A DNA stretch of 64,000 nucleotides, from assembly GCA_964568715.1 (NCBI GenBank), contig CAZMQU010000004.1, positions 11,089 through 75,088 of the forward strand, given 5' to 3'. The position numbers and the translations under genes are program-made. The notes beneath the pieces were generated by a model. The model made no database searches. It worked only from the letters and a program-made list of their open reading frames with translations, and was not told where the DNA came from. Below, piece after piece: positions 1-64,000 of the stretch (the stretch's first letter is position 1; each line of letters begins with the position of its first letter). Source of the stretch: an uncultured Halanaerobiales bacterium. Lineage in GTDB: Bacteria > Bacillota > Halanaerobiia > B1SED10-174.

Positions 1-1
1 G

Positions 2-1180
2 GACGTGTACGAATCCATGGGTGATTGTGCTAAGGCCTTGGCTACCCTTAAGAAAGGGATAAAATTGGAGAGGGCTGCTTTTAATGAGGAAACAATTAAT
101 AGGATTGGTGTGCTCAAAGCACAACAAGTCCGGAGGGATAATTTGTTATATAAGGATTTGTATAATAGAATTGCCACAATCAGTCAGATTGGCCAAGCCA
201 TTACATCCACTTTTGACATAAAAAAAATCGGCGCCATAATTTATGGCTACATGAAAAAATTAATGGTAGTTAATAACCTGGTTATTGGATTATTTGTCCC
301 CGATGAAAGGGAGATAATCTATAAAATATTTATTGAAAATGGCGAGTTAAGGCCGGAATTTTCTGTAAAGCCAGCCAATGGTTTTGCTTTGAATCTGGAC
401 AACAGTTTAGACGAGGCGGAAGCAATTATTGTTAACCGACTAAACGAAAATGAGAATATAAAGGATAATTTGATGAATTTGGGGATTCTAAAGGGAAGTA
501 CGGTTAAATCTCTGCTGGTTTGTCCATTGATTGCCAGAAATAAATCCCTAGGTATTCTTGCTGTGGAAAGTGAGGAAAATGATTCTTATTCAAGTTATCA
601 TATAGGTGTTATAAAAGCCTTGGCAGCCTATCTAGCTATAGCAGTAGAAAATGAGAAACTCTTTTCAAATCTTAGTCTTATTGCCAGGACCGATTCCCTG
701 ACGAAGTTGGCAAACCGCAGGCGTACTTTTGAAGAAGTAGCCAAAGAGTTTGACAGATATAAGAGATACAAGCAACCTTTTGCGGTAATCATGGCTGATA
801 TTGATAAGTTCAAAATGGTTAATGATAAATACGGCCATGGGGTGGGAGATACGGTTTTAAGAAATACGGCTCAAATTTTTGAAGAGGGTACAAGGACGGT
901 GGATCTTGTTGGACGAATAGGTGGGGAGGAGTTTTTGTTGTTATTGCGCAACACCGGTATCACTGAAGCTGCCTCAATGGCGGAACGAATAAGGAAGAAG
1001 GTTGCCCAAAGAGGCCTTGCCAAAGTTGAGGGTAAGGACATAATGATAACAATTAGCTTTGGTGTCGCCCAGGCAATGGCTTCAGACAACAATTTTTATT
1101 CAACAATTAAAAGAGCCGACCGGGCTCTTTATAAAGTAAAAGCACATGGAGGCAACGCCGTTGGGCAAGCCTCAATTTAA
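2..1180 (+). CDS. GAF-GGDEF diguanylate cyclase, 5'-truncated at the window start (C-terminal GAF + GGDEF portion)
   Basis: The ORF is open from base 2 in frame with ORF 5..1180. The first residues (DVYESMGDCAKALATLKK) align to the internal TPR-to-GAF linker of the paralog at 4398..6542 (VYDMIGDCENAYKKLKEYKK). It has the GGDEF active-site motif RIGGEEFLLLL and the RYKRYKQPFAVIMADIDKFKMVND motif typical of GGDEF domains. Confidence 0.8.
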   Translation, partial: DVYESMGDCAKALATLKKGIKLERAAFNEETINRIGVLKAQQVRRDNLLYKDLYNRIATISQIGQAITSTFDIKKIGAIIYGYMKKLMVVNNLVIGLFVPDEREIIYKIFIENGELRPEFSVKPANGFALNLDNSLDEAEAIIVNRLNENENIKDNLMNLGILKGSTVKSLLVCPLIARNKSLGILAVESEENDSYSSYHIGVIKALAAYLAIAVENEKLFSNLSLIARTDSLTKLANRRRTFEEVAKEFDRYKRYKQPFAVIMADIDKFKMVNDKYGHGVGDTVLRNTAQIFEEGTRTVDLVGRIGGEEFLLLLRNTGITEAASMAERIRKKVAQRGLAKVEGKDIMITISFGVAQAMASDNNFYSTIKRADRALYKVKAHGGNAVGQASI

Positions 1181-1277
1181 ACACCAATTTAAATTTACAT
1201 GAATTTTAAAATAGCGTAAACATATTGTTTACCGACGAGGTTTTTGGCGGAAAGATATAAATTAAATATTTGAAAGA

Positions 1278-1922
1278 TTAAGTTTTGAGGACAGGAAATA
1301 TTTTTAGGGCAGATATAAAAAATTTTAACCCAAAGCCACACAAGCAACAGCCTAGGATGATAATTATTCTCTTATATACTTTTGGGTTGATAAAAGCCCG
1401 TGTTTTACCAACTAAAGCAGAAATGAAGACATACCAAGTTATATCAGCGGTAATATGGCCTAAATAAACTAAAGCAATACCAAGAAAGCCCATATATTTA
1501 TAGGCATTCATAATCAGCCCCAAACCGATGGTGGCCCACCAAACCAAGAAATAAGGATTGGATGCACTTAGCAAGGCGCCACCGGTAAGGAGGCTACCAT
1601 AGCGGATTTCACTTTCCTCTTCTAAATCAATGTCAATTTTATTCAGCAAACTTTCTTTAATCATGTTGATACCAAGAAATATTAAAACTGTTCCCCCCAA
1701 TATGCTGATTATTAGCTGGACAAGGGGAGAACTAAGGTAATTGCCAATCCCAAAAAAAATTAATATAACCAGAACCATTTCTAAAAAGGCATGGCCTATT
1801 GAGATGATTAAGCCGGATTTTGCACCAAATTTTATACCCTTATTTAAAGTGTATGTAAGTAAAGAGCCGGGCATTATTGCACCCGAATAACCAATTAGTA
1901 ATGCTTGAAGAAATATTTCCAT
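1278..1922 (-). CDS. LysE/RhtB-type translocator-like membrane protein (amino-acid exporter family)
   Basis: 214 aa with about 6 predicted TM segments. It has an N-terminal FLQALLIGYSGAIMPGS motif resembling the LysE-family N-terminus. There are no soluble domains. Confidence 0.55.
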   Translation of the reverse strand: MEIFLQALLIGYSGAIMPGSLLTYTLNKGIKFGAKSGLIISIGHAFLEMVLVILIFFGIGNYLSSPLVQLIISILGGTVLIFLGINMIKESLLNKIDIDLEEESEIRYGSLLTGGALLSASNPYFLVWWATIGLGLIMNAYKYMGFLGIALVYLGHITADITWYVFISALVGKTRAFINPKVYKRIIIILGCCLCGFGLKFFISALKIFPVLKT

Positions 1923-2063
1923 CCTATGACCGCCTCTCGTAGAAAGTTACCCTTGTTATTCATTGTAACAAAACTGTGCAAGAAAAGCTATAATATTTGA
2001 CAAGAGGTCTGTTATAGGCGTGGATTCCTCGGATAGTCCCGGGGTATTTTTTTTGTAAAATGC

Positions 2064-2091
2064 TTGACAAACATTACTTTAATGCTATAAT
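2064..2091 (+). promoter_or_regulatory. Sigma-A-type promoter (TTGACA-16-TATAAT) for the GntR-ABC operon
   Basis: The -35 hexamer TTGACA is at 2064-2069 and the -10 hexamer TATAAT at 2086-2091, with a 16-nt spacer. A GTGGTCCAC palindrome at 2104-2112 lies just downstream of the predicted start site and is a candidate autoregulatory operator. Confidence 0.55.
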
Positions 2092-2137
2092 AATAGTGTG
2101 GTGGTCCACTAATACACACGAGGAGGTGAGGATAGAT

Positions 2138-2512
2138 TTGTGTTTGGAAATAGATGAAAGAAGACCAATTTATAGACAGATTATGGAGGCTTTTATTCGG
2201 CAGATTGCTTGTGGTCGCTGGTCGCCGGGGGAGAAGTTACCGGCTATCCGTGAAGTTGCTACCAAGATTAATGTTAATTCCAACACTGTTGCACGGGCTT
2301 TTCAAGAGTTGGAAAGAACCGGTTTAACGGAGGCCAGGCGTGGCGAGGGCACCTTTGTTACTAATAATTTGGAAAAAATTAAGGCGTGGCGGGATAAAAC
2401 AGCAATGGAATTGTGGGATGAATTTTTTACCAAGATGTCTGAATTGGGATTCAGCGATCAGGAAATAGTCTGTTTTGTGTCAAAATTGAAGGGGGATCGT
2501 TTTAATGGGTAA
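2138..2512 (+). CDS. GntR-family (YtrA-like short) transcriptional regulator
   Basis: It has a winged-HTH signature: LPAIREVATKINVNSNTVARAFQELERTGLTEARRGEGTFV. The ATG at 2060 overlaps the -35 element, so I chose the TTG at 2138, which has an AGGAGG 11 nt upstream (a GTG at 2126 is an alternative). A short GntR followed by an ABC ATPase and a permease is the YtrA-type arrangement. Confidence 0.7.
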   Translation: MCLEIDERRPIYRQIMEAFIRQIACGRWSPGEKLPAIREVATKINVNSNTVARAFQELERTGLTEARRGEGTFVTNNLEKIKAWRDKTAMELWDEFFTKMSELGFSDQEIVCFVSKLKGDRFNG

Positions 2513-3206
2513 TCCAGTTGTTGTTTTGGAGAATATTGAGAAAAGATATGGATTTGTTAAGGCTTTGAAACAAATTAACCTTACCGTAGAAGAAGGAAAA
2601 ATTATTGGTTTGTTGGGCCATAATGGCAGCGGCAAGACAACTATGATGAAAATTATTGCCGGTTTAAAATATCCCACTACCGGTAAGGTACAAGTATTTG
2701 GAATGAAACCTAGTGCCAAAACCAAAAAGAGAATTTATTTTGCTTCGGAGATTAACATATATTATGAGTGGATGACTCTGGCTGAATTGCTCCGTTTTGT
2801 TAAATCCTTCCACCAGGATTTGGACTTGGCCAAAGCGGCTGAATTGTTGAATTTTATGAACTTAACGGATACTCAAAAGATAGGGACATTGTCGAGAGGG
2901 CAAAAGGCCAGATTGAAGCTTGTTGTTGGTTTGGCCCGCCAAGCCGATCTAATGCTTCTGGATGAGCCTTTGGCCGGTATCGATCCGCCCTCCCGGACCA
3001 AAATACTGAAAGCTTTGGTGGGTGATTGGCGCAAACCGGAGCAAACGGTTGTTATTACTACCCATGAAGTCAAGGAAGCTGAACCAATCTTTGACCATGT
3101 AATATTTTTGCGTGAAGGGCAAAAGGTTTTAGAGGGTGATGCTGAAACACTTCGAGGTGAGAGAGGTTGTTCCATGGTTGAGTTGTTTGAGGAGGTGCTG
3201 GAATGA
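2505..3206 (+). CDS. ABC transporter ATP-binding protein
   Basis: Walker A motif GHNGSGKTT, ABC signature LSRGQKARL, and Walker B motif LMLLDEP. Its start overlaps the GntR stop. Confidence 0.9.
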   Translation: MGNPVVVLENIEKRYGFVKALKQINLTVEEGKIIGLLGHNGSGKTTMMKIIAGLKYPTTGKVQVFGMKPSAKTKKRIYFASEINIYYEWMTLAELLRFVKSFHQDLDLAKAAELLNFMNLTDTQKIGTLSRGQKARLKLVVGLARQADLMLLDEPLAGIDPPSRTKILKALVGDWRKPEQTVVITTHEVKEAEPIFDHVIFLREGQKVLEGDAETLRGERGCSMVELFEEVLE

Positions 3207-3982
3207 AAATATTTTTTTCCTTGTATGGTAAAGAATTAAAGGGTATGCGGACGGTATTTTTGCTTGTCGTAATAGCGATTATTTGCATAGATGGCTTTAT
3301 GATTAGCAAAACCAAAGCATGGGGATACGAGAATGTATTTATCTTGACTATTGTTTCTTCCCTTTTTATTTTCTTATGGTCTTGCCTTCGCACTTTTTTA
3401 CTTATCAGATCCGAGTGGAAAGAACAGACGATGACTTTCTTAAAGTCATTACCTGTGACCGGTTGGCACATTATCGGAACAAAAATGTTGGCTGCCCTTA
3501 CCGAATGGGCTTTTCTGACGACTATTGCGTTAGCGATAACAGGTCTATATTATGCTTCAGCACCCTTATTGGGCGAAGAATATTTGGAAATTGGTAATCT
3601 TTTGACGATATTGCCCTTGCCAAATCTCTTGGTCTTGATTATTTGTACGGTTATCTGCATTTCTTTTGTTCTTTCAATCTTTGGGATGACGGTGCAATTA
3701 GGTTACTTGTTAGGGGAAGCTGTACAACGTTTCAAAGGCTTAATCCAGACTGTTGCCCCGGTTTTGTTGGTTTATTTCCTAATTCGGGTGAGCGAAATTT
3801 TGGGTTCTCTCTTATCGTTTATGCCCTACTTGTCTATCGATCCTTTATCATTCATTGGAGCTTCGAATTTGCTTGAGGGTTGCATATATGTTCCCCTGTC
3901 TTTGTTTTTAATACTGATTGTTTTATTTGCACCAATGCTATATTTAACCGGTTGGGTCTTGGAAAAAAAGGCTGAGGCATAG
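3203..3982 (+). CDS. ABC-2-type permease-like integral membrane protein
   Basis: 259 aa with about 6 TM helices. It is translationally coupled to the upstream ATPase through an ATGA overlap. Confidence 0.6.
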   Translation: MKIFFSLYGKELKGMRTVFLLVVIAIICIDGFMISKTKAWGYENVFILTIVSSLFIFLWSCLRTFLLIRSEWKEQTMTFLKSLPVTGWHIIGTKMLAALTEWAFLTTIALAITGLYYASAPLLGEEYLEIGNLLTILPLPNLLVLIICTVICISFVLSIFGMTVQLGYLLGEAVQRFKGLIQTVAPVLLVYFLIRVSEILGSLLSFMPYLSIDPLSFIGASNLLEGCIYVPLSLFLILIVLFAPMLYLTGWVLEKKAEA

Positions 3983-4109
3983 TTTTTTTCCGGATTCTAA
4001 AGAGGGTTAAGAATGGTATAATAAGTACTATCCTTATTGGTAAGTTGATAGTAGCTACATTGGCTGGATATCGTACAGCCTGATTCTATTGAAAATACTT
4101 ATTATCGCT

Positions 4110-4136
4110 AGGATCATTTCATTTTGAAATGATCCT
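4110..4136. repeat. Perfect inverted repeat (12-nt arms, 3-nt loop): AGGATCATTTCA-TTT-TGAAATGATCCT. Possible weak terminator or operator.
   Basis: Seen directly in the sequence. It is followed by TTTAAAATG, which is not a clean U-tract. It lies in the 415-bp intergenic region between the permease and the GGDEF gene. Confidence 0.35.
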
Positions 4137-4397
4137 TTAAAATGTACATGATTTCGAAATTCCAAAATTGAAAACTTTAAAAAATCATGAATTTAGCCGA
4201 TAAATAGGGCAAAAGAGACTAAATCAACTTAATCGAAAAGGATTTCCTTGTCTTTCCGGGGAAATTAGTACTTGGTCAAGGAATTTTTAGGACAGAAAAA
4301 GAAGATTTATAAAGACATTGCTTGTGGGGATCATTACAGCAAAAAACGAATCATTTAAAGTGCAATCCAATGAAAATTATGAAAGGAGGGAGAAAAG

Positions 4398-6542
4398 ATG
4401 GGTATGCAAAACATTTTTTTCTCCGATGACAATTGCCAGTTCAATCCCCCAAAGGATCCGACTATTTGTCAACAAAAAAAATTATTGGCAGAGGCAACAA
4501 ATATAGAAGCCAAGGTAGATATTCTATTGAGATTTTGGGTGGCCAATCGAGGCAAATATGTTGATTTTACAAGGAAGGTTGCGGAAAATATTGTCGAGGA
4601 GGCCAAGGATACAAATAACCATTACGCTCTTGGTTGGGGATATTTTATTCACGCTTGGTTAAAGCTGGACTTTGACCATTACAACGACAGTTTTCAATAT
4701 TTTAAGGCTGCAGAAGCTGAATTTGACAAGTGTGGAAATATTAAGGCGCAAGCCCGGGTAATGAATGGCATGGGAACAGCTTATCGATATTCCGGATATT
4801 TTGATAAGGCCTTGGAGCAATACTTACTGGGCTTGGAGTTGGCGGAAGAAGTAGGGGACGGCGAAATGATAGGGACACTTGGATTAAATATCGGAACCCT
4901 TCTTATTGATTTAAAGCAGTACGATGAGGCGGTACGGTATTTTAAGAAAACACAATTTTCTGATGAAATCAGTTCCATTAATAGGGCTATAGCAATACGC
5001 AATATGGGCAAAGCGCATAGATGCATGGGTGATTTAGATACGGCCGAGAAATATCTTAAGGAAGCTTTAAATCTGTGTGAAGTGTCAAACTATACCCATT
5101 TGAATATTTATTGTTATTTGGAGATGGGCTATTTGCGACAGTTTCAAAATAGGCTGGAGGAGGCTAAGGATTTATTTAAAAAAACAGTGGAACTGGCCTC
5201 CGATCAAGATATGTTAAAGGTTGAAGCTTCCGCCCTTTTGCAATTGGGGATCCTAAAAAAGCTTGAGGGTTATCCCCACAGGGCTTTGGAGAAACTACAA
5301 AGGGCTTTGGATATATTTGAAGAAATTGGTTCCAGGAACAATAAAGCCAGGACCTTAAGAGCTATTTCCAAGGTATACGATATGATTGGCGATTGTGAAA
5401 ATGCTTATAAAAAACTAAAGGAATACAAGAAGTTGGAGAGTGATGTATTTAATGAGGAGACAGTCAATAGGATAGGGGTTCTTAAGGTTCAACAGGCTCG
5501 CCGGGAAGATATCATTTATAAGGATCTTTACAACAGGATTAATACAATCAGCCAAATCGGTCAAGCCATAACTTCGACTTTCAATATCAAAGAAATTGGT
5601 AACATCGTTTATAAACATATCAAAAATTTGATGAAGGCCGACAACCTAGCTGTGGGTCTTTTCTCTGAGTCCCAAAAGGAAATTATCTACCGGATTTTCA
5701 TAAAAGACGGCGAATACATGTATGATTTGGTTTTGCCTATAGAGGAAAACAATAAGCTTGAGGGCAGATGTATAGAGAATAAAGAGGGATTCATTATTAA
5801 CGACCTGACGGACCGCCCAGATTATTTTGAAGGACGGGAAAAGTGGGGCAGTGTTTTTGCTGACAAGAATATCAGGTCCATAGTTTGTAGCCCCTTATCT
5901 TTGCGAGGAAACATGGTGGGTCTGATTACTGTTGAAAGTACCGAAAAAGATGCTTATTTACCTCACCATGCCGATATTCTAAGAGCCCTGGCAGCCTATA
6001 CGGCAATTGCTTTGGAAAATGAAAAATTGTTTTCACATGTTAATGCATTGGCTACAACTGATCCGCTTACCGGCTTGATAAATCGTCGGAGCATATTTAT
6101 TAAGGCAGATGAAGAATTTTCCCGTTACAAGAGATACAAGGAACCCCTGTCAATTGTTATGATAGACATTGATAAATTTAAAACAATCAATGATACTTAT
6201 GGACATCCTGTCGGGGATGCTGTCCTAATAAAGGTTGCAGAGGCTTTTGGGGCTGCAATCCGCAATACTGATGCCCTAGGACGTATCGGAGGCGATGAGT
6301 TTCTGTTGCTTTTGCCCAATACTGATTTGGAGGGGGCAATGGCAGTTGCAAAGAGGGTCCATGAGGCGGTTTTAAAAAAGCCTTATAATATTGAAGGGCA
6401 AGAGATTAGTATAAAAACCAGTTTGGGGGTGGCAGAACCTAACTTGACCGATACCAGCATTGCTGACGCTATAAAAAGGGCCGATTTTGCCCTTTATGAA
6501 GCTAAGGAAGCAGGTGGGAATACGATAAAAAAAGCCAAGTAG
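4398..6542 (+). CDS. TPR-repeat / GAF / GGDEF diguanylate cyclase
   Basis: 714 aa. The N-terminal half is TPR-like. The C-terminal region has a GAF-like segment and GGDEF motifs RIGGDEFLLLL and RYKRYKEPLSIVMIDIDKFKTIND. It is a paralog of the truncated gene at 2..1180. Confidence 0.85.
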   Translation: MGMQNIFFSDDNCQFNPPKDPTICQQKKLLAEATNIEAKVDILLRFWVANRGKYVDFTRKVAENIVEEAKDTNNHYALGWGYFIHAWLKLDFDHYNDSFQYFKAAEAEFDKCGNIKAQARVMNGMGTAYRYSGYFDKALEQYLLGLELAEEVGDGEMIGTLGLNIGTLLIDLKQYDEAVRYFKKTQFSDEISSINRAIAIRNMGKAHRCMGDLDTAEKYLKEALNLCEVSNYTHLNIYCYLEMGYLRQFQNRLEEAKDLFKKTVELASDQDMLKVEASALLQLGILKKLEGYPHRALEKLQRALDIFEEIGSRNNKARTLRAISKVYDMIGDCENAYKKLKEYKKLESDVFNEETVNRIGVLKVQQARREDIIYKDLYNRINTISQIGQAITSTFNIKEIGNIVYKHIKNLMKADNLAVGLFSESQKEIIYRIFIKDGEYMYDLVLPIEENNKLEGRCIENKEGFIINDLTDRPDYFEGREKWGSVFADKNIRSIVCSPLSLRGNMVGLITVESTEKDAYLPHHADILRALAAYTAIALENEKLFSHVNALATTDPLTGLINRRSIFIKADEEFSRYKRYKEPLSIVMIDIDKFKTINDTYGHPVGDAVLIKVAEAFGAAIRNTDALGRIGGDEFLLLLPNTDLEGAMAVAKRVHEAVLKKPYNIEGQEISIKTSLGVAEPNLTDTSIADAIKRADFALYEAKEAGGNTIKKAK

Positions 6543-6966
6543 ACGAAGGTGAATATTGGCAAACAAATAACTGAACGGCAAGATTTAATTTTGCTTCCGG
6601 CCATCAGGTTGGAAGCTTTGGAATTGTTTCGGCTAAATTCCATGCTCAGTCATAAAAAGATATTATGCCAACTACTAAGTTTTTCCAAGGGTACCGCCAA
6701 TGGGTTAAAGGATTTAGGAAGGGGAGTTCTGAAAAAATGCCCATTCGAAGGGTATTTTTAGATAGTTTTCAGTTGATAACTAGTCAGCTTTGGGTAAAGA
6801 TGCAAGAGCAAATATATAATTGGGGAAATTCAAACATTAGTAAGAGAATGCGCTGGTCAATAAAAAAAAATCTTACAAGGGTGTTTTTAATGATATAATG
6901 AACTTGTACCCATTTAAATTCGCACAAGGGGAAAAAATATATACTCAGTAAGGCGGTATAACAAAG

Positions 6967-8370
6967 ATGGAAAAAAATAAGAAGACAGAGATTATTTTAA
7001 AGGGCAATATTTACAAGGTACTTATTACACTCTCTATACCGATTATTATCAACAGTCTTATCCAAACGCTTTATAATTTGGCAGATGGCATATGGGTCAG
7101 CAAGATTTCTTCCGTTCACTTTGCAGCAACAGCTTTTGTCTGGCCGATAAATTTTCTTTTCATTTCTTTGGGAATCGGCCTGTCTATTGCAGGAACCTCC
7201 CTTTTGTCTCAGCTGGTTGGGGCCGGACAGTTGGATAGGGCAAAAAAATATTTTACTCAATTGATGGCTATTACCATTTTGAGCTCAATTGCTTTTACGG
7301 TTATCGGTTTTATCATTTGCCCCTTTATAATAAAACTAATGGGTGCAAAGGGAGATTTGGCGGTCTTGGGTACCCTTTACTTGCGGATTACTTTTTTAGA
7401 TCTGCCTTTTATGTTTTTGTTTTTCAATATTAATTCAACCATGCATGCCCAAGGTGATACTATTACTCCAATGATTCTAAGCGGAATTTCTGCAATTCTT
7501 AATATTATTCTCGATCCGGTTTTCATCTTTACTTTGGATATGGGTATTGCAGGTGCCGCCTGGGCAACCCTGATTTCCCGTGCCCTTTTGGCCGGTGCCG
7601 GTTTGGTATTGTTGTTTGGAGAGAAAAATAAGATTAAACCCAATTTCAAGGGATTTCGTTTTGATAAAGGGATTGGCAAAGAAATCTTGCAAGTCGGTTT
7701 GCCCTCGACCATTGGGCAGTCCGGTGCTTCCTTAGGTTTTATAGTTTTAAATGGTTTTATCGGATCCTACGGAACCGCTACAATTGCTGCCTATGCTATG
7801 GTTAACAGGATAACGTCTTTGATAATGCAGCCTGCCATGGGTATTGGGACTGCTTTGACTACCATGGTTGGCCAAAATATTGGTGCCGATCAAATGGACC
7901 GGGTAAAGGAGTCATTTTTCAAAGCCCTGCAGTTTACAATCTTAATCGGCCTCATTGGTTGTATACTTTTAATAGTATTTGATAAGCCCATTATCAATTT
8001 CTTTATTCAATCGGAGGATGACCCTTCGGTTATAGAATTGGCACTGACTTATTTATTTTATATATCCTTGTCCTTGCCTTTGATGGGAATTTTTAATGCC
8101 TTCAAGGGTCTTTTCCAAGGTACCGGCCATACTAAATACTCAATGTCCATGGAAGTTGGAAGATTGTGGTTTGTTCGATTGCCCATGATATTATTTTTTA
8201 AACATTTAACCAATTGGGGTTCTACCGGAATTTGGTTTTCCATGAGTTTTAGCAACCTTGTAATCTGTGTCTATGGTTATATAATCTATAGGGGTAAAGG
8301 CTGGCAACGCAGGATAATAAAATCGCAGACAAGGGAGTCTGAGAAAACTTTGAACTTGGCCAAAAATTGA
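6967..8370 (+). CDS. MATE-family multidrug/sodium efflux transporter
   Basis: 467 aa with about 12 TM helices. The overall pattern is MATE (NorM/DinF-like). A candidate extended -10 promoter lies just upstream (TGATATAAT at about 6886-6896). Confidence 0.8.
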   Translation: MEKNKKTEIILKGNIYKVLITLSIPIIINSLIQTLYNLADGIWVSKISSVHFAATAFVWPINFLFISLGIGLSIAGTSLLSQLVGAGQLDRAKKYFTQLMAITILSSIAFTVIGFIICPFIIKLMGAKGDLAVLGTLYLRITFLDLPFMFLFFNINSTMHAQGDTITPMILSGISAILNIILDPVFIFTLDMGIAGAAWATLISRALLAGAGLVLLFGEKNKIKPNFKGFRFDKGIGKEILQVGLPSTIGQSGASLGFIVLNGFIGSYGTATIAAYAMVNRITSLIMQPAMGIGTALTTMVGQNIGADQMDRVKESFFKALQFTILIGLIGCILLIVFDKPIINFFIQSEDDPSVIELALTYLFYISLSLPLMGIFNAFKGLFQGTGHTKYSMSMEVGRLWFVRLPMILFFKHLTNWGSTGIWFSMSFSNLVICVYGYIIYRGKGWQRRIIKSQTRESEKTLNLAKN

Positions 8371-8555
8371 AGGACAGCTTTTGTATCACTTGCTTGTCTA
8401 AATTTTGGCCATGGTACATATGAGAAAAGCCTAATTTATCTAAAGGAGCTGGTAGATTTAAAAAAAGCATGGATTATCTAAAGGAGTAGGATTTTTTTTT
8501 GGAAAGACATGTTTACTAAAAGGAGGAGAGAAAAATAAAAATAGCGGCTATTATT

Positions 8556-9584
8556 TTGATTATTGCTTTGGTAATACCTTTCCCGGGGATTGTATTTCTT
8601 TATAACCAGCAATTTGGCTCAAGAATTGATCTGGAGGATTCACCCTTGAATCTCACCATTGAGGATTATAAGGACTTAACAAGGAAGCCCATTTCTTTTA
8701 AATCCGATAAGGACCAAACTTTGCGGGGTTATCTCTATCAAAGCAAAAAGATAAACGAGGACCCTTTGGGATTAATTATATTTTCCCACGGTTTGGGTGG
8801 GGGGCACGAAGAATATATGGAGGTTCTTAATTATTTTGCCCAAGGAGGTTTTTTGGTGTTGGGTTTTGATAATACAGGAACTTATCATAGCGACGGTGAC
8901 AGTCTCGTCGGTTTGTCCCAGGCCACCATCGATTTGGCAGCAGCCATTGACTTTGTAGAAAATAATGATGACTTGTGTTCCTTACCTCGTCTTGTTTGTG
9001 GCCACAGTATGGGTGGTTACTCCTCCTGTGCTGTTCTCAACTACGAAGTTGCAGTTGACGGAGTTGCCACCTTTGCCGGCTTTAATCGACCCCAAGATAT
9101 AATCTTGGATGTGGGAATACAAAATTTTGGTAGTTGGGTAAAAATTGTTTTACCCTACATCACAGCCTATGAGTATTCAAAATTCGGCAGAGTCGCAAGA
9201 TATTTGGCGTCGGAGGGCATAGACAAGTCCGCAGCCAGGGTTTTTGTAATTCACGGCGATTGTGATGATATGATCAGCCTGGATAGCAGCATTTACCGCC
9301 ACTATGCCGAAGGCTCCCACCCTCGGGTGGAAGCTAAGTTGGTTGTTGACGGGGCCCATGATCTGATGTTTGGATCGGGAGCCTTCGATTACTGGCGGTC
9401 CAAGTACCACGAACTTTATGAACTGGTAGAATGCTATGGGGGGGAAGAAGACGTACCTTCTTCCGAAATGGCAGCTTTTAAAAAGTCGGTGGATCGCGAA
9501 ATGTTGCGTCCGGTGTTGAATTTTGAATTGTTGGACGAAGTCCTTGCATTTTTTAAAACAGTTGTTGAGGAACTTGCCGGTTAA
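8556..9584 (+). CDS. Alpha/beta-fold hydrolase (serine hydrolase, GxSxG)
   Basis: Nucleophile elbow GHSMGGY, an HGLGGGHEEY oxyanion region, and Asp (IHGDCDD) and His (DGAHD) candidates for the triad. The N-terminus is hydrophobic. The TTG start is uncertain because it is far from the RBS at 8517-8528. Confidence 0.7.
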   Translation: MIIALVIPFPGIVFLYNQQFGSRIDLEDSPLNLTIEDYKDLTRKPISFKSDKDQTLRGYLYQSKKINEDPLGLIIFSHGLGGGHEEYMEVLNYFAQGGFLVLGFDNTGTYHSDGDSLVGLSQATIDLAAAIDFVENNDDLCSLPRLVCGHSMGGYSSCAVLNYEVAVDGVATFAGFNRPQDIILDVGIQNFGSWVKIVLPYITAYEYSKFGRVARYLASEGIDKSAARVFVIHGDCDDMISLDSSIYRHYAEGSHPRVEAKLVVDGAHDLMFGSGAFDYWRSKYHELYELVECYGGEEDVPSSEMAAFKKSVDREMLRPVLNFELLDEVLAFFKTVVEELAG

Positions 9585-9613
9585 GGAGGTTGCCAGACTT
9601 AGCAAGCATAGTT

Positions 9614-11596
9614 TTAGGCGTTTTTACCGGCAAAATAGCCTCCGTGGATGGCATGAAGAATTTGGCCTGGCCTGAGACAATCGCCTACTGCTATAAAGTT
9701 ATCAACCTTTGATTTCCGCAATGCTTCTACTTTGTCCTCGGGAGATTTCATTCCCGCGGAAATAATAACCGTATCAGCCGGTAAAAACTTCTTTTTTGTT
9801 TGATTTTCCAGGTAATAAACCCCCTCCTTTGTTATTCTAATACAGGTACTATTGGTTAAAATTTGCAAGTTTCCCGGCAATTTATTAAATTCTTGGTGTA
9901 AAGCCTTTAAATGCAAGATTGGTGCATCTTTTGCCACCTGATCTTGCATTTCTATTATGGTAACCTTTTTGCCCTTTTGAGCCAAAATCAGGCCCTCTTC
10001 ACAGCCGGATAATCCACCACCGACGATGACTAGCCGCTTACCCAGGCCCTTCCTTTTTTTAATGATATCGTTAATTAAAAATACGTTGGGCAGATCTACC
10101 CCGGGTATTTGGGGAAGGAGGGGGATCGCACCTATGGCACAAATAAGTGTGTCGGGCTTGAAGTTGGCCAGCAACTTTGAAGTAACCTCAGTTTTCAAGC
10201 GGACTTCAATTTTAGGATTATCTTCTATGTTTTGGATTAAAAAATTGATAAAACGACTCAAATCCTTTTTAAAGTAGACTCCGGAGCTAATTGTTTTAAG
10301 AGGGCCACCCAAGTGGCCTTCTTTTTCGCAAAGTATTACTTCATGTCTTCTCTCCGCAGCACTAAGTGCCGCCTGCATGCCGCCGGGACCGCCACCGGCA
10401 ACCAGAACCCGTTTAGAGGATGGAAGAGGTTGGTAATAGGATTCGCGCAACTCCCTGCCTATTTGGGGATTAACGCTGCATTGGCTGATGCCCGAGGAAA
10501 TGGGAACGTAGGGGACATAATCCAGGCTCAGGCAGTGGTTGCATCGGATGCAGGGGCGGACTTCCCTTTCCCGTCCCTTTTTCACTTTAGCCGGGAAATA
10601 GGGGTCGGCCAAAATTTGCCGACCCATTACAATCACGTCGGCCTTTTCTTCACCTAGGAGAGACTCCATGTAAGCAGGATTGCTCAGGGCTCCTACGGTG
10701 GCAACAGGTATCTTGACCACTTTTTTAATTTCTGCTGCCAGATAGGTATTTACACCCTGGGGCAAGAAGGCGGAGGGGAACATGCGACAGCCGGAGTTGA
10801 CGTCTTTGAAAGAAGAGGCGGAAACATGGAGTAAATCGATTCTACCGTCAAGCATGCGAGCAAATTCCTTTGCTTCGTCGAGACCGTAGCCTCCTTCCAT
10901 GAATTCATCGCCGGAGAAACGGTATTCCAAAGGAAAATCAGGCCCTACCTGGGCCCGGATTCGCTCGATAACCATCAAGGGGAAGCGGGCCCTGTTTTCA
11001 ATGCTGCCTCCATAGCGATCCCGACGTCGGTTGTAGAGGGGGGAGAGGAATTGGCTTAAAAGCCAACCATGGCCGCCGTGGATCATGACCATATCGAAGC
11101 CGCCAAACTTGGCATTGAAGGCAGCCCGGGCAAAATGCTCAGCAACTTCTTCCATCATATCTTCATCCATTTCCCTAACTTCGACGCCATAGACTCCCAT
11201 CTCGGCACTGGGACCCCAGATTTCCCCTCCGGTGTAGCGAGGGTGAGCCCGGGCACCGCAGTGGAGGATTTCAATATTGGCCAGGGCGTTATGCTGGTGA
11301 ATTATGTCGGTCAACTGCAAGTGGCTGGGCATAAAACGTTCATCCCTCAGATTGCAAAGGTTACCGTGGGCACTGTCCGTTTTGTGACCGATCAGGGTTT
11401 CCCCCCGGGTGACTACTGCGGCACCGCCTTTGGCGCGCAATTCATAGGCCGCCAGATTTTGGTCCGATAAAAACCCCGAAGTATTCGGTTCGGAACCCAT
11501 CGGGGCTACGGCAATGCGGTTTTTCAATGTAAGTTTCCCTATTTTTATAGGGCTAAATAAAAGTGGATAATAGCTCATAATCATCTCTCCCGTCAC
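9614..11596 (-). CDS. Old Yellow Enzyme-family NADH:flavin oxidoreductase / 2,4-dienoyl-CoA reductase-like enzyme (FMN TIM-barrel + 4Fe-4S + FAD/NAD(P)-binding domain)
   Basis: The N-terminus MSYYPLLFSPIKIGKLTLKNRIAVAPMG is OYE-like. A CIRCNHC cluster motif is present. The C-terminal Rossmann motif is VLVAGGGPGGMQAALSAA...GHLGG. Confidence 0.8.
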   Translation of the reverse strand: MTGEMIMSYYPLLFSPIKIGKLTLKNRIAVAPMGSEPNTSGFLSDQNLAAYELRAKGGAAVVTRGETLIGHKTDSAHGNLCNLRDERFMPSHLQLTDIIHQHNALANIEILHCGARAHPRYTGGEIWGPSAEMGVYGVEVREMDEDMMEEVAEHFARAAFNAKFGGFDMVMIHGGHGWLLSQFLSPLYNRRRDRYGGSIENRARFPLMVIERIRAQVGPDFPLEYRFSGDEFMEGGYGLDEAKEFARMLDGRIDLLHVSASSFKDVNSGCRMFPSAFLPQGVNTYLAAEIKKVVKIPVATVGALSNPAYMESLLGEEKADVIVMGRQILADPYFPAKVKKGREREVRPCIRCNHCLSLDYVPYVPISSGISQCSVNPQIGRELRESYYQPLPSSKRVLVAGGGPGGMQAALSAAERRHEVILCEKEGHLGGPLKTISSGVYFKKDLSRFINFLIQNIEDNPKIEVRLKTEVTSKLLANFKPDTLICAIGAIPLLPQIPGVDLPNVFLINDIIKKRKGLGKRLVIVGGGLSGCEEGLILAQKGKKVTIIEMQDQVAKDAPILHLKALHQEFNKLPGNLQILTNSTCIRITKEGVYYLENQTKKKFLPADTVIISAGMKSPEDKVEALRKSKVDNFIAVGDCLRPGQILHAIHGGYFAGKNA

Positions 11597-12050
11597 TTGG
11601 TTCCCTTAAATTTGACCATGAATTTGTTTACAAGGAAATGTGAATTCCTTCATACTGGAAATATTCAACACGGGGAGGCGATTATCCCTCTAGCCTGAGA
11701 AAAACGCCGGATAAAGAAAAGATTTTCCTCCAGCCGGGACAATGAATTTGATAGAAATTTTTTAAAAATCACCCCGGGGGTGATTACTTTGGGTAACGGA
11801 TTTAGTATGATTGTTTTATATACGGAGAGTCTGTCAAATGTTGTATTTCCCAGAATTTCTTACGGCGACCTGTTAGCTCCGGCCTGGGAATGCTTATATA
11901 TTAACTAGATCTATTTCTCAAGACTATCGGCAATGACTGCTCCTTGTTCGTTTCATAGATCCAGACCCTTAATTAGTTTTGGTTTCCCAATTTTCAACAG
12001 GGGGTGACGGGTAAAAAGGTTGATATGGGTATTAAAAAGGAGGGTGCAAA

Positions 12051-13192
12051 TTGAAAAGAAAACTTTTGATCTGGGCTGTGCTGTTGTTGCTGGTACTGGT
12101 GGTGGGCTGCGATGGGAAAAAGGGTGGTTTGAGTGTCAAAGTATATGAAGGGGAAACCAGTGAATTTTTAAAGGTCAACTTGAAACTTACAATCGGCGGG
12201 AAAACAGCTTCTACTTCTTCGGGCCAATATACTTTTACACAAGTGCCTGTCGGTACCCATACCCTAACAGTCGAAGCTGCAGGCTATTTCGAAAAAAATC
12301 AAGAGGTTACCATCGAAGCGGGCAAGGTTGTGGACTGTGAGGTACGGTTGGTAAAAAACTATATCGCAGAGGTCAAGGTACCCGGAGGTATAAACCCCAT
12401 TGGCCTAAAAGATAACTATCTGATTACTCCAATTGATTCTTTCTTTATAGCCAAGTATGAAATAAGCTGGCAGGCCTGGAAAGAAGTCTATGATTGGGCC
12501 ACGGATGATGCGCGGCTGGGTAGAAAATATTATTTTGAAAATGAAGGCAAAATGGGTGAAGTCTTTTCGGGGGGGGTACCCCCATTACCACGGATGAAAA
12601 CCACCCGGTCACACATATTTCCTGGTATGATGCCATCGTTTGGTGCAATGCCCTGACCGAGTACTATAATCATTTCCAGGGTGAAAACTTGGAATGCGTT
12701 TATAAATCAAGTGGCGGATCGGTTCACCGTAGTTCCCAGGCAGCTTTTGTGCCACAGCTGGAGACGGTGAATCCCGACCCTGATGCCAAGGGTTTTCGTT
12801 TACCGTCTTCTAATGAGTGGGAACGGGCCGCCCGCTACAGGGACGGATCGAACTGGCTTGATGGCAACCATGCCAGCGGTGATCCTACCAAGCCATGCTG
12901 GACGGAGAGCGGCCAGGGCCTTTCGACCCTTTATGGCGACTATGCATGGCATGAGGGTAACAGCGAAGGTCATACTCACCCGGTTGGCAAAAAGAAAGAA
13001 AATGACTTGGGGATTTACGATATGAGCGGTAACGTTTCGGAATGGTGCTTTGATAAAGATGGTGACGATCGGGTTACCCATGGCGGGAGCGGCAAACTGG
13101 GCAACAGATGGCTGCAGATTGGTTTGCAAATTTCATGCGCTCCGGAATACACTTACAACGATTTGGGTTTGCGTCCCGTCAGGACCAAGTAG
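12051..13192 (+). pseudogene. FGE-sulfatase (SUMF1-like) domain lipoprotein, disrupted by a -1 frameshift in a G8 homopolymer (either phase-variable or a pseudogene)
   Basis: ORF 12051..12656 (frame 0) carries a signal peptide with a lipobox (VVGCDG) and a beta-sandwich domain. ORF 12689..13192 (frame 2) carries the FGE-domain motifs (GFRLPSSNEWERAARY, GIYDMSGNVSEWCF). Read in frame 2 from 12569, the sequence gives GGGTPITTDENHPVTHISWYDAIVWCNALTEYYN, which matches the paralogs. The junction is the G8 run at 12569-12576 followed by a C5 run. Confidence 0.7.
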
Positions 13193-13466
13193 GCGCGAAG
13201 CTTTTGCCGACGGTTATGAAAGCGGTTGCGGCATGGCTGTTTAAGGCTTAATGCGCTGGCTGCGGCGAATATTAACCGCTGCCTAAGAGTATAAGGCCTA
13301 TTATCTTTCAATGGATTTTATGCGACCCGGGGCAGGAATCTAGTATTTGGCAGCAATTTACGGCTGGCAAGAGAGGTATTTAAGGATTGGCTTGAATGGC
13401 AGAAAAAAGATGGATCGGAAAAAGTTTATTAGGGAAGGATTGAAGAAACCTTAAGGAGGGCTTGAG

Positions 13467-14618
13467 ATGAGCAGAAAGATTTTGGTTGTCGGTATGGCTT
13501 TGTTGATGCTCGCCTTGGTGGGCTGCGGGGGGAAAAAGGGCGTCTTGGAGGGGACTATTGTTAAGGAGGGCACTTCCGATTTAATTACAGATGAAGTGCT
13601 TGTCGAAGTGGCCGGCGAATCGATGACGACAGAAGACGGGAAATACGCCTTTGCCGGTATTTCCGCAGGGGTACACGTCCTTGAAGCCGTAGCTGACGGG
13701 TACAAGCCTTACAGCAGGCAAGTTATCGTCGAAGCAGGCAAAACGACGATACACAAGGTGGAGTTGACAGAAATTTTACCCCCTCTGGCCATTGAGGAAG
13801 CGGAAGTTCCGGCCACCCTTGCATTTCCGATGGAAACGGATGATTCAAAGACAAATATGCAACCATTTGACGATTTTTATATGGCCAAATACCAGGTAAC
13901 CTACGAATTGTGGAAGAAGGTCTATGATTGGGCAACAGATGAAGCAAGGGGGACAGGAAAATATACCTTTGCCAACGAAGGATTGAAGGGCAACGACGGT
14001 GACGCCGAAAAGACCGATCAACATCCCGTAACGAGCATCAATTGGCGGGATGCCGTGGTTTGGTGCAATGCTTTAACCGAGTATTACAATGGGGCAAACG
14101 ATGCGAACTTGGCTTGTGTTTACGTCGATACCAACAATAGAGTTATTCGCAAATCCGAGACCGGCACCCTTGCACCCACCATACAAGTTGCTGAAGGAGC
14201 CAAGGGCTTTCGCCTACCCACCAGCGTGGAATGGGAATTCGCCGCCCGCTACCGGGGCGATGATCCGACCAATACGGTAGAGGGTTTCTCAGATCCCTAT
14301 TTCACCAAGGGGGATTCCGCCAGCGGCGCCACCGCTAACTGGCAAGACAAAGAGGTCACCAAGCTGGTTGCCTGGTTTACAGAAAACAGCGGCGACTCTA
14401 CCCATGAGGTGGGCGGCCTGGCTGCGAACGCTTTGGGCATTTATGATATGAGCGGGAATGTCCGGGAATTCTGTTATACAAGCCGAGGGGATGGAAGGGC
14501 CCTTCGTAACGGTGGCTTCCGGGATATTGCCACTTTTCTGCAAATAGGTTACGAGCGGGAGCTTCGGGAGGATACAGTTTCGGAAGTTATCGGATTTAGG
14601 GTTGTGAGGACCAAATAA
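13467..14618 (+). CDS. Lipoprotein with an N-terminal CarboxypepD_reg/Ig-like beta-sandwich and a C-terminal FGE-sulfatase (formylglycine-generating-enzyme-like, DUF323) domain
   Basis: The signal peptide and lipobox are LALVGCGG. FGE-family motifs are present: HPVTSINWRDAVVWCNALTEYYNG, GFRLPTSVEWEFAARYRG and GIYDMSGNVREFCYT. It lacks the paired catalytic cysteines of true FGE. Confidence 0.8.
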   Translation: MSRKILVVGMALLMLALVGCGGKKGVLEGTIVKEGTSDLITDEVLVEVAGESMTTEDGKYAFAGISAGVHVLEAVADGYKPYSRQVIVEAGKTTIHKVELTEILPPLAIEEAEVPATLAFPMETDDSKTNMQPFDDFYMAKYQVTYELWKKVYDWATDEARGTGKYTFANEGLKGNDGDAEKTDQHPVTSINWRDAVVWCNALTEYYNGANDANLACVYVDTNNRVIRKSETGTLAPTIQVAEGAKGFRLPTSVEWEFAARYRGDDPTNTVEGFSDPYFTKGDSASGATANWQDKEVTKLVAWFTENSGDSTHEVGGLAANALGIYDMSGNVREFCYTSRGDGRALRNGGFRDIATFLQIGYERELREDTVSEVIGFRVVRTK

Positions 14619-14648
14619 ATTTTTCAGACTTGAGTACCTATAAATGAA

Positions 14649-14695
14649 AAAAGCCTTCCTTTGAACAGAGAAAAGTTCAAGGGGGGCTTTTTGTT
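14649..14695 (+). terminator. Rho-independent terminator after the FGE lipoprotein gene
   Basis: A nested hairpin, AAAAGCC...TTTGAAC-agagaaaa-GTTCAA-GGGGGGCTTTTT, is followed by a T-run. Confidence 0.5.
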
Positions 14696-14715
14696 AAGAA
14701 GAAATATGGTTGGTT

Positions 14716-14955
14716 TCAGATGAAATTTTCGTCTTTTCCTTTGATCATTTTGATATAAACCATCAATTTCTTGCGGTAATTCACATTCAGTTGTTGATAT
14801 TTCCGTTTTTTGTGATTTATGGACAAAAAAAGGGCATCAGCAGCTTCCTTGGCCTTGTAACCTCGGCAATAATGATCGAAGACACTTCGCTCTGCCGGTG
14901 TCAAGTTTTTAATATTGTCAGCAAATCTTTGCAAGAGTTGCTTGGCTTGCTGCAA
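14716..14955 (-). CDS. Stand-alone LuxR/FixJ-type HTH fragment (79 aa), probably a remnant of a duplicated membrane LuxR regulator
   Basis: LTPAERSVFDHYCRGYKAKEAADALFLSIN...YRKKLMVYIKMIKGK aligns to the C-terminal HTH of the 18697..20316 protein (LSPAEENVFNLYLKGHSAKEAAEILYLSINTIKTHNKRIYRKLNVSSRKELMILIKMM). It has a 4-aa gap in the recognition helix. No sensor domain lies upstream. Confidence 0.5.
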   Translation of the reverse strand: MQQAKQLLQRFADNIKNLTPAERSVFDHYCRGYKAKEAADALFLSINHKKRKYQQLNVNYRKKLMVYIKMIKGKDENFI

Positions 14956-15382
14956 GAAGTCTATAAGCGGGTAACAGACGAAGCAAAGGGAGATGGGTAG
15001 TATATATTTGGTAAATAAATTTGAAGTTTATTTATGGAAAACGTTTGCTTAGGCGATGGTATCGCTTTGGCAGCCGGTTATTTTTAAAGAGATGGCCGAT
15101 TATTTTTTACAACCGGCTTATACTTAATTTAGGGGATCATTTGCCAATTCCTCTTGCAAAATCACCCCTAATTCACCCCTTTGCAGAAAAATATCCAACA
15201 AAATCACCCTAAGGATGATTACAAATAAGAAAAAAAATTGTATATTAGGTCTGAAGAAACTTATTTTGCAGAAGCTGTTTTAGGACAACCGGAATTATTG
15301 TCTGTCCAAAAGCAGAGCATTTTGTCAACCTGACACCGGGTCAAGCAATTTACCGCCTGAAATTCTGTAAGGAGGTGTAGCA

Positions 15383-16252
15383 ATGCGGCAATATTTATCG
15401 CTTTTGCTATTGATTATTTGCCTGAACATATTTTCCGGTTGTAAAGCAAACGGGGTTTCCACAGTGAATTATAATAAGATCGAGGATAGGGCCCGGGTAG
15501 AAAGAGAAATTCTCCCGAAAATGCAAGTCAGCCGGGTAGAAGGGGCCAATATTAATAAGGGTGGGGGAAGCTATGCACAAAAAATACCGACAATAGCCGG
15601 CGGTTATAATGCTTATAAAGATGCCCGGGATGCTTTTGAGCGTTATGCTTTGGATATGAGTAATTTTTGTGGGACTGTTGCCTTAAATATAAGCTTGGTA
15701 AGTGCCTTTGAAGGAGAGATTTATTTTTATCTTTTGCCTTTGGATTTCATCGGCTTGTCAATAGATAGCTTGGGGTATTATGATGAATCAATGGAAGCAA
15801 CTTGGATCAAGATGGCTTTTGCCGGTGATGGTAAGATGATTATCGGCTCCGATGGTAGCTATCTTCTAACCGGTACTTCCGGTGAGGGTAAGTCGATGAT
15901 TTTGCAAATTGAATACCGACCTGAAGAAGATGAATTACGCTTGGAAGTGCAAGAAGACGGTAGACTGGCTTTACTTTTTGAATATATAAAAAACAAAGAA
16001 GGTTATGCCGCCCAGTATTACTTTAAGGCAGCCACCGGCTATTATGAAGATGCTCCAAAAGCAATGTGTGTCTATAGGACAATTTTCAACGGCTTGAACG
16101 GTTCCTGTGCCCGCTATGACGGTGTCGAATCAAAGCCGCAATCCTTGCTTGGCTCTGCTCCTTTAGGTGACGAATTTTTTGCCGGAGCAACCCACTGGTT
16201 TACTCTCACCAATGGAAGGTTTACAGGACTGCTAAATGGTAAGGCTTTTTAG
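15383..16252 (+). CDS. Hypothetical lipoprotein
   Basis: The signal peptide and lipobox are LNIFSGCKANG. It has a good RBS (AGGAGGTG, then 8 nt, then ATG). I recognised no conserved domain. Confidence 0.6.
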   Translation: MRQYLSLLLLIICLNIFSGCKANGVSTVNYNKIEDRARVEREILPKMQVSRVEGANINKGGGSYAQKIPTIAGGYNAYKDARDAFERYALDMSNFCGTVALNISLVSAFEGEIYFYLLPLDFIGLSIDSLGYYDESMEATWIKMAFAGDGKMIIGSDGSYLLTGTSGEGKSMILQIEYRPEEDELRLEVQEDGRLALLFEYIKNKEGYAAQYYFKAATGYYEDAPKAMCVYRTIFNGLNGSCARYDGVESKPQSLLGSAPLGDEFFAGATHWFTLTNGRFTGLLNGKAF

Positions 16253-16565
16253 TTCATAAAGTCGGTTGGGGGGGACAGTGTGTTTTCAAGTAGGTTCTTG
16301 TTTTATCGGAAATATGGCCAAGGGAAGATAGAGCTGATAATTAAAATAATCTAAATTAAAATGTTTTGTTTTCGATAAGTATTTTTTAATCATCCGATTA
16401 AAAAGCCTGGCGTAAAAAAACTATCGAAGGAGGTGATGGATCGGGTAATTATATAACTTAACCGGTTTGCGATAAAAATTGTCCTAACTTTGCCGAAAGC
16501 CGCTGTTCATATGGATCCTGTTTTGTTATTAGCCTATATCGTTCAATAGGGTCAAGAACGATGCA

Positions 16566-18332
16566 ATGAAAAAACAAATCAAACAATTGAGGTGGAAAAT
16601 AATGTTGAAAAGGGCATTTCTTTTTGTTTTAATTGGCGTTCTGGTTCTTACTACTGTTTTTATCGGATGTGAAGGTAAGAAAACAGGTCAATTAAAGGGT
16701 AAAATCTACGATGAAGCAACAGAAGAATTGGTTAAAGAAAGTATCACCATTACCCTAGGAGACAAGAACTTGCTTGTAGAGGATGGGGATTATATATTTA
16801 CCGACATAACCCCCGGTGAAAAGAGCCTGAAAGTTTTGGCTCCCGGTTATGAAGAATATAGTGCGACGGTGGTCATTGAAGCCGGTAAGGTAATGACTCA
16901 CGATGCTTATTTGATAAAAGAAGAATTGCCGATCGTAAAGGGTGCGCTGCAGGGTAAAATTATTGATAAAGAGCTCGGTATTTTAGTTACCGGAGCTGTT
17001 ACCGTAAAACTTGACGGCCAAGCTTCTACCTTCACCGATGGAGAATATATTTTTACCGATTTGGAGCCTGGTGAAAAAGAATTGCAAGTCAGCATACCCG
17101 CTTACAAAGTGTATTCTGCTAGAGTCGAAATTGAATCGGGAGAGACTACTGAGCATGATGTTTTACTGGAGCAAGCATTAAGAACTATTAAAGGAAAGAT
17201 TTTTGACAAAGCAAACGGAAATCTAATTACTCAAAGAGCAGACATTACGATAGAGTATGCCGATGGTGATTATGAAAGATCATTGACCGTTTATGATGGT
17301 GAATATTGTTTCGATGATTTGCCCTATTTTAAAGCAAATGCATACTGGCACATATCTTGCGCTACGGAAGACTATAAAACCCATTATACATTGCTAATCT
17401 TTTCCGGCAGTAATACCACCATTATTGAGAAAGATTTTTACCTTGATACAATAACCTTATCGCCGCTAAACCTTAATTTGATACCTATAACGGTAATTCC
17501 AGCGGAAGGGTTTCCCAAAGGAAACGATGATCTTTCCACGGGCCAGGTACCTGAACCCGATCTGTATTACCTGGGTAAATATCAAATTACTTATGGTTTG
17601 TGGCAGACTGTCTACAACTGGGCTACTGAGGAAGAACGCGGCGAAAATCGATACTATTTTCAAAATCCTGGGACAGGAACAGGTATTTTTCATCCGGTTA
17701 CGGGTATCAGTTGGCGGGATGCCATTGTCTGGTGCAATGCCTTAAGCGATTACTATCGGGAATCAAACGAGGATTACGAAAGCTATCCGGTTTATTTAGA
17801 TTCGGATAACTATGAACCTATTCGGGATTCCAGGGACAGTAACGGCGAAATCTGCGATAATGCCATATGCGCTTGGGAGGATGTTTACGGGTTTCGTCTA
17901 CCCACTTCAGAAGAATTTGAGGCAGCAGCCCGCTACATTGGGCCCGATAAGCCCACCGAAGGTGCAATTGGGGAAGAAGCTATCTTTAAAAACGATATTT
18001 ATTGGACGCCTCATAACTTTGCCAGCGGTGCTTTGGATGAAATAGATAACGAAGAGGCAACTACTGCCGTAGCCTGGTATTCACAAAACAGTGGTGATCA
18101 AATTCATCCTGTTGGCGATTTGTTGCCCAATGCTTTGGGGTTATACGACATGAGCGGCAATGTTTGGGAATATTGTTTTGCTTCAGGTGATGTTGGCAGA
18201 TGTGTTTTACGGGGTGGCCCTTTCAACGGGATGCGGGTAGATGTCGGTTATTACATTAGTGCTCCTTTTGATGATGGCTCCAATAATTTTGGCTTCCGTT
18301 TGGCCAGAAGCAGATATGAATTTAACTATTAA
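16566..18332 (+). CDS. Large lipoprotein with three tandem beta-sandwich repeats and a C-terminal FGE-sulfatase domain
   Basis: Lipobox VFIGCEG. There are three internal repeats of about 85 aa (GKIYDEATEEL...GDYIFTDITPGEKSLKVLAPGYEEYSATVVIEAGKVMTHDAYL; GKIIDKELGIL...GEYIFTDLEPGEKELQVSIPAYKVYSARVEIESGETTEHDVLL; GKIFDKANGNL...). FGE motifs are HPVTGISWRDAIVWCNALSDYY, GFRLPTSEEFEAAARY and GLYDMSGNVWEYCF. Confidence 0.8.
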   Translation: MKKQIKQLRWKIMLKRAFLFVLIGVLVLTTVFIGCEGKKTGQLKGKIYDEATEELVKESITITLGDKNLLVEDGDYIFTDITPGEKSLKVLAPGYEEYSATVVIEAGKVMTHDAYLIKEELPIVKGALQGKIIDKELGILVTGAVTVKLDGQASTFTDGEYIFTDLEPGEKELQVSIPAYKVYSARVEIESGETTEHDVLLEQALRTIKGKIFDKANGNLITQRADITIEYADGDYERSLTVYDGEYCFDDLPYFKANAYWHISCATEDYKTHYTLLIFSGSNTTIIEKDFYLDTITLSPLNLNLIPITVIPAEGFPKGNDDLSTGQVPEPDLYYLGKYQITYGLWQTVYNWATEEERGENRYYFQNPGTGTGIFHPVTGISWRDAIVWCNALSDYYRESNEDYESYPVYLDSDNYEPIRDSRDSNGEICDNAICAWEDVYGFRLPTSEEFEAAARYIGPDKPTEGAIGEEAIFKNDIYWTPHNFASGALDEIDNEEATTAVAWYSQNSGDQIHPVGDLLPNALGLYDMSGNVWEYCFASGDVGRCVLRGGPFNGMRVDVGYYISAPFDDGSNNFGFRLARSRYEFNY

Positions 18333-18418
18333 TTTTGACTTTGCCTGTTAAAAGTTTAAGTTCCCTTAAAAAATACTGATGCAACGGTATAGAAAATCTG
18401 CTAAACAATGAAAAATAA

Positions 18419-18470
18419 AAGCCGTTTGTCAGCTGTTGAGTGTGGCTGAGTAAAACGGCTTTTCTTCTTT
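18419..18470. terminator. Bidirectional rho-independent terminator between convergent genes
   Basis: The hairpin AAAAGCCGTTT-(loop)-AAACGGCTTTT has A-runs and T-runs on both sides. It sits between the + gene ending at 18332 and the - gene ending at 18697. Confidence 0.6.
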
Positions 18471-18696
18471 CATTAATTTACTTTTACCTTCAAAGGTAAG
18501 TCTATTTCAATTATCCAAAAAAGAAGTGATTAAGCGGAACTTACAATTAAACCCAAGGCTAAAAATATAGGAAACCAACTTGCAGGTGATGTTTTCCCTG
18601 TTTACCAATTACCGATGTGGGGACGGGAAGGTTTCCGGGGCGAAGATGATTTTCTGTTTTGAAATTCGGCAAAGTTTAATTCTTGTTTAGATGATT

Positions 18697-20316
18697 TTAT
18701 AAGGATTGTTCGTGTTTTTCCTGCATCATTTTTATTAGAATCATCAACTCTTTGCGGGAGCTAACATTTAGTTTTCGGTAGATCCTTTTATTGTGAGTTT
18801 TAATTGTATTGATGGACAGATAAAGGATTTCGGCGGCTTCCTTGGCGCTATGCCCTTTTAAATAAAGATTGAAGACATTTTCTTCCGCAGGTGACAGGGT
18901 TTTGATATTGTTGATAAAGTTTTGGAGAAGAGTAGAGTCGCCGGCCAGAATTTCTCTTATAGTAAGTCTTTGCTTTGTCTTTTCCCGGCTTGCCCAAAAG
19001 TTAACCAGTTCATCGATTTCTTGAATGTTTGTCTTGGTCTGTTCTATTGACGGGTCGCCCTTCATCCTTTCAAAGGTATCGACTAAAGGCTTAATTAGGC
19101 GACGGCTTAAAAATACTCCGGCGCTGATGCTGAGGGCAAATAGAAATAAAAGCAAAAGTAATATCGGTTTGTTTTGTTGCATAATCAGAGGGCCAAGATT
19201 ATTTTGCGGAATCAGCAAAGCCAAGGCCCATTGGGTATCGGCAAAGGCCGCATCTTTTGGATAAAGATTGATGGTTTTTTGGATGCCGTAGTATGTAGAA
19301 TGGTCTGCAAGGGCATATTGCAGCAAGCCCTTTTTGCTTTTTTGAAAGGTTAAAAAGCCTCCCTTTTCAGAGGGAACGGTAGTATAGTTAGCTGCAAAAA
19401 GGGCCCCTGAAACATCAAGATTAGCCTCTGCCAAAGGAGCAAGCATGGCGAAGGTGTGGGTATAGTAGCTACCGGCAGGAGTATGTTGCAATTTAAAGAG
19501 CATTTCACTTATCTCGAAGCCGCAAACCCCCATGATAATGCCGTCAGGGCTGATAAGGGGGATGGTGAGGAGTATGGCTTTTTCACAAGCTTCGCCTAAA
19601 GAAGTAGCCGGATTCCAATAGTAAAGTCGTGACAAGGGAAGCTTGCTGTGTTTGGCTTCATTGAGCGTAAAAGAAAAAAAGTCATCGGGGGCAATTGAAA
19701 ATTCCATTTGCCATTGGGGGAGCAAATCCAATCCTTTTTTGCGGGCTATTGTGACCGGGCCACGCAGATAGCGGATAGTAGGGAAAACAACATTGACAAT
19801 ATTTGGCTCCATATTTTTCAAAAAAATGCCGGCTCGGGATCGGTTGGCTGTGGGCAAAGCAGGGTTGATGGTAGCATCCAATACGAGAAATGCGCCGCTA
19901 CATTTGCTTTTTCCCAGAGCCGCTATCAATGAATCCAGTGAATTGGTCAAGAGAAGTTCGAGTTGTTCGGGATAATTTTGTAAATCGGCAGGGGCAATAT
20001 CCAGCCGGCGGAGGTCTGCTATCAGATTTTGAGCTAAAGTTTGAGCTAAGATGACTCCTTCAACGGCTAAAACATTAAATTCGCGGGAGATTCGCGGTGC
20101 TGTATGCTCCAATTCATTATGTAAAAAGACGCAAAATTCTCGCTGACCGCCGGAAAAGACGCCGGTAGCATATAAAATTATAAGTAGTGCAAACATAATT
20201 GCCAGCAAGAATAATAAAAAGAAAGTCAAAGAATGCCTTCGCAGGCTAGGATCTTTTTCCCAGAGGGACCGGATATTCGGTATTATATTTTTCAACACTA
20301 ACCTAAATTTGGTCAC
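18697..20316 (-). CDS. Membrane-tethered one-component transcriptional regulator: TM, an extracytoplasmic sensor domain of about 320 aa, a second TM, and a C-terminal LuxR-type HTH
   Basis: TM1 is LTFFLLFLLAIMFALLIILYATGVF and TM2 is ILLLLLFLFALSISAGVFL. The C-terminal HTH is LSPAEENVFNLYLKGHSAKEAAEILYLSINTIKTHNKRI. It has no kinase or receiver domains. Confidence 0.75.
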   Translation of the reverse strand: MTKFRLVLKNIIPNIRSLWEKDPSLRRHSLTFFLLFLLAIMFALLIILYATGVFSGGQREFCVFLHNELEHTAPRISREFNVLAVEGVILAQTLAQNLIADLRRLDIAPADLQNYPEQLELLLTNSLDSLIAALGKSKCSGAFLVLDATINPALPTANRSRAGIFLKNMEPNIVNVVFPTIRYLRGPVTIARKKGLDLLPQWQMEFSIAPDDFFSFTLNEAKHSKLPLSRLYYWNPATSLGEACEKAILLTIPLISPDGIIMGVCGFEISEMLFKLQHTPAGSYYTHTFAMLAPLAEANLDVSGALFAANYTTVPSEKGGFLTFQKSKKGLLQYALADHSTYYGIQKTINLYPKDAAFADTQWALALLIPQNNLGPLIMQQNKPILLLLLFLFALSISAGVFLSRRLIKPLVDTFERMKGDPSIEQTKTNIQEIDELVNFWASREKTKQRLTIREILAGDSTLLQNFINNIKTLSPAEENVFNLYLKGHSAKEAAEILYLSINTIKTHNKRIYRKLNVSSRKELMILIKMMQEKHEQSL

Positions 20317-20346
20317 TCCCGACCACCCGGCCTTAAGTTAATAATG

Positions 20347-21723
20347 TTAAAAATTCAGAAATTTTTGGTAGATATCAGCGTTTAAATCATTAATGCTTTG
20401 ATCGGTTGCCAGGTATTCATCTTTACCTGCAAGCATGGCTTCTTTTATCTTGGTTTCATATTCTTTGCTTAAGGCATCGAAATTTTCATAATTGGGCGGT
20501 ACCAAAAAAGTGTAGTCCTTGTACATTTCGATGACGGTTCGGAGGAGCTTTTGCAAATTTTCATTTTCAATGTAATCGATTTCCTGTTGCATATTGACTT
20601 CAAAAGCTTTCTTTGTCACCGGTAAATAGCCGGTGGAAGAAACGAAGCGCATATTCTGTTCAGGTTGGGTAAACCATTTTAAAAACAGTGCGGCGGCGTA
20701 TTCTTTTTCCGGGGTCGCCCTACCGATGCACATACCGCCTCCCCGTTGGAGGGCAATCTTTTGGCCTGCCTCGAAGGTCGGGTAGGGCAGAACGGTAAAG
20801 GAAACTTTTTCAGTTGTATTGTCCGGATATGTTACTTGATCACCGTAAAACAATATGCCTGCTGTGGAGCCGGTTGAGCAAAGAATTTCGCCTGTTCGCA
20901 CCAAATCGGAGGAGTAGCCGGTAGTAATCGCATAACCGCCGGTAATAGCCGGCAAAACTGTGCAATCCCAAATATGACGGAAAATGTTCCCATGTGTTTC
21001 CAGTCCTTTGGCTGTAACAAAGTCGCCGCCTAACTGGGCAGTGCCAACCTGAGCAATATTGAACCAGGAATCCGCCGTAAAGAAGGTAGTACCGGCTTTA
21101 TAATGGGATGGTGATTGAGAAGTAGCCCATTGGTGATAGTCTGTAGCGACTTTGCCCAAGCCCTCAAAGGTAGCTAGATCTTCCAAACCGGCGCCCGTTG
21201 CAGCGGAAAAACGATCAAACAGAGTCTGGTTGACGAAAAGAACCTCGGTGGATTTGGCGACAGGAAAGACATAGAGATTGCCATCTGTAAGGCATCCTTC
21301 GGCAATAAATTGGGGCAAGTAGGCCTCCAGCTCCTTGTCTGTAAAAAAATCGTCCAGCGGAACGATTAAATCTTCCTCGACCAGGGTTAGGGCTGTCTTG
21401 GGGTAAGTTGTGACAATATTGGGCATCAACGGGGCACCGGGATCGCCGGCAGCGATTAGGAACAGCTTTTCTTGGATGCTGGCTGAGCCGGATATGGATG
21501 TAACGTTGACCATGACCCCTTTTTTGCGCCCTAAAGAGTTGTTGAATTCGTCAACCAATGCATCCATTGCACTCTGCATTTGGCCACCGTAATTGTGCCA
21601 CATAGTAATAGTCACGGGATTTTTGGGATCGAGCTTAACGCCATTGCAGCTTGTAAGTAAAAAGGCTAAACTTAAAAAAATAACCGCCAAGATAAGTATT
21701 TTTCTAATGGATAACACCCCCAT
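20347..21723 (-). CDS. ABC transporter substrate-binding lipoprotein (family 1, carbohydrate-type SBP)
   Basis: Lipobox LLTSCNG. It is about 458 aa and the overall pattern is SBP_bac_1-like. It lies directly upstream of, and co-oriented with, the membrane LuxR regulator, with a 30-nt gap. Confidence 0.75.
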   Translation of the reverse strand: MGVLSIRKILILAVIFLSLAFLLTSCNGVKLDPKNPVTITMWHNYGGQMQSAMDALVDEFNNSLGRKKGVMVNVTSISGSASIQEKLFLIAAGDPGAPLMPNIVTTYPKTALTLVEEDLIVPLDDFFTDKELEAYLPQFIAEGCLTDGNLYVFPVAKSTEVLFVNQTLFDRFSAATGAGLEDLATFEGLGKVATDYHQWATSQSPSHYKAGTTFFTADSWFNIAQVGTAQLGGDFVTAKGLETHGNIFRHIWDCTVLPAITGGYAITTGYSSDLVRTGEILCSTGSTAGILFYGDQVTYPDNTTEKVSFTVLPYPTFEAGQKIALQRGGGMCIGRATPEKEYAAALFLKWFTQPEQNMRFVSSTGYLPVTKKAFEVNMQQEIDYIENENLQKLLRTVIEMYKDYTFLVPPNYENFDALSKEYETKIKEAMLAGKDEYLATDQSINDLNADIYQKFLNF

Positions 21724-21961
21724 AAATTGGTGAATATGTTTAATAACTATAAGTTCAGGCTTAGAGTTACTTTTAAAATATATGTTTTTGAAAAATTGAA
21801 GGATTACAAAGGTATTTGTCTAGCAAAATTTTTGGGGCTGACTATTTTTAATAATTCCATATTTCGATAATGAAATCCTGCCTTTTGTAGATATATTAAT
21901 TAGTATTTGCCGATCTGAAGTCGATTGAAGTTGATTGTTAAAAAGAAAAAACCTTGCAAGA

Positions 21962-21998
21962 GAGAAAAGATTCTATTGCAAGGTTTCTGTGTTATTTG
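21962..21998 (-). terminator. Rho-independent terminator on the minus strand, downstream of the peroxiredoxin gene
   Basis: The hairpin ACCTTGCAA-(16-nt loop)-TTGCAAGGT is followed, on the minus strand, by TTTTTTCTTTTT. Confidence 0.45.
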
Positions 21999-22138
21999 CT
22001 GAACCATATCAAAATCCATCAATATGTTTTTTTAAGGTTCGAAGCAAAGTGTCCCTTATCTACAAATAGGATTTAGAAACATACTTGGGATACATTGAAT
22101 CAAAAAGTATTTATCGGGTAAGGGGTTAAGCAAACTTC

Positions 22139-22750
22139 TTAGTCATCGAAAGCTTCGTTGACTTTCCATTCTTTCCACACATTACCTACCAGGTTAGGAT
22201 TGGGCTTAAGAGTATTTTTACCCGGTTTCCAGCCGGAAGGTGTAGCTTCGGTACCTTTCGATTTGCGGACCAGTTGGAAGGCTTGAATTTGTCTGATGGC
22301 TTCGGAAATATTTCTACCGACAGGCGGGGTCAAAACTTCAAAAGCCTGGATGATTCCTTCGGGATCGATAATGAACCTGCCCCGTGTTTCTGTACCGCTG
22401 TCTTCATCATAGATACCATACATTTTTCCTATGCTGCCATCTTGGTCGGAAAGCATGGGAAAGGGTATATCTTTGCCGATCATCTTGGAAAGTTCATGCT
22501 CGTTCCAAATTTTGTGAACATAAATGCTGTCTACGCTGACAGTTAAAACTTCCACGCCTAAATCTTGAAATTCAGAATATTTTTCAGCAACTGCTGAGAC
22601 TTCAGTAGCTCAGACAAAGGTGAAGTCCCCCGGATAAAAACATAGTAATACCCATTTGCCTAGATATTCCGACAGCTCGATGTTCATAAATTTCCCTTTG
22701 TGAAAGGCGGGTGCGGTAAAATCGGGTGCTTTGGAGCCAACTTTAACCAT
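22139..22750 (-). CDS. prxU: Selenocysteine-containing peroxiredoxin (PrxU-like, 1-Sec type). The in-frame UGA (plus coordinates 22610-22612) replaces the peroxidatic Cys.
   Basis: ORFs 22610..22858 and 22139..22555 are in the same frame and separated only by TGA. The joined translation reads [38 protein letters not shown]. The canonical AhpC/Prx motif is FYPLDFTFVCPTE. The resolving-Cys region reads [12 protein letters not shown], so that Cys is absent. The likely start is the ATG at 22750 ([14 protein letters not shown]), which has AAAGGAGGAAAT 7 nt upstream. Confidence 0.8.
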
Positions 22751-23229
22751 CGTTCTTATTTCCTCCTTTGGGCTTTGATTATTCACCGTTACAGCCTTTG
22801 AAACTTCTTTTTTCTTTATTGCGGGTCTTTGACAGCCCGGCCCAAACTCTTCGGCCAATATAATTCACCCCTTTTAAAAATATTTTTACACCGGAATAGA
22901 TTGGTTTTCTTTATAATGTTTACTTATTTATAATTTCCATCAATAGATATAAAATCCTCTTTATTTGTTTTTTCAATGACTGAATTGATATTATACAATC
23001 GATAACATAAAATGTTTGTTCAATTACCGATAAAATAGCCGGTAACCGTGGCTGCTAGGATGGAAAATAAATGGTTTAATAAGAGAAGCAGGAATGTGTA
23101 ACATACCCTTGTAAAAGATTGCCACTATGGGTAAGATATAGTTGAGAAGTTATACGATATAAAAATTATATAAAATATGAATATTAAGGGGGAATTACCA
23201 TAAAGAGGACTAAGAAGCAATTAGCTGTA

Positions 23230-24852
23230 GTGATCGTGGCAATAATAATGACCCTTGTATTCCCTTTGGGTGTTTTCGGTAAAAAAGCTAACCCTAGCGT
23301 TGCACTTGTATTGGGGGGAGGTTCAGCCCGTGGTTTGAGCCATATTGGTTTTATCAAAGCCATGGAAGAACAGGGGATTCCAATTGATCTATTGGTTGGG
23401 ACAAGCATGGGCAGTATTATTGCCGGTATTTATGCTGCCGGTTACTCGACTGACAATATGATACATATCTTCTCAACTTTGGATATGGCCTCCCTTCTCG
23501 ATATTCCAATGCCCCCCCTGGGCGGTGTTCTTGATACTGCCGGTTTACAATTGTATCTGGACAAGATGCTGCGGGGAATGTGCTTTGATGAGTTGTCCAT
23601 CCCTTTTTATTCAGTAGTGGTTAACCTGGGTACCGGTAAAGAGGAGGCATTGAATGAGGGAAAGGTTAGTACTGCCATTCAAGCCAGTATGTCTATTCCC
23701 GGTGTTTTTATGCCGGTTGAAATCGATGGACAACACTATGTAGACGGTGGTTTGAAAAATCAGGTTGCTGCTAATGTGGCCGCTGACAAGGGTGCCGATG
23801 TCATAGTTGCCGTATGTTTGGAGCACGATTATCAAGAGCCGAATTTTAAAGATATAATAAATAACTTACGCATGTCCTTGACCGCCATGATGGATGGCTA
23901 TGTTGATATACATACCGCCATGGCCGATGTGCTAGTCTTACCTGAAGTGGATTTTGGTTCATCTATGGACTATTACCGGGTGCCGTATTTTGTTACTCAA
24001 GGTTACAAGGCCGGCAATGAGTATGCTACGGAGATAAAAGAGGCCATCTTGGCCCAAAATCCTTCCTATAAATTCATTCCTTATAAGCAACCCGGTTGCA
24101 GTACCGGTGAATTGAATCAATTGTTGCGAGAAGCGGAGCTTGCTGCAGCCACACTGCCCAAACGTTTCACTTTGAAAACTCTTTTGACTTACGATAGAGA
24201 TTACAATTTTACAAAAATGGGCTTGAAGTTTACCCATGGCCCCCTAAATTTGTTTGGTGTCGGTTATCGTTATGGGTTCGATTCGCAGGATGGTGGGCAT
24301 GAATTGTTTTTGGATTGGGGGACCGAAAAGACTGGAGCGGCCGATCTTTATCTCCGATTAAACCCTAATAGAAGTAAGCCTTCTTTTGGGTTTTCTCTCC
24401 GAAGCCCTGAATATAATAACCTTGCTTTAGAAGCAGCGTATGTATCTCAAGGGGAAAAGGCTTGGCGATTATCCGTTACCAATAATTCACTTTTGAATCT
24501 CCCTCGGGTAGTTGCAGGGTTATCATTGCAAGTTCACAGGCTTCGTACCGATGAAACCAGTGTACCGTATGCAGAAAAAATTATTTTGAATGCTATGCCA
24601 AGGTTAAGAATATATCCTTGGGAAGACAAGCGTTTTGCCTTGGGAGCTGCCTTAATAAGACCGTACCTTTTAACGGGTGCTTCTATAGGCACAAAGATCA
24701 GCAAATTTGAACCTATTGTATCCATCAAAACCGGCATGGGCTTGGATTTCCAATTGATGGGCCTTTATCCGGGTACGTTTTTTGCCGGTATTCAATTTGA
24801 CGGTACCGGTAAGTTAAAAGGGAAGTTCGAATTAAAGATGGGTGATCTGTAG
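23230..24852 (+). CDS. Patatin-like phospholipase (PNPLA) with a C-terminal beta-strand-rich domain of about 250 aa
   Basis: Patatin motifs are present: the oxyanion motif LVLGGGSARG, the GxSxG motif GTSMGS, and DGG (YVDGGL). The C-terminal half shows alternating hydrophobic residues and is G/Y-rich, which looks beta-barrel-like. The start is uncertain. A signal-like sequence, KRTKKQLAVVIVAIIMTLVFPLGVFG, is in frame just upstream of the annotated GTG. Confidence 0.8.
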   Translation: MIVAIIMTLVFPLGVFGKKANPSVALVLGGGSARGLSHIGFIKAMEEQGIPIDLLVGTSMGSIIAGIYAAGYSTDNMIHIFSTLDMASLLDIPMPPLGGVLDTAGLQLYLDKMLRGMCFDELSIPFYSVVVNLGTGKEEALNEGKVSTAIQASMSIPGVFMPVEIDGQHYVDGGLKNQVAANVAADKGADVIVAVCLEHDYQEPNFKDIINNLRMSLTAMMDGYVDIHTAMADVLVLPEVDFGSSMDYYRVPYFVTQGYKAGNEYATEIKEAILAQNPSYKFIPYKQPGCSTGELNQLLREAELAAATLPKRFTLKTLLTYDRDYNFTKMGLKFTHGPLNLFGVGYRYGFDSQDGGHELFLDWGTEKTGAADLYLRLNPNRSKPSFGFSLRSPEYNNLALEAAYVSQGEKAWRLSVTNNSLLNLPRVVAGLSLQVHRLRTDETSVPYAEKIILNAMPRLRIYPWEDKRFALGAALIRPYLLTGASIGTKISKFEPIVSIKTGMGLDFQLMGLYPGTFFAGIQFDGTGKLKGKFELKMGDL

Positions 24853-25622
24853 ACAATTGTTGGGATAAGAGGCGAATAAAATAGGATAACCTCCTACTTT
24901 GTTAATGTTTGTTCATTTTTTCCATTAAGAAATATAAGAATCAATAGTAAAATTAAAGTGGATATGCATTTTATTGATAAAGTATTACTTTTGTAAAATA
25001 CCTGCCATCGGCTTGTATTACTAAAGAGCTGGGTATGCTGTTGGGCAATTTCAAAGCTAAACGGTTGTGAAAAAGAAACGATTAAAAGTTCTGCTCTCCG
25101 TGTCAGGTTTGGCCTTGCGGACTTGCAGAACTTTTTTAATGCTCTGTTGGCGGTGCAAAAAAATTTAAGAAGCTCCTTATCGTTATGGTCTTTATGACGA
25201 TTGGGTTCGTCGAGAATTGAAAACCAGGGGCACAACACCTAAGCCTATATAACGCCGTCCAGGGATTAGATGAAAACTGCATTTTCGTTTGTCTTCGCCA
25301 TGCTTATCATCGTTAAGCAACCCGGTTTATGGGAACAAAAAATATCGGTATCCTTTATTCGTTGGGATATGTTTGACGAATCAATTATGGCGAAGATTTA
25401 AAATAAAGTTTCCTTTAAAGGAAAGGGGGAGCTTTTGTATAAAAATTAATAGTACAAAGTTTATAGTTATAGCGATGTAATTTGCCGATAATTAAGTAGA
25501 TATTAGGTTTTAATTGAAGTTTGCCGGGTTATGGTTTTTGATAAAGGTTTGGAAAGGTTAAAATGAGCAGTGATTTCAGCAAATATTAAAATTTTCTGTA
25601 TGAAGCGGAAAGGAGAATATTT

Positions 25623-26066
25623 TTGATCGGCTTATTTTTGATTTTGGCCTTAATTGGTGGGTCGGCTGCTACTGTACAGACCGTAATCAATGCCCAGTTA
25701 CGCAATTGGGTGGGGCACCCTGTCTTCGCTTCTTTTGTTTCTTTCTTTGTTGGCGCCTTAGTACTTCTTTTATTCATTTTAATGGGTCGATTGCCCTTGC
25801 CGCCGCTGGCCGATCTGCAAAAGGCTCCTTGGTGGGTCTGGATTGGTGGAGCTTTGGGTGCTTTTTATATATGGTCGACGGTTATAGCTGCCCCGCGACT
25901 GGGGGCTACGGTTTTAATGGGGGCGGTGGTGGCGGGGCAAATGTTAATTTCTTTGGTATTGGATCACTACGGTCTTTTGGGATTGGAAAGGCAACCATTT
26001 AATGTTTGGCGGGCTTTAGGGATCTTATGTCTTTTTTTGGGGGTTGCATTGATAAGAGGGAAATAA
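25623..26066 (+). CDS. YdcZ/DUF606-like small DMT-superfamily membrane protein
   Basis: 147 aa with 4-5 TM segments. It is rich in G and A, like YdcZ. It has a TTG start. Confidence 0.5.
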   Translation: MIGLFLILALIGGSAATVQTVINAQLRNWVGHPVFASFVSFFVGALVLLLFILMGRLPLPPLADLQKAPWWVWIGGALGAFYIWSTVIAAPRLGATVLMGAVVAGQMLISLVLDHYGLLGLERQPFNVWRALGILCLFLGVALIRGK

Positions 26067-26395
26067 ATTGAGGGTAATAAAATAAATAATGTCAACAAGA
26101 CCAACCCAAAAAGTACCTTTCGATCAATTTTTTTCATGAAACCTCCTTTAACATTTTAATTCAAAATCATTTTTCCTCTTTGTCTCCGGAAAGTGGAATA
26201 CTGTCTGCCTTATGTATCAAAAAAATGTGCTTAATCAAAATTCATCGGTTGTAAAGGTGACAAAATTAACTGAAGACATTCTTAGATAGCTTGACTAATA
26301 TTCAAGCGTGATCGCCCTATTTAATAGAATATACTTACTAAGGAGGTTTTAATAAAAGGACCTTTCTAAATTGTTGGAACATTAGTCTGAATTCA

Positions 26396-26947
26396 GTGTA
26401 TCAGGTCAGCAAAAAGGGGGTGAGAAAAATCAAAGTAATTGTCAAAGAATATGATCCCGATTGGGTCGGTATGTTTCAACAGGAGGCTGCAATGCTAAGT
26501 AAAATATTTGGCAAGGAATTGATAACTATTTATCACATCGGGAGTACCGCAGTGCCCAACCTTAAAGCAAAGCCGATAATAGATATGATGCCGGTGGTTG
26601 AGGATATTGACAAGGTGGACCAATACAATGACGCAATGATTGCTTTAGGATATGAACCGATGGGTGAGTTTGGCATTCCCGGTAGACGTTATTTTCGAAA
26701 AGGGGGCAGCAAGCGAACCCACCAAGTCCATATTTTTCAAGTTGGCAGCAAAGATATTACTCGGCACCTGGCTTTTCGGGACTATTTGCTTGTTCACCCG
26801 GAAAAGGCAAAGGAATACGGTGAATTAAAAGCAGTATTGGCTCAACAGCATCCCGATGATATAGAAGCTTATTCCGATGGCAAAGATGATTTTGTAAAAA
26901 ATACTGAAAAAGCAGCCTTGGCTTGGTACAAAAAGGTATGCCCTTAA
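26396..26947 (+). CDS. GrpB-family protein (UPF0157, nucleotidyltransferase-like fold)
   Basis: IKVIVKEYDPDWVGMFQQEAAMLSKIFGKELITIYHIGSTAVPNLKAKPIIDMMPVVEDIDKVDQYNDAMIALGYEPMGEFGIPGRRYF matches the conserved GrpB core. Confidence 0.8.
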   Translation: MYQVSKKGVRKIKVIVKEYDPDWVGMFQQEAAMLSKIFGKELITIYHIGSTAVPNLKAKPIIDMMPVVEDIDKVDQYNDAMIALGYEPMGEFGIPGRRYFRKGGSKRTHQVHIFQVGSKDITRHLAFRDYLLVHPEKAKEYGELKAVLAQQHPDDIEAYSDGKDDFVKNTEKAALAWYKKVCP

Positions 26948-27198
26948 CTTTTACGACCATGCCGTCAGGCAATCTGTCAGTGGTAAGGCAATCCCCAAAA
27001 ACGATCTTTAATAAGAAGAGGGGCTAGGTAATTTAAAGGTCGTATTAGGAAAGCATAATAGTAGTAACAGGTGGTGAAATTTCTCTTTGCTCAGTTTCAC
27101 CCTCGCCGGTGCTAATTGGTGTCGGTAAATTATTATGATAGAATTGAAGTCGGAAGTTTTTTCGCACCGGAAAAAGTGTATACATATTTCCTGAGGAG

Positions 27199-29865
27199 GT
27201 GTGGCAAATCAAAAAAACTCGCAAGCAAGCCAAAAGTGAAGAAGAAATAGTTCGCAATCTCCGTAATGCCAGTGCAAAAAGTATTGACGATGTACTTTGT
27301 GAATTGGCAACTTCGCCCCAAGGTCTTTCACCTATAGAAATAGGTGAAAGATTGGCTCAATACGGTACCAATGAGCTCACTTATGAAAAGCGAAATCCCT
27401 GGTATATTTACCTTTTAAAGTCCTTTTTGGATCCCTTTATACTGATCTTGCTCGGCATAGTTTTTATTTCTTATTTTACGGATGTAGCCTTCGTTGCCAG
27501 CTCGGAGCGAAGCTGGGTAACAATTGTTATTATTTCCATAATGATTTTGATCAGTGTAATTTTGCGTTTCAGCCAGGAATATAAGTCGCAGATGACGGCG
27601 GATAACTTAAAAGATTTGGTTCCTACGACCACAGCCATCAAACGGAAGGGTTCGGAACCGTGTGAAATTGTTATGTCCAATGTGGTGCCCGGCGACATTA
27701 TTTATTTAGCGGCCGGGGATTTGATTCCTGCCGATATGAGGCTATTGACCAGTAAGGACTTGTTTATTAGCCAGTCCTCCTTGACCGGCGAATCGGAACC
27801 GGTGGAAAAATTTACGACAGCCGGCCGAAATACCTCTGACAATACTTCCCCTGAGCGGAAAAATGTTGCCGATTTGGACAATATTGCTTTGATGGGAACA
27901 ATCGTAGTCAGCGGATCAGCAACGGGGGTGGTCTTGGCTACCGGTAATGATACTTATTTTGGAAGTATTGCTGAATCTATAGCCAAAGATGTCGGTAAAA
28001 CCAGCTTCGAAGAAGGGGTTAAAAGTGTTGGGTTTTTGCTGATTAGATTTATGGTAGTTATGGTACCTATTGTTTTTTTGATTAACGGCATAACCAAAAA
28101 TGATTGGTTGGGTGCATTGCTGTTTTCCATATCAATTGCGGTCGGTTTGACGCCGGAGATGTTGCCGACCCTTGTCTCCACAAACTTGGCCAAGGGTGCT
28201 ATCTCTCTTTCAAAAAAAAGAATAATAATAAAAAGGCTCAGTTCCATACAAAACTTCGGCGCCATGGATATTTTGTGTACCGATAAAACCGGTACACTGA
28301 CTGAGGATAAGATTGTTTTGGAAAGTTATCTGGATGTCTTGGGGCAGGAAGACGACCGGGTTTTGCGGCACGGATTTTTAAACAGTTTTTATCAAACGGG
28401 CTTGAAGAACCTTTTGGATTTGGCTGTAATAGACCGGGCTCAAAAAAAAGAATTGGATAAAGTGACAAAACTGTATGAAAAGGTGGATGAGATTCCCTTT
28501 GATTTTACGAGAAGAAGGATGTCCGTGGTGGTGGAAAGCGAAGGAGGCAAACGTCAACTGATAACAAAAGGAGCAGTGGAGGAGATGATTTCTATCTGCT
28601 CTTTTGTAGAAGTGGGCGAAGAGGTGCTTCCTTTGACCGAAGAATTAACCGAGCGGGCCTTTAAGATGGTAAACAAACTCAACAGTCAGGGGATGCGCGT
28701 CTTGGCCGTTGCTCAAAAGAACGATGTTCCCGACGTAGATGTTTTTGGTGTAAAGGACGAGAGCGACATGGTTCTTATCGGTTATATGGGTTTTTTGGAC
28801 CCCCCTAAAATTACCGCTAAACCGGCTATCGAGGCTTTTTTTGAGCACGGGGTCGATGTTAAGATCTTAACCGGGGATAATGACATTGTGACTAAAAAGA
28901 TTGCCGGCGATTTGGGCATTCCAACGGAAAATATTCTTTTAGGTGCTGATATCGAGACTATCAGTGATGATGAATTATATCAATTGGCCCAAAATACCTC
29001 CATTTTGGCGAAACTATCGCCGATACAAAAAGAAAGAGTAATAACGGTTTTGCAGAAAAACGATCATGTTGTAGGCTTTTTGGGAGACGGCATTAATGAT
29101 GCCCAAGGCTTGAAACAAGCGGATGTCGGGATCTCCGTGGATACCGCCGTGGATATTGCCAAGGAATCGGCGGATATCATTATGTTGGAAAAAGATTTGA
29201 ATGTTTTAGAGGAGGGGGTAATTGAGGGAAGAAGAGTCTTTGGCAATATTATTAAATATATTAAAATAACGGCCAGTTCAAACTTCGGCAATGTTTTCAG
29301 TGTCTTGGCCGCCAGTGCCTTTTTACCTTTCTTGCCTATGCTCCCCTTGCAGCTTTTGGTCCAAAACCTTCTTTACAGCATCTCCCAAATCTCCATCCCT
29401 TGGGATAATATGGACCCGGAGTATCTTCGTAAACCCCAACAATGGGATGCCGACGAAATTGGCAAATTCATGATCTATATCGGTCCGATAAGTTCTGTAT
29501 TTGATATAGTGACTTTTTTAGTAATGTGGTTTATCTTTAAAGCCGACTCAGTGGCAATGGCTCCCTTATTCCAATCGGGCTGGTTTGTCGTAGGCCTTCT
29601 TACTCAAACCTTGATTGTTCATATTGTCAGAACACGAAAAATACCCTTTATCCAAAGTCGTGCTTCTTTGCCGGTCCTCTTGATGACGGGCTTGATTATG
29701 GTATTGGGGCTAATAGTTCCCTTCAGCGGATTTGGTCGCTTTATAGGCCTAGTTTCTTTGCCCGGTAACTATTTTATCTGGCTTGTGGGTATATTGTTGG
29801 CTTATTCCTTGTCTACGGAGCTGGTCAAAAGAATTTACGTCAAAAGATTCGACAATTGGCTCTAG
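27199..29865 (+). CDS. mgtA: Magnesium-importing P-type ATPase (MgtA/MgtB family)
   Basis: 888 aa. The phosphorylation motif is DKTGTLT. TGDN and GDGINDAQGL motifs are present. It has about 10 TM segments. It is preceded by a 250-nt leader. Confidence 0.9.
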   Translation: MWQIKKTRKQAKSEEEIVRNLRNASAKSIDDVLCELATSPQGLSPIEIGERLAQYGTNELTYEKRNPWYIYLLKSFLDPFILILLGIVFISYFTDVAFVASSERSWVTIVIISIMILISVILRFSQEYKSQMTADNLKDLVPTTTAIKRKGSEPCEIVMSNVVPGDIIYLAAGDLIPADMRLLTSKDLFISQSSLTGESEPVEKFTTAGRNTSDNTSPERKNVADLDNIALMGTIVVSGSATGVVLATGNDTYFGSIAESIAKDVGKTSFEEGVKSVGFLLIRFMVVMVPIVFLINGITKNDWLGALLFSISIAVGLTPEMLPTLVSTNLAKGAISLSKKRIIIKRLSSIQNFGAMDILCTDKTGTLTEDKIVLESYLDVLGQEDDRVLRHGFLNSFYQTGLKNLLDLAVIDRAQKKELDKVTKLYEKVDEIPFDFTRRRMSVVVESEGGKRQLITKGAVEEMISICSFVEVGEEVLPLTEELTERAFKMVNKLNSQGMRVLAVAQKNDVPDVDVFGVKDESDMVLIGYMGFLDPPKITAKPAIEAFFEHGVDVKILTGDNDIVTKKIAGDLGIPTENILLGADIETISDDELYQLAQNTSILAKLSPIQKERVITVLQKNDHVVGFLGDGINDAQGLKQADVGISVDTAVDIAKESADIIMLEKDLNVLEEGVIEGRRVFGNIIKYIKITASSNFGNVFSVLAASAFLPFLPMLPLQLLVQNLLYSISQISIPWDNMDPEYLRKPQQWDADEIGKFMIYIGPISSVFDIVTFLVMWFIFKADSVAMAPLFQSGWFVVGLLTQTLIVHIVRTRKIPFIQSRASLPVLLMTGLIMVLGLIVPFSGFGRFIGLVSLPGNYFIWLVGILLAYSLSTELVKRIYVKRFDNWL

Positions 29866-29933
29866 AAAAAGTTGTTTACGGAGAAGTTCGGCAGGTACAG
29901 ACCTGTCGTCATCAATACATGGGGTGATAGATA

Positions 29934-31376
29934 ATGGGTGGTCAAAATTGTTCTTTGAAAAATAAATACAGGGTAAAAGGAATAGTAACCAAGGGTACCA
30001 AGAAAAATGATTTTTGGGGTACAAGGGCTAAAGGTTGGGGTTTTGAACACATTGATTTATGGCAATTGGAAAACATTAAAGTAGAGGTGTATCGTGCTGA
30101 AGATGTAAGTTTCCGGGGCGAGGAGCTGCAATTTAAGGAGGGAGCTGAAGCGGTTGCTTCCCTTCTTGTATCTGATCCCAATCCGGCCGGGAAAAATTAT
30201 TATGCTCCTTTTGAATTTCTTTTGAAGCGGGGCGATTATTATCTGATAATCCGGAAAGCCCCCGGCCTTTACGCAACGGTTTATAAGTCTTTCACCGTGG
30301 CGGATGGGGATACCGACGTGGGTCCCTTGCCCATGCGCAAAGAAAAGATCGAAGGGGAATTTGTCCGCAGCTTTTTCAGTTGCCGGCCCGATGGCTCAGT
30401 CGATTCGGCCAATAACAGGATTACCGTTAAGATACTTAATGCCAAAGTTGCTCCCGGGGGAGCCAATCGGAACACGGTATTGGTGGACGGTATGCCGCCG
30501 GGATTATTTGTGGAAGATTATATTGCCGATACAGAAGAAAATTCCATAAGTTTGGTTTTTGGGGGCCAAAGGCAGGATGAACTTATTGCCGGTCTTGTTT
30601 TGACAGTTACCATTATGGAAAAGGCTGTAATTAATGAGTTCTTTCCCGGTTGTTATTCCTATGATACTTCCGATAGGTTAAACGGTATACGATTGGTTCA
30701 AGAGGTATCTCCCCAAGATGTTGCCCTAGGTAAGGCATCGTATGCTCAAGCCTTTACATTTTTGCCCGGCGAAGCATATCCGGTGGATGACGCCAAGGAA
30801 TCTATCCGAAAGATTACCGGGGTTGATCCCAAGATTTTGGAGATTCTCTACCGGGAAAGTTTACAGGAGGATGGCAGTTGCAAGTATTGTTTGTTTTTGG
30901 TCAATACCAACGTTACGAGTACTTACATGCAAAGGCATTCCAAAGGAATAACTCCGCGAGGTTGGGAGTGGACGGGGCTTACCTGGGATGACATACCCGG
31001 GTCGGGAGGTAAAAACATAATCGTGCGGATAGGCCGGAGCGATTACGGCCATGGGCACGGCTCTACCAATGTGGAGCTCCACGAACTGGCCCACAATATC
31101 GATGCTTCCGTTTTCAAGGGAATTTCCAAGACAAAAGAATGGAATGACCTGCGGGAGGAAGAATCAACGCAACTTTTCCCCATGGACATTAACTATATGA
31201 CAGCCTATACCGAGGAATTTTTTGCTGAATCTTTTATGCTATACTATTTAAACGAAGAAAGCAAAAGATGGCTTCGCAAGAAAGGCCCCAAGACCTACGA
31301 AGCCATTGAAGTGGGCTTGCAAGAAAAATTAAAAAAATTCTACGGTAAGGATCCCAAGTATTCACATCTTTTTTAA
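29934..31376 (+). CDS. Protein with a C-terminal anthrax-lethal-factor-like (ATLF / Pro-Pro-endopeptidase-like, M34-type) zinc metallopeptidase domain
   Basis: The HExxH motif is VELHELAHNID. A downstream Glu is present (YTEEFFAESF). The preceding segment GWEWTGLTWDDIPGSGGKNIIVRIGRSDYGHGHGSTN is typical of ATLF-fold peptidases. There is no obvious N-terminal signal peptide. Confidence 0.55.
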   Translation: MGGQNCSLKNKYRVKGIVTKGTKKNDFWGTRAKGWGFEHIDLWQLENIKVEVYRAEDVSFRGEELQFKEGAEAVASLLVSDPNPAGKNYYAPFEFLLKRGDYYLIIRKAPGLYATVYKSFTVADGDTDVGPLPMRKEKIEGEFVRSFFSCRPDGSVDSANNRITVKILNAKVAPGGANRNTVLVDGMPPGLFVEDYIADTEENSISLVFGGQRQDELIAGLVLTVTIMEKAVINEFFPGCYSYDTSDRLNGIRLVQEVSPQDVALGKASYAQAFTFLPGEAYPVDDAKESIRKITGVDPKILEILYRESLQEDGSCKYCLFLVNTNVTSTYMQRHSKGITPRGWEWTGLTWDDIPGSGGKNIIVRIGRSDYGHGHGSTNVELHELAHNIDASVFKGISKTKEWNDLREEESTQLFPMDINYMTAYTEEFFAESFMLYYLNEESKRWLRKKGPKTYEAIEVGLQEKLKKFYGKDPKYSHLF

Positions 31377-31720
31377 TATATTATTTAAAAATCCCGATAT
31401 GAAGTGTATTTTATTCGACAGATGGGGGGAGTTTGTAAACTACTTCCCCTTTTTTAAAGGATAAAACAGCCGGAGAATTTGTAGCCATTGCCTGTTTTCT
31501 TTGATTATTAAAAGGAGGCGATTGCTCTAATCAAGATGATAAGATAAAAAAAGATACTTAACATTAAACCAAATTACCATAAGTAGTGTAGCAAAAATTT
31601 TAAGCCTGATAAATTAACTTAAAAAATTACTGTAATAGAAAAAAACGCCATTAAAAAAAGGAAACAGTAATTGTTTGGAGTATTATGTAAAAAGCAAAGC
31701 GAAAATGGAGGGAGTTAGCA

Positions 31721-33046
31721 ATGAAACGGCTCGTTTTAATCAATCCCGTAAATCCTTGTAAAACCGGTTTGTCAATCAATAACAGTTCCCGATTTCCACC
31801 CTTGGGTTTGGGCATTGTTGCTGCTTTAACACCGGCTAATTGGGCCATTAAATTGATCGATGAGAACATTGCACCATTTGAATATATGGAGGCCGATTTA
31901 GTTGGAATTACAGCCTTTACTTCGTCAGCAAAACGGGCCTACGATATCGCATCGGTTTATCGCAAAAATGGCATACCTGTGGTTATGGGAGGTATTCATG
32001 CCTCAATGCTTCCTGAAGAAGCTCTTAGCTATGTTGATGCAGTAGTTGTTGGTGAGGCGGAGAGTGTTTGGCAAAAGGTTTTAAACGATTTTGAGGCTGG
32101 GAAATTATCCCCTGTTTATAAGGGTGACCTTATTGATTTAGACAAAATGCCTTCGGCCAGGCATGATTTATTTAGTTCCAAGTATTTGTTCAGTGTCGTG
32201 CAGACAGCCAGAGGTTGTCCGATGGATTGCGATTTTTGCTCGGTTACGCCCTTTAATGGTCGCCGATACAGGCAAAGACCGATTAGTGATGTGCTCGACG
32301 AGTTGGAGATCATTCCTAAAAAGAAGATTTTTTTTGTCGATGATAACATAATTGGCTATGGTAAACAAGCCCGCGAAAGGGCAGTGGAGCTATTCAAAGG
32401 TATGATTCAGCGTAAACTTAAAAAAGAATGGTTTTGCCAGGCCTCGATTAATTTTGCTGAAGATGAGGAAGTATTAAGATATGCTGCACAAAGCGGTTGC
32501 AGGATGGTATTTCTTGGTCTGGAAGCTGAAAGCAATGAAGCATTAGGTGGAATTAACAAGAAGCTGAATATTGAAATAGGGGTCGACCGATACAAAGATT
32601 TAATTGCCAGGATCAACCGATTTAAAATTGCTGTCTTGGGGGCGTTTATATATGGAATGGACACCGATACACTCAGCTCCCTGGAGGCAAGAACCAAATA
32701 CATGATTGAAGGACCGATTGATGTCATGCAATCAACCGTTTTAACCCCATTGCCCGGCACGAAGCTGTATAAAAGACTTTGTGAGGATAAAAGACTCTTG
32801 TATCACAATTATCCCCAGGATTGGAATCATTACGATATGACTGAAGTGGTTTTTCAACCGAAATTGATGAAAGTCGATGAACTTGCCAATGCAATGGATT
32901 TGGCGAGAAAGCAAAAATATAGGATGTTGGTGCTAGGACGTAAGTTTTTTAAAACCCTTGCGGCTACGAAAAGTTTAGCGACGGCAATTTGGGCCCTTAG
33001 CTCAAATATCAACTATGCCAAAGTTGCGAAGGATATTTCAAAATAA
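31721..33046 (+). CDS. B12-binding-domain radical SAM protein (class B rSAM)
   Basis: It has an N-terminal cobalamin-binding-like Rossmann segment. The radical SAM CxxxCxxC motif is RGCPMDCDFCSV. It is 441 aa. Confidence 0.8.
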   Translation: MKRLVLINPVNPCKTGLSINNSSRFPPLGLGIVAALTPANWAIKLIDENIAPFEYMEADLVGITAFTSSAKRAYDIASVYRKNGIPVVMGGIHASMLPEEALSYVDAVVVGEAESVWQKVLNDFEAGKLSPVYKGDLIDLDKMPSARHDLFSSKYLFSVVQTARGCPMDCDFCSVTPFNGRRYRQRPISDVLDELEIIPKKKIFFVDDNIIGYGKQARERAVELFKGMIQRKLKKEWFCQASINFAEDEEVLRYAAQSGCRMVFLGLEAESNEALGGINKKLNIEIGVDRYKDLIARINRFKIAVLGAFIYGMDTDTLSSLEARTKYMIEGPIDVMQSTVLTPLPGTKLYKRLCEDKRLLYHNYPQDWNHYDMTEVVFQPKLMKVDELANAMDLARKQKYRMLVLGRKFFKTLAATKSLATAIWALSSNINYAKVAKDISK

Positions 33047-33175
33047 TTTTTATTCCTTGTCCCGGGCAACTCTTGCAAAGGCCATTATGAAAAGTTATTG
33101 AACGGACGATAAATATATCAAATGGGTCCATTAATTTCAGGGCTAAGTACTAAAGTGCCATTTATTTTATAACTT

Positions 33176-34873
33176 ATGGGGAGTTGTCCATTGGTTCTTG
33201 GAAGGGTGAGTGCTGTGAAAAAGAAAAAAAATACAACTATCCTGATCATTTTGTCTTTACTTATGGTCGTTTTTAATTTGTTGGGTGTTTCAGTAATTTA
33301 TGCTTCCCCACCGTCTGTTGCTTTGATTTTAGGCGGTGGTTCAGCCCGGGGTTTAAGCCACATAGGGATGATCGAAGCCTTTGAAGAAAATGGTATACCC
33401 ATCGATATGTTGTTGGGGACAAGTAGCGGGAGTATTATAGGGGGGCTATATGGGGCCGGATTTTCCATTGAAAACATGATTGATATTTGCACTAATTTGG
33501 ATATGCACTCCTTAATTGAGATTCCCTTGCCGCCCCGTGGTGGTTTTATTGATTCCGGGCGACTTAGATATTACTTGGACATTATATTGGAGGGGATAAC
33601 CCTCGAACAACTATCAATTCCTTTTTATCCGGGTGTTGTTGATTTAGGTACGGGTCGGGATGTTGCCTTGGACCAAGGTAAGCTTAGTGCCGGTATCCTG
33701 GCCAGTATTGCCATTCCCGGAGTTTTTCCGCCTGTGGAAGTTGGCGGCAATTATTATGTCGATGGTGGTTTAAAAAATCTGGTCCCGGCAAATCTGGCCT
33801 CTGCTTTGGGAGCAGATGTCATTATCGGCGTATCTATGGGGCAAGAAAACCGAGTTTATAAGGATCCCGAACACAAAAGTATTTATAACAATTTGCGAAA
33901 AACCATCAATGCGGTTATGGTGGGGTATTCTGCGGTTAACACTGCTGAAGCTGATGTTCTTTTTGTGCCTGACATTGACTTGACACACATATACGACTAT
34001 GAAAATGTTCTTTATTTTGTTGAACGCGGCTATCAAGCAGGCATTGACCACATGGACGAAATTAGGGCGGCTATCCTGGCCAGAGATCCCGATTTTGTGT
34101 TTAAGCCCTACAAGCAAAAGGGAATCAGCAGTGTTGATTTGGCCAACCGGATTGAAAAGGCGAAGCGTGAAACAGAAAAATTTCATGGCCCACTTACGGT
34201 TAAGCCCCTTTTGGGTTTTGATGATAATTACTACTTTTCAAAAATTGGTGCAAAGGTTACGGCCGGTCCTTTAAAACGCTTTGGAGTTGGTTACCGCTAC
34301 GGTTTTAACGACGATGAAGGAGGCCATGAATTATTTGTCGATTGGTCCCATCCCAAAATTGCCAATCTCGATACTTATTTTAGAAAAAGTCCTAAAAGAG
34401 AGAAGATCACTTGGGGCCTGGACCTCAATATTCCTTTATACAAGAAATTTGCCTTGGATGCTGCTTTTGTTACGCAGGGTTCTAATGCTTGGCATGTGGC
34501 AGTTAGAAATGAAGCTTTCCTAAATTTTCCCCATTTTAACGGCGGTTTGGCCTTAACTCTTAAGGGCCTGCGTTCAGAAGGGGGTAATCTCTCCAACGAA
34601 GGGAAGCTTTCCTTGAGTTTAAAACCACAGATAAAGATTTTGCCTTGGGGCGAAAAGTGGCTTCCCCTAGGGCCTTTCCCCCTTAAACCCTACTTCTTGG
34701 CTGCTGCCGAAATGGGAACTCCTTTGAATGATTTCTCATTGCAGACGACTTTTAAAGTCGGCTTGGGAACCGACTTCAGAATCTTGGGCTTATTCCCGGG
34801 TGAACTGTCGTTGAACGGTTATATAACAAATGAAGGTCAATTTTTTGGCCAGATTGGATTAAGAAGAAAATAA
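33176..34873 (+). CDS. Patatin-like phospholipase, a paralog of 23230..24852, with a C-terminal beta-rich domain
   Basis: Motifs ALILGGGSARG, GTSSGS and YVDGGLKN. The N-terminal signal-like segment is KKKKNTTILIILSLLMVVFNLLGVSVIYAS. The C-terminus aligns with its paralog (KVGLGTDFRILGLFPG against KTGMGLDFQLMGLYPG). The start is uncertain, with a GTG at about 33212 as an alternative. Confidence 0.8.
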   Translation: MGSCPLVLGRVSAVKKKKNTTILIILSLLMVVFNLLGVSVIYASPPSVALILGGGSARGLSHIGMIEAFEENGIPIDMLLGTSSGSIIGGLYGAGFSIENMIDICTNLDMHSLIEIPLPPRGGFIDSGRLRYYLDIILEGITLEQLSIPFYPGVVDLGTGRDVALDQGKLSAGILASIAIPGVFPPVEVGGNYYVDGGLKNLVPANLASALGADVIIGVSMGQENRVYKDPEHKSIYNNLRKTINAVMVGYSAVNTAEADVLFVPDIDLTHIYDYENVLYFVERGYQAGIDHMDEIRAAILARDPDFVFKPYKQKGISSVDLANRIEKAKRETEKFHGPLTVKPLLGFDDNYYFSKIGAKVTAGPLKRFGVGYRYGFNDDEGGHELFVDWSHPKIANLDTYFRKSPKREKITWGLDLNIPLYKKFALDAAFVTQGSNAWHVAVRNEAFLNFPHFNGGLALTLKGLRSEGGNLSNEGKLSLSLKPQIKILPWGEKWLPLGPFPLKPYFLAAAEMGTPLNDFSLQTTFKVGLGTDFRILGLFPGELSLNGYITNEGQFFGQIGLRRK

Positions 34874-34905
34874 TTTTTAAATGAATTTGAAAGAATGTTT
34901 TACTT

Positions 34906-34928
34906 GGGACCTTGAGGTCCCTTTTTTT
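34906..34928 (+). terminator. Rho-independent terminator (GGGACC-TTGA-GGTCCC followed by T7)
   Basis: A perfect 6-bp GC-rich stem with a 4-nt loop and TTTTTTT, 33 nt after the patatin stop. Confidence 0.7.
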
Positions 34929-34956
34929 ATGGTTGAAAAGATTGGGGTCCCTGTTA

Positions 34957-34985
34957 TTGGATTTTGTATTTTCATGTAGTATAAT
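34957..34985 (+). promoter_or_regulatory. Sigma-A-type promoter (TTGGAT-17-TATAAT) driving a leader of about 280 nt ahead of the lipoprotein/ECF locus
   Basis: The -35 hexamer is at 34957-34962 and the -10 at 34980-34985. The long leader (about 34990-35264) contains GC-rich paired segments (AGCCGGCCGGCA; GCCGGGGCAGGCAAGGCAATCGGCTC). Confidence 0.5.
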
Positions 34986-35264
34986 GGGGAAGGCAGCTTG
35001 AACAACACTTTTAATAAAGATATTTATGCCAAGAATAATAGCCGGCCGGCATTTACTTGCCTGAAATTTTTGAAAAATCGACCTCTGTATCTGTATTATG
35101 TATGAAAATATAAGCCGGGGCAGGCAAGGCAATCGGCTCTCATAAAAATTGTTTTTGATGGTACAAGTAAACATAGGATAATAGAAAATAATTAAAATAG
35201 CCAGAATTATTCTGATTGGATTGTTCACTGCCCTTGGACAATAATGCTTTAAAGGAGAGGGACA

Positions 35265-36380
35265 ATGGATAGAAGAAAGTTGTTTGTAATGGTTTTTGTT
35301 CTGGTTGCTGTTATTTTTACAGCTTGTGGAGGAAAGGGAACGGATTCAAAAACGATTGTTCCCACCCCGGAGAAAAACGAACTTGATCCCAATGCTGAGC
35401 TGGGGATTATTGGTGGCGGACTCAAGATAAACCTTAATGCGCAGGAGATGATGGCGCGTCCTCAAAAAACCTTCACCTGTAAAAATGTCAGTTCTTCAGG
35501 CGAAGTTGCCGAGGTAGAGGTAACAGGGTTTTCTTTGGATGAACTCTTGGCTGAACATGGTATTGCAATGGATAACATAATATCAATTAATTTTGTCGGT
35601 GATGACGGGTTTGTAATGGCTGCCCCGGCGGAGATATTTGCCGATACAGAAGTCTATATTATGTTGGAAAAGAACGGCGATGTGCTGGCTTATCCCACAA
35701 GCTGTATACCGGACCAGCGGGCTATGTATTGGGTTAGGGATCTGGTCAGAGTCGAAATTACAATGAAAGATTCGACTTTGGCGGCAAGAGAAAAATCAAT
35801 AAATAGAATCAGCATATTTAGAGAAGCTGTCGATGAACTTACCGCCGACCTGCTTGATAACCGGGGTACCAAGGTGGCTTCTTATTCATTGCAGGCTTAT
35901 TTTGAAAACTTTGCAACAAAGTTCCCCCAAAGACCGGTCACCATGATTGCCGGCGATGGGTTTAAAAAGACGGAGACTCCGGAAGTACTTTTGAAAGGAT
36001 TCGTTACATTGGAATCGGAACCGGGTCGTGAAGATGAATTGCCCCTTTACTTTTCGGAAGAGATGAACATTGGTATGCGGGTTAAGCAACTCGATGCAAT
36101 TATTGCGGAAGGGGAAGCGATTTATTTGGGAAGGGAAATATCGGTCGCTGATCTTTTTGCCCTAGTTGGGATGAAAGATGCGCCAAGTTACCGGTTTATT
36201 GCCGGTGATGGATATGTGACTGAGATTCCCCTTGCGGCTATATCTTTTGGCAAGATATTTATCGACGAAAATAAAGGCTATATGCGCGTTGAGTTTGAAG
36301 GTTATGATTTTACCGGAGTCGGCGGCCGCGGTATAGTTAAATATTTGACTTTTATAGAAGCAATTGAAGGAGATATGTAA
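35265..36380 (+). CDS. Lipoprotein built from repeated sulfite-oxidase/MsrP-like (Oxidored_molyb-fold-like) modules
   Basis: Lipobox IFTACGG. Module 1 is FTCKNVSSSGEVAEVEVTGFSLDELLAEHGIAMDNIISINFVGDDGFVMAAPAEIFADTEVYIMLEKNGDVLAYPTSCIPDQRAMYWVRDLVRVEI. It parallels the YedY/MsrP core (C...GFPLhkLL...G.......V.F...DGY...P.E.........NGEPL...G.P.RL.VP.....VKWL..I). Two more degenerate copies follow. Confidence 0.55.
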   Translation: MDRRKLFVMVFVLVAVIFTACGGKGTDSKTIVPTPEKNELDPNAELGIIGGGLKINLNAQEMMARPQKTFTCKNVSSSGEVAEVEVTGFSLDELLAEHGIAMDNIISINFVGDDGFVMAAPAEIFADTEVYIMLEKNGDVLAYPTSCIPDQRAMYWVRDLVRVEITMKDSTLAAREKSINRISIFREAVDELTADLLDNRGTKVASYSLQAYFENFATKFPQRPVTMIAGDGFKKTETPEVLLKGFVTLESEPGREDELPLYFSEEMNIGMRVKQLDAIIAEGEAIYLGREISVADLFALVGMKDAPSYRFIAGDGYVTEIPLAAISFGKIFIDENKGYMRVEFEGYDFTGVGGRGIVKYLTFIEAIEGDM

Positions 36381-36515
36381 GTCTCGAAATACAGAGAAAA
36401 TTCGGCAACAAGCAAGATTCTCAATGCCCGCTAATAGAAGGTTTGCTGCCGGATGTTGTACCTGTAAAAAGGGTGTCGGTTAGATACCGGTGTTTGCGTT
36501 AATGGGAGGTTCAAT

Positions 36516-37106
36516 GTGGCCATGCGGCATAAAGAAAAAAGCTTTCGCCGACAGCACTTTTCATTGGTCGATTACATTATAATTGCGATGTTGGCGGCTA
36601 TTGGAATTGCCATAAAAGTTGTTATTGTTCCTTTGGCTCATATCATTACCGGACCGCTCTTTATTCCCGGCGGTGTTTTGGCCGGTGGATTTTATATGAT
36701 GTTTTTGGTTATGGGTATGGCTTTGGTAAAAAAAAGGGGGGCTGCTTTTGCCGTCTCCCTAATTCAAGCTGTACTGGTGACAATTTCCGGAACCTTGGGT
36801 TCCCACGGGGCGGCGAGCATCATAACTTATACGGTTCCCGGCTTGGTTGTTGAGTTATGGTTTTTTATCAGTCGCCATAAAGGCTGTTGTACTTTCTGTT
36901 GTTTTGTAGGAGGAATGCTGGCCAATATGGCTGGCAGTTTTACGGTTAATTTAGCCATTTTCAACCTTCCTTTTGTACCCTTGATGCTGTCTCTTAGTGT
37001 CAGTGCATTATCGGGTGGCTTGGGGGGCTTGGTGGCCAATATGGTTGCCCGCAATGTAGAAAGGCTGGGAATTATAAAAAACAATGATAAAGAAAGTGAA
37101 GCTTAA
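36516..37106 (+). CDS. ECF-transporter substrate-specific (S) component-like membrane protein
   Basis: 196 aa with about 6 TM segments. ITGPLFIPGGVLAGGFYMMFLVMGMALVKKRGAAFAVSLIQAVLV is a pattern typical of S components. It sits next to an EcfA-EcfA'-EcfT module. Confidence 0.55.
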   Translation: MAMRHKEKSFRRQHFSLVDYIIIAMLAAIGIAIKVVIVPLAHIITGPLFIPGGVLAGGFYMMFLVMGMALVKKRGAAFAVSLIQAVLVTISGTLGSHGAASIITYTVPGLVVELWFFISRHKGCCTFCCFVGGMLANMAGSFTVNLAIFNLPFVPLMLSLSVSALSGGLGGLVANMVARNVERLGIIKNNDKESEA

Positions 37107-37138
37107 ATTATAGGTTCCTTTTAGGGAGGTAATTATTT

Positions 37139-38611
37139 ATGGGCCGCTATAGATATTGTTTTGGCAAGGCTTTAGCTCTTGTTAGCTGTATTGCAATTTT
37201 ATTTTCCGGTTGTGCAAAGGAGGATACCCCCCCTCTTATGGGTGCCAATTTGACTATTACCGGTGATGTGGAGAAAGAAATAATAATAAATAGTTACAAA
37301 GGTTATGATGCAGTAAAAATACAGGAGGGGGAACAAGAGAGAGATGTTATCCCTCTCTTACCTCTTTTGGAAGAGGCCGGCTTGACGGGCCAAGATAATG
37401 TAATATTTTTATCCTCCCCCGATGGGGCCTTGGCGGGCATTCCCTGCCGTGAAATTGACGAAGAATGTTGGCTCCGATTAAGCAGTGAGTTTGGATGGGA
37501 ATTCATTTCACTCAATCACCCTCGCCAAGTTGGGATAAAGTTTATGGATTACATAGTTATTGCTGCTCAAGAACCGGGAAACAAAGCTCCTTGCTTGCGT
37601 TTTATCGAAGAAGGGGAGGAGAAGACCCTTACCTACGGTCAGCTTTTTGCTATGGACAGTATCAGCCGCCTGGTCTTTGAAGGGCAAGCAATGAAGGGAG
37701 ATTATTCCGCCGGTGTTTATCGGCGTCGTAATCTGGTGCCGGTCGGTCGTTTTTTTACAAAGGCCATAGAGGACCGTTATCAAAAGGGTTTAGCTTATTT
37801 TGCCGACGGTAGCCAAGAAGAGATTTCGTGGCAGGGTTTCTTGGAATGGCGGGGCAGTTCGGCTGATTATATTGGTCCCGACAGTAAGAGTCGCAAGAAA
37901 GATATTATCGGCATATGGGCGGGTGCACCGGTGTTGGCTGTTACCGATTTGGCGCCAAAAGCCCTGTCTTCTTTGGTAAACAATCGAGTTCTGATTATTC
38001 TTTTGGATGGATTGAGTTACTATGATCTGAAAATTATTAAGCCCGCCTTTTTGGGGGAGAAAACAACTATGGCGGCGAGAACGGTAATGCCTTCCATTAC
38101 TCCGGTGGCCTTGGCTTCAATAGTAACCGGTGAATATCCTGATAAAACGGGTGTTAAGTCAAGAGATGACAGGGAATTGCATCTGGAAGATATGTTTGTT
38201 GCTGCTGAATATATGGGCAAAACTGCAGCCATGATTGGCGGTTCTACCCAAGTTATAAATGTCGGAATAGGGCAAATATTAAATCCCGATTTGAATGGCA
38301 ACGATTCAACCGATGATGAAGTATTCATTGCAGCCGTCGAGGAATTGAAGGCCGGGCGGGATTTGACCTTTGTTCACTTTCACGGTTACGATGATGTTGC
38401 TCATACGTACGGCCCCCTTTCACCCCAAGCCCTTCAAAAAATGATTGAGCTGGATGGGTACATTGAGCAACTATGTATGAGCTTTGCCGGTAAAGTATAT
38501 ATTATTGCTGATCATGGGCAACATGCTACCTCCGGAGATAAGCTAGGTGATCATGGTGAATTTAGGGCTTTGGATATGACGGTACCCTGGGTGGAATTTG
38601 AGATTGAATAA
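37139..38611 (+). CDS. Lipoprotein with an N-terminal sulfite-oxidase-like module fused to a C-terminal type-I phosphodiesterase / nucleotide pyrophosphatase (NPP, AlkP-superfamily) domain
   Basis: Lipobox LFSGCAKED. The N-terminal module is LTITGDVEKEI...VIPLLPLLEEAGLTGQDNVIFLSSPDGALAGIPCREIDEECWL...GIKFMDYIVI. The NPP motifs are VLIILLDGLSYYDL (metal site), TVMPSITPVALASIVTGEYPDKTGV (nucleophile region, compare NPP [20 protein letters not shown]), FVHFHGYDDVAHTYGP and IADHGQH. Confidence 0.7.
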   Translation: MGRYRYCFGKALALVSCIAILFSGCAKEDTPPLMGANLTITGDVEKEIIINSYKGYDAVKIQEGEQERDVIPLLPLLEEAGLTGQDNVIFLSSPDGALAGIPCREIDEECWLRLSSEFGWEFISLNHPRQVGIKFMDYIVIAAQEPGNKAPCLRFIEEGEEKTLTYGQLFAMDSISRLVFEGQAMKGDYSAGVYRRRNLVPVGRFFTKAIEDRYQKGLAYFADGSQEEISWQGFLEWRGSSADYIGPDSKSRKKDIIGIWAGAPVLAVTDLAPKALSSLVNNRVLIILLDGLSYYDLKIIKPAFLGEKTTMAARTVMPSITPVALASIVTGEYPDKTGVKSRDDRELHLEDMFVAAEYMGKTAAMIGGSTQVINVGIGQILNPDLNGNDSTDDEVFIAAVEELKAGRDLTFVHFHGYDDVAHTYGPLSPQALQKMIELDGYIEQLCMSFAGKVYIIADHGQHATSGDKLGDHGEFRALDMTVPWVEFEIE

Positions 38612-38825
38612 CAGTATTGCAGTCCGATATTTGGCGGATACCGAGGGGCTATCTTCCGGTTAGGGGAAAGATTCGTGCGGGTTGCATTTTGAGCCGGACC
38701 GGGCCATGGATTCAGAGCATCAACAAGTTGGACAGCCGGTGAAGACTGATTCCGGCGGTAAACTATTCCGGCATAGAGCGGCGATTATCTTTGTCGGACA
38801 AAATAAAGTCGGGAGGTACGGGATA

Positions 38826-39380
38826 ATGGTCAAAAACAATGACAAAGGGATAAAATACAACGACAAACGAATGAAAATAATTATTGCTATCGTTGTAGCA
38901 TTACTTGTTTTGGTGATAACAGTTTTAGCATATCTGAATGCAGGTGATATCGAAAGAAAGAAAGATTTGGAGATGCGGGCGGAATTCATTATCAGGCAAA
39001 ATAGCCGGGAGCAACGGCTTACCATGCAAGATATTTTGGATTTGGACCCGGTTGATTTCGAGACGGTAAAAAGAACAAGCACCAGCGAACCTACCCCGGT
39101 CACCTTTACCGGCGTTGATTTTAGTAAATTGTTTCTTGCCTACGGATTTGAAATAGACAATAGTTCTACAGTTCAAGTAATGTCGCTGGATGGTTACGCA
39201 TCGGCGATTTCAGGTCAGGAAATTCTTAGCGGTGACAATGTCTATCTCTGTATTTACATGGATGGTGAACCGATGAAGACTAAGCAAGAAGGTGGTTTCG
39301 GGCCATACCTCATGGTTATAAAAAATGACCGTTTTGCCCAAAGATGGTGTAAATTTGTGGAGGTAATTACAATTAAATGA
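38826..39380 (+). CDS. Membrane-anchored extracytoplasmic protein with a sulfite-oxidase-like module
   Basis: The start was chosen at the ATG at 38826, which has GGGAGGT 7 nt upstream. The TM anchor is MKIIIAIVVALLVLVITVLAYL. The module is PVTFTGVDFSKLFLAYGFEIDNSSTVQVMSLDGYASAISGQEILSGDNVYLCIYMDGEPMKTKQEGGFGPYLMVIKNDRFAQRWCKFVEVITIK. It parallels the MsrP C-terminal half (...MNGEPL...HG.P.RLVVP...G...VKWL..I). Confidence 0.55.
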   Translation: MVKNNDKGIKYNDKRMKIIIAIVVALLVLVITVLAYLNAGDIERKKDLEMRAEFIIRQNSREQRLTMQDILDLDPVDFETVKRTSTSEPTPVTFTGVDFSKLFLAYGFEIDNSSTVQVMSLDGYASAISGQEILSGDNVYLCIYMDGEPMKTKQEGGFGPYLMVIKNDRFAQRWCKFVEVITIK

Positions 39381-40051
39381 TAGTACTCGAAGGGCGTAAC
39401 ATCGATTTTCATTATTTTCCTGATAAGCTATTATTGCGACAGGCTAATATCCATGTTAAAAAAGGTGAATGTGTTGCCCTTATCGGCTCTTCGGGTTGCG
39501 GAAAAACAACTCTATGCTATATTTTGGCAGGTATTATTCCTCGTTCTATTAAGGGGGACTTAACAGGAGAAGTATTTCTTTCCGGTCGCAATATTGTTGA
39601 TTTGCCCCTTGCTGATCTTGTCAGGCAGGTTGGTATTGTTTTTCAAGATCCCGAGTCGCAATTGTTTTCTCCAACGGTGGAAGATGAGATTGCTTTTGGG
39701 CCGGAAAATCTTTGTTTGCCAAGGGAGGAAATTGATAAAAGAATTGAAGAAGCCCTTCGTTTGGTGGGGATGGAAGAACACCGGAGGGCGGATACCCAGA
39801 CGCTTTCCTATGGGCAAAAGCAACTTATTGCAATAGCGGCTGTTCTGGCCTTACAACCGCAAACATTGATATTGGATGAAATTTTTTCCCATTTGGATTT
39901 TGATTCTGCTGAAAGGATAAAAAGGCTTATATTGGGCCAAAAAAAGGCCGGCAAGGCAATTCTTCTGACCGGACATGGGCAAGACTATATTGATTTAGCA
40001 GACCGTGTTTATCAAATAGAAAAGGCCGAGGTTGAGGAGATTTATTTATGA
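39377..40051 (+). CDS. ecfA: ECF transporter ATPase component EcfA
   Basis: Walker A motif GSSGCGKTT, signature LSYGQKQLIAIA, and Walker B motif LILDE. It overlaps its neighbours, which indicates translational coupling. Confidence 0.85.
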   Translation: MIVLEGRNIDFHYFPDKLLLRQANIHVKKGECVALIGSSGCGKTTLCYILAGIIPRSIKGDLTGEVFLSGRNIVDLPLADLVRQVGIVFQDPESQLFSPTVEDEIAFGPENLCLPREEIDKRIEEALRLVGMEEHRRADTQTLSYGQKQLIAIAAVLALQPQTLILDEIFSHLDFDSAERIKRLILGQKKAGKAILLTGHGQDYIDLADRVYQIEKAEVEEIYL

Positions 40052-40704
40052 CGGTAGCAGTTGGACTAAAGGGTGTAAGATATAAGTATCCCCGTAGCAA
40101 TTTTGAAATTAAATTTGATAATCTCGAGTTCCTGATGGGTCGGGTTACCCTTATAAGCGGACCTAACGGTAGCGGTAAAACGACACTTTCTAAATTGATG
40201 TGCGGAATTCTAAAACCACAAAGAGGAAAGCTTGAAATCTTCGGCAACTTGGCCAATGATTGGCCCCTGGGTTTGATTGGCGAGCATATAGGTTATCTTT
40301 TTCAAGAGCCCTCCCGCCAGCTGTTTGCTACAACTGTTTGGCAGGAGATGACTTTCATAGCCGGGATATTGGGGTGGGATTGTGACAACGTCGGTCGAAA
40401 AGCTCGGGAGCTACTTATTCGTTTCGATCTTTTCCATCTTAAGGACCGCACCATTTTTCACTTAAGTAGGGGAGAGAGACAAAGGTTGGCTATTTGTACG
40501 GTGCTTATGAATGGGGCTAAATTCCTGATTTTAGACGAACCGACGACAGGCTTGGACCAAAAAAACCGGGAACATCTTTACAGTTTAATAGATGGGATGG
40601 TTGCCGAAGGTAAGGGTATAGCTCTAATATCTCACGAAAAGGAACTTATTTCCCGTTACGGGAAGAACACGATTGAGGTTATAAATGGGAGGGTCCTGGT
40701 TTGA
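40048..40704 (+). CDS. ecfA2: ECF transporter ATPase component EcfA'
   Basis: Walker A motif GPNGSGKTT, signature LSRGERQRLAIC, and Walker B motif FLILDEP. Confidence 0.85.
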   Translation: MTVAVGLKGVRYKYPRSNFEIKFDNLEFLMGRVTLISGPNGSGKTTLSKLMCGILKPQRGKLEIFGNLANDWPLGLIGEHIGYLFQEPSRQLFATTVWQEMTFIAGILGWDCDNVGRKARELLIRFDLFHLKDRTIFHLSRGERQRLAICTVLMNGAKFLILDEPTTGLDQKNREHLYSLIDGMVAEGKGIALISHEKELISRYGKNTIEVINGRVLV

Positions 40705-41432
40705 GAAAAGCAGATCCAAGAGTAAAACTTTTTTGGACGTTAATCTGTACAACCGGGGCCTTGATTTTTTCCAGGCCCGGCTGGATGTTGGGTTTGAGTA
40801 TCTTCACCTTATGCGGTGCTGTTATTTGGGGTAGCGATATGAAGGCTTTTCTATATCGATTTAAGAAAGTTCTACCCTTGCTGGTCTTGGTGGCCTTGGT
40901 CCAAATTGTTTTTGTCCGCTCCGGCCAGCCTCTTTTGGTCTATAAAGATTTTATCCTGGTGAGTAAGGTTGGCTTAATAAGAGGTTTAGGTACAGCAATG
41001 CGGTTTTTTATTATCTTAGCCAGTTCTTCGGTTATGGCCGGTGAGAATAATCGGCGCGTCATTGCAGCCCTTACAAATGTGGGAATGCCCTATTTATTTT
41101 CTTTCCTGCTCATGACCGCCTTGCGCTTTTTACCTTTTTTTAGCTCCTCTTTCGAAGATGCCTTAGTGGCAATACAGTTACGCGGCATACAACCCAAGAC
41201 TTTGCCTTGGCAAAAAAGAATCAGCTTATATGGCAATTTGGTTTTACCTGTAGTGGCGGATGCTGTTGCCAAGGCACAAAATCTGGCTATGGCCATGGAA
41301 GCCAGAGGCTTTGGCGCGATGAAGCAACGAACCTCCTATATAGCTGTTCAAATGACAGTTATGGACTGGCTGCTTTTTAGCGGACTTCTTGTTTTGAGTT
41401 TTTGGGCTCTTTTGAAATATTTTTCAATTTGA
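40701..41432 (+). CDS. ecfT: ECF transporter transmembrane (T) component EcfT/CbiQ family
   Basis: 243 aa with about 5 TM segments. The conserved C-terminal Ala-Arg-Gly motif is AMEARGFG. Confidence 0.8.
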   Translation: MRKADPRVKLFWTLICTTGALIFSRPGWMLGLSIFTLCGAVIWGSDMKAFLYRFKKVLPLLVLVALVQIVFVRSGQPLLVYKDFILVSKVGLIRGLGTAMRFFIILASSSVMAGENNRRVIAALTNVGMPYLFSFLLMTALRFLPFFSSSFEDALVAIQLRGIQPKTLPWQKRISLYGNLVLPVVADAVAKAQNLAMAMEARGFGAMKQRTSYIAVQMTVMDWLLFSGLLVLSFWALLKYFSI

Positions 41433-41478
41433 GATTTTTAAAAAAATTTAAGATAAAATGCTGCAGGGAGGGGTGACT

Positions 41479-42231
41479 ATGAAAGCAATAGCTATAAACG
41501 GAACTTCCAATTCGGGGAAGACAACAGTGTCTAAGGCCATTATTCGAGGCTTGCGTCACAGAGGGTATAGGGTCGGGTCGGTTAAAGAGATTCACCATGA
41601 AGATTTCACAATAGATCCCGATAGTGAGGTTGATACAAGACTTCATAAAGCGGCAGGATCACAGTTGGTTACAGCCCGAGCTCCCCGGGAGACCGATATT
41701 CTCCATCAGCGCAAATTAACTGTTGAAGAAATTCTCCGCTTCTATGATCATGATTTTGTTATTTTGGAGGGGGTGGCTGATTGTAACGCGCCGCGAATTA
41801 TAACCGCCCATAACGAGGTGGAGATTGCTGAGCGGATAGACGGTAGGGCCATTGCTGTATCGGGTGTCTTGGCCAATAATGCAAGCGGTGAAATTTTGGG
41901 TATGCCAATATTTAATGTTCTCAAGGATGCGGAAGCATTGGTGGACTTTGTTGAAGACCGTGCTTTCGAGCCTCTGCCTTCCTTTGATGCAAACTGTTGC
42001 TCTCACTGCGGTTACAGTTGTCGGGAAATGGCCGGTATGATTGCATGGCAGAGGGCCAAAAGGGAGGATTGTGTTCTTTATGCGCAGGCAACGGAATTGA
42101 TTATAGATGGCGAGCCTGTGCCAATGGTGCCCTTTGTACAAAGTATTTTAAAAAATGCTGTATTGGGAGTGGCCAAGGAGTTGCAAGGTTTCAAAGGTAA
42201 GGGGAAAATTGAAGTCAGGTTTGAGATATGA
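41479..42231 (+). CDS. MobB-like P-loop GTPase domain with a Cys-rich C-terminal extension
   Basis: The N-terminus MKAIAINGTSNSGKTTVSKAIIRGLRHRGYRVGSVKEIHH resembles MobB (M.IxIxGxSGSGKTTL...G..V..IKH). The extra C-terminal region carries CCSHCGYSC and a further Cys. The start was chosen at the ATG at 41479, which has GGGAGGGG 6 nt upstream. Confidence 0.55.
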   Translation: MKAIAINGTSNSGKTTVSKAIIRGLRHRGYRVGSVKEIHHEDFTIDPDSEVDTRLHKAAGSQLVTARAPRETDILHQRKLTVEEILRFYDHDFVILEGVADCNAPRIITAHNEVEIAERIDGRAIAVSGVLANNASGEILGMPIFNVLKDAEALVDFVEDRAFEPLPSFDANCCSHCGYSCREMAGMIAWQRAKREDCVLYAQATELIIDGEPVPMVPFVQSILKNAVLGVAKELQGFKGKGKIEVRFEI

Positions 42232-42833
42232 GATTTAAATCGAAGAAAAACCTTGTTTTTCTGGAAAACGGGGTTGTAGTAAAAGAATTTAAAGATGAGG
42301 CGGCACTGAAGCGTGAAGCAGAAACCTTGCTTGCCCTTAAGGCTGCCGGTTTAGCGGTCCCCTCTTTATTGAACAAGGAGGGAAAGAGATTATTCCTTGA
42401 ATATATTCCCGGCGAGACTTATGAAGCCTTGGTAGAGGAGATGGACTTTGAAAAGGCTGATTCCTTGGCCCGATGGTTGGTTGATTACCATCGAATTACG
42501 AATTCTTTGCGGGGCGATGTGAACCTGCACAATTTTATATGGAGCAAGGCCGGCTGTCTAGGGGTAGACTTCGAGGAAGTACCCCAAAAGGGAGAAGGGG
42601 AGACGGATATGGGTAGGATAGTCGCTTTTGCAGTAACCTATTCTCCTGCTTTTTCCCCCGGGAAATTGGTCGGGGGAGGACTTTTTCTGACGGCTTTTTT
42701 GAAAAGAGGTGGCAGAAAAGATAAAATCCGCCAAGCATATCTGGAGGAAATAATTGCAATGAATCAACGGAGGTCTGCATTTTGGCTGACTAAGAAAGAG
42801 GCCCTTGAGTTCTTTGATTGTTTGGTTACTTGA
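42228..42833 (+). CDS. Small protein-kinase-like (Kdo/RIO/APH-type) fold protein
   Basis: 201 aa. It has a candidate catalytic loop, GDVNLHNFIW (compare HGDLHEYNIL), and a beta-rich N-terminus with a conserved Lys context (VVVKEFKDE). This is a weak call by eye. Confidence 0.4.
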   Translation: MRFKSKKNLVFLENGVVVKEFKDEAALKREAETLLALKAAGLAVPSLLNKEGKRLFLEYIPGETYEALVEEMDFEKADSLARWLVDYHRITNSLRGDVNLHNFIWSKAGCLGVDFEEVPQKGEGETDMGRIVAFAVTYSPAFSPGKLVGGGLFLTAFLKRGGRKDKIRQAYLEEIIAMNQRRSAFWLTKKEALEFFDCLVT

Positions 42834-43123
42834 AATCAAAAGCCGGAGCGCGGGTAAAAAGATCTGTAAATTCTTTTGTTAACCCAAGGCTGCCAAAAAA
42901 CAGGAATTTACTTCGATAAAACTTACCGGATTTCCCGAATTTGCCCTAGAAAAGCTTTACTTTTAAATCTCTTTGCAGTATCATAAATATTGGAGTAAAA
43001 AATCTGATATTTTTTGCCTAACGGTCCAAAATTATCTGCTTAAATGGGGTGGTTGGAACCGTTGTTAAGTTCTTGTTGAACATAACGGTTGTTATAAAAG
43101 TAATATATGGAGGTGTATTCGTA

Positions 43124-43630
43124 ATGGTCGTAAATGGAAAAGTAACTTGCAATACTACAGCGACAGACGTACTCGAACAGGTTGCAACAATTGCAGCCAG
43201 ATGGAGAGACAGGCCTGATATGATTATTCCTGTTCTCCACGAGGTACAGACAATTGCCGGTAATGGCTTACCAAAGGACGTAGTCGATGTAGTATCCCGT
43301 GAAATGAGGGTTCCCCTGTCGGATATATACGGCGTGGAAACCTTTTATTCTTTCTTTTCGACGCAAAAACGGGGAAAAACAGTGATTAGACTATGCAAAA
43401 GTGCCCCTTGCCATGTAAAGGGCAGTAAAAAGGTCTTGGAAGCCTTTGAGAAAGTTTTAGGAATCAAGGCCGGCGAGACTACTGAAGACGGAGATTTTAC
43501 TCTCGAAACCTGCGAATGCATTGGTGCTTGTGATGTTTCTCCGGCAGCACTTATCGACGGCGTTGTTTATGGTGACTTAACTCCTGAAAAAGTAGAAAAA
43601 CTAATAACCACACTTAGGAAAAAGGAGTGA
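43124..43630 (+). CDS. NADH-dehydrogenase 24-kDa-subunit-like [2Fe-2S] protein (NuoE/HoxE/FdsG family)
   Basis: A thioredoxin-like 2Fe-2S motif spans CKSAPCHVKG...CIGACDVSPA. The start was set at the ATG at 43124, which has GGAGGTG 8 nt upstream. Confidence 0.85.
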   Translation: MVVNGKVTCNTTATDVLEQVATIAARWRDRPDMIIPVLHEVQTIAGNGLPKDVVDVVSREMRVPLSDIYGVETFYSFFSTQKRGKTVIRLCKSAPCHVKGSKKVLEAFEKVLGIKAGETTEDGDFTLETCECIGACDVSPAALIDGVVYGDLTPEKVEKLITTLRKKE

Positions 43631-43634
43631 AAAC

Positions 43635-44894
43635 ATGGAAGAAATGAGAATTCTACTGGATAAGGCGGGGGAGATATCTCCTATTAGTGCGAAAGAGTAT
43701 GCCGATGTCGGTGGCTATGAAGGCTTAAAAAAAGCTTTGCAAGCACCTGAAAAAATTGTTGATGTCATTAAGGCCTCCGGTGTCCGTGGTCGTGGTGGAG
43801 CAGGTTTCCCGGCCGGATTGAAGTTGTCTTTTACGGCCAATACGCCGGCTGATCAAAAGTACATCGTGTGCAACGCTGATGAGGGCGAACCCGGAACCAA
43901 TAAAGACCGGGTAATAATGGAGCAAGTACCCCACCGCCTTTTGGAAGGTATGGCCATTGCGGGTTTGGCGGTAGGCGCCAGCAAAGGTTACATTTACTTA
44001 CGAGCGGAGTATCCTTATGTAGCGACTATCTTAGCGGATGCCCTTGCCGATGCCCGTGCCAATGGTTATTTGGGTGAAAATATTTTAAACAGTGGTTTTG
44101 ATTTTGATGTAGAGCTTTTTATCGGTGCAGGGGCTTATGTTTGTGGTGAAGAAACTGCTTTGTTGAATTCAATGGAAGGCAAAAGGGGAGAATCAAGGTT
44201 TAAGCCCCCATACCCCGGTGTTGAAGGTCTATGGGGTAAGCCAACGGTGGTCAATAATGTGGAGACCCTAACCAACTTTCCCGTGATTATGGTAAAAGGG
44301 GCTGAGTGGTATAGAAAAATCGGAACTGAAACATGCCCCGGTACAAAATTGTTTACCTTAAGCGGTAACATCTCTAATCCCGGTGTCTATGAGTTCCCCG
44401 TAGGTACGACGATTCGCAGCCTTTTTGAAGAGGTTGGCGGCGGTTGCCCGAATGGTAAAAAGCTTTATGCTGTCCAGACCGGAGGAGCTTCGGGTAATAT
44501 AATTCCTGCTTCCTTATTGGATACCCCCATGGATGTCGATTGTTGTGCTGAAGTTGGTGCCACCTTTGGTGCGGGGGACTTGATGTTCATCGATGAAGAC
44601 AATTGCTTGTTGGATGTATTGGAGAATTTGATGGAGTTTTTTGCCCATGAGTCTTGTGGTAAATGCACTCCCTGCCGGGAAGGTAATGTCCAGCTATTGG
44701 GGCTTATTAGGAAATTTAAAGCCGGAACCGCCGAGGAAGGCGATTTGGACTTGATGGTTGAGTTGGCCAATTTTATGGTAGAGGGAAGCCTCTGCGGTTT
44801 AGGTCAAGCTTCGCCGAACCCAATTTTATCGGCAGTCCGTTTTTTCCCGGCAATATTCACATTAAAAAACGAATCTAAAGGGAGGGTTAGCTAA
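43635..44894 (+). CDS. NADH-binding 51-kDa-subunit-like flavoprotein (NuoF/HoxF/FdsB family; FMN, NAD(H), 4Fe-4S)
   Basis: Glycine-rich NADH/FMN motifs GRGGAGFPAG and GAGAYVCGEETALLNSMEG. The 4Fe-4S motif is ESCGKCTPCREG. Confidence 0.9.
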   Translation: MEEMRILLDKAGEISPISAKEYADVGGYEGLKKALQAPEKIVDVIKASGVRGRGGAGFPAGLKLSFTANTPADQKYIVCNADEGEPGTNKDRVIMEQVPHRLLEGMAIAGLAVGASKGYIYLRAEYPYVATILADALADARANGYLGENILNSGFDFDVELFIGAGAYVCGEETALLNSMEGKRGESRFKPPYPGVEGLWGKPTVVNNVETLTNFPVIMVKGAEWYRKIGTETCPGTKLFTLSGNISNPGVYEFPVGTTIRSLFEEVGGGCPNGKKLYAVQTGGASGNIIPASLLDTPMDVDCCAEVGATFGAGDLMFIDEDNCLLDVLENLMEFFAHESCGKCTPCREGNVQLLGLIRKFKAGTAEEGDLDLMVELANFMVEGSLCGLGQASPNPILSAVRFFPAIFTLKNESKGRVS

Positions 44895-47569
44895 TGATAA
44901 AGGTTGTTATTGACGGTCAGCCTCTGGAGGTAGAAAAAGGTACTACAATTCTTGAAGCCTGCCAAAAGCTGGGTATTGAAATCCCAACCCTTTGCCACTA
45001 CAACCACCTTGCTCCGGAGGGGTCTTGCCGGATTTGCGTTGTAGAAGTTAAAGGAACAAAAGATTTGCAGGTTTCTTGTGCCACTCCTTGTGCAGAGGGC
45101 ATGGAAGTGACTACTATGAACGAAAGAATTTACACTTTTAGGAAAATGATCATTGAGTTGCTTTTGGCCAACCATGATACAGATTGTTTTTCCTGCCCTG
45201 CCGTAGGTGAGTGTGAATTATATCGGTATGCCGTAGAGTATGGTGTTGAGGAAACAAGGTTTCCCAGGACAAAAGAAATTGAACCCAAAGACCTTTCCAA
45301 CGAATTTTTTGAATATGATCCTTCCAAATGTATTTTGTGTCGTAGGTGCGTACGTGTATGCAATGAATTACAAAGCAACCGTACCCTCAGCCTAAAGAAC
45401 AGGGGCGTAGACACAGCTGTTAGTATACCATTTGATGAGCTTTTTGTTGACAGTAATTGCGTATCTTGTGGAAACTGCGTTTCAGTTTGTCCTACAGGTG
45501 CACTTACAACTAAAGCCAGTAAAAAATATCGCTCTTGGGAGGTAACCAAGACCAGAACGACTTGTCCATACTGTGGTGTTGGCTGCCAATTGGACTTGCT
45601 TGTAAAAGACGACAAGGTTGTTGGTGTTGAACCGGCTGACGGACCGGCAAACCATGGTCTTCTTTGCGTCAAGGGAAAATTTGCTTATGATTTTATAAAT
45701 CATCCTGATCGCCTGACGACTCCTTTGATAAGGAAGGACGGAGTTTTGACCCCGGCAAGCTGGGATGAGGCACTCGATTATGCAGTGAAAGGGATTAAAA
45801 AGGTAAGGGAGGAGAGCGGTCCCGATGCAATCGCCGGTTTTTCTTCCTCCCGGGCAACCAACGAGGATAATTATACTTTTATGAAGATGATGAGGGCGGC
45901 AATCGGTACCAACAATGTCGATAACTGTGCCCGTGTCTGACACGCTCCTACAGTGGCTGGTCTAGCCACAACATTAGGTAGCGGAGCAATGACAAACTCC
46001 ATTTCCGAGTTGGTCGATGCTGAAGTAATCTTTATTATCGGTTCCAATCCCACCGAGGCACATCCGGTTATCGGTGCTCAGATTAGACAGGCCCGCAATC
46101 GTGGTGCCAAGCTGATTGTAATCGATCCAAGGGTAATTGACTTAGCTGAAGAGGCAGAAATCCATCTGCGTATTAAACCGGGAACCAACGTTGCCTTCTT
46201 AAACGGCCTCATGAATGTTATCATTGAAAAAGGCCTTTTAGATAAAGAATACGTTGAAAACAAAACCGAGGGATTTGAAGAGTTAAAAGAAACAGTAAAA
46301 GATTATACCCCCGAAAGCGTGGCGGAAATATGTGGGATAAATCCTGATGACCTGGAAAGGGTTGCCAGATTGTATGCGCCGGCTGAAAGGGCGCCCATTG
46401 TATACTGCCTGGGTGTGACCGAGCATTCAACAGGAACTACCGGTGTTATGTCGGTAGCCAACTTGGCCCTTCTTTGCGGTAAAGTTGGTAAGTATGCTTG
46501 TGGAGTTAATCCCTTGCGGGGACAAAATAATGTGCAAGGTGCTTGTGACATGGGATGTATGCCTTCCGATTATTCCGGTTACCAGAAGGTTGCCAACCCC
46601 GAAGCCAGGGCCAAGTTTGAAAAACTATGGGGAACGAAATTGCCCTCCAATCCCGGCTTAACAAGTACCGATGCTATGAATGCAGCAGCTAAGGGCGATG
46701 TACGTTGCTTGTATATATTTGGAGAAAACCCCATGGTCAGTGATCCCAACCTTAGCAATGTCCAAAAAGCTTTAACCAAGGCTGACTTTGTGATAGTACA
46801 AGATATTTTCTTGACGGAAACAGCAGAATTTGCCGATGTAGTCTTGCCTGCAACAAGCTATGCCGAAAAAGAGGGAACTTTCACAAACAGTGAGAGAAGG
46901 CTCCAGAGGGTTCGGCCTGCTGTTAGCCCAAGGGGTGAGAGTCGTGACGATTGGGCGATTTTCTCCGAAATAATGCATCGTCTTGGTTATGACAACAAAT
47001 TCACCTCTGCCAAAGAAGTATTGGATGAAATTGCTGAGGTAACACCTTCTTATGGTGGCTATAGTTTCGAGCGATTGGAACGGGAGCAGCCCCAATGGCC
47101 TTGCCCAACTCCGGACCATCCCGGAACACCTATTCTTCATGTTGGTAAGTTTGCCAGAGGTGAGCGGGCAATTTTCAAACCGTCTCCCTATGTGCCTTCT
47201 GCGGAACTACCTGATGAAGAGTATCCATTGATATTTTCCACCGGAAGGCTCTTGTATCAATACCATACCACTACCATGACGGGTAGAAGTGAAGGTATTG
47301 CCAATTTGGCCGGCAAACCTTTCGTCGAAATCAACCCGGCCGATGCATCTAAACAGGATATTGTTGATGGTGGAAGGGTAAAGATTGCCTCCCGCCGTGG
47401 AGAAATAGAAGTTGATGCCCGTGTTACGGAGCGGGTTCCTGAAGGCGTTCTTTATATGCCTTTCCACTGGGCAGAAGGGGCGGCCAACTGGTTGACCAGT
47501 GAAGCCTTGTGTCCCATTGCCAAAACACCCGAGTATAAAGTTTGTGCTGCCAAAGTACAAAGGGCTTAA
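44894..47569 (+). CDS. fdhA: Formate dehydrogenase catalytic subunit with an N-terminal NuoG-like 2Fe-2S/4Fe-4S extension. It is a selenoprotein, with in-frame UGA-Sec at 45938-45940.
   Basis: ORFs 44894..45940 and 45953..47569 share a frame and are separated only by TGA. The joined sequence reads NCARV-U-HAPTVAGL. The E. coli FdhH Sec motif is CARVUHGPSV. The N-terminus has the 2Fe-2S motif CHYNHLAPEGSCRIC and two CxxCxxCxxxCP ferredoxin motifs. A long molybdopterin-oxidoreductase body follows. Confidence 0.9.
45953..45969 (+). promoter_or_regulatory. Candidate SECIS hairpin 13 nt downstream of the fdhA UGA (GUGGCU-GGUCU-AGCCAC)
   Basis: A 6-bp stem with a GGU-containing apical loop, positioned as bacterial SECIS elements are. 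The full element is probably longer. Confidence 0.45.
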
Positions 47570-47579
47570 AAAAGAAAAT

Positions 47580-48192
47580 GGCTTGCGATGATATCCGGGA
47601 TTTTAATAGCGCAGTTATCCTCGCCGGTGGTCGCTCCACTCGGATGGGTTTCGATAAGCAACTTCTGTCGATTGATGGGAAAAGGATAGTACAGAAGCAC
47701 ATTGACCTTTTAAAAACCCGTTTTGGGGATATCATGGTGTCCAGCTATACTCCCGAATTATACGAAATGGAGCAGGTTAGGGTTATCTCGGATGTATATG
47801 AAGATGTGGGGCCATTGGGTGGTATCCATTCTGCTTTGGTTAATGCCCAAAGCAATGCCGTTTTCCTGATTGCTTGCGATATGCCACTCTTAAGCCTTGA
47901 CTACATTGATTATATGGTTTCTCGCATGAAGGGGCAGAAAGTAGATGCCTGTGTAACAAGATACAGGCATCACCTGGAGTTTTTCCATGCATTTTTTTGC
48001 AAGTCGGCCCTACCCCTTTTGGAAGAACAACTCGATGCAGGGCAATATTCAGTGAAAAACCTGGTAAAAAAACTTAATGCCCTCATTATTGCGGAAAAGG
48101 ATGCGCAGCCTTATACGAAGGATTGGTCAATATTTACGAGTTTGAATACTCTGAATGAATACAATGCCTATATAAACAAAACAATTAGCTAG
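47580..48192 (+). CDS. mobA: Molybdenum cofactor guanylyltransferase MobA
   Basis: AVILAGGRSTRMGFDKQLL matches the MobA N-terminal GGxSxRMG motif. LIACDMPLL is also present. The start was set at the ATG at 47580. The ORF-track start at 47542 would overlap fdhA. Confidence 0.8.
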
Positions 48193-48260
48193 AAAAAGAC
48201 GATCGGTGCCTTTAACCGGGTTCCGGTCGTCTCCTTTTAAATGCTAGGAGAGGGTGGAAG

Positions 48261-49004
48261 GTGGAGGTTTTTAAGGGAATCGAAATTACAAAAATTGAAG
48301 GCTGTCAAAGTGAAACTGTTATTGATAATGTTGTTGTGGAGTTCAATTTGGAAATTTATTTGAACTGTTCTTTTCTTGTTCGACTTGTTTGTACGCCCCG
48401 TGATCTGGAAGCATTGGTTTACGGCCATCTTTTTGCCCGAGGGATTATCAAGACTCTCGATGACATAGAATCTCTCTCCATTGCAGATGCTAAGGCGCAG
48501 GTTTTCTTGAAGCAAGAAACTTTTCCAAAGGAAAACAGCCCTAAAATAGATTTTAGCGATCCTTTATCGGAAAGGGCGGCCGCTGATTCGAAGGATGTAT
48601 TCCTAAGTCCAGAGGAACTATTTGCTGCCTTGGCATCTTTGGATGCCAATTCGCCTCTTTTTACCGCTACAGGGGGTGTCCACGGTTGTCTTTTGGCCAA
48701 CATCGATGGAAAGCAACTCTTTACCGAAGATTTGGGGCGGCATAATGCGATTGATAAGGTTTTGGGACGAGCATTAATGGCTGGCTGGGATCTGACGGGG
48801 GCTTATTTGGTAACGGGGGCCAGGATTGCTGAGAGCTTGTTGGGCAAAGCCCTCAACAGTGGCCTACCGCTTATAGTATCCCGCTCGGCGCCGACCGTAG
48901 AAGCAGTGAAGATGGCCCGAAAATACAATCTGACATTATGCGGTTTTGCGCGGGGTCGCCGCATGAACATATACAGTGGGTTGCAACGAATAAAAAATAT
49001 TTAA
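48261..49004 (+). CDS. fdhD: Formate dehydrogenase accessory sulfurtransferase FdhD
   Basis: The conserved FdhD C-terminal region is TATGGVHGCLLA...LGRHNAIDKVLG...LVTGARIAESLLGKALNSGLPLIVSRSAPT. Confidence 0.85.
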   Translation: MEVFKGIEITKIEGCQSETVIDNVVVEFNLEIYLNCSFLVRLVCTPRDLEALVYGHLFARGIIKTLDDIESLSIADAKAQVFLKQETFPKENSPKIDFSDPLSERAAADSKDVFLSPEELFAALASLDANSPLFTATGGVHGCLLANIDGKQLFTEDLGRHNAIDKVLGRALMAGWDLTGAYLVTGARIAESLLGKALNSGLPLIVSRSAPTVEAVKMARKYNLTLCGFARGRRMNIYSGLQRIKNI

Positions 49005-49075
49005 AGGAAAGACCGACGATAAAGAGGAATTGTTTAATTTAGTTGAACATAGAAAAATCGATGTACTTGCTCAAA

Positions 49076-49116
49076 TAAGCCCCCGATTAAGTTTAGGGGC
49101 TTTTGTCTCCTTTTTT
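49076..49116 (+). terminator. Rho-independent terminator after fdhD
   Basis: AAGCCCC-(loop)-GGGGCTT followed by TTGTCTCCTTTTTT. Confidence 0.6.
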
Positions 49117-49125
49117 GATTAGGAG

Positions 49126-50322
49126 GTGCCGGCAATAGCCAAAAAAATTCTTTTGATATTTAGGTTTTCTATAATTCTTTTGTTGGTTTTGGGGCTGTCT
49201 TTCTATGAAACCAACGACATCAGCTTCATAAAGGTTATGTTTGTTTTAGCTTATATAATTAATTCTCAGTTAAGATACCACCATTTTTTAGATAAAGAGC
49301 GATATTTAGTTGTGGCTTTGCTGATTGATTATATTATTGCCTTTGGCCTTGTATTGGACTGTTCACAACTATTATTACCCGTATTGGGCCTCCTAATTGC
49401 AGATTCCTTATTTTATCTTACTTCTCCGGCTAGGTATATCCTTTTGACCCTGGGATTACTGGAATTCATTTATTTGGGCTTCAGACTTCCTTGGAAGCAG
49501 CAATTTACCAATTTTAGTGCATTAATTCCTTTCATTTTAATAACCCTTTATTCCATGTACTTAAAGGAGCAGGAAAGCAAAGCAGAGAATCTTTATCGTG
49601 AGCTGAGGATTTCGGAGGATAAGTTGCTTAAAACCAACCGTGAATTGGAATTGTATGTTGATTCAATCAAAGAATTGACCCTATTGCAAGAAAGAAATCG
49701 AATTTCCCGGGAAATACATGATAGTGTCGGCCACAGCCTTTCAACGGTAATAGTCCAATTGGGTGCCATAGAGAAGGTAGCAAGAGAAGACGGACTTTTG
49801 GCAGCCAAGATGGCCGCTGAATTGCGTTTTTTTGCCAAGGGAGGTTTGGATGAAATCCGCCGGGCTTTACGAGAATTGAAGCCCAAAGAATTTGAAGATT
49901 ACAAAACCATTTTAGTTATTGAATCCCTTACGAAAAATTTTAGCAAGCTGACGGGTATCGATGTTGTATTTCGGTTTTCCAAGGCAAACTGGCTAGGCAG
50001 TGAGGCTATTTCCCTGGTAATTTATCGGGCTGTCCAAGAATTTTTATCCAACTCCCTTCGCCATGGAGAAGCATCGAAGATTGATATATTTTTCTTTTTT
50101 GATAAAAAATCAATTATTTTGACTATGCAGGATAATGGTAGGGGAACCGGTGAGATTGTTTTAGGCATGGGTTTATCCGGCTTGCGAGAAAGGGTAAAAG
50201 AGCTGGGTGGTAAGGTTACTTTTGCCTCCAGCCCCGCCAAGGGTTTTTCCCTGCGTATGTCCTTTGATTTGCCGGGAAAGGCAGCTGTTGATTTGCCCGA
50301 GGCTTCATTTGATTCGGAATGA
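49126..50322 (+). CDS. Sensor histidine kinase, HisKA_3 (NarX/LiaS/DesK) type
   Basis: A polytopic N-terminal TM region. The DHp motif is ERNRISREIHDSVGHSL. HATPase_c motifs are present (MQDNGRGTG, GMGLSGLRERVKELGG). Confidence 0.85.
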   Translation: MPAIAKKILLIFRFSIILLLVLGLSFYETNDISFIKVMFVLAYIINSQLRYHHFLDKERYLVVALLIDYIIAFGLVLDCSQLLLPVLGLLIADSLFYLTSPARYILLTLGLLEFIYLGFRLPWKQQFTNFSALIPFILITLYSMYLKEQESKAENLYRELRISEDKLLKTNRELELYVDSIKELTLLQERNRISREIHDSVGHSLSTVIVQLGAIEKVAREDGLLAAKMAAELRFFAKGGLDEIRRALRELKPKEFEDYKTILVIESLTKNFSKLTGIDVVFRFSKANWLGSEAISLVIYRAVQEFLSNSLRHGEASKIDIFFFFDKKSIILTMQDNGRGTGEIVLGMGLSGLRERVKELGGKVTFASSPAKGFSLRMSFDLPGKAAVDLPEASFDSE

Positions 50323-50344
50323 TGGATAAGGGAGGATAAGGGGT

Positions 50345-50992
50345 TTGAAGAAGATGAATATTGCCGTAATTGATGATGAGATGTTGATAAGGGAAGGTCT
50401 TAAAATTATTCTATCTTCTTTCAGTGATATCGATGTTGTGGCAGTCGGAACCGACGGATTTGAAGCAGTGGAGATTTGTCGGGAGCATGAGGTCGATTTG
50501 GTTTTGATGGATGTCAGGATGCCCTGCTGTGACGGTGTTGCGGGAACCAAATTGATAAAAGACAGTTTCCCCGCTGTAAAGGTCTTGATTTTGACGACCT
50601 TTAAGGATATTGAGTATATTCAACAAGCGTTGGAAAACGGTGCCTCAGGCTATTTATTAAAAGACAGTCCAGACGATTTGCTGTACGAAGCCATCAAGGC
50701 CGCTTATTCCGGCAATATCGTTATTCACCCTGATATTGTCGGTAGCATTCTCCACCCGGCTAAGGAGGCCGGTGGGCTTGATGTGCGCCAACGATATGAT
50801 TTGACTGAAAGGGAATGCCGGATAATTGAATTGATTGCGCAAGGGTTTTCCAATCGGGAAATAGGCGGAATTCTGCATTTGTCGGAAGGAACGATTAAAA
50901 ACTACCTTAGCACGGTTTTTGCTAAGTTGAATTTGCGGGATCGAACCCAACTTGTGGCCTTTGCCTACAAGAACAATCTTGTAAAACAGTGA
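50345..50992 (+). CDS. NarL/FixJ-family response regulator (REC + LuxR HTH)
   Basis: The REC motifs are MNIAVIDDEMLIREGL...DLVLMDVRMP. The LuxR HTH is LTERECRIIELIAQGFSNREIGGILHLSEGTIKNYLSTVFAKL. Confidence 0.9.
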   Translation: MKKMNIAVIDDEMLIREGLKIILSSFSDIDVVAVGTDGFEAVEICREHEVDLVLMDVRMPCCDGVAGTKLIKDSFPAVKVLILTTFKDIEYIQQALENGASGYLLKDSPDDLLYEAIKAAYSGNIVIHPDIVGSILHPAKEAGGLDVRQRYDLTERECRIIELIAQGFSNREIGGILHLSEGTIKNYLSTVFAKLNLRDRTQLVAFAYKNNLVKQ

Positions 50993-51011
50993 CCTTGGTC
51001 ACTGTTTTTTG
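50985..51011 (+). terminator. Rho-independent terminator overlapping the stop of the response regulator gene
   Basis: AACAGTGACC-TTG-GTCACTGTT followed by TTTTTTG. Confidence 0.6.
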
Positions 51012-51102
51012 TTACTTAAGGCAATTGTTTGACTGCGACCTGAGGTTTACACTTAAGTCAGCAAGCATATTTTCTTAAAATAATTTAAGGGAGGAAGGGT
51101 CG

Positions 51103-52272
51103 ATGGGGAAAAAAATATTTAAACCTACCCCGGCCAGAGGTATTATATACTTTATTATAGTCATGATTCTTTTGGTAGTTGTTGCCTTCCCGGTCCAGTC
51201 AAGATGGGGAATGAAGGGCCTATTGATAACGGAACTGCTTATTTTCTTCTTGGCCTTGGTTCCTATCTTTGGCTCCGGCCGGGATCGCAAAGAGGTTTTT
51301 AAGATAAAGATGCCGGCAGAAGGGCAGTTGGGCGGTATTTTGCTGTTGTGGGTCGGTATTTACTTAATAGTTTTGGTGATCGGCAGAGTGCTTTCCTATT
51401 TTTTCCCGGCCGAAATGCAAGAGGTGAATCAGGGTATCACAGAAATGTTTTTGAGCGTGCCTCTGGCATTGAGTTTATTGATAGCGGCGGTAATGCCGGC
51501 CATTTGTGAAGAGGCTTTGTTTCGGGGTTTGCTGCTTTACACTTTTAAAAAGAAAAATAAATGGTTTACTATTATTACCTCGGCAATATTGTTTGGAATT
51601 TTTCATGCCAGTGTATACCGATTTTTGCCCACTGCAATTTTAGGTGGAGCCATGGCTTTTATTATGCTGGAAACGGGAAATTTAATCTTACCGGTCATCT
51701 TTCATTTTATCAATAATGCAGTGGGTATAATTTTTATTTTTGCCGGCGGACCCAATACTATCATAGACGGGATACCACTCAACAGCGTTGGATATAGCTT
51801 TTTTGCTGCTGTTTTTGCTCCCTGGTTAATCTTGGCTGGGAGCCGGTTGCTTTGGAGCAAGAAAAAAAGAGAAAGAAAGGAAACCGATAAAAAAATGGTA
51901 ATTTGGCTTGCATTGTTTAGCATAGCCTTTTTAATCGGTGGTTTTTGCCTTACTGATACTGTTCCGGCAAAAAAAATTTTCGCAACCAATTTTTCCTTGC
52001 AATTGAATGCTGATTGGGGCGGAATGCAGCAGAGAATGGTTGTTGAAGAAAGTGCTCAATATGAAATGAAATTAAACTTTAAAGGGTCTGATTTTTGTAC
52101 GAAGGTTTCAATTGTAAACGAATTGGGCAGGCCGGTCTTCTCTGTTGAAGAAGAATCGCTTAATTGGCAGGGATTGCTTGATTTGGCAGCGGGGGAATAT
52201 ACGATTTTCATCACTCATGATTATGAAGGGCACAAATATTTACCTTTTAAATTGTCGATGAATATTCAATGA
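51103..52272 (+). CDS. CPBP-family (CAAX protease / Abi) intramembrane metalloprotease with an extra C-terminal domain
   Basis: CPBP motifs: EE in ICEEALFRGLLL, FxxxH in LFGIFHAS, and a second His in VIFHFINNAVG. It has about 8 TM segments plus a soluble tail of about 110 aa. Confidence 0.75.
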   Translation: MGKKIFKPTPARGIIYFIIVMILLVVVAFPVQSRWGMKGLLITELLIFFLALVPIFGSGRDRKEVFKIKMPAEGQLGGILLLWVGIYLIVLVIGRVLSYFFPAEMQEVNQGITEMFLSVPLALSLLIAAVMPAICEEALFRGLLLYTFKKKNKWFTIITSAILFGIFHASVYRFLPTAILGGAMAFIMLETGNLILPVIFHFINNAVGIIFIFAGGPNTIIDGIPLNSVGYSFFAAVFAPWLILAGSRLLWSKKKRERKETDKKMVIWLALFSIAFLIGGFCLTDTVPAKKIFATNFSLQLNADWGGMQQRMVVEESAQYEMKLNFKGSDFCTKVSIVNELGRPVFSVEEESLNWQGLLDLAAGEYTIFITHDYEGHKYLPFKLSMNIQ

Positions 52273-52561
52273 TTCTTGCCGGGGATGTTTTAGCATGATT
52301 CAATGAATGATATTAAGGTTAGCATCTAGATTGGCAAAGAGGTGAGGAAGTTATGAAAGGTATATTTTCGATGGTTGAGCCACGCTTGCTTGGTTAGGGA
52401 GGAATTATTTTAACATCGATATCTTTACTGTTGGAACGAATAGGAAAGGACAGTCGGTTGGTTATGTTTGTCCAAGGGCTAAGCATCGGTTTGGCTATGG
52501 TTCTTTTAGTATACGGATTTATTCAGCAGAGAAAAAACATAAGTAAAAGGGAGTTGCTTTT

Positions 52562-53503
52562 ATGAACAATTACATTGATGTGAGAAATGTTACCAAGAAA
52601 TTCAACGGGAAAATTGTATTGGATAATGTTACCTTTGCGGTCAGTAAAGGGGAAATATTTGGATTAATCGGGCCCAACGGTGCCGGGAAAACCACTTTGA
52701 TTAAGATTATTACCGGTCTTTTGGCTGCTGACAATGGGCAAATCAGTGTAGCCGGGCATCCGGTCAAAGGAGAAGCCCTTGCAGCCAAACGAAAGATGGG
52801 CCTGGTACCCCAAGAGTTGGCTCTGATTGAAGCTATATCAGCCTACGATAACCTTGAATTTTTTGGCAGCCTTTATGGACTGAAGGGAAAAATTTTGCGT
52901 GATAGAATTGTTCGAGCTATGGAATTTGTTGGTTTGGGGGAGAAAAGGCGGATGAAGGTCAAGAAATTTTCCGGTGGTATGAAAAGAAGACTGAATTTGG
53001 CTGCAGCCATTATGCATGAGCCGGAAATATTAATTCTTGATGAGCCCACGGTAGGAATTGATCCCCAATCCCGCAACCATATTTTTAACTTTATCAAAGA
53101 GGTCAATCGGGAAAAAGAAACAACGGTACTTTATACTTCCCACTATATGGAGGAAGTGGAATACCTTTGCAATACCATTTTTATTATCGATGAAGGCAAG
53201 GAAATTGCTTATGGATCCCAACAATCTGTTAAGTCCTTAATCAGTAATAACAACCGGGTCAGTTTGGAGGTGGAAGGTCTAACTAAAGAGGGGTTGGCTG
53301 AAATCGAAGTTATGGATTCGGTAATTAATTTGGAGTCGGACCACAACAAGGTCAACCTTTTGGTGGATGCTGATAATTTTCGCTTGGAACCCTTACTCAA
53401 AGTATTGGAAAGCAATGAATTTATTATTAAAGCAATTAATGTTGAAGAGCCCAATTTGGAAGAAGTATTTTTAAGCCTAACGGGCAAAAGCCTGCGGAAT
53501 TAG
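52562..53503 (+). CDS. ABC transporter ATP-binding protein (ABC-2/LanF-like)
   Basis: Walker A motif GPNGAGKTT, signature FSGGMKRRLNLAAA, and Walker B motif LILDEP. Confidence 0.9.
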   Translation: MNNYIDVRNVTKKFNGKIVLDNVTFAVSKGEIFGLIGPNGAGKTTLIKIITGLLAADNGQISVAGHPVKGEALAAKRKMGLVPQELALIEAISAYDNLEFFGSLYGLKGKILRDRIVRAMEFVGLGEKRRMKVKKFSGGMKRRLNLAAAIMHEPEILILDEPTVGIDPQSRNHIFNFIKEVNREKETTVLYTSHYMEEVEYLCNTIFIIDEGKEIAYGSQQSVKSLISNNNRVSLEVEGLTKEGLAEIEVMDSVINLESDHNKVNLLVDADNFRLEPLLKVLESNEFIIKAINVEEPNLEEVFLSLTGKSLRN

Positions 53504-53512
53504 GAGGATAAA

Positions 53513-54688
53513 ATGAAATTAGCTGCATTTTTAAGATTATCGCTCAAAACGATATTTAAAACATTACCAGTTTTTGCTTTGTTTTTGGCCGGCTTTCCTT
53601 TGTTGTTGAGTCTGCTCATGGGCTTTGTCCAACAGGACATGTTTACAGCGGTTGTATCCGAGCCCCTTTTTGCCATTAACATTATAGACGAAGATAATTC
53701 CTTGCAATCCGGCGCTTTAAGTGAATATCTGAGTTTAGCGGAGTTTACAGAAATATTTACTACGGTTGATGACGGAGAAGAACATGAATATACCTTGAGG
53801 ATCCCGTCCGGCTACGGGGCAGGCCTTTTGGGTAAGGGTGAGGCAACGATCAAGGTGGAGATCAAGGAGAAAGCCAAGCTATCCTCAGCTATGATATTGG
53901 CCGGTATAGTCGATTCCTTTAATGAGGAGGTCAGCCAAGTATTAATTGTTAATAGGGCCATCGAAGCTATGGACCGGGAGGATTGGGAGCAGCAAATTTT
54001 GATTGGCGAATTTAACTCCCTATTAAACGACCTTGACGGCCAAACTCTTTTTGAAACAATCCCCCATACTATAAAGAATAATTTGGATTCTTATGAATAT
54101 TATTCTGTTTCATTCTTTGCTTTTGTCTTTTTCTTCCTCTTACAATCTCTTATTCAAGGTAAAGGGCCGGCGGAAGAAATCGGTTTGCGGGGCAGAGTGC
54201 TGGCTACACCCATGACCAGGGTGGACTATTTTAATTTCAATCTGGCCACCGGTATTCTGCAGGTTTTTGTTGCTTCCTTGCTATATGTAGGCGTCTACAG
54301 ATTATTGGGTCTGTCCTTTCAAGGCTCCCTGCCCCTTCTTTTGTTGATAGTGTTTATCCAAGCCTTGTTTATTGGAGTTTTAGGTTCTTTTATGGTCAAT
54401 GTTTTTACCAAAAGATATGGGACCATTTTGTTGCAACTATTTTTAATGTTTCAGGTACTCTTCGGTGGAATGGTGGGACCTCTTGATAAATGGTCCAATA
54501 GTGCCATGTTTCAATTTGCGGCAAAAATTAAACCTATATTACTATTTAGTAATACTTATAAAGACTATATTCTTTACAACAGCATGGAACTATTGGTCGG
54601 CAATTTATCGATACTGCTGGGTTTATTTATTGTTCTCTATCTGGTTAATATTGTCATCGTCAAATTGAGATGGGGTGAAAACAGATGA
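53513..54688 (+). CDS. ABC-2-type transporter permease
   Basis: 391 aa. It has one N-terminal TM, a large extracytoplasmic loop and about 5 C-terminal TM segments, which is typical ABC-2 topology. Confidence 0.7.
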   Translation: MKLAAFLRLSLKTIFKTLPVFALFLAGFPLLLSLLMGFVQQDMFTAVVSEPLFAINIIDEDNSLQSGALSEYLSLAEFTEIFTTVDDGEEHEYTLRIPSGYGAGLLGKGEATIKVEIKEKAKLSSAMILAGIVDSFNEEVSQVLIVNRAIEAMDREDWEQQILIGEFNSLLNDLDGQTLFETIPHTIKNNLDSYEYYSVSFFAFVFFFLLQSLIQGKGPAEEIGLRGRVLATPMTRVDYFNFNLATGILQVFVASLLYVGVYRLLGLSFQGSLPLLLLIVFIQALFIGVLGSFMVNVFTKRYGTILLQLFLMFQVLFGGMVGPLDKWSNSAMFQFAAKIKPILLFSNTYKDYILYNSMELLVGNLSILLGLFIVLYLVNIVIVKLRWGENR

Positions 54689-55782
54689 AATTTTTGCAAT
54701 TGGGTTTGGTCAATATAAAAAGATTCCTTAAAGATCCGTTGAAATTGCTGTCTTTTTTTCTCTTACCCGTTGGGGTTTTGATCTTTACTTTTGGTCTGGG
54801 GGAGGGACCAAAGGATATTATTGCCGATAGTAAAATCGCCTATAATTCGGAAGATAAAGGTGAGCTGTGGCAAGAATTTGATAGTACCACCGGTGGTTCA
54901 ACCTGGTTTTTTAAGCAAGAACTTGCTAAAGCTCTCGATTTGTTGGAAGAGGGTGAGGTTGCAGTGGTCTATAATATTCCTGTTGATTTCAGCGATAAAA
55001 TTATGGCTTATGAAAAACCCACGATACAAGCCTACAGAAGAGAAGAGGGTAATATAACTCTGCCTTTGGAAAACGGGATCAACCATAAAGTAAGAGATAT
55101 GATTAAAGAGCAATTTTTGCTCGATAAGGGGATAATTGATAAGATAGAAGACTTGGCGGTTTTGCAAGTTGATACAGTAATATCCAGGGAAGAAAAAATT
55201 GTTTCCGGTGATTTGCATCTGACAACTTTACTTTTAATAGTTTGCATTATAATGAGCTCATCGGCGATGGTTACGGAGCTGATGGAGTTTAAAAGTAAAG
55301 GTGTCTTTCTGAGAGCGGCTTCAACCCCCAACAAGAACTGGGTTATATTGGGAAGTTTTATGGTTGCCATGATGTCCCTTCAGATTGTAGCCAACTTATT
55401 TATTGTCCAGGTTGGTGCCAGGTTTTTTAAGTATAGTATCGTTAACTTGCCCTTGGTTTTTGTAAATTTTTTATTGGCCAGTTTTTTTGCTATTACCCTA
55501 TCTTTGGCCTTGACCAGAGTCTTTAAAAATTCGGGAATTTGTACCTTGGTCAGTAGCATATTTTCCATTTTAGGTTTTTTCCTGGCTATGTTTACCCAAA
55601 ATGAATTTTTGGTCAGTGTTCCCAGGGCAATTGTTAACCTTGGCAAATTTACACCTCACTATTGGCTCTTCGATAGCTTGGAAAGGTCGGTATTTTTCCC
55701 CAATACTTTGGTAGTCCTACTGATGGCCTTGGCCTTGTTTTCCGCCGGTTGCTATAAACTAAGGGAGTTTGCTGACAGTTGA
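54685..55782 (+). CDS. ABC-2-type transporter permease (second subunit)
   Basis: 365 aa with the same topology as the upstream permease. It is translationally coupled through an ATGA overlap. Confidence 0.7.
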   Translation: MKFLQLGLVNIKRFLKDPLKLLSFFLLPVGVLIFTFGLGEGPKDIIADSKIAYNSEDKGELWQEFDSTTGGSTWFFKQELAKALDLLEEGEVAVVYNIPVDFSDKIMAYEKPTIQAYRREEGNITLPLENGINHKVRDMIKEQFLLDKGIIDKIEDLAVLQVDTVISREEKIVSGDLHLTTLLLIVCIIMSSSAMVTELMEFKSKGVFLRAASTPNKNWVILGSFMVAMMSLQIVANLFIVQVGARFFKYSIVNLPLVFVNFLLASFFAITLSLALTRVFKNSGICTLVSSIFSILGFFLAMFTQNEFLVSVPRAIVNLGKFTPHYWLFDSLERSVFFPNTLVVLLMALALFSAGCYKLREFADS

Positions 55783-55867
55783 ATGATTTTAGCGGATTAT
55801 GGTCTCTTGGAGAGGCGTTTTAAAACCAGATTGGTCTGTTATTATTACCGGGAAAGACATTGCAAAT

Positions 55868-55892
55868 CGCCCCTGCGGGGGCGTTTTTTTTA
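55868..55892 (+). terminator. Rho-independent terminator (CGCCCC-TGC-GGGGGCG followed by T9)
   Basis: A GC-rich stem and a run of 9 T, 86 nt after the permease stop. Confidence 0.75.
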
Positions 55893-56100
55893 CAGTTTGC
55901 TGCCCGCACGGAATAAGTTTACCGATTAATATATTTAAACTCGTCTATTAAAGGAAAAATTTACATGGTAATAGAATTATATAGATGATGGCGATGTTTA
56001 CTACAATATGAACACAATTGTGATTGCAAGAAAAGTTTTTTGGCGAATTGATAGATTGTTAAATACACTTGATTTATAAACAAAGCGGGAGGTTGGATAA

Positions 56101-56370
56101 ATGAGCATTAATATTATCTTGGTTATTTTGGTTTTAGCAGGAGGAATTTGTTTGCAGGTGTTTTTGGCAACAAAGGGTAAATGGTTGGGGCTTATTTTGC
56201 CTGCCCTTTGGTTTATTTATTCATTTTATTTATTATACGGTGTCTATATGTATGAAAGGTATAACCCACAAGCACTATTGCATGTACTGGTACCGGCTTT
56301 TTTTATCTATAACATTCCAACGATGATATTGTTAATTATATACTTTGCCAGACGTAGGGGTATTGGATAG
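56101..56370 (+). CDS. Small hypothetical membrane protein (89 aa, about 3 TM)
   Basis: An ORF with 3 hydrophobic helices. GGGAGGTTGG lies 6 nt upstream of the ATG. No homology was recognised. Confidence 0.4.
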   Translation: MSINIILVILVLAGGICLQVFLATKGKWLGLILPALWFIYSFYLLYGVYMYERYNPQALLHVLVPAFFIYNIPTMILLIIYFARRRGIG

Positions 56371-56519
56371 TCTGCATGATTTCTCATTGCATTTCGAAAT
56401 TTATAAAAGAATTGCTTTAAGTACAAATACTATGGCATGGATATTTTATGGATACCGGCTTTTTGCAACGAAGAGATGGACCATTAAAGAGCGGACCAGA
56501 GCGGGGGAGGCAAAAAGTA

Positions 56520-57155
56520 TTGACACGAATATATGTTGTTGATGATCATCCTTTTGTCCGAGAAGGGCTGAAGACATTTCTGGGCACCCAGGAAGGGATA
56601 ACTGTAGTAGGCGAATCGGATACGGCACAAAAGGCCCTGCCTGAAATTGAAAAATTGCAGCCGGATATCGTTATAGTCGATCTGCACCTGCCCGGCATGA
56701 GTGGCATTGAGTTGACCCGTAAAATCAGCTTGTTCTCCACCGGTATTGCCGTTATCATCCTCTCGAGCTTTTCTGAAGAGGATGAGGTTATCGCAGCTAT
56801 TGAGGCAGGAGCTTTGAGTTATATTCTGAAGGATTCCCCGCCGGAAAAATTGGTTGAAGCAATTCGGGCTGCAAAGCGGAAGGAACCGGTCTTGCATCCC
56901 CGCATTGCCAAGAAGCTCATGGAAAAAATGCGCCAACCTGAACCAGTGCTTATAACTGAGCAACTGACCATGAAAGAAAAAGAAGTGATGGCCTTATTGA
57001 CAGAAGGTTTTTCCAATAAAGAAATAGCCCAAAAGCTCTATGTATCCGAGTCCACCGTCAAAAGCCATGTTAGCAGCATTTTAAGAAAGCTGGAGGTTCA
57101 AGACAGAACCCAGGCAGTAATAAAAGTGATGGAAGAAAGGTTGTTGGATAAATGA
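56520..57155 (+). CDS. NarL/FixJ-family response regulator
   Basis: REC motifs RIYVVDDHPFVREGL...DIVIVDLHLPGMSG. The LuxR HTH is LTMKEKEVMALLTEGFSNKEIAQKLYVSESTVKSHVSSILRKL. The start was set at the TTG at 56520, which has GGGGGAGG 9 nt upstream. The ORF-track ATG at 56448 would add an implausible 24-aa extension. Confidence 0.8.
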   Translation: MTRIYVVDDHPFVREGLKTFLGTQEGITVVGESDTAQKALPEIEKLQPDIVIVDLHLPGMSGIELTRKISLFSTGIAVIILSSFSEEDEVIAAIEAGALSYILKDSPPEKLVEAIRAAKRKEPVLHPRIAKKLMEKMRQPEPVLITEQLTMKEKEVMALLTEGFSNKEIAQKLYVSESTVKSHVSSILRKLEVQDRTQAVIKVMEERLLDK

Positions 57156-57883
57156 AAGCCAGGTTGTTAAGTGGAAAGGAGATTCTCAAAGACTCTTGTG
57201 GGGGGGCTTTATTCGGCTTGGGAATCAGTTTATTCTTTTTAGTAGTTACCCAGGGTATCTATGCTCCTTTTTGGGCTTGGTTGGCCAGCCTTTTTTTTGG
57301 TCTCGTCCTGGGATTTTTTATAACCATAGCCATTGAAAATATCAATAATTTGTTTGTCGCTGTATTTCCGTATCATTCGGTCGGCTTTTTGTTTCGGTTT
57401 ATCTTGTCTTTCAGCGTTGGGTTTGGTTTGTTTTGGATTTTAGCCCAAGCCTTTTGGCCTTTCAACTTCACAGGCCGCTCACTGCTGGCTTTCAGCTTGG
57501 CGACAGGCTTTTTTTCCGCCCTGGTCGGTCTTTTTTTTGCCTATTCCTGGGGGGCAAAAGAAAGGTTGCGCTTGGAAGAGGAGAACAAGAAACTGGCGGT
57601 TCCGGAAGAACGCAACCGAATTGCCCTTCAGCTGCACGATTCAATAGTTCAAAGTCTGTTTGGTTTGAATTTACATTTAAATACCTTGGTTTACCTCCAT
57701 GAACATCGGCCGGAGGAGGTGCAGGGGGTTATCTGTCAACTACAAAATAAGGTCGAAGAAATCCATAAAGAACTTAAGCTGATGATCCATGAATTAAAGC
57801 CCGCGGTTTTTATTGGCACTGATTTTCAAAAGCCGGTGGAATCCGTCGCCCCAAAGACCGAAGGGTGGGAGGATAACCGGTGA
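57152..57883 (+). CDS. Membrane protein with a HisKA_3 dimerisation/phosphoacceptor (DHp) domain but no ATPase domain (truncated kinase paralog)
   Basis: About 4 TM segments followed by EERNRIALQLHDSIVQSLFGLNLHL. It ends about 60 aa later with no HATPase_c motifs. It overlaps the next kinase gene by 4 nt. Confidence 0.6.
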   Translation: MKARLLSGKEILKDSCGGALFGLGISLFFLVVTQGIYAPFWAWLASLFFGLVLGFFITIAIENINNLFVAVFPYHSVGFLFRFILSFSVGFGLFWILAQAFWPFNFTGRSLLAFSLATGFFSALVGLFFAYSWGAKERLRLEEENKKLAVPEERNRIALQLHDSIVQSLFGLNLHLNTLVYLHEHRPEEVQGVICQLQNKVEEIHKELKLMIHELKPAVFIGTDFQKPVESVAPKTEGWEDNR

Positions 57884-58938
57884 AGCACTTGTTGCAAGAC
57901 GTTTTAAAAGAAAGTTGCAAAGGCGGTTTAATAGGGGTAGGCGTCACTATGGCAATTATCTTTATCGGCTCCGGAATTTGTTTTGCACCGACCCTGCTTT
58001 TATCTATCTTTATATATGGTTTTGGGATCGGCTTTTTTCTGACCGCCAGCAACCTTTTCGTCCAATCGGCCTTGGATCATTATTTCCCATCTTTGTTGGG
58101 CTGGAAAATAATCGGACCTATTTTGTGTTTTTTTGTCAGCGTACCCTTATTTTACTTGTATAACAGGCTGGTCATCCGTTTAACATCCTTGTTTGCCATG
58201 GATGACAAAAGCTTGTTATTATTTAGTTTGGGAGCAGGAATTGTTTCCATTATGGTTGGTTTTTACTACATTTATTCGCAAGAAAAAGAAGGTCGCATCT
58301 ACCAGGAAAGAGAGTTCCAAAGGTTGGCAATTCTGAAGGAACGCAATCGGATTGCCCAGGAATTACATGATTCCGTTTCACAAAATTTTTACGGCATCAG
58401 TCTCTATTTAAGTACATTGGAGCGAGTACAGAATACCGACAAAGAAGCTTTCTACAGCTCCCTGCAAATTTTGCAGGAGATGATAGCCGAGACACAAATT
58501 GAAATGGGACTGTTGATTTATGAATTGGCACCTCAGGCGGAGAAGAAAGGTTTTTTTCAGGCATTGGATAAGCTGACCGACCTATATAGCACCCGCTACA
58601 AATTAACCATAGAAACTGTTTTTCACGGTGAAGAGGAAAGGCTTAAAGATGGAACCCGCAATGCTTTATATCGGGTAAGCCAAGAAGCATTGAACAATGT
58701 GATAAAACACTCCAAAGCCGACCGGGCACGACTGAGTTTGCAGGTATTGCCAAGCGGTTCCAGCATTTTATCAATTGAGGATGACGGTATCGGTTTTGAA
58801 TTGGCAGACTTGAAGAAAACGAAGCAGTACGGGATTAGGGGTATGCGGGAGCGACTGGAGGGGATTGGTGGGCATTTGATTATTGAAACGGCTGAAGGGC
58901 AGGGAACTGTTATCAGGGCAATCTTTCCTCTTGATTAG
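57880..58938 (+). CDS. Sensor histidine kinase, HisKA_3 type (complete: TM, DHp and HATPase_c)
   Basis: DHp motif ERNRIAQELHDSVSQNFYG. HATPase_c motifs IEDDGIGFE and GIRGMRERLEGIGG. It is a paralog of the upstream DHp-only ORF. Confidence 0.85.
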   Translation: MKHLLQDVLKESCKGGLIGVGVTMAIIFIGSGICFAPTLLLSIFIYGFGIGFFLTASNLFVQSALDHYFPSLLGWKIIGPILCFFVSVPLFYLYNRLVIRLTSLFAMDDKSLLLFSLGAGIVSIMVGFYYIYSQEKEGRIYQEREFQRLAILKERNRIAQELHDSVSQNFYGISLYLSTLERVQNTDKEAFYSSLQILQEMIAETQIEMGLLIYELAPQAEKKGFFQALDKLTDLYSTRYKLTIETVFHGEEERLKDGTRNALYRVSQEALNNVIKHSKADRARLSLQVLPSGSSILSIEDDGIGFELADLKKTKQYGIRGMRERLEGIGGHLIIETAEGQGTVIRAIFPLD

Positions 58939-59047
58939 ATTTAATATCCAAGGCCGGCGGTCTTTTTTTTTGTTCTTTTCCCTGCTATTGGCATCTTTCT
59001 CCTACTAAAGTTGGAGAGAGCCTAATACTATCTAGTTAAAAAGTTTA

Positions 59048-59078
59048 AACCTCAGGCGGAAGAAATCGGACCGCCTTT
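59048..59078 (+). terminator. Rho-independent terminator (AGGCGG-loop-CCGCCT followed by T8)
   Basis: Seen in the sequence. It is downstream of the kinase operon. Confidence 0.55.
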
Positions 59079-59198
59079 TTTTTATACTTAGGTTAGCTGG
59101 TCAAGGATTGAATAAGAGAGAGAAACCAGAATTTAGCCTGTATCCAGAAATCAGTCTGATCAGCTTTAACTAAAACCCTTAAAAAAGGAGAGCTTATT

Positions 59199-59993
59199 AT
59201 GATTAGATTTAATGGAAAAAAGACAGAAAAAGGGAAGACAGTAAACCTATTTTGTTTGATATTCATTCTGTTTCTGGGCTGCGGATTGCAGGGAGCGGCC
59301 AGTTGCCAGGAAATGGAAGTCGATTTGGAATCGGCAATCAAGCTTTATTTGACCGGTCAGAGAATAATTTACAGTCAAGAAGACACTTTGGAGGAGGGCA
59401 GGAATAAGCTTTTGGCAGCCAAAGAAGTTTTTTTGGATCTTGCTGAAAGTGTGGACCGCTCTTATTGGTTGGCCCGGGTGGAATATCAGCTGGGTGAACT
59501 TGAAGAAGCTTGTGGTGACGCACGGTCTGCGGCAACTGCTTTTACTTGGTGCGGTCAATGGGCTGAGAAAGCGATCAAGTCCGATAAAAAACATAGTGAT
59601 GCCCATCGCGTCCTGGCCGACTCTTATATGCGGTTGATGTCGTACAACGGTACCTTTTATTTGGTAACGAAAGGCCCCCAGGCCTTGAGTTTGCTCAAAA
59701 AGGCAGTGAGTTTGGATCAGAATAATTATAAGGCCTACATTTCCATGGGAATGTATTACTTAGGCGCTCCGGCAATCGGTGGCGGCAGCAACAAAAAAGC
59801 TCTTGAAGTACTCAATATAGCATTGGACACCGCCGATGAATTAGACATGTTTTTATGTAATGCTTGGCTGGGCCATGCTTACAAAAGGTTAAATGATAAA
59901 GATCGTGCTATTGAACACTATTCAAAAGCTCTGGCAATTTATCCTGATAGTCAATGGGCGAGAGATTTTATCGGGGCAACGACAGATATATAA
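59199..59993 (+). CDS. TPR-repeat lipoprotein
   Basis: Lipobox LFLGCGLQG. The TPR-like helical repeats include AWLGHAYKRLNDKDRAIEHYSKALAIYPD. Confidence 0.7.
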   Translation: MIRFNGKKTEKGKTVNLFCLIFILFLGCGLQGAASCQEMEVDLESAIKLYLTGQRIIYSQEDTLEEGRNKLLAAKEVFLDLAESVDRSYWLARVEYQLGELEEACGDARSAATAFTWCGQWAEKAIKSDKKHSDAHRVLADSYMRLMSYNGTFYLVTKGPQALSLLKKAVSLDQNNYKAYISMGMYYLGAPAIGGGSNKKALEVLNIALDTADELDMFLCNAWLGHAYKRLNDKDRAIEHYSKALAIYPDSQWARDFIGATTDI

Positions 59994-60005
59994 AGAGGTG
60001 AAAAG

Positions 60006-60698
60006 ATGGCTATTTTAAAGGCAAGATCGCTTTGGAAAACTTATTCGACACAGGTTGAGGAAGTCCAGGCTTTAAAGGGCATTGATTTCCGGATTGCCGT
60101 CGGAGACTTTCTGGTAATAAACGGACCCTCCGGTAGTGGCAAGTCGACCCTGTTAAATCTTCTGGCGGGAATTGATAGGCCGACTGCCGGCAGTGTGTAC
60201 CTTGAGCAGCAATCGCTGGATAAACTATCTGACAGCAAGAGAACAATTTTGCGCCGGGACCATATCGGTTTAATTTTCCAGTCTTTCGAGTTAATTCCCG
60301 TTTTAACTGCCGGCGAAAATGTAGAATACCCCCTTATATTGCAAAAAATTGGCCGCCGGGAAAGACATAAGAGAGTGAAGGAAGTATTGGCAAGTGTAGG
60401 CTTGGATGCAGAAATTGACAGGCTTCCTTCCCAGCTTTCAGGTGGCCAAAAACAGAGGGTGGCAATCGCTCGGGCCTTGGTGACAAGGCCCAAGGTAATT
60501 CTGGCCGATGAGCCGACCGGTAACCTTGATTCGGAGACAGGCTTGAAGATAATAGATTTGCTCTTAGAGTTAAACCGTAAATACGGTGTGGCGATAGTTG
60601 TTGTTACCCACGATCTGTCCATAAATGAATATGCCAACCATGTATACCTTCTCAAAGACGGTGTTTTGACGGAAAAAGGGGGTAAGGGATATGTTTAG
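60006..60698 (+). CDS. ABC transporter ATP-binding protein (MacB/LolD-type)
   Basis: Walker A motif GPSGSGKST, signature LSGGQKQRVAIARAL, and Walker B motif ILADEPTGNLD. Confidence 0.9.
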   Translation: MAILKARSLWKTYSTQVEEVQALKGIDFRIAVGDFLVINGPSGSGKSTLLNLLAGIDRPTAGSVYLEQQSLDKLSDSKRTILRRDHIGLIFQSFELIPVLTAGENVEYPLILQKIGRRERHKRVKEVLASVGLDAEIDRLPSQLSGGQKQRVAIARALVTRPKVILADEPTGNLDSETGLKIIDLLLELNRKYGVAIVVVTHDLSINEYANHVYLLKDGVLTEKGGKGYV

Positions 60699-61893
60699 AG
60701 TTGCTTGGCGAAACATTCTCAGAAATAAACGACGTTCCTTGGTGAGCCTTTTGATTATCATTATCAGCGTTGTGGTCCTGTCCCTGTTTAAAGGCTATAA
60801 TCGGGGGACCTATGAAGGCTTGACCATGTTATCGGTTATGGAATATGGGAACTTCCAGATTGCCAAGGAGGGTTATTGGTCAGCTACGGGCAGCAGTCGC
60901 CACCTGATAAGCGATGAGGAAATTAATCTTATCAACAGTATTTTAGATGAAGAGACGGAGGTTGTAAGTACTTCGATGGAATTGGCAATGCAAGGCATCA
61001 TGGGAACCGAGAAATCCAGTACCATTGTGGCGGCAACCGGCTTGGATTTGGCCAACATAGCCAGTGAAAATCTGATGATTACCAGTGGTTTAAATCTTTT
61101 TGAAGGAGATACAGACCGGGTACTTCTGGGGCAGGGAGTCAAGGATATCTTGGGTGTAGAAGAAGAGGAATGGGTTTCTCTTATGGCCACAACCCTCGAC
61201 GGTGCTTATAATGCCGGCAATTTGCAGGTAAGCGGCAGTTTCTCCTACGGCAATACCGATGCCGATAATTTCTTCGCTATTGTACCCTTATGCTATGCTC
61301 AAAGCATGCTCAACACTAGAGGAGTCGACAAGTATAAGGTTACCCTTCGCCACGTTGGGGCAACGGAAAAAGTGATAGAGAGTGTGCGGCAAAAATTCGC
61401 TGCTGCCGGTTTAGGGGTGGAAATCAAAAGCTGGCTGGATTTGGCCGACTTTTACCATCAGGTTCGAAGCCTGTATGAGACTGTGTTTTTCTTTGTCTCC
61501 TTGATTCTTTTCGTTTTGGTTTTCTTCAGCATTTTGGAGATAGTCTCTTTAGCCTTCTTTGAAAGGATGAGGGAAATTGGATCAATAAGGGCGATTGGTG
61601 CGCGACGTCGAGAAGTTTTTTCCCTTCTAGGCCAGGAAGGTCTGATTTTGGGCTTGATAGGTGGTATCTTGGGGGTCTTGGTTGGCTGGTTTGCCGGGAA
61701 ATTGATTAATGACATCGGTATCACCTATACACCGCCTTCGATGAGCCAACCGGTGCAGGTCTATATTTACCAAGCCTGGACCAATGGGTTAAAACCCTTT
61801 ATTGTGGTTCTGGCGGCCACCTTGTTTGCGGCGATTATTCCGGCCCTCAAGGCTGCTCGGCTCAATGTAACCGAGGTTCTTCGCCATTTGTAA
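60691..61893 (+). CDS. FtsX-like ABC permease (MacB/LolC-type: 4 TM plus a large extracytoplasmic domain)
   Basis: 400 aa. The topology is TM1, a periplasmic domain of about 220 aa, then TM2-4. The conserved FtsX C-terminal region is present (REIGSIRAIGARRREV). Confidence 0.8.
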   Translation: MFRVAWRNILRNKRRSLVSLLIIIISVVVLSLFKGYNRGTYEGLTMLSVMEYGNFQIAKEGYWSATGSSRHLISDEEINLINSILDEETEVVSTSMELAMQGIMGTEKSSTIVAATGLDLANIASENLMITSGLNLFEGDTDRVLLGQGVKDILGVEEEEWVSLMATTLDGAYNAGNLQVSGSFSYGNTDADNFFAIVPLCYAQSMLNTRGVDKYKVTLRHVGATEKVIESVRQKFAAAGLGVEIKSWLDLADFYHQVRSLYETVFFFVSLILFVLVFFSILEIVSLAFFERMREIGSIRAIGARRREVFSLLGQEGLILGLIGGILGVLVGWFAGKLINDIGITYTPPSMSQPVQVYIYQAWTNGLKPFIVVLAATLFAAIIPALKAARLNVTEVLRHL

Positions 61894-62052
61894 AGAGTTG
61901 TTCAATTTTTCATCGTCGAAGTTTTCCGGCTACCGACAGGCATATTTAGGCTGCCAGAAGTAATGGCAGTTGACTATTGTCTCCGCCAGAAAAAAAGGAA
62001 CTGTTTTATAAAAGATTGCAGTAAACAAATTGCGGAAAGGGGATGAAAAAAA

Positions 62053-62835
62053 TTGATCTTGAGTAAATTTACCGGGAAGGCTTGTTTTGTGGCTTTCCTA
62101 TTGATGGTGATTATACTGACCGGCTTATCGGTTAAAGCCTTGGAAGCTGAGGAGTTGTTGAAAGACATCTATAGACGCCAAGGTTTTGGGAAAGGATCCT
62201 ATATATTGGAGATACAGGTCGATTTACAGCAAAAAAACGAAGTGCAGACCTCTCATGTACGAGTCTATTTGCATGAGTCGAATAAGCAGCTGGTTACTTT
62301 TCTAAGCCCCCAGAGGATGACCGGCCAGTCATTTCTGGTAAGCGACAATAACACCTGGATGCACCAAGAGGGCCTGAACAGACCCTTGCGAATATCGCCC
62401 CAACAAAAACTGTTCGGTGAGGCGGGCATTGCCGAGACGATAGGTATCGATTACCTGAATGATTACAGGATAACGGAAAGGGCTGAAACCCCTACTGAAC
62501 ACATATTGGATTTGGAAGCAACAGATGTAAAGACTGCCTATCAAAGGGCACGTTTATGGATAGACAAAGAAGAAGTTAAAATTGAAAAAGTCGTATTGAT
62601 GGCCATCAATGGTCTACCGCTCAAAGAGCTGATCTTCAGCGATTATTGTCTTTTAAACGATCATGAAGTAGCCAGGATTGATATACGAAATCTTCTTTCT
62701 GAAAAGGATCAGAATACCGTAATAAACTACCTGTCCATCGAAGAAAGCCGGTTGCCGGCGGAAATATTCGATCCTCTGTTAATGGGAAAATCGCAATTCT
62801 TATTAAAAAAAGGAGAAAAGGGCGATGAAAGCTGA
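62053..62835 (+). CDS. LolA-like / lipoprotein-sorting-protein-like secreted protein, commonly paired with MacB-type ABC systems
   Basis: A signal peptide followed by a beta-rich domain of about 230 aa. Its position after the ATPase-FtsX pair fits the usual pairing. The call is by pattern only. Confidence 0.45.
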   Translation: MILSKFTGKACFVAFLLMVIILTGLSVKALEAEELLKDIYRRQGFGKGSYILEIQVDLQQKNEVQTSHVRVYLHESNKQLVTFLSPQRMTGQSFLVSDNNTWMHQEGLNRPLRISPQQKLFGEAGIAETIGIDYLNDYRITERAETPTEHILDLEATDVKTAYQRARLWIDKEEVKIEKVVLMAINGLPLKELIFSDYCLLNDHEVARIDIRNLLSEKDQNTVINYLSIEESRLPAEIFDPLLMGKSQFLLKKGEKGDES

Positions 62836-63820
62836 TAAAAGTCTTTTCACTCACTGCTTGGCCTTCTGTCTGCTTTTGATAGCCTTGCTTCTGATATCTA
62901 TATTTTTTACTGAGAAAGAGGTTCTGGCAAAAGAAATGCTGTGTAAATATAGGATTTTCAGCGAAATATATTACAAAAACGTAAAAGAAAATTTCCCCCC
63001 GGAAATGAGGAGGGCCTTGGAAATCGGTACCGGAACCGGATTGCAAATGATTCTTGCCGGAAGGGTTGAAGATTACCGGTATGACATACAGTTGACCGGC
63101 CATTTTAACGATTTTACTTTGACCGTGGATAGATTGACCTTATGCGGGTTCAGCCGGGAGTCATTTTGGGAGTTGGGTAAAAAGGATTGGAGTTGGGGTA
63201 AAGGTTTGGTGTTAGCAGCAAATTATCCCCTTGAAGAAGGTATCCCCTACTGGGGGCTGGAAAATACGGCTTTCCTGCTTCCTTATAGCTTGATAGTTGG
63301 TGGCGCACTGGAAGACATACCACGAGGTGCCGCTTGGATCAGGCTAGCCAGAATTTATCCGAGTTTCGACTGGGAGACCTGCCTGGCTTGCCTCTTGGTA
63401 GATAATGCTTATCATTGGGAGGGGGGGGTGGATTTATCCTGGGATCTTTTAAACGGTCTTAGCCTGCACGGTGCATATAAAAGAGAGTTTTCTCAAAAGA
63501 AAAACAAATACTTGCTGGGCGGAACCTATATGGAAGATGATAAGGTGTTGTCTTTTGAATATTATTACGATGACAATCACTACCTCTATGGAGGTCTCAG
63601 CAAGGAGCCGGGCCTGTTTGGCAGTTGGCAGTGGGGGATTAAAGAGGTTTTGCACTTAAAAGACGGTGGCTTGGTAAGCATTTTTAATGTCCAATATGTA
63701 AAGAATGATGTTCTCATCCCCGAGCTTATTGTTACCAATTATACCGGTAAAGACTACAGCTTGGTGGGGCAAAATCCTTTGAACTGGGAATGTACCTTGC
63801 GATTAAAAGGTCATTTCTAA
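62825..63820 (+). CDS. Hypothetical membrane-anchored or secreted protein
   Basis: The N-terminal TM or signal segment is HCLAFCLLLIALLLISIFF. It contains an in-frame G8 tract at 63421-63428. No domain was recognised. Confidence 0.45.
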   Translation: MKADKSLFTHCLAFCLLLIALLLISIFFTEKEVLAKEMLCKYRIFSEIYYKNVKENFPPEMRRALEIGTGTGLQMILAGRVEDYRYDIQLTGHFNDFTLTVDRLTLCGFSRESFWELGKKDWSWGKGLVLAANYPLEEGIPYWGLENTAFLLPYSLIVGGALEDIPRGAAWIRLARIYPSFDWETCLACLLVDNAYHWEGGVDLSWDLLNGLSLHGAYKREFSQKKNKYLLGGTYMEDDKVLSFEYYYDDNHYLYGGLSKEPGLFGSWQWGIKEVLHLKDGGLVSIFNVQYVKNDVLIPELIVTNYTGKDYSLVGQNPLNWECTLRLKGHF

Positions 63821-63878
63821 TTGGGTTTGATTGCTACTAGTTAGTCCCTTTTAATATTTGGGTAAAGGAGAAAAGTTT

Positions 63879-64000
63879 ATGGAGCAAAATGTGGTTTTAC
63901 TCAAAAGAGGGGTCTGCACATCAATTGTTTTTATAGTTTTACTGTTTTCGGCGCCGGTGCAAGCCAATTTCCAAGCATACTTACCCTTTGCAGGAGACAC
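63879..64000 (+). CDS. 5' part of a secreted protein gene (continues beyond the window)
   Basis: The ATG at 63879 has AAAGGAG 7 nt upstream. A signal-peptide-like VFIVLLFSAPVQA is present. Confidence 0.35.
   Translation, partial: MEQNVVLLKRGVCTSIVFIVLLFSAPVQANFQAYLPFAGD

Follow-up and report, generated by a model that had tools for sequence, protein, structure and literature searches.

A PrxU-family selenocysteine peroxiredoxin gene with a covarying SECIS hairpin and an invariant N-terminal cysteine

Described relatives and the identity of prxU

The closest described relative of the gene analysed here is the selenocysteine (Sec) peroxiredoxin PrxU of Eubacterium (Peptoclostridium) acidaminophilum, a precedent that PMC13188914 cites to Sohling 2001 and that the original prediction for this locus had named correctly. 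The same prediction called Sec-peroxiredoxins rare, which overstates the case: peroxiredoxins were reported in 2006 as the fifth most common selenoprotein family of bacteria (PMC1794560), and we found at least 595 related stretches among species-representative genomes. Sec-peroxiredoxins are a known, experimentally verified and fairly widespread family, to which prxU adds a member. Three further systems serve for comparison: the typical 2-Cys peroxiredoxins (Prx) and AhpC; the bacterial SECIS element (bSECIS) of the E. coli fdhF type, a hairpin lying just downstream of the UGA and inside the coding region; and mammalian MsrB1, a thioredoxin-dependent enzyme in which Sec95 is paired with an N-terminal resolving Cys, Cys4 (PMC1278935).

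The gene lies on the minus strand of a 64-kb stretch of DNA from an uncultured Halanaerobiales bacterium, the whole of which we refer to as the window. Its frame is open from a TTG at 22858 (or from an ATG at 22750) to the TAA at 22141-22139, and the sole in-frame stop is the TGA at 22612-22610. The ORF listing cuts the gene into two pieces, 22610..22858 (82 aa) and 22139..22555 (138 aa), and the misannotation that had been predicted is indeed present in the public record, where NCBI assembly GCA_040436515.1 has prxU called as 82 + 138 aa; the same split gene is found in a second independent assembly, Logan SRR22941227. As had also been proposed, the two same-frame ORFs are parted by the TGA alone, and when they are joined the frame is intact, with the TGA at the peroxidatic codon. 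Ahead of the long-form start, 75 of 79 loci have a Shine-Dalgarno match that is 5 nt or longer. Downstream of the gene, the hairpin scan gave no call at the putative terminator, which it missed because the loop exceeds 8 nt. The features are collected in Table 1.

Table 1. Coordinates of prxU, its sequence elements and the second selenoprotein gene in the window
Feature	Position	Strand	Remarks
prxU CDS, long form	22139..22858	-	239 codons including Sec83; TTG start 22858-22856, TAA stop 22141-22139
Shine-Dalgarno-like AAAGGGGTGA	22865..22874	-	Upstream of TTG 22858; read from sequence
Cys9 codon TGT	22832..22834	-	N-terminal arm; candidate resolving Cys; Cys in 80/80 loci
Internal Shine-Dalgarno AAGGAGG	22762..22768	-	Encodes linker K-E-E; 11 nt before ATG 22750
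Internal ATG, Met37	22748..22750	-	ATG in 77/79 loci; would give 203-aa short form
Cys73 codon TGT in LLCFYPGDF	22640..22642	-	Second invariant Cys; 100/100 in alignment A5
UGA, Sec83 (Sec47 of short form)	22610..22612	-	Peroxidatic residue; TGA in 80/80 loci
SECIS hairpin	22582..22599	-	5' arm UCUCAGC 22599-22593, loop AGUU 22592-22589, 3' arm GCUGAAA 22588-22582
Terminator-like hairpin AACCTTGCAA...TTGCAAGGTT, then T-run	21941..21985	-	~155 nt past prxU stop; putative, read directly
fdhA, second selenoprotein gene	44894..47569	+	Sec at TGA 45938-45940, motif NCARV-U-HAPT; split ORFs
fdhA SECIS hairpin GUGGCU-GGUCU-AGCCAC	45953..45969	+	-9.7 kcal/mol

Matched as a whole against the NCBIfam equivalog model NF040737 'peroxi_PrxU', which describes a thioredoxin-dependent peroxiredoxin, the joined protein scores 387.5 bits when read from Met37 and 403 bits when read from the TTG start, both above the curated cutoff of 270 bits. 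The long form spans profile positions 3-232 of 233, and its N-terminal extension fits the first 34 positions of the profile. The next best family, AhpC (TIGR03137), comes to 190 bits, short of the 272 that its cutoff requires. Pfam returns an AhpC-TSA match at 1.2e-39 and also detects a 1-cysPrx_C domain, and the best species-representative relative of the product is 82% identical to it. In the AF2 prediction, made for a monomer of a database entry that carries W as residue 83, the core has a pLDDT of >90, and Foldseek superimposes the model on the 2-Cys Prx and AhpC structures 5zte, 1n8j and 1qmv with a TM of ~0.9, at 38-42% identity. The active site reads P76-G-D-F-T80-F-V-U83 (P-x-x-x-T-x-x-U), its likeness to typical 2-Cys Prx and AhpC lying in their P-x-x-x-T-x-x-C motif and conserved Arg; P76, T80 and R159 are invariant, and when the protein is aligned with 2-Cys Prx of solved structure, the UGA codon falls on their peroxidatic Cys. 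The predicted PrxU-type identity, with Sec at the peroxidatic position, is thus upheld by the alignment to solved Prx structures, by the passing of the PrxU profile cutoff and by the Prx1/AhpC fold.

The product resembles E. acidaminophilum PrxU and the NF040737 family in having Sec in place of the peroxidatic Cys in FTFV-U and in having no C-terminal resolving Cys. Its C-terminal region reads TEATPSGW where 2-Cys Prx have EVCPAGWKPG, with ATP/TPS standing for VCP, and 99 of 100 PrxU family members have lost the C-terminal resolving Cys. It differs from typical 2-Cys Prx and AhpC also in the Sec itself and in an extra N-terminal arm that carries an invariant Cys. Despite the shared Prx1/AhpC fold, the product, which lacks E-V-C-P, is by its sequence not a typical 2-Cys Prx.

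The SECIS hairpin and the reading of UGA

A candidate hairpin, UCAGC-AGUU-GCUGA, had been placed 13-27 nt past the UGA, and it is present there. It can be extended to 7 bp; the extended hairpin starts 10 nt past the UGA and exposes a G-U ~20 nt past it. The window stem consists of 5 bp, a C.A mismatch (22598/22583) and 1 further bp, against 7 bp in most relatives. Folding energy alone was unable to validate the hairpin, because the 71-nt stretch folds at -14.2 kcal/mol but with z = 0 against shuffled sequence, and covariation was therefore used, across 80 loci made up of the window prxU and 79 relatives fetched from many phyla, those of Anoxynatronum buryatiense and [Clostridium] ultunense among them.

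In the family alignment the stem cells are paired in 98.4% of cases, compared with 36-72% when the partners are slid, and double-sided changes number 77 against 21.6 +/- 3.3 in shuffles, with none of 500 shuffles attaining the observed value. Changes on both sides are seen at three stem pairs. Pair 18-27, which joins two synonymous third-codon sites, is A-U in 45 loci, G-C in 30, U-A in 3, C-G in 1 and G-U in 1 and is never unpaired, and pair 15-30 is U-A in 56, C-G in 13, A-U in 3 and G-C in 1. Four-fold-degenerate third positions have an entropy of 0.9-1.25 bits over the hairpin, compared with mostly 1.6-2.0 bits elsewhere in the stretch. The family loops are AGUU (54), GGUC (23), GGUU (2) and AGUG (1); loop positions 1 and 4 covary (A..U / G..C), so that only G-U, invariant as G22-U23, is left unpaired. 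Covariation shows that the hairpin is a genuine bacterial SECIS, as had been suspected.

Under the bSECIS model, the loop has 3-9 nt, the upper stem 4-16 bp and the minimum free energy is at most -7.5 kcal/mol (PMC13188914 Fig. 2A), with a G in loop position 1 or 2 that is usually followed by G or U (PMC13188914). When the prxU hairpin is checked against this model, as the original prediction had proposed, it agrees in the loop (4 nt, AGUU in the window), the stem (5 bp, the C.A mismatch and 1 bp) and the spacing (the first loop base is separated from the UGA by 17 nt). The energies fall on both sides of the threshold: the window hairpin alone, with its mismatch, has -6.4 kcal/mol, weaker than required, and the UGA with the following 45 nt comes just short at -7.4, but the consensus hairpin of the family reaches -8.0 kcal/mol and its G-C variant -9.5. 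Like the E. coli fdhF type, the prxU element lies just downstream of the UGA within the coding region, with a 4-nt loop holding G then U and a stem of 5-7 bp; it differs from that type in being very short, in the mismatch and low energy (-6.4 kcal/mol) of the window copy and in the covariation of the family's loop ends (positions 1 and 4). Scanning Rfam, first at its gathering thresholds and also at relaxed ones, gave no match to a SECIS family, a null that is uninformative because hairpins of this size are not well modelled.

The window holds a second selenoprotein gene, fdhA, which scores 876.6 bits against TIGR01591 (cutoff 666). Since fdhA has a UGA at the canonical Sec site and a hairpin of its own, the host probably decodes Sec, and the gene lends indirect support to the presence of Sec machinery. 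The genes selA, selB, selC and selD, to which the original prediction had pointed, were found neither in the 64-kb window, by tRNA scan and family profiles, nor in the ~5-7 kb flanking it on each side, and the window contains no tRNAs. Where a TGA separates further same-frame ORF pairs in the window, we interpreted them as normal gene ends or as frames that do not code for protein.

Two readings would deny the product its Sec. The gene could be broken, its TGA having arisen through nonsense mutation or faulty sequencing and leaving a truncated peptide or no product, and both the two fragments of automatic annotation and the lack of visible Sec machinery in the window speak for this. However, the TGA stands precisely at the peroxidatic codon in all 80 diverged homologs and is identical in the independent assemblies (GCA_040436515.1, SRR22941227), amino-acid conservation stays fully intact past it in the family alignments, the hairpin covaries, and fdhA is a second Sec gene in the same window; the conservation data effectively refute this reading, which we consider very unlikely. 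An alternative code, 4 or 25, that reads UGA as Trp or Gly would agree with the protein database, in which 91 of 100 relatives show W and one shows G at the Sec83 position, but these residues are gene-caller artefacts on short contigs. Moreover, 18 of 48 well-supported window genes terminate with TGA, at family-consistent ends, and the codon occurs in frame in only two of the 48, prxU and fdhA, against 182 in-frame TGG, both times at the catalytic Cys/Sec site of a known selenoprotein family. Such a code is extremely improbable, and the window genes indicate a host with the standard genetic code and Sec decoding, two of whose selenoprotein genes lie no more than 23 kb apart.

We are thus highly confident that the locus is one intact prxU gene, encoding a selenocysteine-containing peroxiredoxin of the Prx1/AhpC fold with its UGA read as Sec. 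In translation, the UGA at 22612-22610 would be decoded as selenocysteine, the hairpin recruiting SelB bearing Sec-tRNA(Sec) in the manner of the established bacterial Sec pathway. As expected of a member of this family, Sec83, together with the conserved Arg159, would then attack hydroperoxides to give a selenenic acid.

The N-terminal arm and the internal start

The PrxU family has a 36-aa N-terminal arm that holds an invariant Cys within the motif GCxRP. Codons for this residue, Cys9, are synonymous across the loci (TGT 42, TGC 38), and it is present in all 100 proteins of alignment A5. In 79 of the 80 loci Gly8, Arg11 and Pro12 are retained, with saturated synonymous sites, and in the 80 loci the long-form start lies exactly 8 codons ahead of Cys9. 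The frame of the arm is without stops in all 80 sequences, compared with a mean of 1.69 stops in the other two frames, and inclusion of the extension raises the family HMM score by 15.5 bits. Judging from the fixed start, the conserved residues with saturated synonymous codons and the stop-free frame, the arm is translated. In the AF2 model (monomer, W at 83) the N-terminal motif has a pLDDT of ~73 and the linker <50. Beside Sec83, Cys9 and Cys73 are the only invariant Cys among 100 sequences. Cys9 is kept in Cys-forms too and is therefore not Sec-specific.

The linker between this motif and the core encodes what appears to be a ribosome-binding site. In 76 of the 80 loci a GGAG stands no more than 27 nt ahead of the internal ATG; the Glu codon of the internal Shine-Dalgarno sequence is GAG in 75 of 76, compared with a baseline of 32%, and the codon that follows begins with G in 69 of 76 though its amino acid varies. 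Met37 is a probable second initiation site, for a short form of 203 aa, and the conservation of a ribosome-binding site before it suggests that two isoforms are made, one of them arm-less. The internal Shine-Dalgarno sequence could also serve some other purpose. E. acidaminophilum PrxU, described as ~203 aa, presumably corresponds to the short form from Met37, not to the 239-aa long form.

Recycling of Sec83 and meaning for the family

By analogy with Cys4 of Sec-MsrB1, Cys9 on the flexible arm would form a selenenylsulfide with Sec83 that thioredoxin would then reduce. The likeness to MsrB1 is one of functional analogy only, namely a catalytic Sec and a Cys on a flexible N-terminal segment; the fold and substrate are unrelated, and in PrxU the Cys9-Sec83 link is hypothetical. 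That recycling uses invariant Cys9 as a candidate resolving residue is a reasonable possibility, to which we give somewhat less than an even chance. More tentative is the fuller proposal that PrxU would not be a 1-Sec enzyme but would be built from two kinds of subunit arising at the two start sites, in which the arm Cys of the long form (GCxRP) would resolve the selenenic acid of Sec83 as a selenenylsulfide and hand the oxidation on to thioredoxin, while the short form would be arm-less.

The original prediction of a '1-Sec type' stands as regards the absence of the canonical resolving Cys, but the 1-Sec assignment itself is doubtful with Cys9 and Cys73 both invariant. In a true 1-Sec Prx, the selenenic acid of Sec83 would be reduced directly by an external thiol or redoxin, and the Cys9 arm would serve in reductase docking, regulation or metal binding. 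Besides the missing canonical Cys, such a mechanism has precedent in 1-Cys Prx, whose C-terminal domain Pfam detects here; Cys9 sits at the end of a disordered linker, and its contact with the active site is hypothetical; and no dedicated reductase gene is conserved beside prxU, the commonest neighbouring ORF clusters recurring in only 8 of 79 loci. From reading their sequences, we take these clusters to be a Fur/PerR-like regulator, a NifB/X-like protein and a MinD/Mrp-like ATPase; rubrerythrin is found near prxU in 5 of the 79 loci, and no synteny was found between the window and related prxU loci. Against the 1-Sec mechanism, the arm Cys is invariant under protein-level selection (80/80 loci, 100/100 proteins). 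Moreover, 5 of the 10 nearest extension-free relatives, the 10 outgroup sequences on which this comparison of N-terminal and C-terminal Cys rests, still have Cys where the canonical resolving residue belongs (xCPxxW), whereas the arm-bearing proteins do not. A search of 50%-identity representatives yielded for the most part ordinary Prx proteins and fragments from the part after the TGA. In MsrB1, furthermore, the selenenic acid is not reducible by thioredoxin without the resolving Cys (PMC1278935). We regard a true 1-Sec Prx as possible, though rather unlikely.

Cys73, which precedes Sec by ten residues and lies in strand beta3 (LLCFYPGDF), might take the resolving role instead of Cys9, being invariant in 100 of 100 PrxU sequences at a position where many ordinary Prx relatives have other residues. 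However, it lies within a predicted core beta strand (E69-74, pLDDT >90) and is probably buried, it is present in the arm-less relatives P0124 and P0128 as well, and its use would leave the conservation of the N-terminal arm unexplained. This alternative is improbable.

The prxU result is mainly an annotation fix. Most database relatives show Trp or Gly as the catalytic residue, in either case spuriously, and because of these residues and the fragment calls, surveys of peroxiredoxins or selenoproteins built on such calls are wrong at the key residue. For the host, this instance mainly points to the Sec-decoding trait. For specialists, the interest lies in the architecture: a family that has lost the usual resolving Cys carries an apparently translated arm whose Cys is invariant, together with an internal ribosome-binding site that is likewise conserved. 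Should the arm prove to be the resolving element, the recycling of Sec-peroxiredoxins by thioredoxin would be accounted for, and if the reading with two subunits and a resolving arm is true, the family would have a new location for the resolving residue in the Prx1/AhpC subfamily and a built-in mix of isoforms in its oligomer.

Identity of the prxU product and its UGA codon

The product of prxU has the Prx1/AhpC fold and belongs to the PrxU family, since profile scores, structure matches and model superposition all agree. With Cys substituted for the UGA-encoded residue, the protein matches Pfam AhpC-TSA at 1.2e-39, as well as the 1-cysPrx_C domain. With the NCBIfam equivalog NF040737 'peroxi_PrxU' (curated cutoff 270), the score is 387.5 bits if the protein begins at Met37 and 403 bits if it begins at the TTG; with TIGR03137, the ordinary AhpC model, it is 190.5 bits, under the cutoff of 272. 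The nearest solved structures by sequence are typical 2-Cys Prx and AhpC (E ~1e-47), onto which the AlphaFold model (mean pLDDT 85, core >90) superposes with a TM of ~0.9. The UGA occupies the exact peroxidatic position of the motif P76-x-x-x-T80-x-x-U83 and this, with the NF040737 score, bears out the prediction of a PrxU-type peroxiredoxin with Sec at that position. 2-Cys Prx of solved structure carry a DEVCPAGWKPG motif in the C-terminal region, where the prxU protein has a different sequence.

The TGA is the sole interruption of an otherwise single open frame, and the UGA-split frame, its flanking motifs and the downstream hairpin are all found where the original prediction had placed them. 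In the ORF list the gene appears as two ORFs in one frame, 22610..22858 (82 aa) and 22139..22555 (138 aa), and the NCBI record (GCA_040436515.1) calls the same 82 and 138 aa, the two-fragment mis-annotation that had been foreseen. The TGA-containing gene is also present in Logan SRR22941227 and in the 216-kb source contig; because the same TGA recurs in independent assemblies (GCA_040436515.1 and Logan SRR22941227), a sequencing error is unlikely.

Scanning a single genome for each bacterial and archaeal species returned at least 595 related stretches, of which the best 80 were used; one lacked the search motif, and the remaining 79 plus the window make up the 80 sequences compared. The Sec codon is TGA in the window and in 79/79 of these relatives, which span Bacillota, Desulfobacterota, Nitrospirota, Spirochaetota, Dehalococcoidia, Cloacimonadota and others at 63-82% identity, and amino-acid conservation downstream of the TGA equals that upstream. 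In a large protein database, by contrast with the DNA, the catalytic position reads W in 91 and G in 1 of 100 full-length PrxU relatives (listing P0001-P0120), and 8 are true Cys forms. The W and G are artefacts of gene calling with codes 4 and 25, respectively, on short contigs, a systematic annotation problem that affects selenoproteins.

Features of prxU, fdhA and other genes in the window
Feature	Position	Strand	Remarks
TPR-GAF-GGDEF genes	5-1180; 4398-6542	+	one cut off by window start
solute-binding-protein gene	20347-21723	-	same strand as prxU
terminator-like hairpin with T-run	21985-21941	-	read by eye; long loop, so missed by scanner
prxU	22139-22858	-	TTG 22858 to TAA 22141-22139
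SECIS loop	22589-22592	-	nt 21-24
Sec codon TGA	22612-22610	-	
internal SD AAGGAGG	22768-22762	-	before ATG 22750 (Met37)
N-terminal arm, 36 residues	22751-22858	-	M-x-E-E-x-K-x-G-C-x-R-P, then variable K/E-rich linker
patatin-like genes	23230-24852; 33176-34873	+	the first divergent from prxU
fdhA operon	43049-49004		also nuoE-like, nuoF-like, mobA, fdhD genes
fdhA	44894-47569	+	ORFs 44894..45940 and 45953..47569 joined across TGA 45938-45940; formate dehydrogenase alpha subunit
fdhA hairpin GUGGCU-GGUCU-AGCCAC	45953-45969	+	GGUC loop; -9.7 kcal/mol; 3' of UGA

The SECIS hairpin

The hairpin UCAGC-AGUU-GCUGA lies 13-27 nt past the UGA, as first described. The proteins are gap-free across this region, so that the 80 RNAs stack in register, and they share a 7-bp stem (nt 14-20 with 25-31, the U of UGA being 1) closed by a 4-nt loop. 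Pair 18-27, formed by the third positions of Ser and Ala codons, is A-U in 45 sequences, G-C in 30, U-A in 3, C-G in 1 and G-U in 1, with none unpaired; pair 15-30 is U-A in 56, C-G in 13, A-U in 3, G-C in 1 and G-U in 1, with 6 unpaired. Overall, 98.4% of cells are paired, versus 36-72% once the partners are offset by 1-3 columns; double-sided changes number 77, where shuffles give 21.6 +/- 3.3 (0/500 shuffles reach 77). Third-position entropy at four-fold-degenerate codons is 0.9-1.25 bits over the hairpin versus mostly 1.6-2.0 elsewhere in the stretch.

The loop reads AGUU in 54 sequences, GGUC in 23, GGUU in 2 and AGUG in 1, with G22-U23 invariant. Its ends, positions 21 and 24 (columns 27 and 30 of the SECIS-region alignment), covary as A..U 54, G..C 23 and G..U 2; were they to pair, the unpaired apex would be the invariant G-U alone. 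This agrees with the N1/N2 pairing published for the bSECIS model, but the 2-nt apex is unusually tight.

Compared with the published bacterial SECIS model (PMC13188914), the stem falls within 4-16 bp, the 4-nt loop within 3-9 nt and the 17-nt UGA-to-loop distance within 16-37 nt, and the G then G/U at the loop start is present. Folding energy is marginal: relative to a limit of -7.5 kcal/mol, the family consensus reaches -8.0 and the window copy, which carries one C.A mismatch (22598/22583), -6.4. The local fold energy has z = 0 against shuffles, so energy alone is uninformative, and no Rfam family matches the hairpin. As judged from the aligned sequences, the candidate hairpin is a SECIS element, proven by covariation and in keeping with the bSECIS loop, stem and spacing rules.

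Selenocysteine decoding and genomic surroundings

The 64-kb window showed no tRNAs at all and no families matching selA, selB, selC or selD, and none of these genes was found in the ~5-7 kb of flank that related contigs add at either end. When the window was scanned for neighbouring ORFs in one frame that nothing but a TGA separates, one convincing case emerged besides prxU: fdhA, whose joined product scores 876.6 bits against TIGR01591 (cutoff 666), with its UGA at the classic NCARV-U-HAPT site. Reassignment of UGA is excluded because TGA is the stop codon of 18/48 window genes and occurs in-frame only in prxU and fdhA, versus 182 in-frame TGG. Together, fdhA and this TGA usage are good indirect evidence that the genome has the Sec-decoding trait.

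At 42% GC, the window holds prxU as a gene standing alone between the divergent patatin-like gene and the solute-binding-protein gene, with no thioredoxin system nearby in the window. There is no synteny between the window and related prxU loci, and any given neighbour is shared by at most 8 of the 79. By sequence reading, a Fur/PerR-like regulator, rubrerythrin and a disulfide oxidoreductase recur among the neighbours, and these fit an oxidative-stress role. The two patatin-like phospholipase genes are paralogues whose ~540-565-aa products both carry a long extension at the C-terminus. Another paralogue run consists of ~710-aa TPR-GAF-GGDEF diguanylate cyclases; a related contig carries two more copies shortly before the point where the window begins (L084 7076-14035).

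A cysteine-bearing arm and a probable second start site

The PrxU family profile covers ~34 N-terminal positions, which the TTG-start extension matches, adding 15.5 bits. A Cys lies 63-71 residues ahead of the FYPGDFTFV motif in 80/80 loci, within CxRP in 79/80 and GCxRP in 78/80, and a start codon (ATG 68, GTG 6, TTG 3) sits exactly 8 codons 5' of it. Gly8, Cys9, Arg11 and Pro12 are conserved in 79-80/80 loci with synonymous codons saturated (Cys9 TGT 42 / TGC 38; Arg all six, Pro all four). The arm frame is stop-free in 80/80 sequences versus an average of 1.69 stops in the other two frames, and the linker varies from 26 to 34 residues, in frame every time. Because of this fixed start, residue conservation, open frame and in-frame variation, the arm is under protein-level selection and predicted to be translated. 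In the Cys-form relatives P0107, P0109, P0112, P0117 and P0120 the motif is shorter or deviates in sequence (MSYCDRP, GCAQP, GCATP), whereas CxRP is kept in 79/80 Sec forms; the Cys forms are too few to tie the Arg to selenium chemistry.

The 1-Sec mechanism originally predicted draws on the missing canonical resolving Cys, and that part stands: only 1/100 family proteins has a Cys in this region, whereas among the 10 nearest arm-less relatives 5 retain it (xCPxxW) and 3 carry a Cys close by. The label itself is challenged by the arm, whose Cys9 is invariant in a family without the usual C-terminal resolving Cys, and we consider the mechanism rather unlikely. Apart from the Sec column, the only invariant Cys among 100 family proteins are Cys9 and Cys73, and 80% of the proteins have no further Cys. 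Its invariance would also allow Cys73 to resolve the Sec, which we regard as improbable. The most likely resolving residue, as a tentative candidate, is Cys9. In the AlphaFold monomer the N-terminal motif has a pLDDT of ~73 and the linker is disordered. Mammalian MsrB1, to which we liken prxU, offers a precedent: thioredoxin cannot reduce its Sec95 selenenic acid unless this has first reacted with a Cys of the flexible N-terminus to give a selenenylsulfide (PMC1278935).

Shortly before Met37, the K-E-E stretch is conserved in its nucleotides rather than its residues. In 76/80 loci a GGAG stands no more than 27 nt 5' of the internal ATG, and in 73 of these 76 it is 6-12 nt away. Glu is encoded by GAG in 75/76 (baseline 32% GAG), the codon before it is AAG in 50 loci and AAA in a single one (baseline 40% AAG), and the codon after it starts with G in 69/76, though encoding V, E, A or G. 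An SD match of at least 5 nt precedes the internal ATG in 79/79 loci and the upstream start in 75/79, versus 1/79 at control positions inside the ORF, where 69/79 lack any match; at the internal codon, 77/79 have ATG. The simplest reading of these patterns suggests two initiation sites and two predicted isoforms, a long product of 239 aa with the Cys arm and a short one of 203 aa without it. The purified E. acidaminophilum enzyme reportedly has ~203 residues, and two starts would reconcile it with the long NCBI model.

We conclude with high confidence that prxU is intact and read through at its UGA via the SECIS element, in a genome with at least one other selenoprotein gene. Sec-peroxiredoxin is an already known, curated family, of which prxU is a further member. 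The identification and the Eubacterium acidaminophilum precedent named with it (Sohling et al. 2001, listed in PMC13188914) are right, since a 2026 review counts Sec-Prx among the prokaryotic selenoproteins verified by experiment (PF00578, motif TxxU; PMC13188914) and a dedicated NCBI equivalog model exists. In 2006 Prx, with 12 genes, already ranked fifth by number among bacterial selenoprotein families; its hosts were anaerobes, among them Syntrophomonas, Syntrophus, Geobacter and Alkaliphilus (PMC1794560). 'Rare' overstates the case: uncommon overall, the enzyme is routine in anaerobes. What is added here is formal comparative proof of the SECIS, a second selenoprotein gene and, family-wide, a Cys-bearing arm predicted to be translated and an internal ribosome-binding site, whose conservation challenges the '1-Sec' label.

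Follow-up and report, generated by a model that had tools for sequence, protein, structure and literature searches.

What would a patatin-like lipase do with a C-terminal β-rich region, and where in the cell would such a region hold it? The question is raised by two genes, patA and patB, found in a 64-kb stretch of DNA (64,000 nucleotides, hereafter the window, meaning the whole stretch analysed). A reading of the sequence (the original prediction) had described their products as two paralogous secreted patatin-like phospholipases encoded 8 kb apart, and had likened them to proteins of the PlpD/type Vd kind.

Two diverged patatin paralogues

Both ORFs were confirmed (Table 1), lying on the same strand and separated by 8,323 bp, and their products are 46% identical (66% positives) over the 540 columns of a full-length alignment (E 1e-173). 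Among database proteins, P0001 is identical to PatA and P0065 is a copy of PatB, both belonging to the same 216-kb NCBI contig. PatA and PatB fall in different subclades of the barrel-patatin family described below, and their duplication is old. Promoter and terminator scans of the region gave counts not above shuffled expectation, the hairpin that follows patB being the sole convincing-looking terminator.

Table 1 Coordinates of patA, patB, their encoded parts and adjacent elements in the window.
Feature	Coordinates	Strand	Description or basis
Candidate upstream PatA start	23186..23202	+	Shine-Dalgarno-like AAGGGGG (23186-23192), in-frame ATA (23200-23202) 7 nt on; inferred candidate
PatA ORF, stop codon included	23230..24852	+	540 aa; patatin and predicted barrel
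PatA hydrophobic N-terminus, residues 1-17, MIVAIIMTLVFPLGVFG	23230..23280	+	Read as signal-peptide core; homologues have canonical Sec signal peptides here
PatA patatin-like phospholipase domain, residues 24-276	23299..24057	+	Pfam, PlpD matches, motifs
PatA linker 277-291 (consensus DPxFxFxPYxQxGxS), amphipathic helix 292-307 and LPxxF connector 308-313	24058..24168	+	AF2
PatA predicted 14-stranded β-barrel, residues 314-537, then 3-residue tail GDL	24169..24840	+
PatB ORF, stop codon included	33176..34873	+	565 aa; PatA paralogue of the same architecture
PatB signal peptide, residues 1-43	33176..33304	+	KKKK n-region, hydrophobic core; from sequence, cleavage inferred between IYA and SPPS
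PatB patatin domain, residues 48-303	33317..34084	+	GGGSARG, GTSSG, DGG; Pfam, alignment with PatA
PatB linker and helix, residues 304-340	34085..34195	+	PatA alignment
PatB predicted β-barrel, residues 341-564	34196..34867	+	Alignment with PatA barrel, 38% identity, no large gaps
Intrinsic-terminator-like hairpin GGGACCTTGAGGTCCC followed by a T7 run, just 3' of patB	34906..34931	+	Consensus match only

Catalytic core and export signals

The Pfam Patatin family (PF01734, cut-off 27.7 bits) matched residues 26-184 of PatA (E 8.6e-34, 117.9 bits) and residues 50-208 of PatB (E 5.9e-29, 102.1 bits). The motifs of PatA are intact, namely GGGSARG (29-35), GTSMG with the nucleophile S59, and DGG with D172, and the catalytic positions (G29-G30-G31/G35, S59 and D172-G173-G174) are invariant in 62 family members. 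The complete patatin core foreseen for both proteins is thereby present in its oxyanion, GxSxG and DGG elements, except that the oxyanion motif does not follow a strict GGGxRG pattern: GGGSARG has two residues between GGG and RG and aligns to SGGAARG of PlpD. By sequence, the best solved relative of the PatA patatin domain is the PlpD passenger (5fqu, E 1.3e-43), and Foldseek matched the domain to 5fya (E 1.3e-20, TM 0.84, 35% identity). The best NCBIfam match was PRK10279 (E 3e-33, 115 bits against an equivalog cut-off of 272), and the next-best database matches beyond the barrel-patatin family were homologues of about 300 aa. PatA and PatB are best read as phospholipases A of the Ser-Asp type, judged from these sequence relationships.

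Most homologues carry a Sec signal peptide which, together with the Pfam matches and motifs, supports the view of PatA and PatB as exported patatin-like phospholipases. Of the two signal-like N-termini originally proposed, that of PatB is clear, with its KKKK n-region, long hydrophobic core and IYA-S site, and that of PatA is weak as called from the GTG at 23230, a basic n-region being absent; PatA residues 1-20 also have low pLDDT in the AF2 model. The PatA frame is open upstream, back to a stop codon before 23188, and a non-canonical start at the ATA at 23200-23202 is possible, which would provide PatA with the basic n-region missing from the GTG start. In a relative with 89% identity (L081) the Shine-Dalgarno sequence is kept, ATC stands at the equivalent of the ATA, and the peptide encoded upstream is conserved too, reading IKRTKKQLAV in the window and IKETKKRFTI in the relative.

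The C-terminal domain as a predicted 14-stranded barrel

The C-terminal segment of about 250 aa had been described as conserved between the paralogues, with alternating hydrophobic residues, and rich in Gly and Tyr. Over 225-250 aa it is 38% identical between PatA and PatB, dyad hydrophobicity indicative of amphipathic strands is seen in all predicted barrel strands, and Gly accounts for 10-12% of residues, with Leu at 14% and Phe at 6.5-8.7%; only the richness in Tyr was overstated (3.5-4.8%). AF2 modelled full-length PatA with 14 strands (pLDDT 89, pTM 0.86), the pTM of this two-domain model implying a fixed inter-domain geometry, and returned the same 14 strands when given the barrel domain alone (pLDDT 87.5). 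The best structural matches of the barrel were 14-stranded channels and lipid transporters, namely OmpG, CymA, PorV, FadL and TodX. The C-terminal domain is confidently predicted, from AF2 models and sequence patterns, to be a transmembrane β-barrel of 14 strands. The case that had been set against this reading, a soluble lipase β-sandwich or an ExoU-type localisation domain, was not borne out, the barrel models and their structural matches ruling against it.

In the models, predicted turns on the periplasmic side span 3-7 aa, and the outer loops are of 4-12 aa. Outside the strands, conservation is highest in the linker and in two periplasmic turns, T1 (GPLxW) and T6 (FGL-YP), and lowest in the outer loops, the contrast of turns with loops being modest (0.54 vs 0.42, one-sided Mann-Whitney p 0.026); to our knowledge, variable outer loops are common to all outer-membrane proteins. 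The linker and helix, the latter with a conserved Leu/Ala stripe, were modelled with pLDDT 91-97 in the full-length protein and 68-78 when the patatin domain was left out. Most homologues end in ...[WF]x[FL]G[IL]K[SG][LI][KR]F, and the last residue is F or Y in most family members. The outer-membrane β-signal usually closes with Phe, and a C-terminus devoid of an aromatic residue is atypical for BAM substrates; PatA (...ELKMGDL) and PatB (...QIGLRRK) both end without one.

Neither a single sequence nor a 32-sequence profile of the C-terminal domain gave a significant match in the PDB. Pfam searches of PatA, PatB and all 32 aligned members gave no significant C-terminal match (one member reached OMP_b-brl at E 0.022), and the Omp85 (PF01103), POTRA (PF07244) and Autotransporter models were all without a match at E<=1. 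When the barrel profile was compared with 1.84 billion cluster representatives, 23 matches were recovered, among which the full-length proteins tested all combined a patatin with the barrel, the others being fragments or repetitive low-complexity proteins. By these searches the barrel appears previously uncatalogued and has no Pfam entry; compact (about 225 aa) and with minimal loops, it is worth curating.

Host envelope and gene neighbourhood

Whether the host has an outer membrane bears directly on this reading, and the original prediction had offered a novel lytic or anchoring domain as the alternative for a monoderm. Named homologues are labelled Limnochordia or Limnochordales and the family was found in Limnochordia MAGs only; it also occurs in 'Peptococcaceae bacterium 1109', now placed in the Limnochordia family DTU010 (PMC8225771). 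The window itself probably derives from Limnochordia, as judged by the names of homologues rather than by marker genes. Limnochordia are diderm, with an outer membrane documented by TEM and genomic markers (PMC11456536), so the host lineage is regarded as diderm and the monoderm alternative probably does not apply. Within the 64-kb window no bamA or lpx gene was found. An ABC/FtsX/LolA_like cluster is present there, with a candidate outer-membrane protein (62825-63820) that ends in ...KGHF and has no BLASTP similarity to the DUF1302-like proteins of relatives.

No conserved operon partner of patA or patB was found in the window. The patatin gene adjoins a lipid-transport cluster (TetR, MMPL-LolA_like and outer-membrane-protein-like genes) in 5 of 11 related loci, the cluster being convergent with the patatin gene and not co-operonic; an equivalent lipid-transporter adjacency of patA and patB is absent from the window, and the link to lipid transport is suggestive only. 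Our literature search returned no paper tying a patatin to Limnochordia.

Discussion

Placement of the lipase

PatA and PatB are probably patatin lipases anchored by an outer-membrane barrel. Given such anchoring, we lean slightly towards a periplasmic rather than a surface-exposed lipase, and the fuller reading, of periplasmic enzymes acting on outer-membrane glycerophospholipids, is the one that we favour by a small measure. [quoted passage not shown] Hydrolysis of glycerophospholipids there would serve outer-membrane lipid turnover and homeostasis, as proposed for PlpD. The periplasmic orientation is suggested by the precedent of PlpD, whose patatin domain is now reported to be periplasmic and is proposed to keep outer-membrane lipids in balance (PMC11116518), by a helix that is modelled confidently only together with the patatin domain, and by the conservation of the linker and of turns T1 and T6. 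In the models, the Leu/Ala stripe would fit packing on the lipase better than exposure to a polar barrel lumen. The term 'secreted' is doubtful, since even for the PlpD passenger recent work reports a periplasmic location (PMC11116518).

The helix directly precedes the barrel in the AF2 model and might instead thread its lumen, as in type Va autotransporters, with the patatin displayed at the surface or released, where it would digest external lipids as a source of nutrition, digesters being rich in them, or damage competitors through their membranes. We consider this unlikely. Type Va autotransporters (e.g. EstA) have barrels of 12 strands that fall in the Pfam Autotransporter family, whereas 14 strands are predicted here and the Pfam model is unmatched, and their passengers adopt a GDSL fold or a β-helix as opposed to the patatin fold. 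The conserved hydrophobic stripe of the helix and its loss of model confidence without the patatin domain speak, if weakly, against a helix lodged in the pore; the linker shows high conservation and a rigid model, no cleavage-prone spacer being seen; and re-examination of PlpD, the closest functional relative, placed its patatin in the periplasm (PMC11116518).

The barrel could also couple enzyme to channel, passing fatty acids or lysolipids across the outer membrane in the manner of FadL or OmpG, which would agree with its best structural matches, with very short extracellular loops that include no obvious plug, and with polar lumen-facing residues, several of them invariant (e.g. E358, W412, G502 and G504); we nevertheless rate this coupling as improbable. 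Far less credible still is a C-terminal domain that is soluble and serves lipid binding or localisation, or a cytoplasmic effector of the CBASS CapE or ExoU/VipD type. Such proposals draw on weak matches, namely partial ones of the N-terminal 60 aa or so to CBASS_lipase of NCBIfam (23 bits, where the cut-off is 200) and to PADLOC (E 4e-7), and those to ExoU and VipD (E 1e-4 to 1e-6), all confined to the shared oxyanion/GxSxG region, and were already disfavoured. A CBASS or CapE-like defence effector was rejected on these sub-threshold partial matches and on the unrelated neighbouring genes. The virulence or defence role once envisaged likewise gained no support, the MAGs being of free-living bacteria from digesters and compost, partner genes being absent and the defence matches falling below threshold.

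Implications for outer-membrane upkeep

The building and maintenance of the outer membrane in diderm Firmicutes is under active study for its bearing on how monoderm bacteria originated. The diderm Firmicute toolkit, as known, is devoid of the proteobacterial lipid-asymmetry enzymes, and Veillonella parvula, a diderm Firmicute studied in detail, has no PldA, PagP or MlaA (PMC10665443), leaving scope for a further phospholipase in the outer membrane. If the periplasmic outer-membrane reading is true, the barrel-patatin family would be a glycerophospholipid-turnover enzyme of the outer membrane in a diderm Firmicute lineage without known PldA, PagP or MlaA, and a phospholipase fixed in the outer membrane by a barrel family of its own is a concrete, testable candidate for outer-membrane upkeep in Limnochordia. 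We propose, tentatively and with the balance somewhat against it, that barrel-tethered periplasmic patatins arose at least two times, the Limnochordia version on a lineage-specific, POTRA-less, non-Omp85 barrel of 14 strands. Anchoring would be a more likely task for the barrel than translocation if an unrelated, smaller and POTRA-less barrel carries the same lipase. A second origin, if true, would lend independent comparative support to the recent, contested view of the PlpD-type barrel as an anchor and membrane-perturbing platform, not a secretion pore, and PatA and PatB offer a natural comparison in the dispute between a secreted type Vd passenger and a periplasmic enzyme. For metagenomes from digesters and compost, the family also offers a clean taxonomic marker of Limnochordia.

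Comparison with known systems

OMPLA/PldA, PagP and LpxR are, as proposed here for PatA and PatB, outer-membrane enzymes acting on envelope lipids, with a similar proposed role in lipid homeostasis, but their active site lies in the barrel itself, whereas PatA and PatB have a separate globular patatin and no sequence or family relation to them. In NCBIfam the catalytic domain comes closest to soluble or periplasmic patatins of the RssA/YchK type, but these have no barrel, and PatA and PatB score far under the equivalog cut-off.

The closest likeness is to the PL-Omp85 or type Vd proteins (PlpD of Pseudomonas aeruginosa, FplA of Fusobacterium), which combine a signal peptide, an N-terminal Ser-Asp patatin, an α-helical linker and a C-terminal barrel in one polypeptide, with a likely role as barrel-tethered phospholipases A on outer-membrane lipids (PMC11116518). 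The assignment to the PlpD kind stands for the patatin, which is nearest to that of PlpD, and for the similar layout, but not for the rest. PatA and PatB have no POTRA: the stretch between the two domains of PatA measures only 37 residues (277-313), modelled by AF2 as one helix with no beta-alpha-alpha-beta-beta unit. Their barrel is not of the Omp85 type, with 14 strands in about 225 aa in PatA against 16 strands in about 300 aa, and the C-terminal profile matched one PL-Omp85 protein with an hhalign probability of 0.5%, for a single-sequence template of limited sensitivity. The lid of PlpD comprises 38 residues (89-126) and docks on barrel strand 1; in PatA its place is taken by about 8 residues with a conserved PPxGG. 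The whole protein is of about 540 aa, compared with about 730 aa for the PlpD type, and its family is limited to Limnochordia. The anchor of PatA and PatB is different in evolutionary origin from the Omp85 barrel and POTRA of PlpD.

Paralogous patatin genes in the window

PatA and PatB, encoded at exactly the positions of the original prediction, can be aligned from end to end with 46% identity (E 1e-173, pairwise protein alignment), which rules out a chance match and identifies them as true paralogues. Patatin is the sole Pfam domain of PatA (residues 26-184, E 8.6e-34) and of PatB (residues 50-208, E 5.9e-29), and the last ~250 residues of each protein had no Pfam match. The catalytic signature was invariant in the 62-sequence family alignment (A1), namely G29-G31/G35 of LGGGSARG, S59 of GTSMG and D172-G174 of DGG. 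The anticipated GxSxG and DGG motifs are therefore present, and the anticipated GGGxRG is instead GGGSARG, one residue longer, an oxyanion motif that pairs column for column with SGGAARG of PlpD, the type Vd patatin of Pseudomonas aeruginosa.

The 8.3 kb separating patA and patB contain genes of unrelated function. One of these encodes an ATLF protein with a zinc-metalloprotease domain (PF07737, E 2e-41; HELAH motif) and no family match in its first ~270 residues. The radical-SAM enzyme encoded before patB gave a moderate match (E 1.2e-10) to PDC-M51A, a candidate-defence model of PADLOC, probably through generic radical-SAM similarity.

Genes of the window (nucleotide positions) and segments of the PatA model (residues)
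Feature	Position	Strand	Description
PatA	23230-24852	+	540 aa ORF
YdcZ-type transporter			in the 8.3-kb gap between PatA and PatB
GrpB			in the 8.3-kb gap between PatA and PatB
MgtA-type P-type ATPase			in the 8.3-kb gap between PatA and PatB
ATLF-family (anthrax lethal factor) metalloprotease	29934-31376	+	480 aa; in the gap between PatA and PatB
B12-binding radical-SAM enzyme	31721-33046	+	directly upstream of PatB
PatB	33176-34873	+	565 aa ORF
ABC ATPase, FtsX-type permease, LolA_like and candidate outer-membrane protein cluster	60006-63820	+	
Alpha/beta patatin domain	PatA residues 24-276		AlphaFold2 model
Well-ordered linker	PatA residues 277-291		AlphaFold2 model
Helix	PatA residues 292-307		AlphaFold2 model
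Fourteen beta-strands	PatA residues 314-537		AlphaFold2 model

A predicted fourteen-stranded barrel

The C-terminal domain had no sequence relative in the PDB, whether searched as a single sequence or as a 32-sequence profile, and none of the 32 family members matched a Pfam barrel family, although one member gave OMP_b-brl at E 0.022; the barrel has no curated family. AlphaFold2 modelled full-length PatA confidently on A1 (mean pLDDT 89, pTM 0.86) and returned the same fourteen strands for residues 285-540 alone with a domain-only alignment (A2; pLDDT 87.5). Hydrophobicity alternates in all fourteen strands and their connections are very short, with predicted periplasmic turns of 3-7 residues and outer loops of 4-12. 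From these model summaries we infer a closed barrel and the placement of the domains. The beta-rich C-terminal domain of the original prediction is accordingly upheld, and a soluble beta-sandwich or an ExoU-like localisation domain, named there as the outcome that would speak against it, is disfavoured by the predicted barrel. Structural matches of the barrel included, further down the ranking, PgaA, the autotransporter beta-domains of BrkA and Hbp, PorV and FadL. In Foldseek searches with the full PatA model, the N-terminal half matched the PlpD passenger (E 1.3e-20, TM 0.84, 35% identity) and the C-terminal half gave weak barrel matches.

Distribution and descent

A word-indexed search retrieved ~100 relatives, full-length at 520-600 aa, whose only Pfam domain is patatin. 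Those with names are Limnochordia or 'Firmicutes/Bacillota bacterium' MAGs by label, and searching again from a divergent member brought in proteins that carry the label Limnochordales. In a set of 185,579 GTDB species representatives, proteins with both domains occurred in only ~11 loci, all in Bacillota MAGs; among these are two paralogues of 'Peptococcaceae bacterium 1109', moved by GTDB to the family DTU010 of Limnochordia (PMC8225771). An exhaustive search of 1.84 billion cluster representatives with a barrel-only profile yielded 23 proteins, and since every full-length match tested combined patatin with the barrel, the latter is a private domain of this architecture. In a neighbour-joining tree PatA and PatB fell in separate subclades together with their respective orthologues from other MAGs, indicating an old duplication.

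Export signals and C-terminal tails

Almost all homologues have a typical Sec signal peptide right ahead of the patatin domain, and most end in ...W[KR]FG[IL]K[SG][LI][KR]F or a closely similar motif finishing in F or Y. BAM substrates usually carry such a terminal aromatic residue as their C-terminal signal. It is missing from both PatA (...ELKMGDL; 24826-24852) and PatB (...QIGLRRK; 34847-34873), whose tails read as though three residues, GDL and RRK, had been appended after Met or Leu; in a close relative, P0002, the tail is GDV. Elsewhere in the window a candidate outer-membrane protein does keep a final Phe (...KGHF).

PatB starts with a good signal peptide. PatA read from the called GTG at 23230 has the hydrophobic core and lacks the basic n-region. 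Upstream of this GTG lie a strong Shine-Dalgarno sequence (AAGGGGG, 23186-23192) and, 7 nt past it, an in-frame ATA (23200 to 23202). The locus of an 89%-identical relative (L081, 2943-2959) keeps the same Shine-Dalgarno sequence, has ATC in place of ATA and conserves the intervening Lys/Arg-rich peptide. This sequence comparison suggests that PatA may initiate at a non-canonical, near-cognate AUN codon (ATA 23200), in which case it would carry the canonical signal peptide M-KRTKKQ-LAVVIVAIIMTLVFPLGVFG.

The host envelope

Limnochordia is one of three diderm Firmicutes lineages, and cultured Geochorda and Carboxydochorda show outer membranes in TEM (PMC11456536); as cited in that paper, Taib et al. 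2020 found outer-membrane gene markers in 46 of the 46 UBA genomes analysed. Neither bamA nor an lpx gene is present in the 64-kb window, so the diderm state of its organism rests on the lineage assignment. Weak support comes from the LolA_like cluster near the end of the window, noteworthy because the Lol system was reported absent from Terrabacteria (PMC10665443). Besides the ABC ATPase and the FtsX-type permease it encodes two secreted proteins, one LolA_like (PF17131, E 5.7e-20) and one of 331 aa that ends in ...TLRLKGHF, matches no Pfam family and is a candidate outer-membrane barrel. A TPR lipoprotein-like gene (59199-59993) lies just upstream.

Other features of the window

A run of secreted proteins (12051-18332, +) combines CarboxypepD_reg/PEGA-like beta-sandwich and FGE-sulfatase (PF03781) domains, the proteins with this combination being those at 12051, 13467 and 16566; an unannotated lipoprotein-like ORF lies at 15383-16252. 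GC content is 0.48 at ~10-14 kb and ~0.41 in the rest of the window. Two GAF-GGDEF diguanylate cyclases (5-1180 and 4398-6542, +), one with an N-terminal TPR array, suggest c-di-GMP signalling. An in-frame TGA (45938-45940; ...NCARV*HAPT...) divides the alpha subunit of a formate-dehydrogenase-type molybdopterin oxidoreductase (44894-47569, +) into two ORFs; because both halves share one frame, this TGA probably encodes selenocysteine. NuoE/NuoF-like genes (43049-44891) precede this subunit, and MobA-like (47542) and FdhD (48261) genes follow it.

Orientation and role of the lipase

By analogy with PlpD we favour an arrangement, supported by four observations that are not decisive, in which the lipase would face the periplasm, docked beneath its own barrel. 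The high pTM implies that the two domains are rigidly arranged. The linker helix is confidently modelled only together with the patatin domain (pLDDT 91-96, versus 68-78 without it) and bears a conserved hydrophobic stripe (L295, I/L299, A302, A306, L309). A stripe of this kind is unlikely to face the polar, charged lumen of the barrel. The most conserved non-strand segments are the linker (DPxFxFxPYxQxGxS) and the predicted periplasmic turns T1 (GPLxW) and T6 (FGL-YP), and the outer loops are the least conserved (0.54 versus 0.42, one-sided Mann-Whitney p 0.026). An autotransporter-like topology, in which the helix would thread the pore and hold the lipase outside the cell, is less probable and still a serious rival. 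The barrel might possibly be a channel.

Periplasmic docking is also supported by gene neighbourhood, as the patatin-barrel gene adjoins a lipid-exporter-like cluster in five of eleven related loci (L002, L003, L005, L009 and L010), ~0.1-1 kb downstream and on the opposite strand (e.g. L003 7731-12744). The conserved cluster consists of a TetR regulator, a ~1,020-aa transporter in which a LolA_like domain is fused C-terminally to an MMPL/RND domain, and a secreted 420-440-aa protein that terminates in ...VTYRF and has a weak, sub-threshold DUF1302 match (E 0.003). The cluster resembles a system for exporting envelope lipids that includes an outer-membrane component of its own. The defence or effector role initially considered was rejected in view of the signal peptides, the lack of partner genes and the presence of only sub-threshold partial matches.

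Comparison with PlpD and autotransporters

Our literature search found no paper treating patatin and Limnochordia together. Classical autotransporters have 12 strands, in contrast to the 14 of PatA, and with the Autotransporter Pfam family unmatched PatA and PatB were not assigned to that class. Three parts define the PlpD type: a patatin domain, a POTRA domain and an Omp85 barrel of 16 strands (PMC11116518). PatA and PatB share the patatin domain alone. Neither they nor the aligned family members matched POTRA or Omp85 Pfam families, and in hhalign the barrel profile scored a probability of 0.5% against P0104, a bona fide PL-Omp85 protein. From lipase to strand 1 PatA has just 37 residues, with a single helix among them in the AlphaFold2 model; the 38-residue PlpD lid, which docks on barrel strand 1, is replaced by ~8 residues with a conserved DIPxPPxGGxxDT. 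The proposed PlpD/type-Vd kinship thus holds for the layout and for the closest passenger, and fails for family membership. The PlpD patatin domain stays periplasmic, the protein dimerises and its loss raises phospholipid levels, and PlpD was proposed to act in inner-leaflet homeostasis of the outer membrane (Hanson et al. 2024, PMC11116518). A related diderm Firmicute is without PldA, PagP and MlaA (PMC10665443). PatA and PatB work like PlpD in outline without belonging to its family; the barrel-tethered outer-membrane patatin lipase is already known as a kind, and what is new is the anchor, the absence of both POTRA domain and lid, the compact size and the confinement to one lineage. Should the lipase prove to be periplasmic and to act in lipid homeostasis, these proteins would indicate that a diderm Firmicute lineage arrived at this enzyme design by convergence.

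Follow-up and report, generated by a model that had tools for sequence, protein, structure and literature searches.

Within the window, a 64,000-nucleotide stretch of a contig from an uncultured Halanaerobiales bacterium, nine genes follow one another in the order SOL1–S–SOL/NPP–SOL4–EcfA–EcfA'–EcfT–MobB[FeS]–small kinase; all features described here lie on the forward (+) strand. The nine open reading frames listed in a preliminary description of this DNA were all verified at their coordinates, domain calls agree with their proposed content, and an independent gene caller returns the same genes, with the start of the S component at 36522. On its 5' side the operon is bounded by the intrinsic terminator (34906..34930; GGGACCTTGAGGTCCC, then a T run) that serves the patatin-like gene upstream; a leader and promoter region (34931..35264) with no recognisable riboswitch comes next.

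The transporter proposed for this locus is borne out, as the S component, both ATPases and the coupling component all match ECF families. The YkoE-type S component (36516..37106) belongs to PF09819 (E 4.5e-16) and has 753 relatives, and our search found no related solved structure. EcfA (39377..40051) matches PF00005 (E 1.4e-26) and, as its top NCBIfam hit, ECF_ATPase_1 (E 2.2e-52); EcfA' (40048..40704) matches PF00005 (E 1.3e-28) and the NCBIfam models cbiO and ECF_ATPase_2; and the transmembrane coupling component EcfT (40701..41432) matches PF02361 (E 1.4e-22) and TIGR02454 (E 8e-20). YkoEDC (thiamine precursor), BioMNY and CbiMNQO likewise group the genes for S (in this operon PF09819, YkoE-type) and T components with those for two ATPases. 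What sets the operon apart from known ECF systems is the addition of three extracytoplasmic SUOX-fold proteins, a fused NPP-type phosphoesterase, a MobB-FeS NTPase and a small kinase; to our knowledge, ECF transporters normally have no need for extracytoplasmic binding proteins.

The three added surface proteins are each tethered to the membrane. SOL1 (35265..36380) is a lipoprotein with a visible lipobox (IFTAC), in which one clear PruR-like SUOX-fold module (residues ~45-167) is followed by two degenerate DG-motif modules; SOL/NPP (37139..38611) is a second lipoprotein (lipobox LFSGC), joining a SUOX module to an NPP core; and SOL4 (38826..39380) is a single PruR-like module behind an N-terminal transmembrane helix. 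Scored directly against PF00174 (Oxidored_molyb), the window proteins fall short of the Pfam cut-off of 24 bits (SOL1, 15 bits; SOL4, 22.6 bits), but their relatives, including the SOL1 family, exceed it, and profile–profile comparison with hhalign connects SOL4 with the SOL1 family (98.3%, E 1.6e-14) and with SOL/NPP (92.4%, E 5e-7). These links make the SUOX-fold assignment solid, so that the sulfite-oxidase-like fold suggested earlier stands by way of the families rather than of the window proteins themselves.

By sequence and fold, the nearest relative of the SOL modules is PruR of the proteobacterial periplasm (PDB 7kos, 7kou, 7kom, 7rkb, 7kp2), their top PDB sequence match (E 7e-4), whose binding of pterins has been demonstrated experimentally (Greenwich et al. 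2024, PMC11194511). Both are small, secreted or tethered, degenerate SUOX folds with a shortened hairpin and without the Mo-ligating Cys, and both conserve a pterin-stacking Tyr and a C-terminal Trp: SOL4 Y124 aligns with PruR Y104 and D122 with N102, and W174 is invariant. The two differ in that T/S-rich residues replace the PruR PW motif and Asp replaces its Asn102, in that SOL modules occur as repeats and as fusions with an enzyme, and in their setting, PruR partnering a DcpA-type c-di-GMP enzyme in signalling whereas SOL modules are encoded in a transporter operon of Firmicutes. Set against sulfite oxidase, SorA and YedY/MsrP, SOL modules lack the conserved Cys ligand, have a truncated Moco hairpin and, in the window, stay below the PF00174 threshold, while most family members carry Sec-type lipoprotein or anchor signals instead of those for Tat export of a cofactor-loaded enzyme. 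A Cys had been placed at the Mo-ligand position of the first lipoprotein; this residue, SOL1 Cys72, in fact lies 7 residues before the position aligned with the ligand Cys and PruR W70 and is unconserved across the SOL1 family. The Moco-binding fold is thus retained, in a degenerate PruR-like form, without a classical Moco site, and because the Cys hairpin is absent we read the modules as predicted pterin binders; judged by regulation (below), their ligand is probably of molybdopterin type, where PruR binds pterins.

The SOL/NPP protein consists of its N-terminal PruR-like SUOX module (residues ~35-145), a beta-rich middle (~150-270) and an NPP/alkaline-phosphatase core (~275-490), the last confirming the NPP-type domain expected there (PF01663, E 4.9e-14, residues 284-468). 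This minimal core retains its catalytic residues: as in the clade of Xanthomonas NPP (2gsn), PhnA (1ei6) and PafA, the nucleophile is Thr/Ser and the bimetal site has its Asp/His ligands. At only ~215 residues, however, it lacks the insertions with which NPPs of this clade form their nucleotide pocket, so diesterase or monoesterase specificity cannot be read off. Also unlike that clade, the core shares a polypeptide with a SUOX-like module, and a few genomes join it to the ECF S component: such a fusion occurs in L005/P0010, and Pfam marks further PF09819–PF01663 fusions in P0086 and P0088.

Behind the transporter genes lie a P-loop NTPase of MobB type whose C-terminal domain is Cys-rich (41479..42231) and a small RIO/Bud32/APH-like kinase (42228..42833), both anticipated in the preliminary description and both conserved in the operon. 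The former matches PF03205 (E 1.7e-17), TIGR00176 mobB (80.6 bits; cut-off 76.2) and the MobB structure 2f1r (E 2.5e-9), and its Walker A motif and a CCx2Cx3Cx16C motif are conserved in 56 sequences; the Cys-rich domain is probably a 4Fe-4S domain. Matches of the kinase to APH, RIO1 and Bud32 are weak, and one to Rio2 in the PDB (E 1.6e-3) runs across the catalytic loop, with K19, E30, D97, N102 and D114 invariant in 47 sequences. Its start overlaps the MobB-FeS stop by 4 nt, which suggests translational coupling; the two proteins are core cytoplasmic components rather than bystanders. Further downstream are the genes of an NAD-linked selenocysteine formate dehydrogenase (43049..47569), comprising NuoE-like, NuoF-like and FdhA subunits by Pfam, with a SECIS_3 element at 45935-45993 (E 2.5e-10) and FdhA read through TGA 45938-45940, and then MobA and FdhD (47542..49004), MobA reaching to 48192 (NCBIfam, E 3.7e-36) and FdhD spanning 48261-49004 (PF02634).

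The association of sulfite-oxidase-like, NPP, ECF and MobB-like genes, first remarked on in this single locus, recurs as one operon in ~55-65 of 80 related loci. The nine families (NPP in 78 loci, the ATPases in 65, SOL4 in 64, EcfT in 59, MobB-FeS in 55, S in 52, SOL1 in 50 and the kinase in 46) are the only ones common to most of these loci, the next commonest occurring in 11. The nine genes form an operon that is conserved across anaerobic Firmicutes; its carriers include Clostridium aceticum, Proteinivorax, Dethiosulfatibacter and Sedimentibacter. Genes for AOR adjoin it in 9 loci, ThiF/MoeB-like genes in 9, FDH in 6 and TupAB-like genes in 2-3, and several of these neighbours (AOR, TupABC-like, FDH) carry an RF01055 element of their own. 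The downstream genes of the window fare differently: the FDH set adjoins the operon in only 6-7 related loci, MobA in 5 others and FdhD in 1, and their joint neighbourhood is confined to the window's clade, so that re-guanylylation by MobA for FDH, put forward earlier, is not general to the system even though the genes themselves were correctly described. FMN_bind redox modules are encoded in many related operons, a small FMN_bind lipoprotein being present in 12-14 loci and the first operon gene in several; in the Sedimentibacter/Gudongella clade, a riboswitch-led operon adds SLH-anchored multi-SUOX-module proteins, a NapH-like polyferredoxin–FMN_bind protein and an FAD-reductase–FMN_bind protein.

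Regulation separates the window from most of its relatives. Rfam E-value scans gave nothing credible in the window leader, and our own Moco model, run with filters off, reached at best 9.4 bits there; the leader holds a long hairpin at ~35057-35128. The riboswitch sought in this leader nonetheless leads orthologous operons: RF01055, the Moco/Tuco class, exceeds the Rfam gathering score directly upstream in 14 of 16 distinct orthologous loci scanned, and for at least 32 loci a model built from these hits places it before the first operon gene. P3 is absent from every RF01055 alignment shown (the "tungsten" type), which points to tungsten cofactor, to which P3-less members of the class have been tied (Regulski et al. 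2008, PMC2408646). A separate hairpin and U-tract follow 22 of 30 operon riboswitches; in 19 the 5' arm of the hairpin is complementary to the aptamer 3' strand, an OFF design, and in two more the Shine-Dalgarno is buried in P1. By these features, which match the riboswitch of the TupA-like tungstate transporter in C. aceticum, the element of most relatives is laid out like a cofactor-responsive OFF switch. Repression by an end-product-cofactor riboswitch, as predicted for most relatives, would be shared with other group I ECF importers, but here the controlling class is Moco/Tuco, under which a 2013 RegPrecise survey listed zero coenzyme transporters (PMC3766115).

Such a riboswitch, together with W/Mo neighbours, places the operon on the supply side of the tungsten/molybdenum-cofactor regulon, and we give a probability of roughly 0.55 to its being a dedicated (group I) ECF importer there. 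Most likely, a pyranopterin cofactor or precursor is captured, dephosphorylated or cleaved, imported through the ECF transporter and re-activated in the cytoplasm; what is transported, in which direction, and what the kinase and MobB-FeS do are inferences from the evidence above. SOL1, SOL4 and the N-module of SOL/NPP would capture an extracellular pyranopterin-type compound, which may be Moco/Tuco, molybdopterin, its GMP or CMP dinucleotide, or a pterin precursor; the fused NPP/alkaline-phosphatase domain would strip nucleotide and/or phosphate beside the S component, and the PF09819 protein with EcfAA'T would import the product. The kinase may then re-phosphorylate and so trap it, and the MobB-[4Fe-4S] NTPase may return it to cofactor maturation (MoeA, MobA and enzymes such as AOR and FDH). 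Through the P3-less riboswitch, the cofactor itself would shut off expression, the element presumably having been lost in the window's clade. The ECF system linked to a molybdopterin-type cofactor, with surface capture modules and a processing phosphoesterase, that was first proposed for this locus gains strong independent support from operon co-occurrence and RF01055, but without Moco-site modules, a riboswitch in the window or a general MobA step; none of the outcomes named beforehand as contradicting it (missing Oxidored_molyb or NPP similarity, scattered genes, or a leader riboswitch for another ligand with a known vitamin S component) was found.

Several observations count against this reading. 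The window operon itself has no riboswitch, the OFF logic in relatives is read from sequence complementarity, the S component falls in PF09819, a family whose best-known member has a thiamine/HMP link, and simple import does not require the FMN_bind modules of many operons or the NapH-like protein of one clade. The pterins that PruR takes into its truncated pocket are small and non-Moco, which makes binding of a full dithiolene-metal cofactor uncertain, and free Moco is chemically labile (PMC9026282). MoaD/ThiS-like and ThiF/MoeB-like genes adjoin AOR in some hosts and C. aceticum has MoeA, so some hosts apparently make molybdopterin and salvage would be supplementary.

Transport might instead run outward, which we consider unlikely: the ECF proteins and MobB-FeS would send out a cofactor (Moco/Tuco, or a flavin or pterin) that the NPP domain processes or transfers into Sec-exported SUOX-like redox enzymes, fed by FMN_bind/NapH-like carriers. 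The 12-14 operons with an FMN_bind lipoprotein and the multi-SUOX, NapH-like and FAD-reductase proteins of the Sedimentibacter/Gudongella operon fit this idea, and a precedent exists in the ECF-dependent FAD export of Listeria (RibU/FmnA; PMC9973259), where an ECF transporter is linked, through ApbE-type extracytosolic flavinylation, to extracytoplasmic cofactor-dependent redox proteins. Yet SOL modules, lacking the Mo-ligating Cys and extended hairpin, most resemble the non-enzymatic PruR and so binders over enzymes; a Moco/Tuco OFF riboswitch in the layout of the TupA-like transporter fits supply over consumption; fusion of phosphoesterase and S component suggests that processing precedes uptake; and a non-exhaustive Pfam scan of neighbours found no ApbE-like gene. 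The binder-like modules, the OFF-type riboswitch and the lack of ApbE among the neighbours scanned also set the operon apart from the Listeria system, and import is likelier than export.

Somewhat less probable still is the acquisition of metal rather than pterin, with W or Mo imported as an oxyanion, thio-anion or organic complex and the phosphatase-like and SUOX-like domains serving as sites that bind or process the metal species. Tungstate, molybdate and vanadate are known to mimic phosphate in active sites of the alkaline-phosphatase superfamily, and the P3-less riboswitches and AOR neighbours indicate tungsten. Moco-class riboswitches, moreover, commonly control molybdate and tungstate transporters (PMC2408646; PMC3766115). 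But C. aceticum has, beside the operon, a TupABC-like transporter for tungstate under a riboswitch of its own, so that a plain second tungstate importer would be redundant there, and modules of pterin-binding type, a kinase and a MobB-type protein would have no obvious role. Nor do we know of an ECF S component that handles oxyanions.

Uptake or sensing of a PruR-type ligand, that is, a folate-branch pterin (neopterin, monapterin) or a folate breakdown product, is doubtful to a slightly greater degree, for although tetrahydromonapterin or neopterin is the ligand in the nearest relatives of known structure, the regulator is a Moco/Tuco and no THF riboswitch, a MobB-type protein is among the core components, and the genes nearby serve W/Mo enzymes and tungstate transport rather than folate metabolism. 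That this is an ordinary thiamine/HMP (YkoE-type) or other known-vitamin transporter lying by chance beside Mo genes is very improbable: it accords with the PF09819 match and with the JGI name "ABC-type thiamin/hydroxymethylpyrimidine transport permease" of some relatives, but neither the window nor any of the 16 Rfam-scanned loci has a TPP riboswitch ahead of the operon (a single TPP element, in L036, lies 4.4 kb off on the opposite strand), RF01055 leads it instead, and its ATPases are separate genes, unlike the fused YkoD type.

The literature that we searched held no description of a system like the proposed importer. Dietary acquisition by C. elegans, described as the sole known Moco uptake in place of synthesis (PMC9026282), is eukaryotic, employs protein-bound Moco and an unknown transporter, and has no described bacterial counterpart. 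The W/Mo-cofactor riboswitch that is predicted to switch it off in most relatives makes the operon the best candidate yet for bacterial scavenging of a W/Mo cofactor or pterin precursor from outside the cell, a capacity thought to be absent from bacteria.

Nine open reading frames on the forward strand of the window (35265..42833) form an operon encoding, in order, the lipoprotein SOL1, an S component, the lipoprotein SOL/NPP, the membrane-anchored SOL4, EcfA, EcfA′, EcfT, a MobB-type protein with a Cys-rich tail (MobB-FeS) and a small kinase; all nine lie where the preliminary description had placed them, and an independent caller found them as well on a metagenomic contig of identical sequence. 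In profile searches the S component matched PF09819 (E 4.5e-16) and the CbiQ-family EcfT matched PF02361 (E 1.4e-22), while EcfA and EcfA′ accounted for two PF00005 matches, with ECF_ATPase_1/2 as the best NCBIfam models, under their equivalog cut-offs. In the window, as in more than 50 loci, the S gene adjoins the A, A′ and T genes. All parts of a group I dedicated module (an S component, EcfT and two EcfA-type ATPases) are thereby present, and the operon is a member of the ECF class that would work in the manner of a group I vitamin importer under riboswitch control.

The initial proposal that sulfite-oxidase-like, NPP, ECF and MobB genes occur together is borne out across genomes. In 80 related loci, from a scan with one genome per species in which the window proteins were mapped and all ORFs clustered, the nine families form a sharply bounded core; by the crude ORF calling used in these loci, NPP was found in 78, the ATPases in 65, SOL4-type modules in 64, EcfT in 59, MobB-FeS in 55, the S component in 52, SOL1 in 50 and the kinase in 46, and the most frequent non-core family in only 11. 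Hosts include Christensenellaceae, Oscillospiraceae, Lachnospiraceae, Halanaerobiales, Peptococcaceae, Limnochordia, Sedimentibacter, Gudongella and Dethiosulfatibacter, and among cultured species Clostridium aceticum, Proteinivorax hydrogeniformans, Dethiosulfatibacter aminovorans and Sedimentibacter hydroxybenzoicus; Natronincola ferrireducens has a close relative of the S component. The nearest relatives are digester MAGs and a Natronincola sp., and a profile search of 1.84 billion representatives returned 319 clusters at E ≤ 1e-30. Anaerolineae carry a distant, reduced variant of the operon (loci L066, L077, L078 and L081), consisting of an NPP-core protein, a ~310-aa family unmatched in Pfam, ECF genes that include a weakly related S component, and TupAB-like genes, with GC-rich full or partial matches to the Moco riboswitch model.

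The modules first described as sulfite-oxidase (SUOX)-like, namely SOL1, SOL4 and the N-terminal module of SOL/NPP, are recognized by Oxidored_molyb (PF00174) in several orthologues, which pass its cut-off of 24 bits, and not in the window proteins, which score 15 and 22.6 bits. Because the latter scores fall below threshold, the fold was tested directly. In profile–profile comparison SOL4 is linked to both SOL1 (98.3%) and the SOL/NPP N-module (92.4%), and the modules have the SUOX Moco-domain fold. When the SOL4-family profile was compared with all PDB sequences, only PruR emerged as meaningful (7kom at E 7e-4, then 7kos/7kou and 7rkb), and PruR also gave the tightest structural superposition, 1.9 Å over 122/146 residues. 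PruR is a periplasmic, non-enzymatic pterin binder with a degenerate SUOX fold, a truncated Cys hairpin and a replaced ligand Cys, in which Tyr104 and Trp160 sandwich the pterin ring and Asn102 is hydrogen-bonded to it (A. tumefaciens numbering; PMC11194511). By alignment, no Mo-ligating Cys stands at the corresponding position in the SOL4 family, where T/S-rich residues are found instead, and the hairpin region of the modules is shortened, as in PruR; the Cys of SOL1 (Cys72) that had been taken as the retained Mo ligand is neither conserved in its family nor correctly placed. In the HMM alignment SOL4 D122-G-Y124 aligns with PruR N102-D-Y104, an equivalence by sequence alignment, and SOL4 W174, invariant near the C terminus, may correspond to PruR W160, judging from its spacing. 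The SOL modules thus share with PruR a small, exported, degenerate SUOX fold without the Cys ligand, and probably its ligand class, whereas the PruR PW motif is absent from them and no DcpA-type partner (a periplasmic domain with GGDEF/EAL or TorS/BaeS) occurs in the window or among recurrent neighbours. Because the Cys ligand is missing, the SOL1 Cys is misplaced and the remaining traits are PruR-like, the SOL modules are best read as pterin-binding modules and not as Mo enzymes; the failed Cys-hairpin test likewise argues against SUOX enzymes. With ligand and hairpin gone and PruR as closest relative, the idea of true extracytoplasmic Mo enzymes is rejected as the main reading.

The similarity to nucleotide pyrophosphatases proposed for the 490-aa SOL/NPP lipoprotein holds: PF01663 matches residues 284-468 (E 4.9e-14, above the gathering score), and the domain has the AP core fold. 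Within this short core of ~215 residues, five positions (D290, D418, D458, H459 and H472) do not vary, T321 is replaced only by S, and H422 is present in 28/32 sequences. The bimetal Asp/His ligands and the Thr/Ser nucleophile are kept in alignment with the Xanthomonas NPP, where the matching residues are D54, T90, D210, H214, D257 and H258 (Xac numbering), and the core is very likely catalytically active. It is a minimal core without the specificity inserts, against which the PafA and PhoK monoesterases score nearly as high, and it may be either a diesterase or a monoesterase. The surface phosphoesterase is placed at the S component and sometimes fused to it: the S component is joined to the SOL/NPP protein in locus L005 (protein P0010), and P0086 and P0088 are further fusions of PF09819 with PF01663, as marked by Pfam.

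On the cytoplasmic side, the MobB-type NTPase matches PF03205 (E 1.7e-17; 64 bits against a cut-off of 26.6), passes TIGR00176 (80.6 bits against 76.2) and finds the MobB structure 2f1r at E 2.5e-9. Its Cys-rich tail resembles PF04060 weakly (16 bits), and its best NCBIfam model is the MobB/FeS fusion NF011064 of the PRK14494 group (140 bits, under that model's cut-off of 418). The small kinase, whose gene shares a 4-nt overlap with that of MobB-FeS, has weak APH/RIO/Bud32 similarity in profile searches, and PDB matches were found for both proteins. Judging from the conserved motifs, both look active: the MobB-FeS family keeps Walker A and a CCx2Cx3Cx16C motif, and the kinase family keeps K19, E30, D97, N102 and D114.

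A riboswitch had been suspected in the leader of the operon. None was found in the window, where neither RF01055, the Rfam Moco/Tuco riboswitch, nor any other credible match appeared at 34874-35264 in Rfam E-value scans or with our own Moco model with filters off, and the FDH-linked members of its clade (L003, L006-L008 and L022) likewise lack a match to the Moco-class model; the regulatory evidence therefore comes from orthologues. The window leader does contain a long hairpin at about 35057-35128. RF01055 lies above the Rfam gathering score directly upstream of the operon in 14/16 distinct loci (48-78 bits, cut-off 36), including those of C. aceticum, Proteinivorax and the window relatives L004 (8178-8292) and L005 (3068-3187 and 11613-11735); in L005 the riboswitch also precedes the FDH genes. 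A covariance model that we built from six of these matches detected 43 elements at E < 0.01 across the 80 loci, and at least 32 loci have one immediately upstream of the first operon gene; the E-values of this model are rough, and every locus re-tested was confirmed by Rfam. The P3 hairpin is missing in every RF01055 alignment shown, and the P3-less class is associated almost exclusively with tungsten-cofactor metabolism (Regulski et al. 2008, PMC2408646). A separate hairpin and U-tract follow 22 of the 30 operon-linked riboswitches, and in 19 of these 22 terminators the 5′ arm is complementary to the conserved 3′ strand of the aptamer, an arrangement typical of switches that a ligand turns OFF, as predicted from base pairing; two more of the 30 carry a Shine-Dalgarno sequence inside P1. 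In C. aceticum, a TupA-like tungstate transporter has a riboswitch laid out in the same way. Further regulon members in operon loci are AOR, ThiF/MoeB-like and ThiS/MoaD-like genes, TupAB-like genes, FDH (which in L005 has a riboswitch of its own) and, in C. aceticum, MoeA. With RF01055 upstream of orthologues, an OFF layout and such neighbours, the operon is, on the evidence of sequence, a cofactor-repressed member of the W/Mo-cofactor regulon.

Other RNA elements occur in these loci. A second RF01055 (55.9 bits) precedes a lone SOL4-like module gene that lies on the opposite strand a few kilobases from the main operon in L012 (16408-16525, minus strand). AOR genes are present in nine loci, several with their own RF01055; those beside the operon in L016, L018, L021, L023, L029 and L048 have the same P3-less riboswitch with platforms that look different, and in the L048 AOR leader the 5′ arm of the terminator overlaps the 3′ strand of P1, suggesting an ON design and leaving the AOR logic ambiguous. 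Near the operon, and not before it, are a c-di-AMP riboswitch in L027 (15735-15864; 87 bits), a cobalamin riboswitch in L083 (2743-2943; 129 bits) and a TPP riboswitch in L036 (3597-3705, minus strand; 68 bits), the last lying 4.4 kb off on the other strand.

From the observed gene content, folds, motifs, conservation and regulation we infer a substrate, a direction of transport and roles for the kinase and MobB-FeS. Surface PruR-like modules would capture a pyranopterin (Mo/W) cofactor or a pterin precursor, the fused NPP-type enzyme would strip the nucleotide or phosphate of the captured compound, the dedicated ECF transporter would import the product, and the small kinase and the MobB-[4Fe-4S] protein would re-activate it in the cytoplasm, the whole under negative feedback from a tungsten-cofactor riboswitch. 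A role in supply is suggested by the regulation, since cofactor-repressed genes of the W/Mo regulon are biosynthetic or uptake genes, and the layout would be that of classical vitamin salvage, with dephosphorylation outside the cell, import and re-phosphorylation in the cytoplasm, applied by analogy to a pyranopterin compound. To the complete reading, the first bacterial salvage pathway for a pyranopterin cofactor or pterin precursor, we assign a probability of slightly under one half (about 0.45).

Many operons also encode FMN_bind lipoproteins, and the Sedimentibacter clade adds NapH-like polyferredoxin-FMN_bind, FAD-reductase-FMN_bind and SLH-anchored multi-module SUOX-like proteins. In S. 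hydroxybenzoicus (L053, 765-17245; also L046, L056, L064 and L065) an extended operon of ~16 genes behind one riboswitch comprises two SLH-anchored multi-SUOX-module proteins, a SUOX lipoprotein, a 525-aa SOL1, the NapH-like polyferredoxin-FMN_bind protein, the ECF/NPP/MobB/kinase core and FAD-reductase-FMN_bind, with a rubrerythrin gene mid-way on the opposite strand. These additional proteins suggest an extracytoplasmic redox step, perhaps keeping the pterin reduced, or else a role as a redox enzyme. Such partners, together with a precedent in Listeria, would suit a system for export or maturation instead of import, a reading that we disfavour: the sites are PruR-like and lack the Cys, the switch logic is of the OFF type, and the S component is in places fused to NPP. 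No ApbE was found among the neighbours scanned against Pfam.

Salvage by import is also preferred to metal uptake. In C. aceticum (L083, contig JYHU01000003.1) two more transporter operons follow directly (16149-20567), both led by a P3-less RF01055 of their own. One encodes a TupA/TupB-like tungstate ABC system (riboswitch at 18676-18800, minus strand), and the other a Peripla_BP_2/FecCD ABC transporter of siderophore/B12 type (riboswitch at 19017-19136, plus strand), which might carry W/Mo in chelated form or a different form of the cofactor. Metal uptake would fit the regulon, but a co-resident TupABC-like system, the pterin-type modules, the kinase and MobB disfavour it. Among the recurrent neighbours scanned against Pfam, the only Moco-biosynthesis genes seen were ThiF/MoeB-like (nine loci) and ThiS/MoaD-like genes, which lie next to AOR, and a single MoeA. 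Uptake of a non-Moco pterin, to which PruR itself would point, does not fit the riboswitch, MobB or the neighbouring genes. A thiamine/HMP transporter (PF09819/YkoE) is rejected, as none of the operons scanned is preceded by a TPP riboswitch and the Moco class stands there instead, and whereas YkoEDC combines TPP riboswitch control with a fused YkoD ATPase, neither is found here, the two ATPases being separate genes.

The Sec-FDH, MobA and FdhD genes described downstream of the operon are indeed there, but they are adjacent in only 6-7 loci, all in the window's clade, and we reject them as a general part of the system. In the window, the FDH catalytic subunit (44894-47569) is a selenocysteine enzyme with NuoE-like and NuoF-like partners. 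An in-frame TGA (45938-45940) splits its reading frame, and the SECIS element there (45935-45993; E 2.5e-10) scores 54.6 bits, close below the Rfam cut-off of 63. Between the kinase gene and FDH the window has no obvious terminator, so FDH may be co-transcribed with the ECF operon. Upstream, four genes (23230-24852, 29934-31376, 31721-33046 and 33176-34873) encode two patatin-like phospholipases, a protein with an ATLF (anthrax-lethal-factor-like) metalloprotease domain and a B12-binding radical SAM protein; no link of these genes to the operon was seen in other loci.

In the textbook view, uptake of Moco and Tuco is impossible and cells have to synthesize them de novo. A 2021 review holds that Moco uptake is not possible except in C. 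elegans, whose transporter is unknown (PMC9026282), a 2026 review calls the passage of pterins across membranes unexplained (PMC13259868), and no coenzyme transporter is listed among the Moco-riboswitch targets in the 2013 RegPrecise survey of RNA regulons (PMC3766115). A full-text search of the literature found no description of the operon, and in its regulon, probable substrate class and accessory machinery it would be without precedent among ECF importers. Because the operon is present in cultured species, the question is directly testable. If the proposal is true, a riboswitch-controlled bacterial importer would overturn the no-uptake view for anaerobic Firmicutes and reveal cofactor cross-feeding in digesters, sediments and guts; it would also supply proteins able to stabilize and move a cofactor that is of medical interest because of Moco deficiency. 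It would, besides, give a testable function to MobB, whose role has long been debated, provide a function for PruR-like modules outside Proteobacteria, and define a new ECF architecture in which external capture modules are combined with an on-board processing enzyme.
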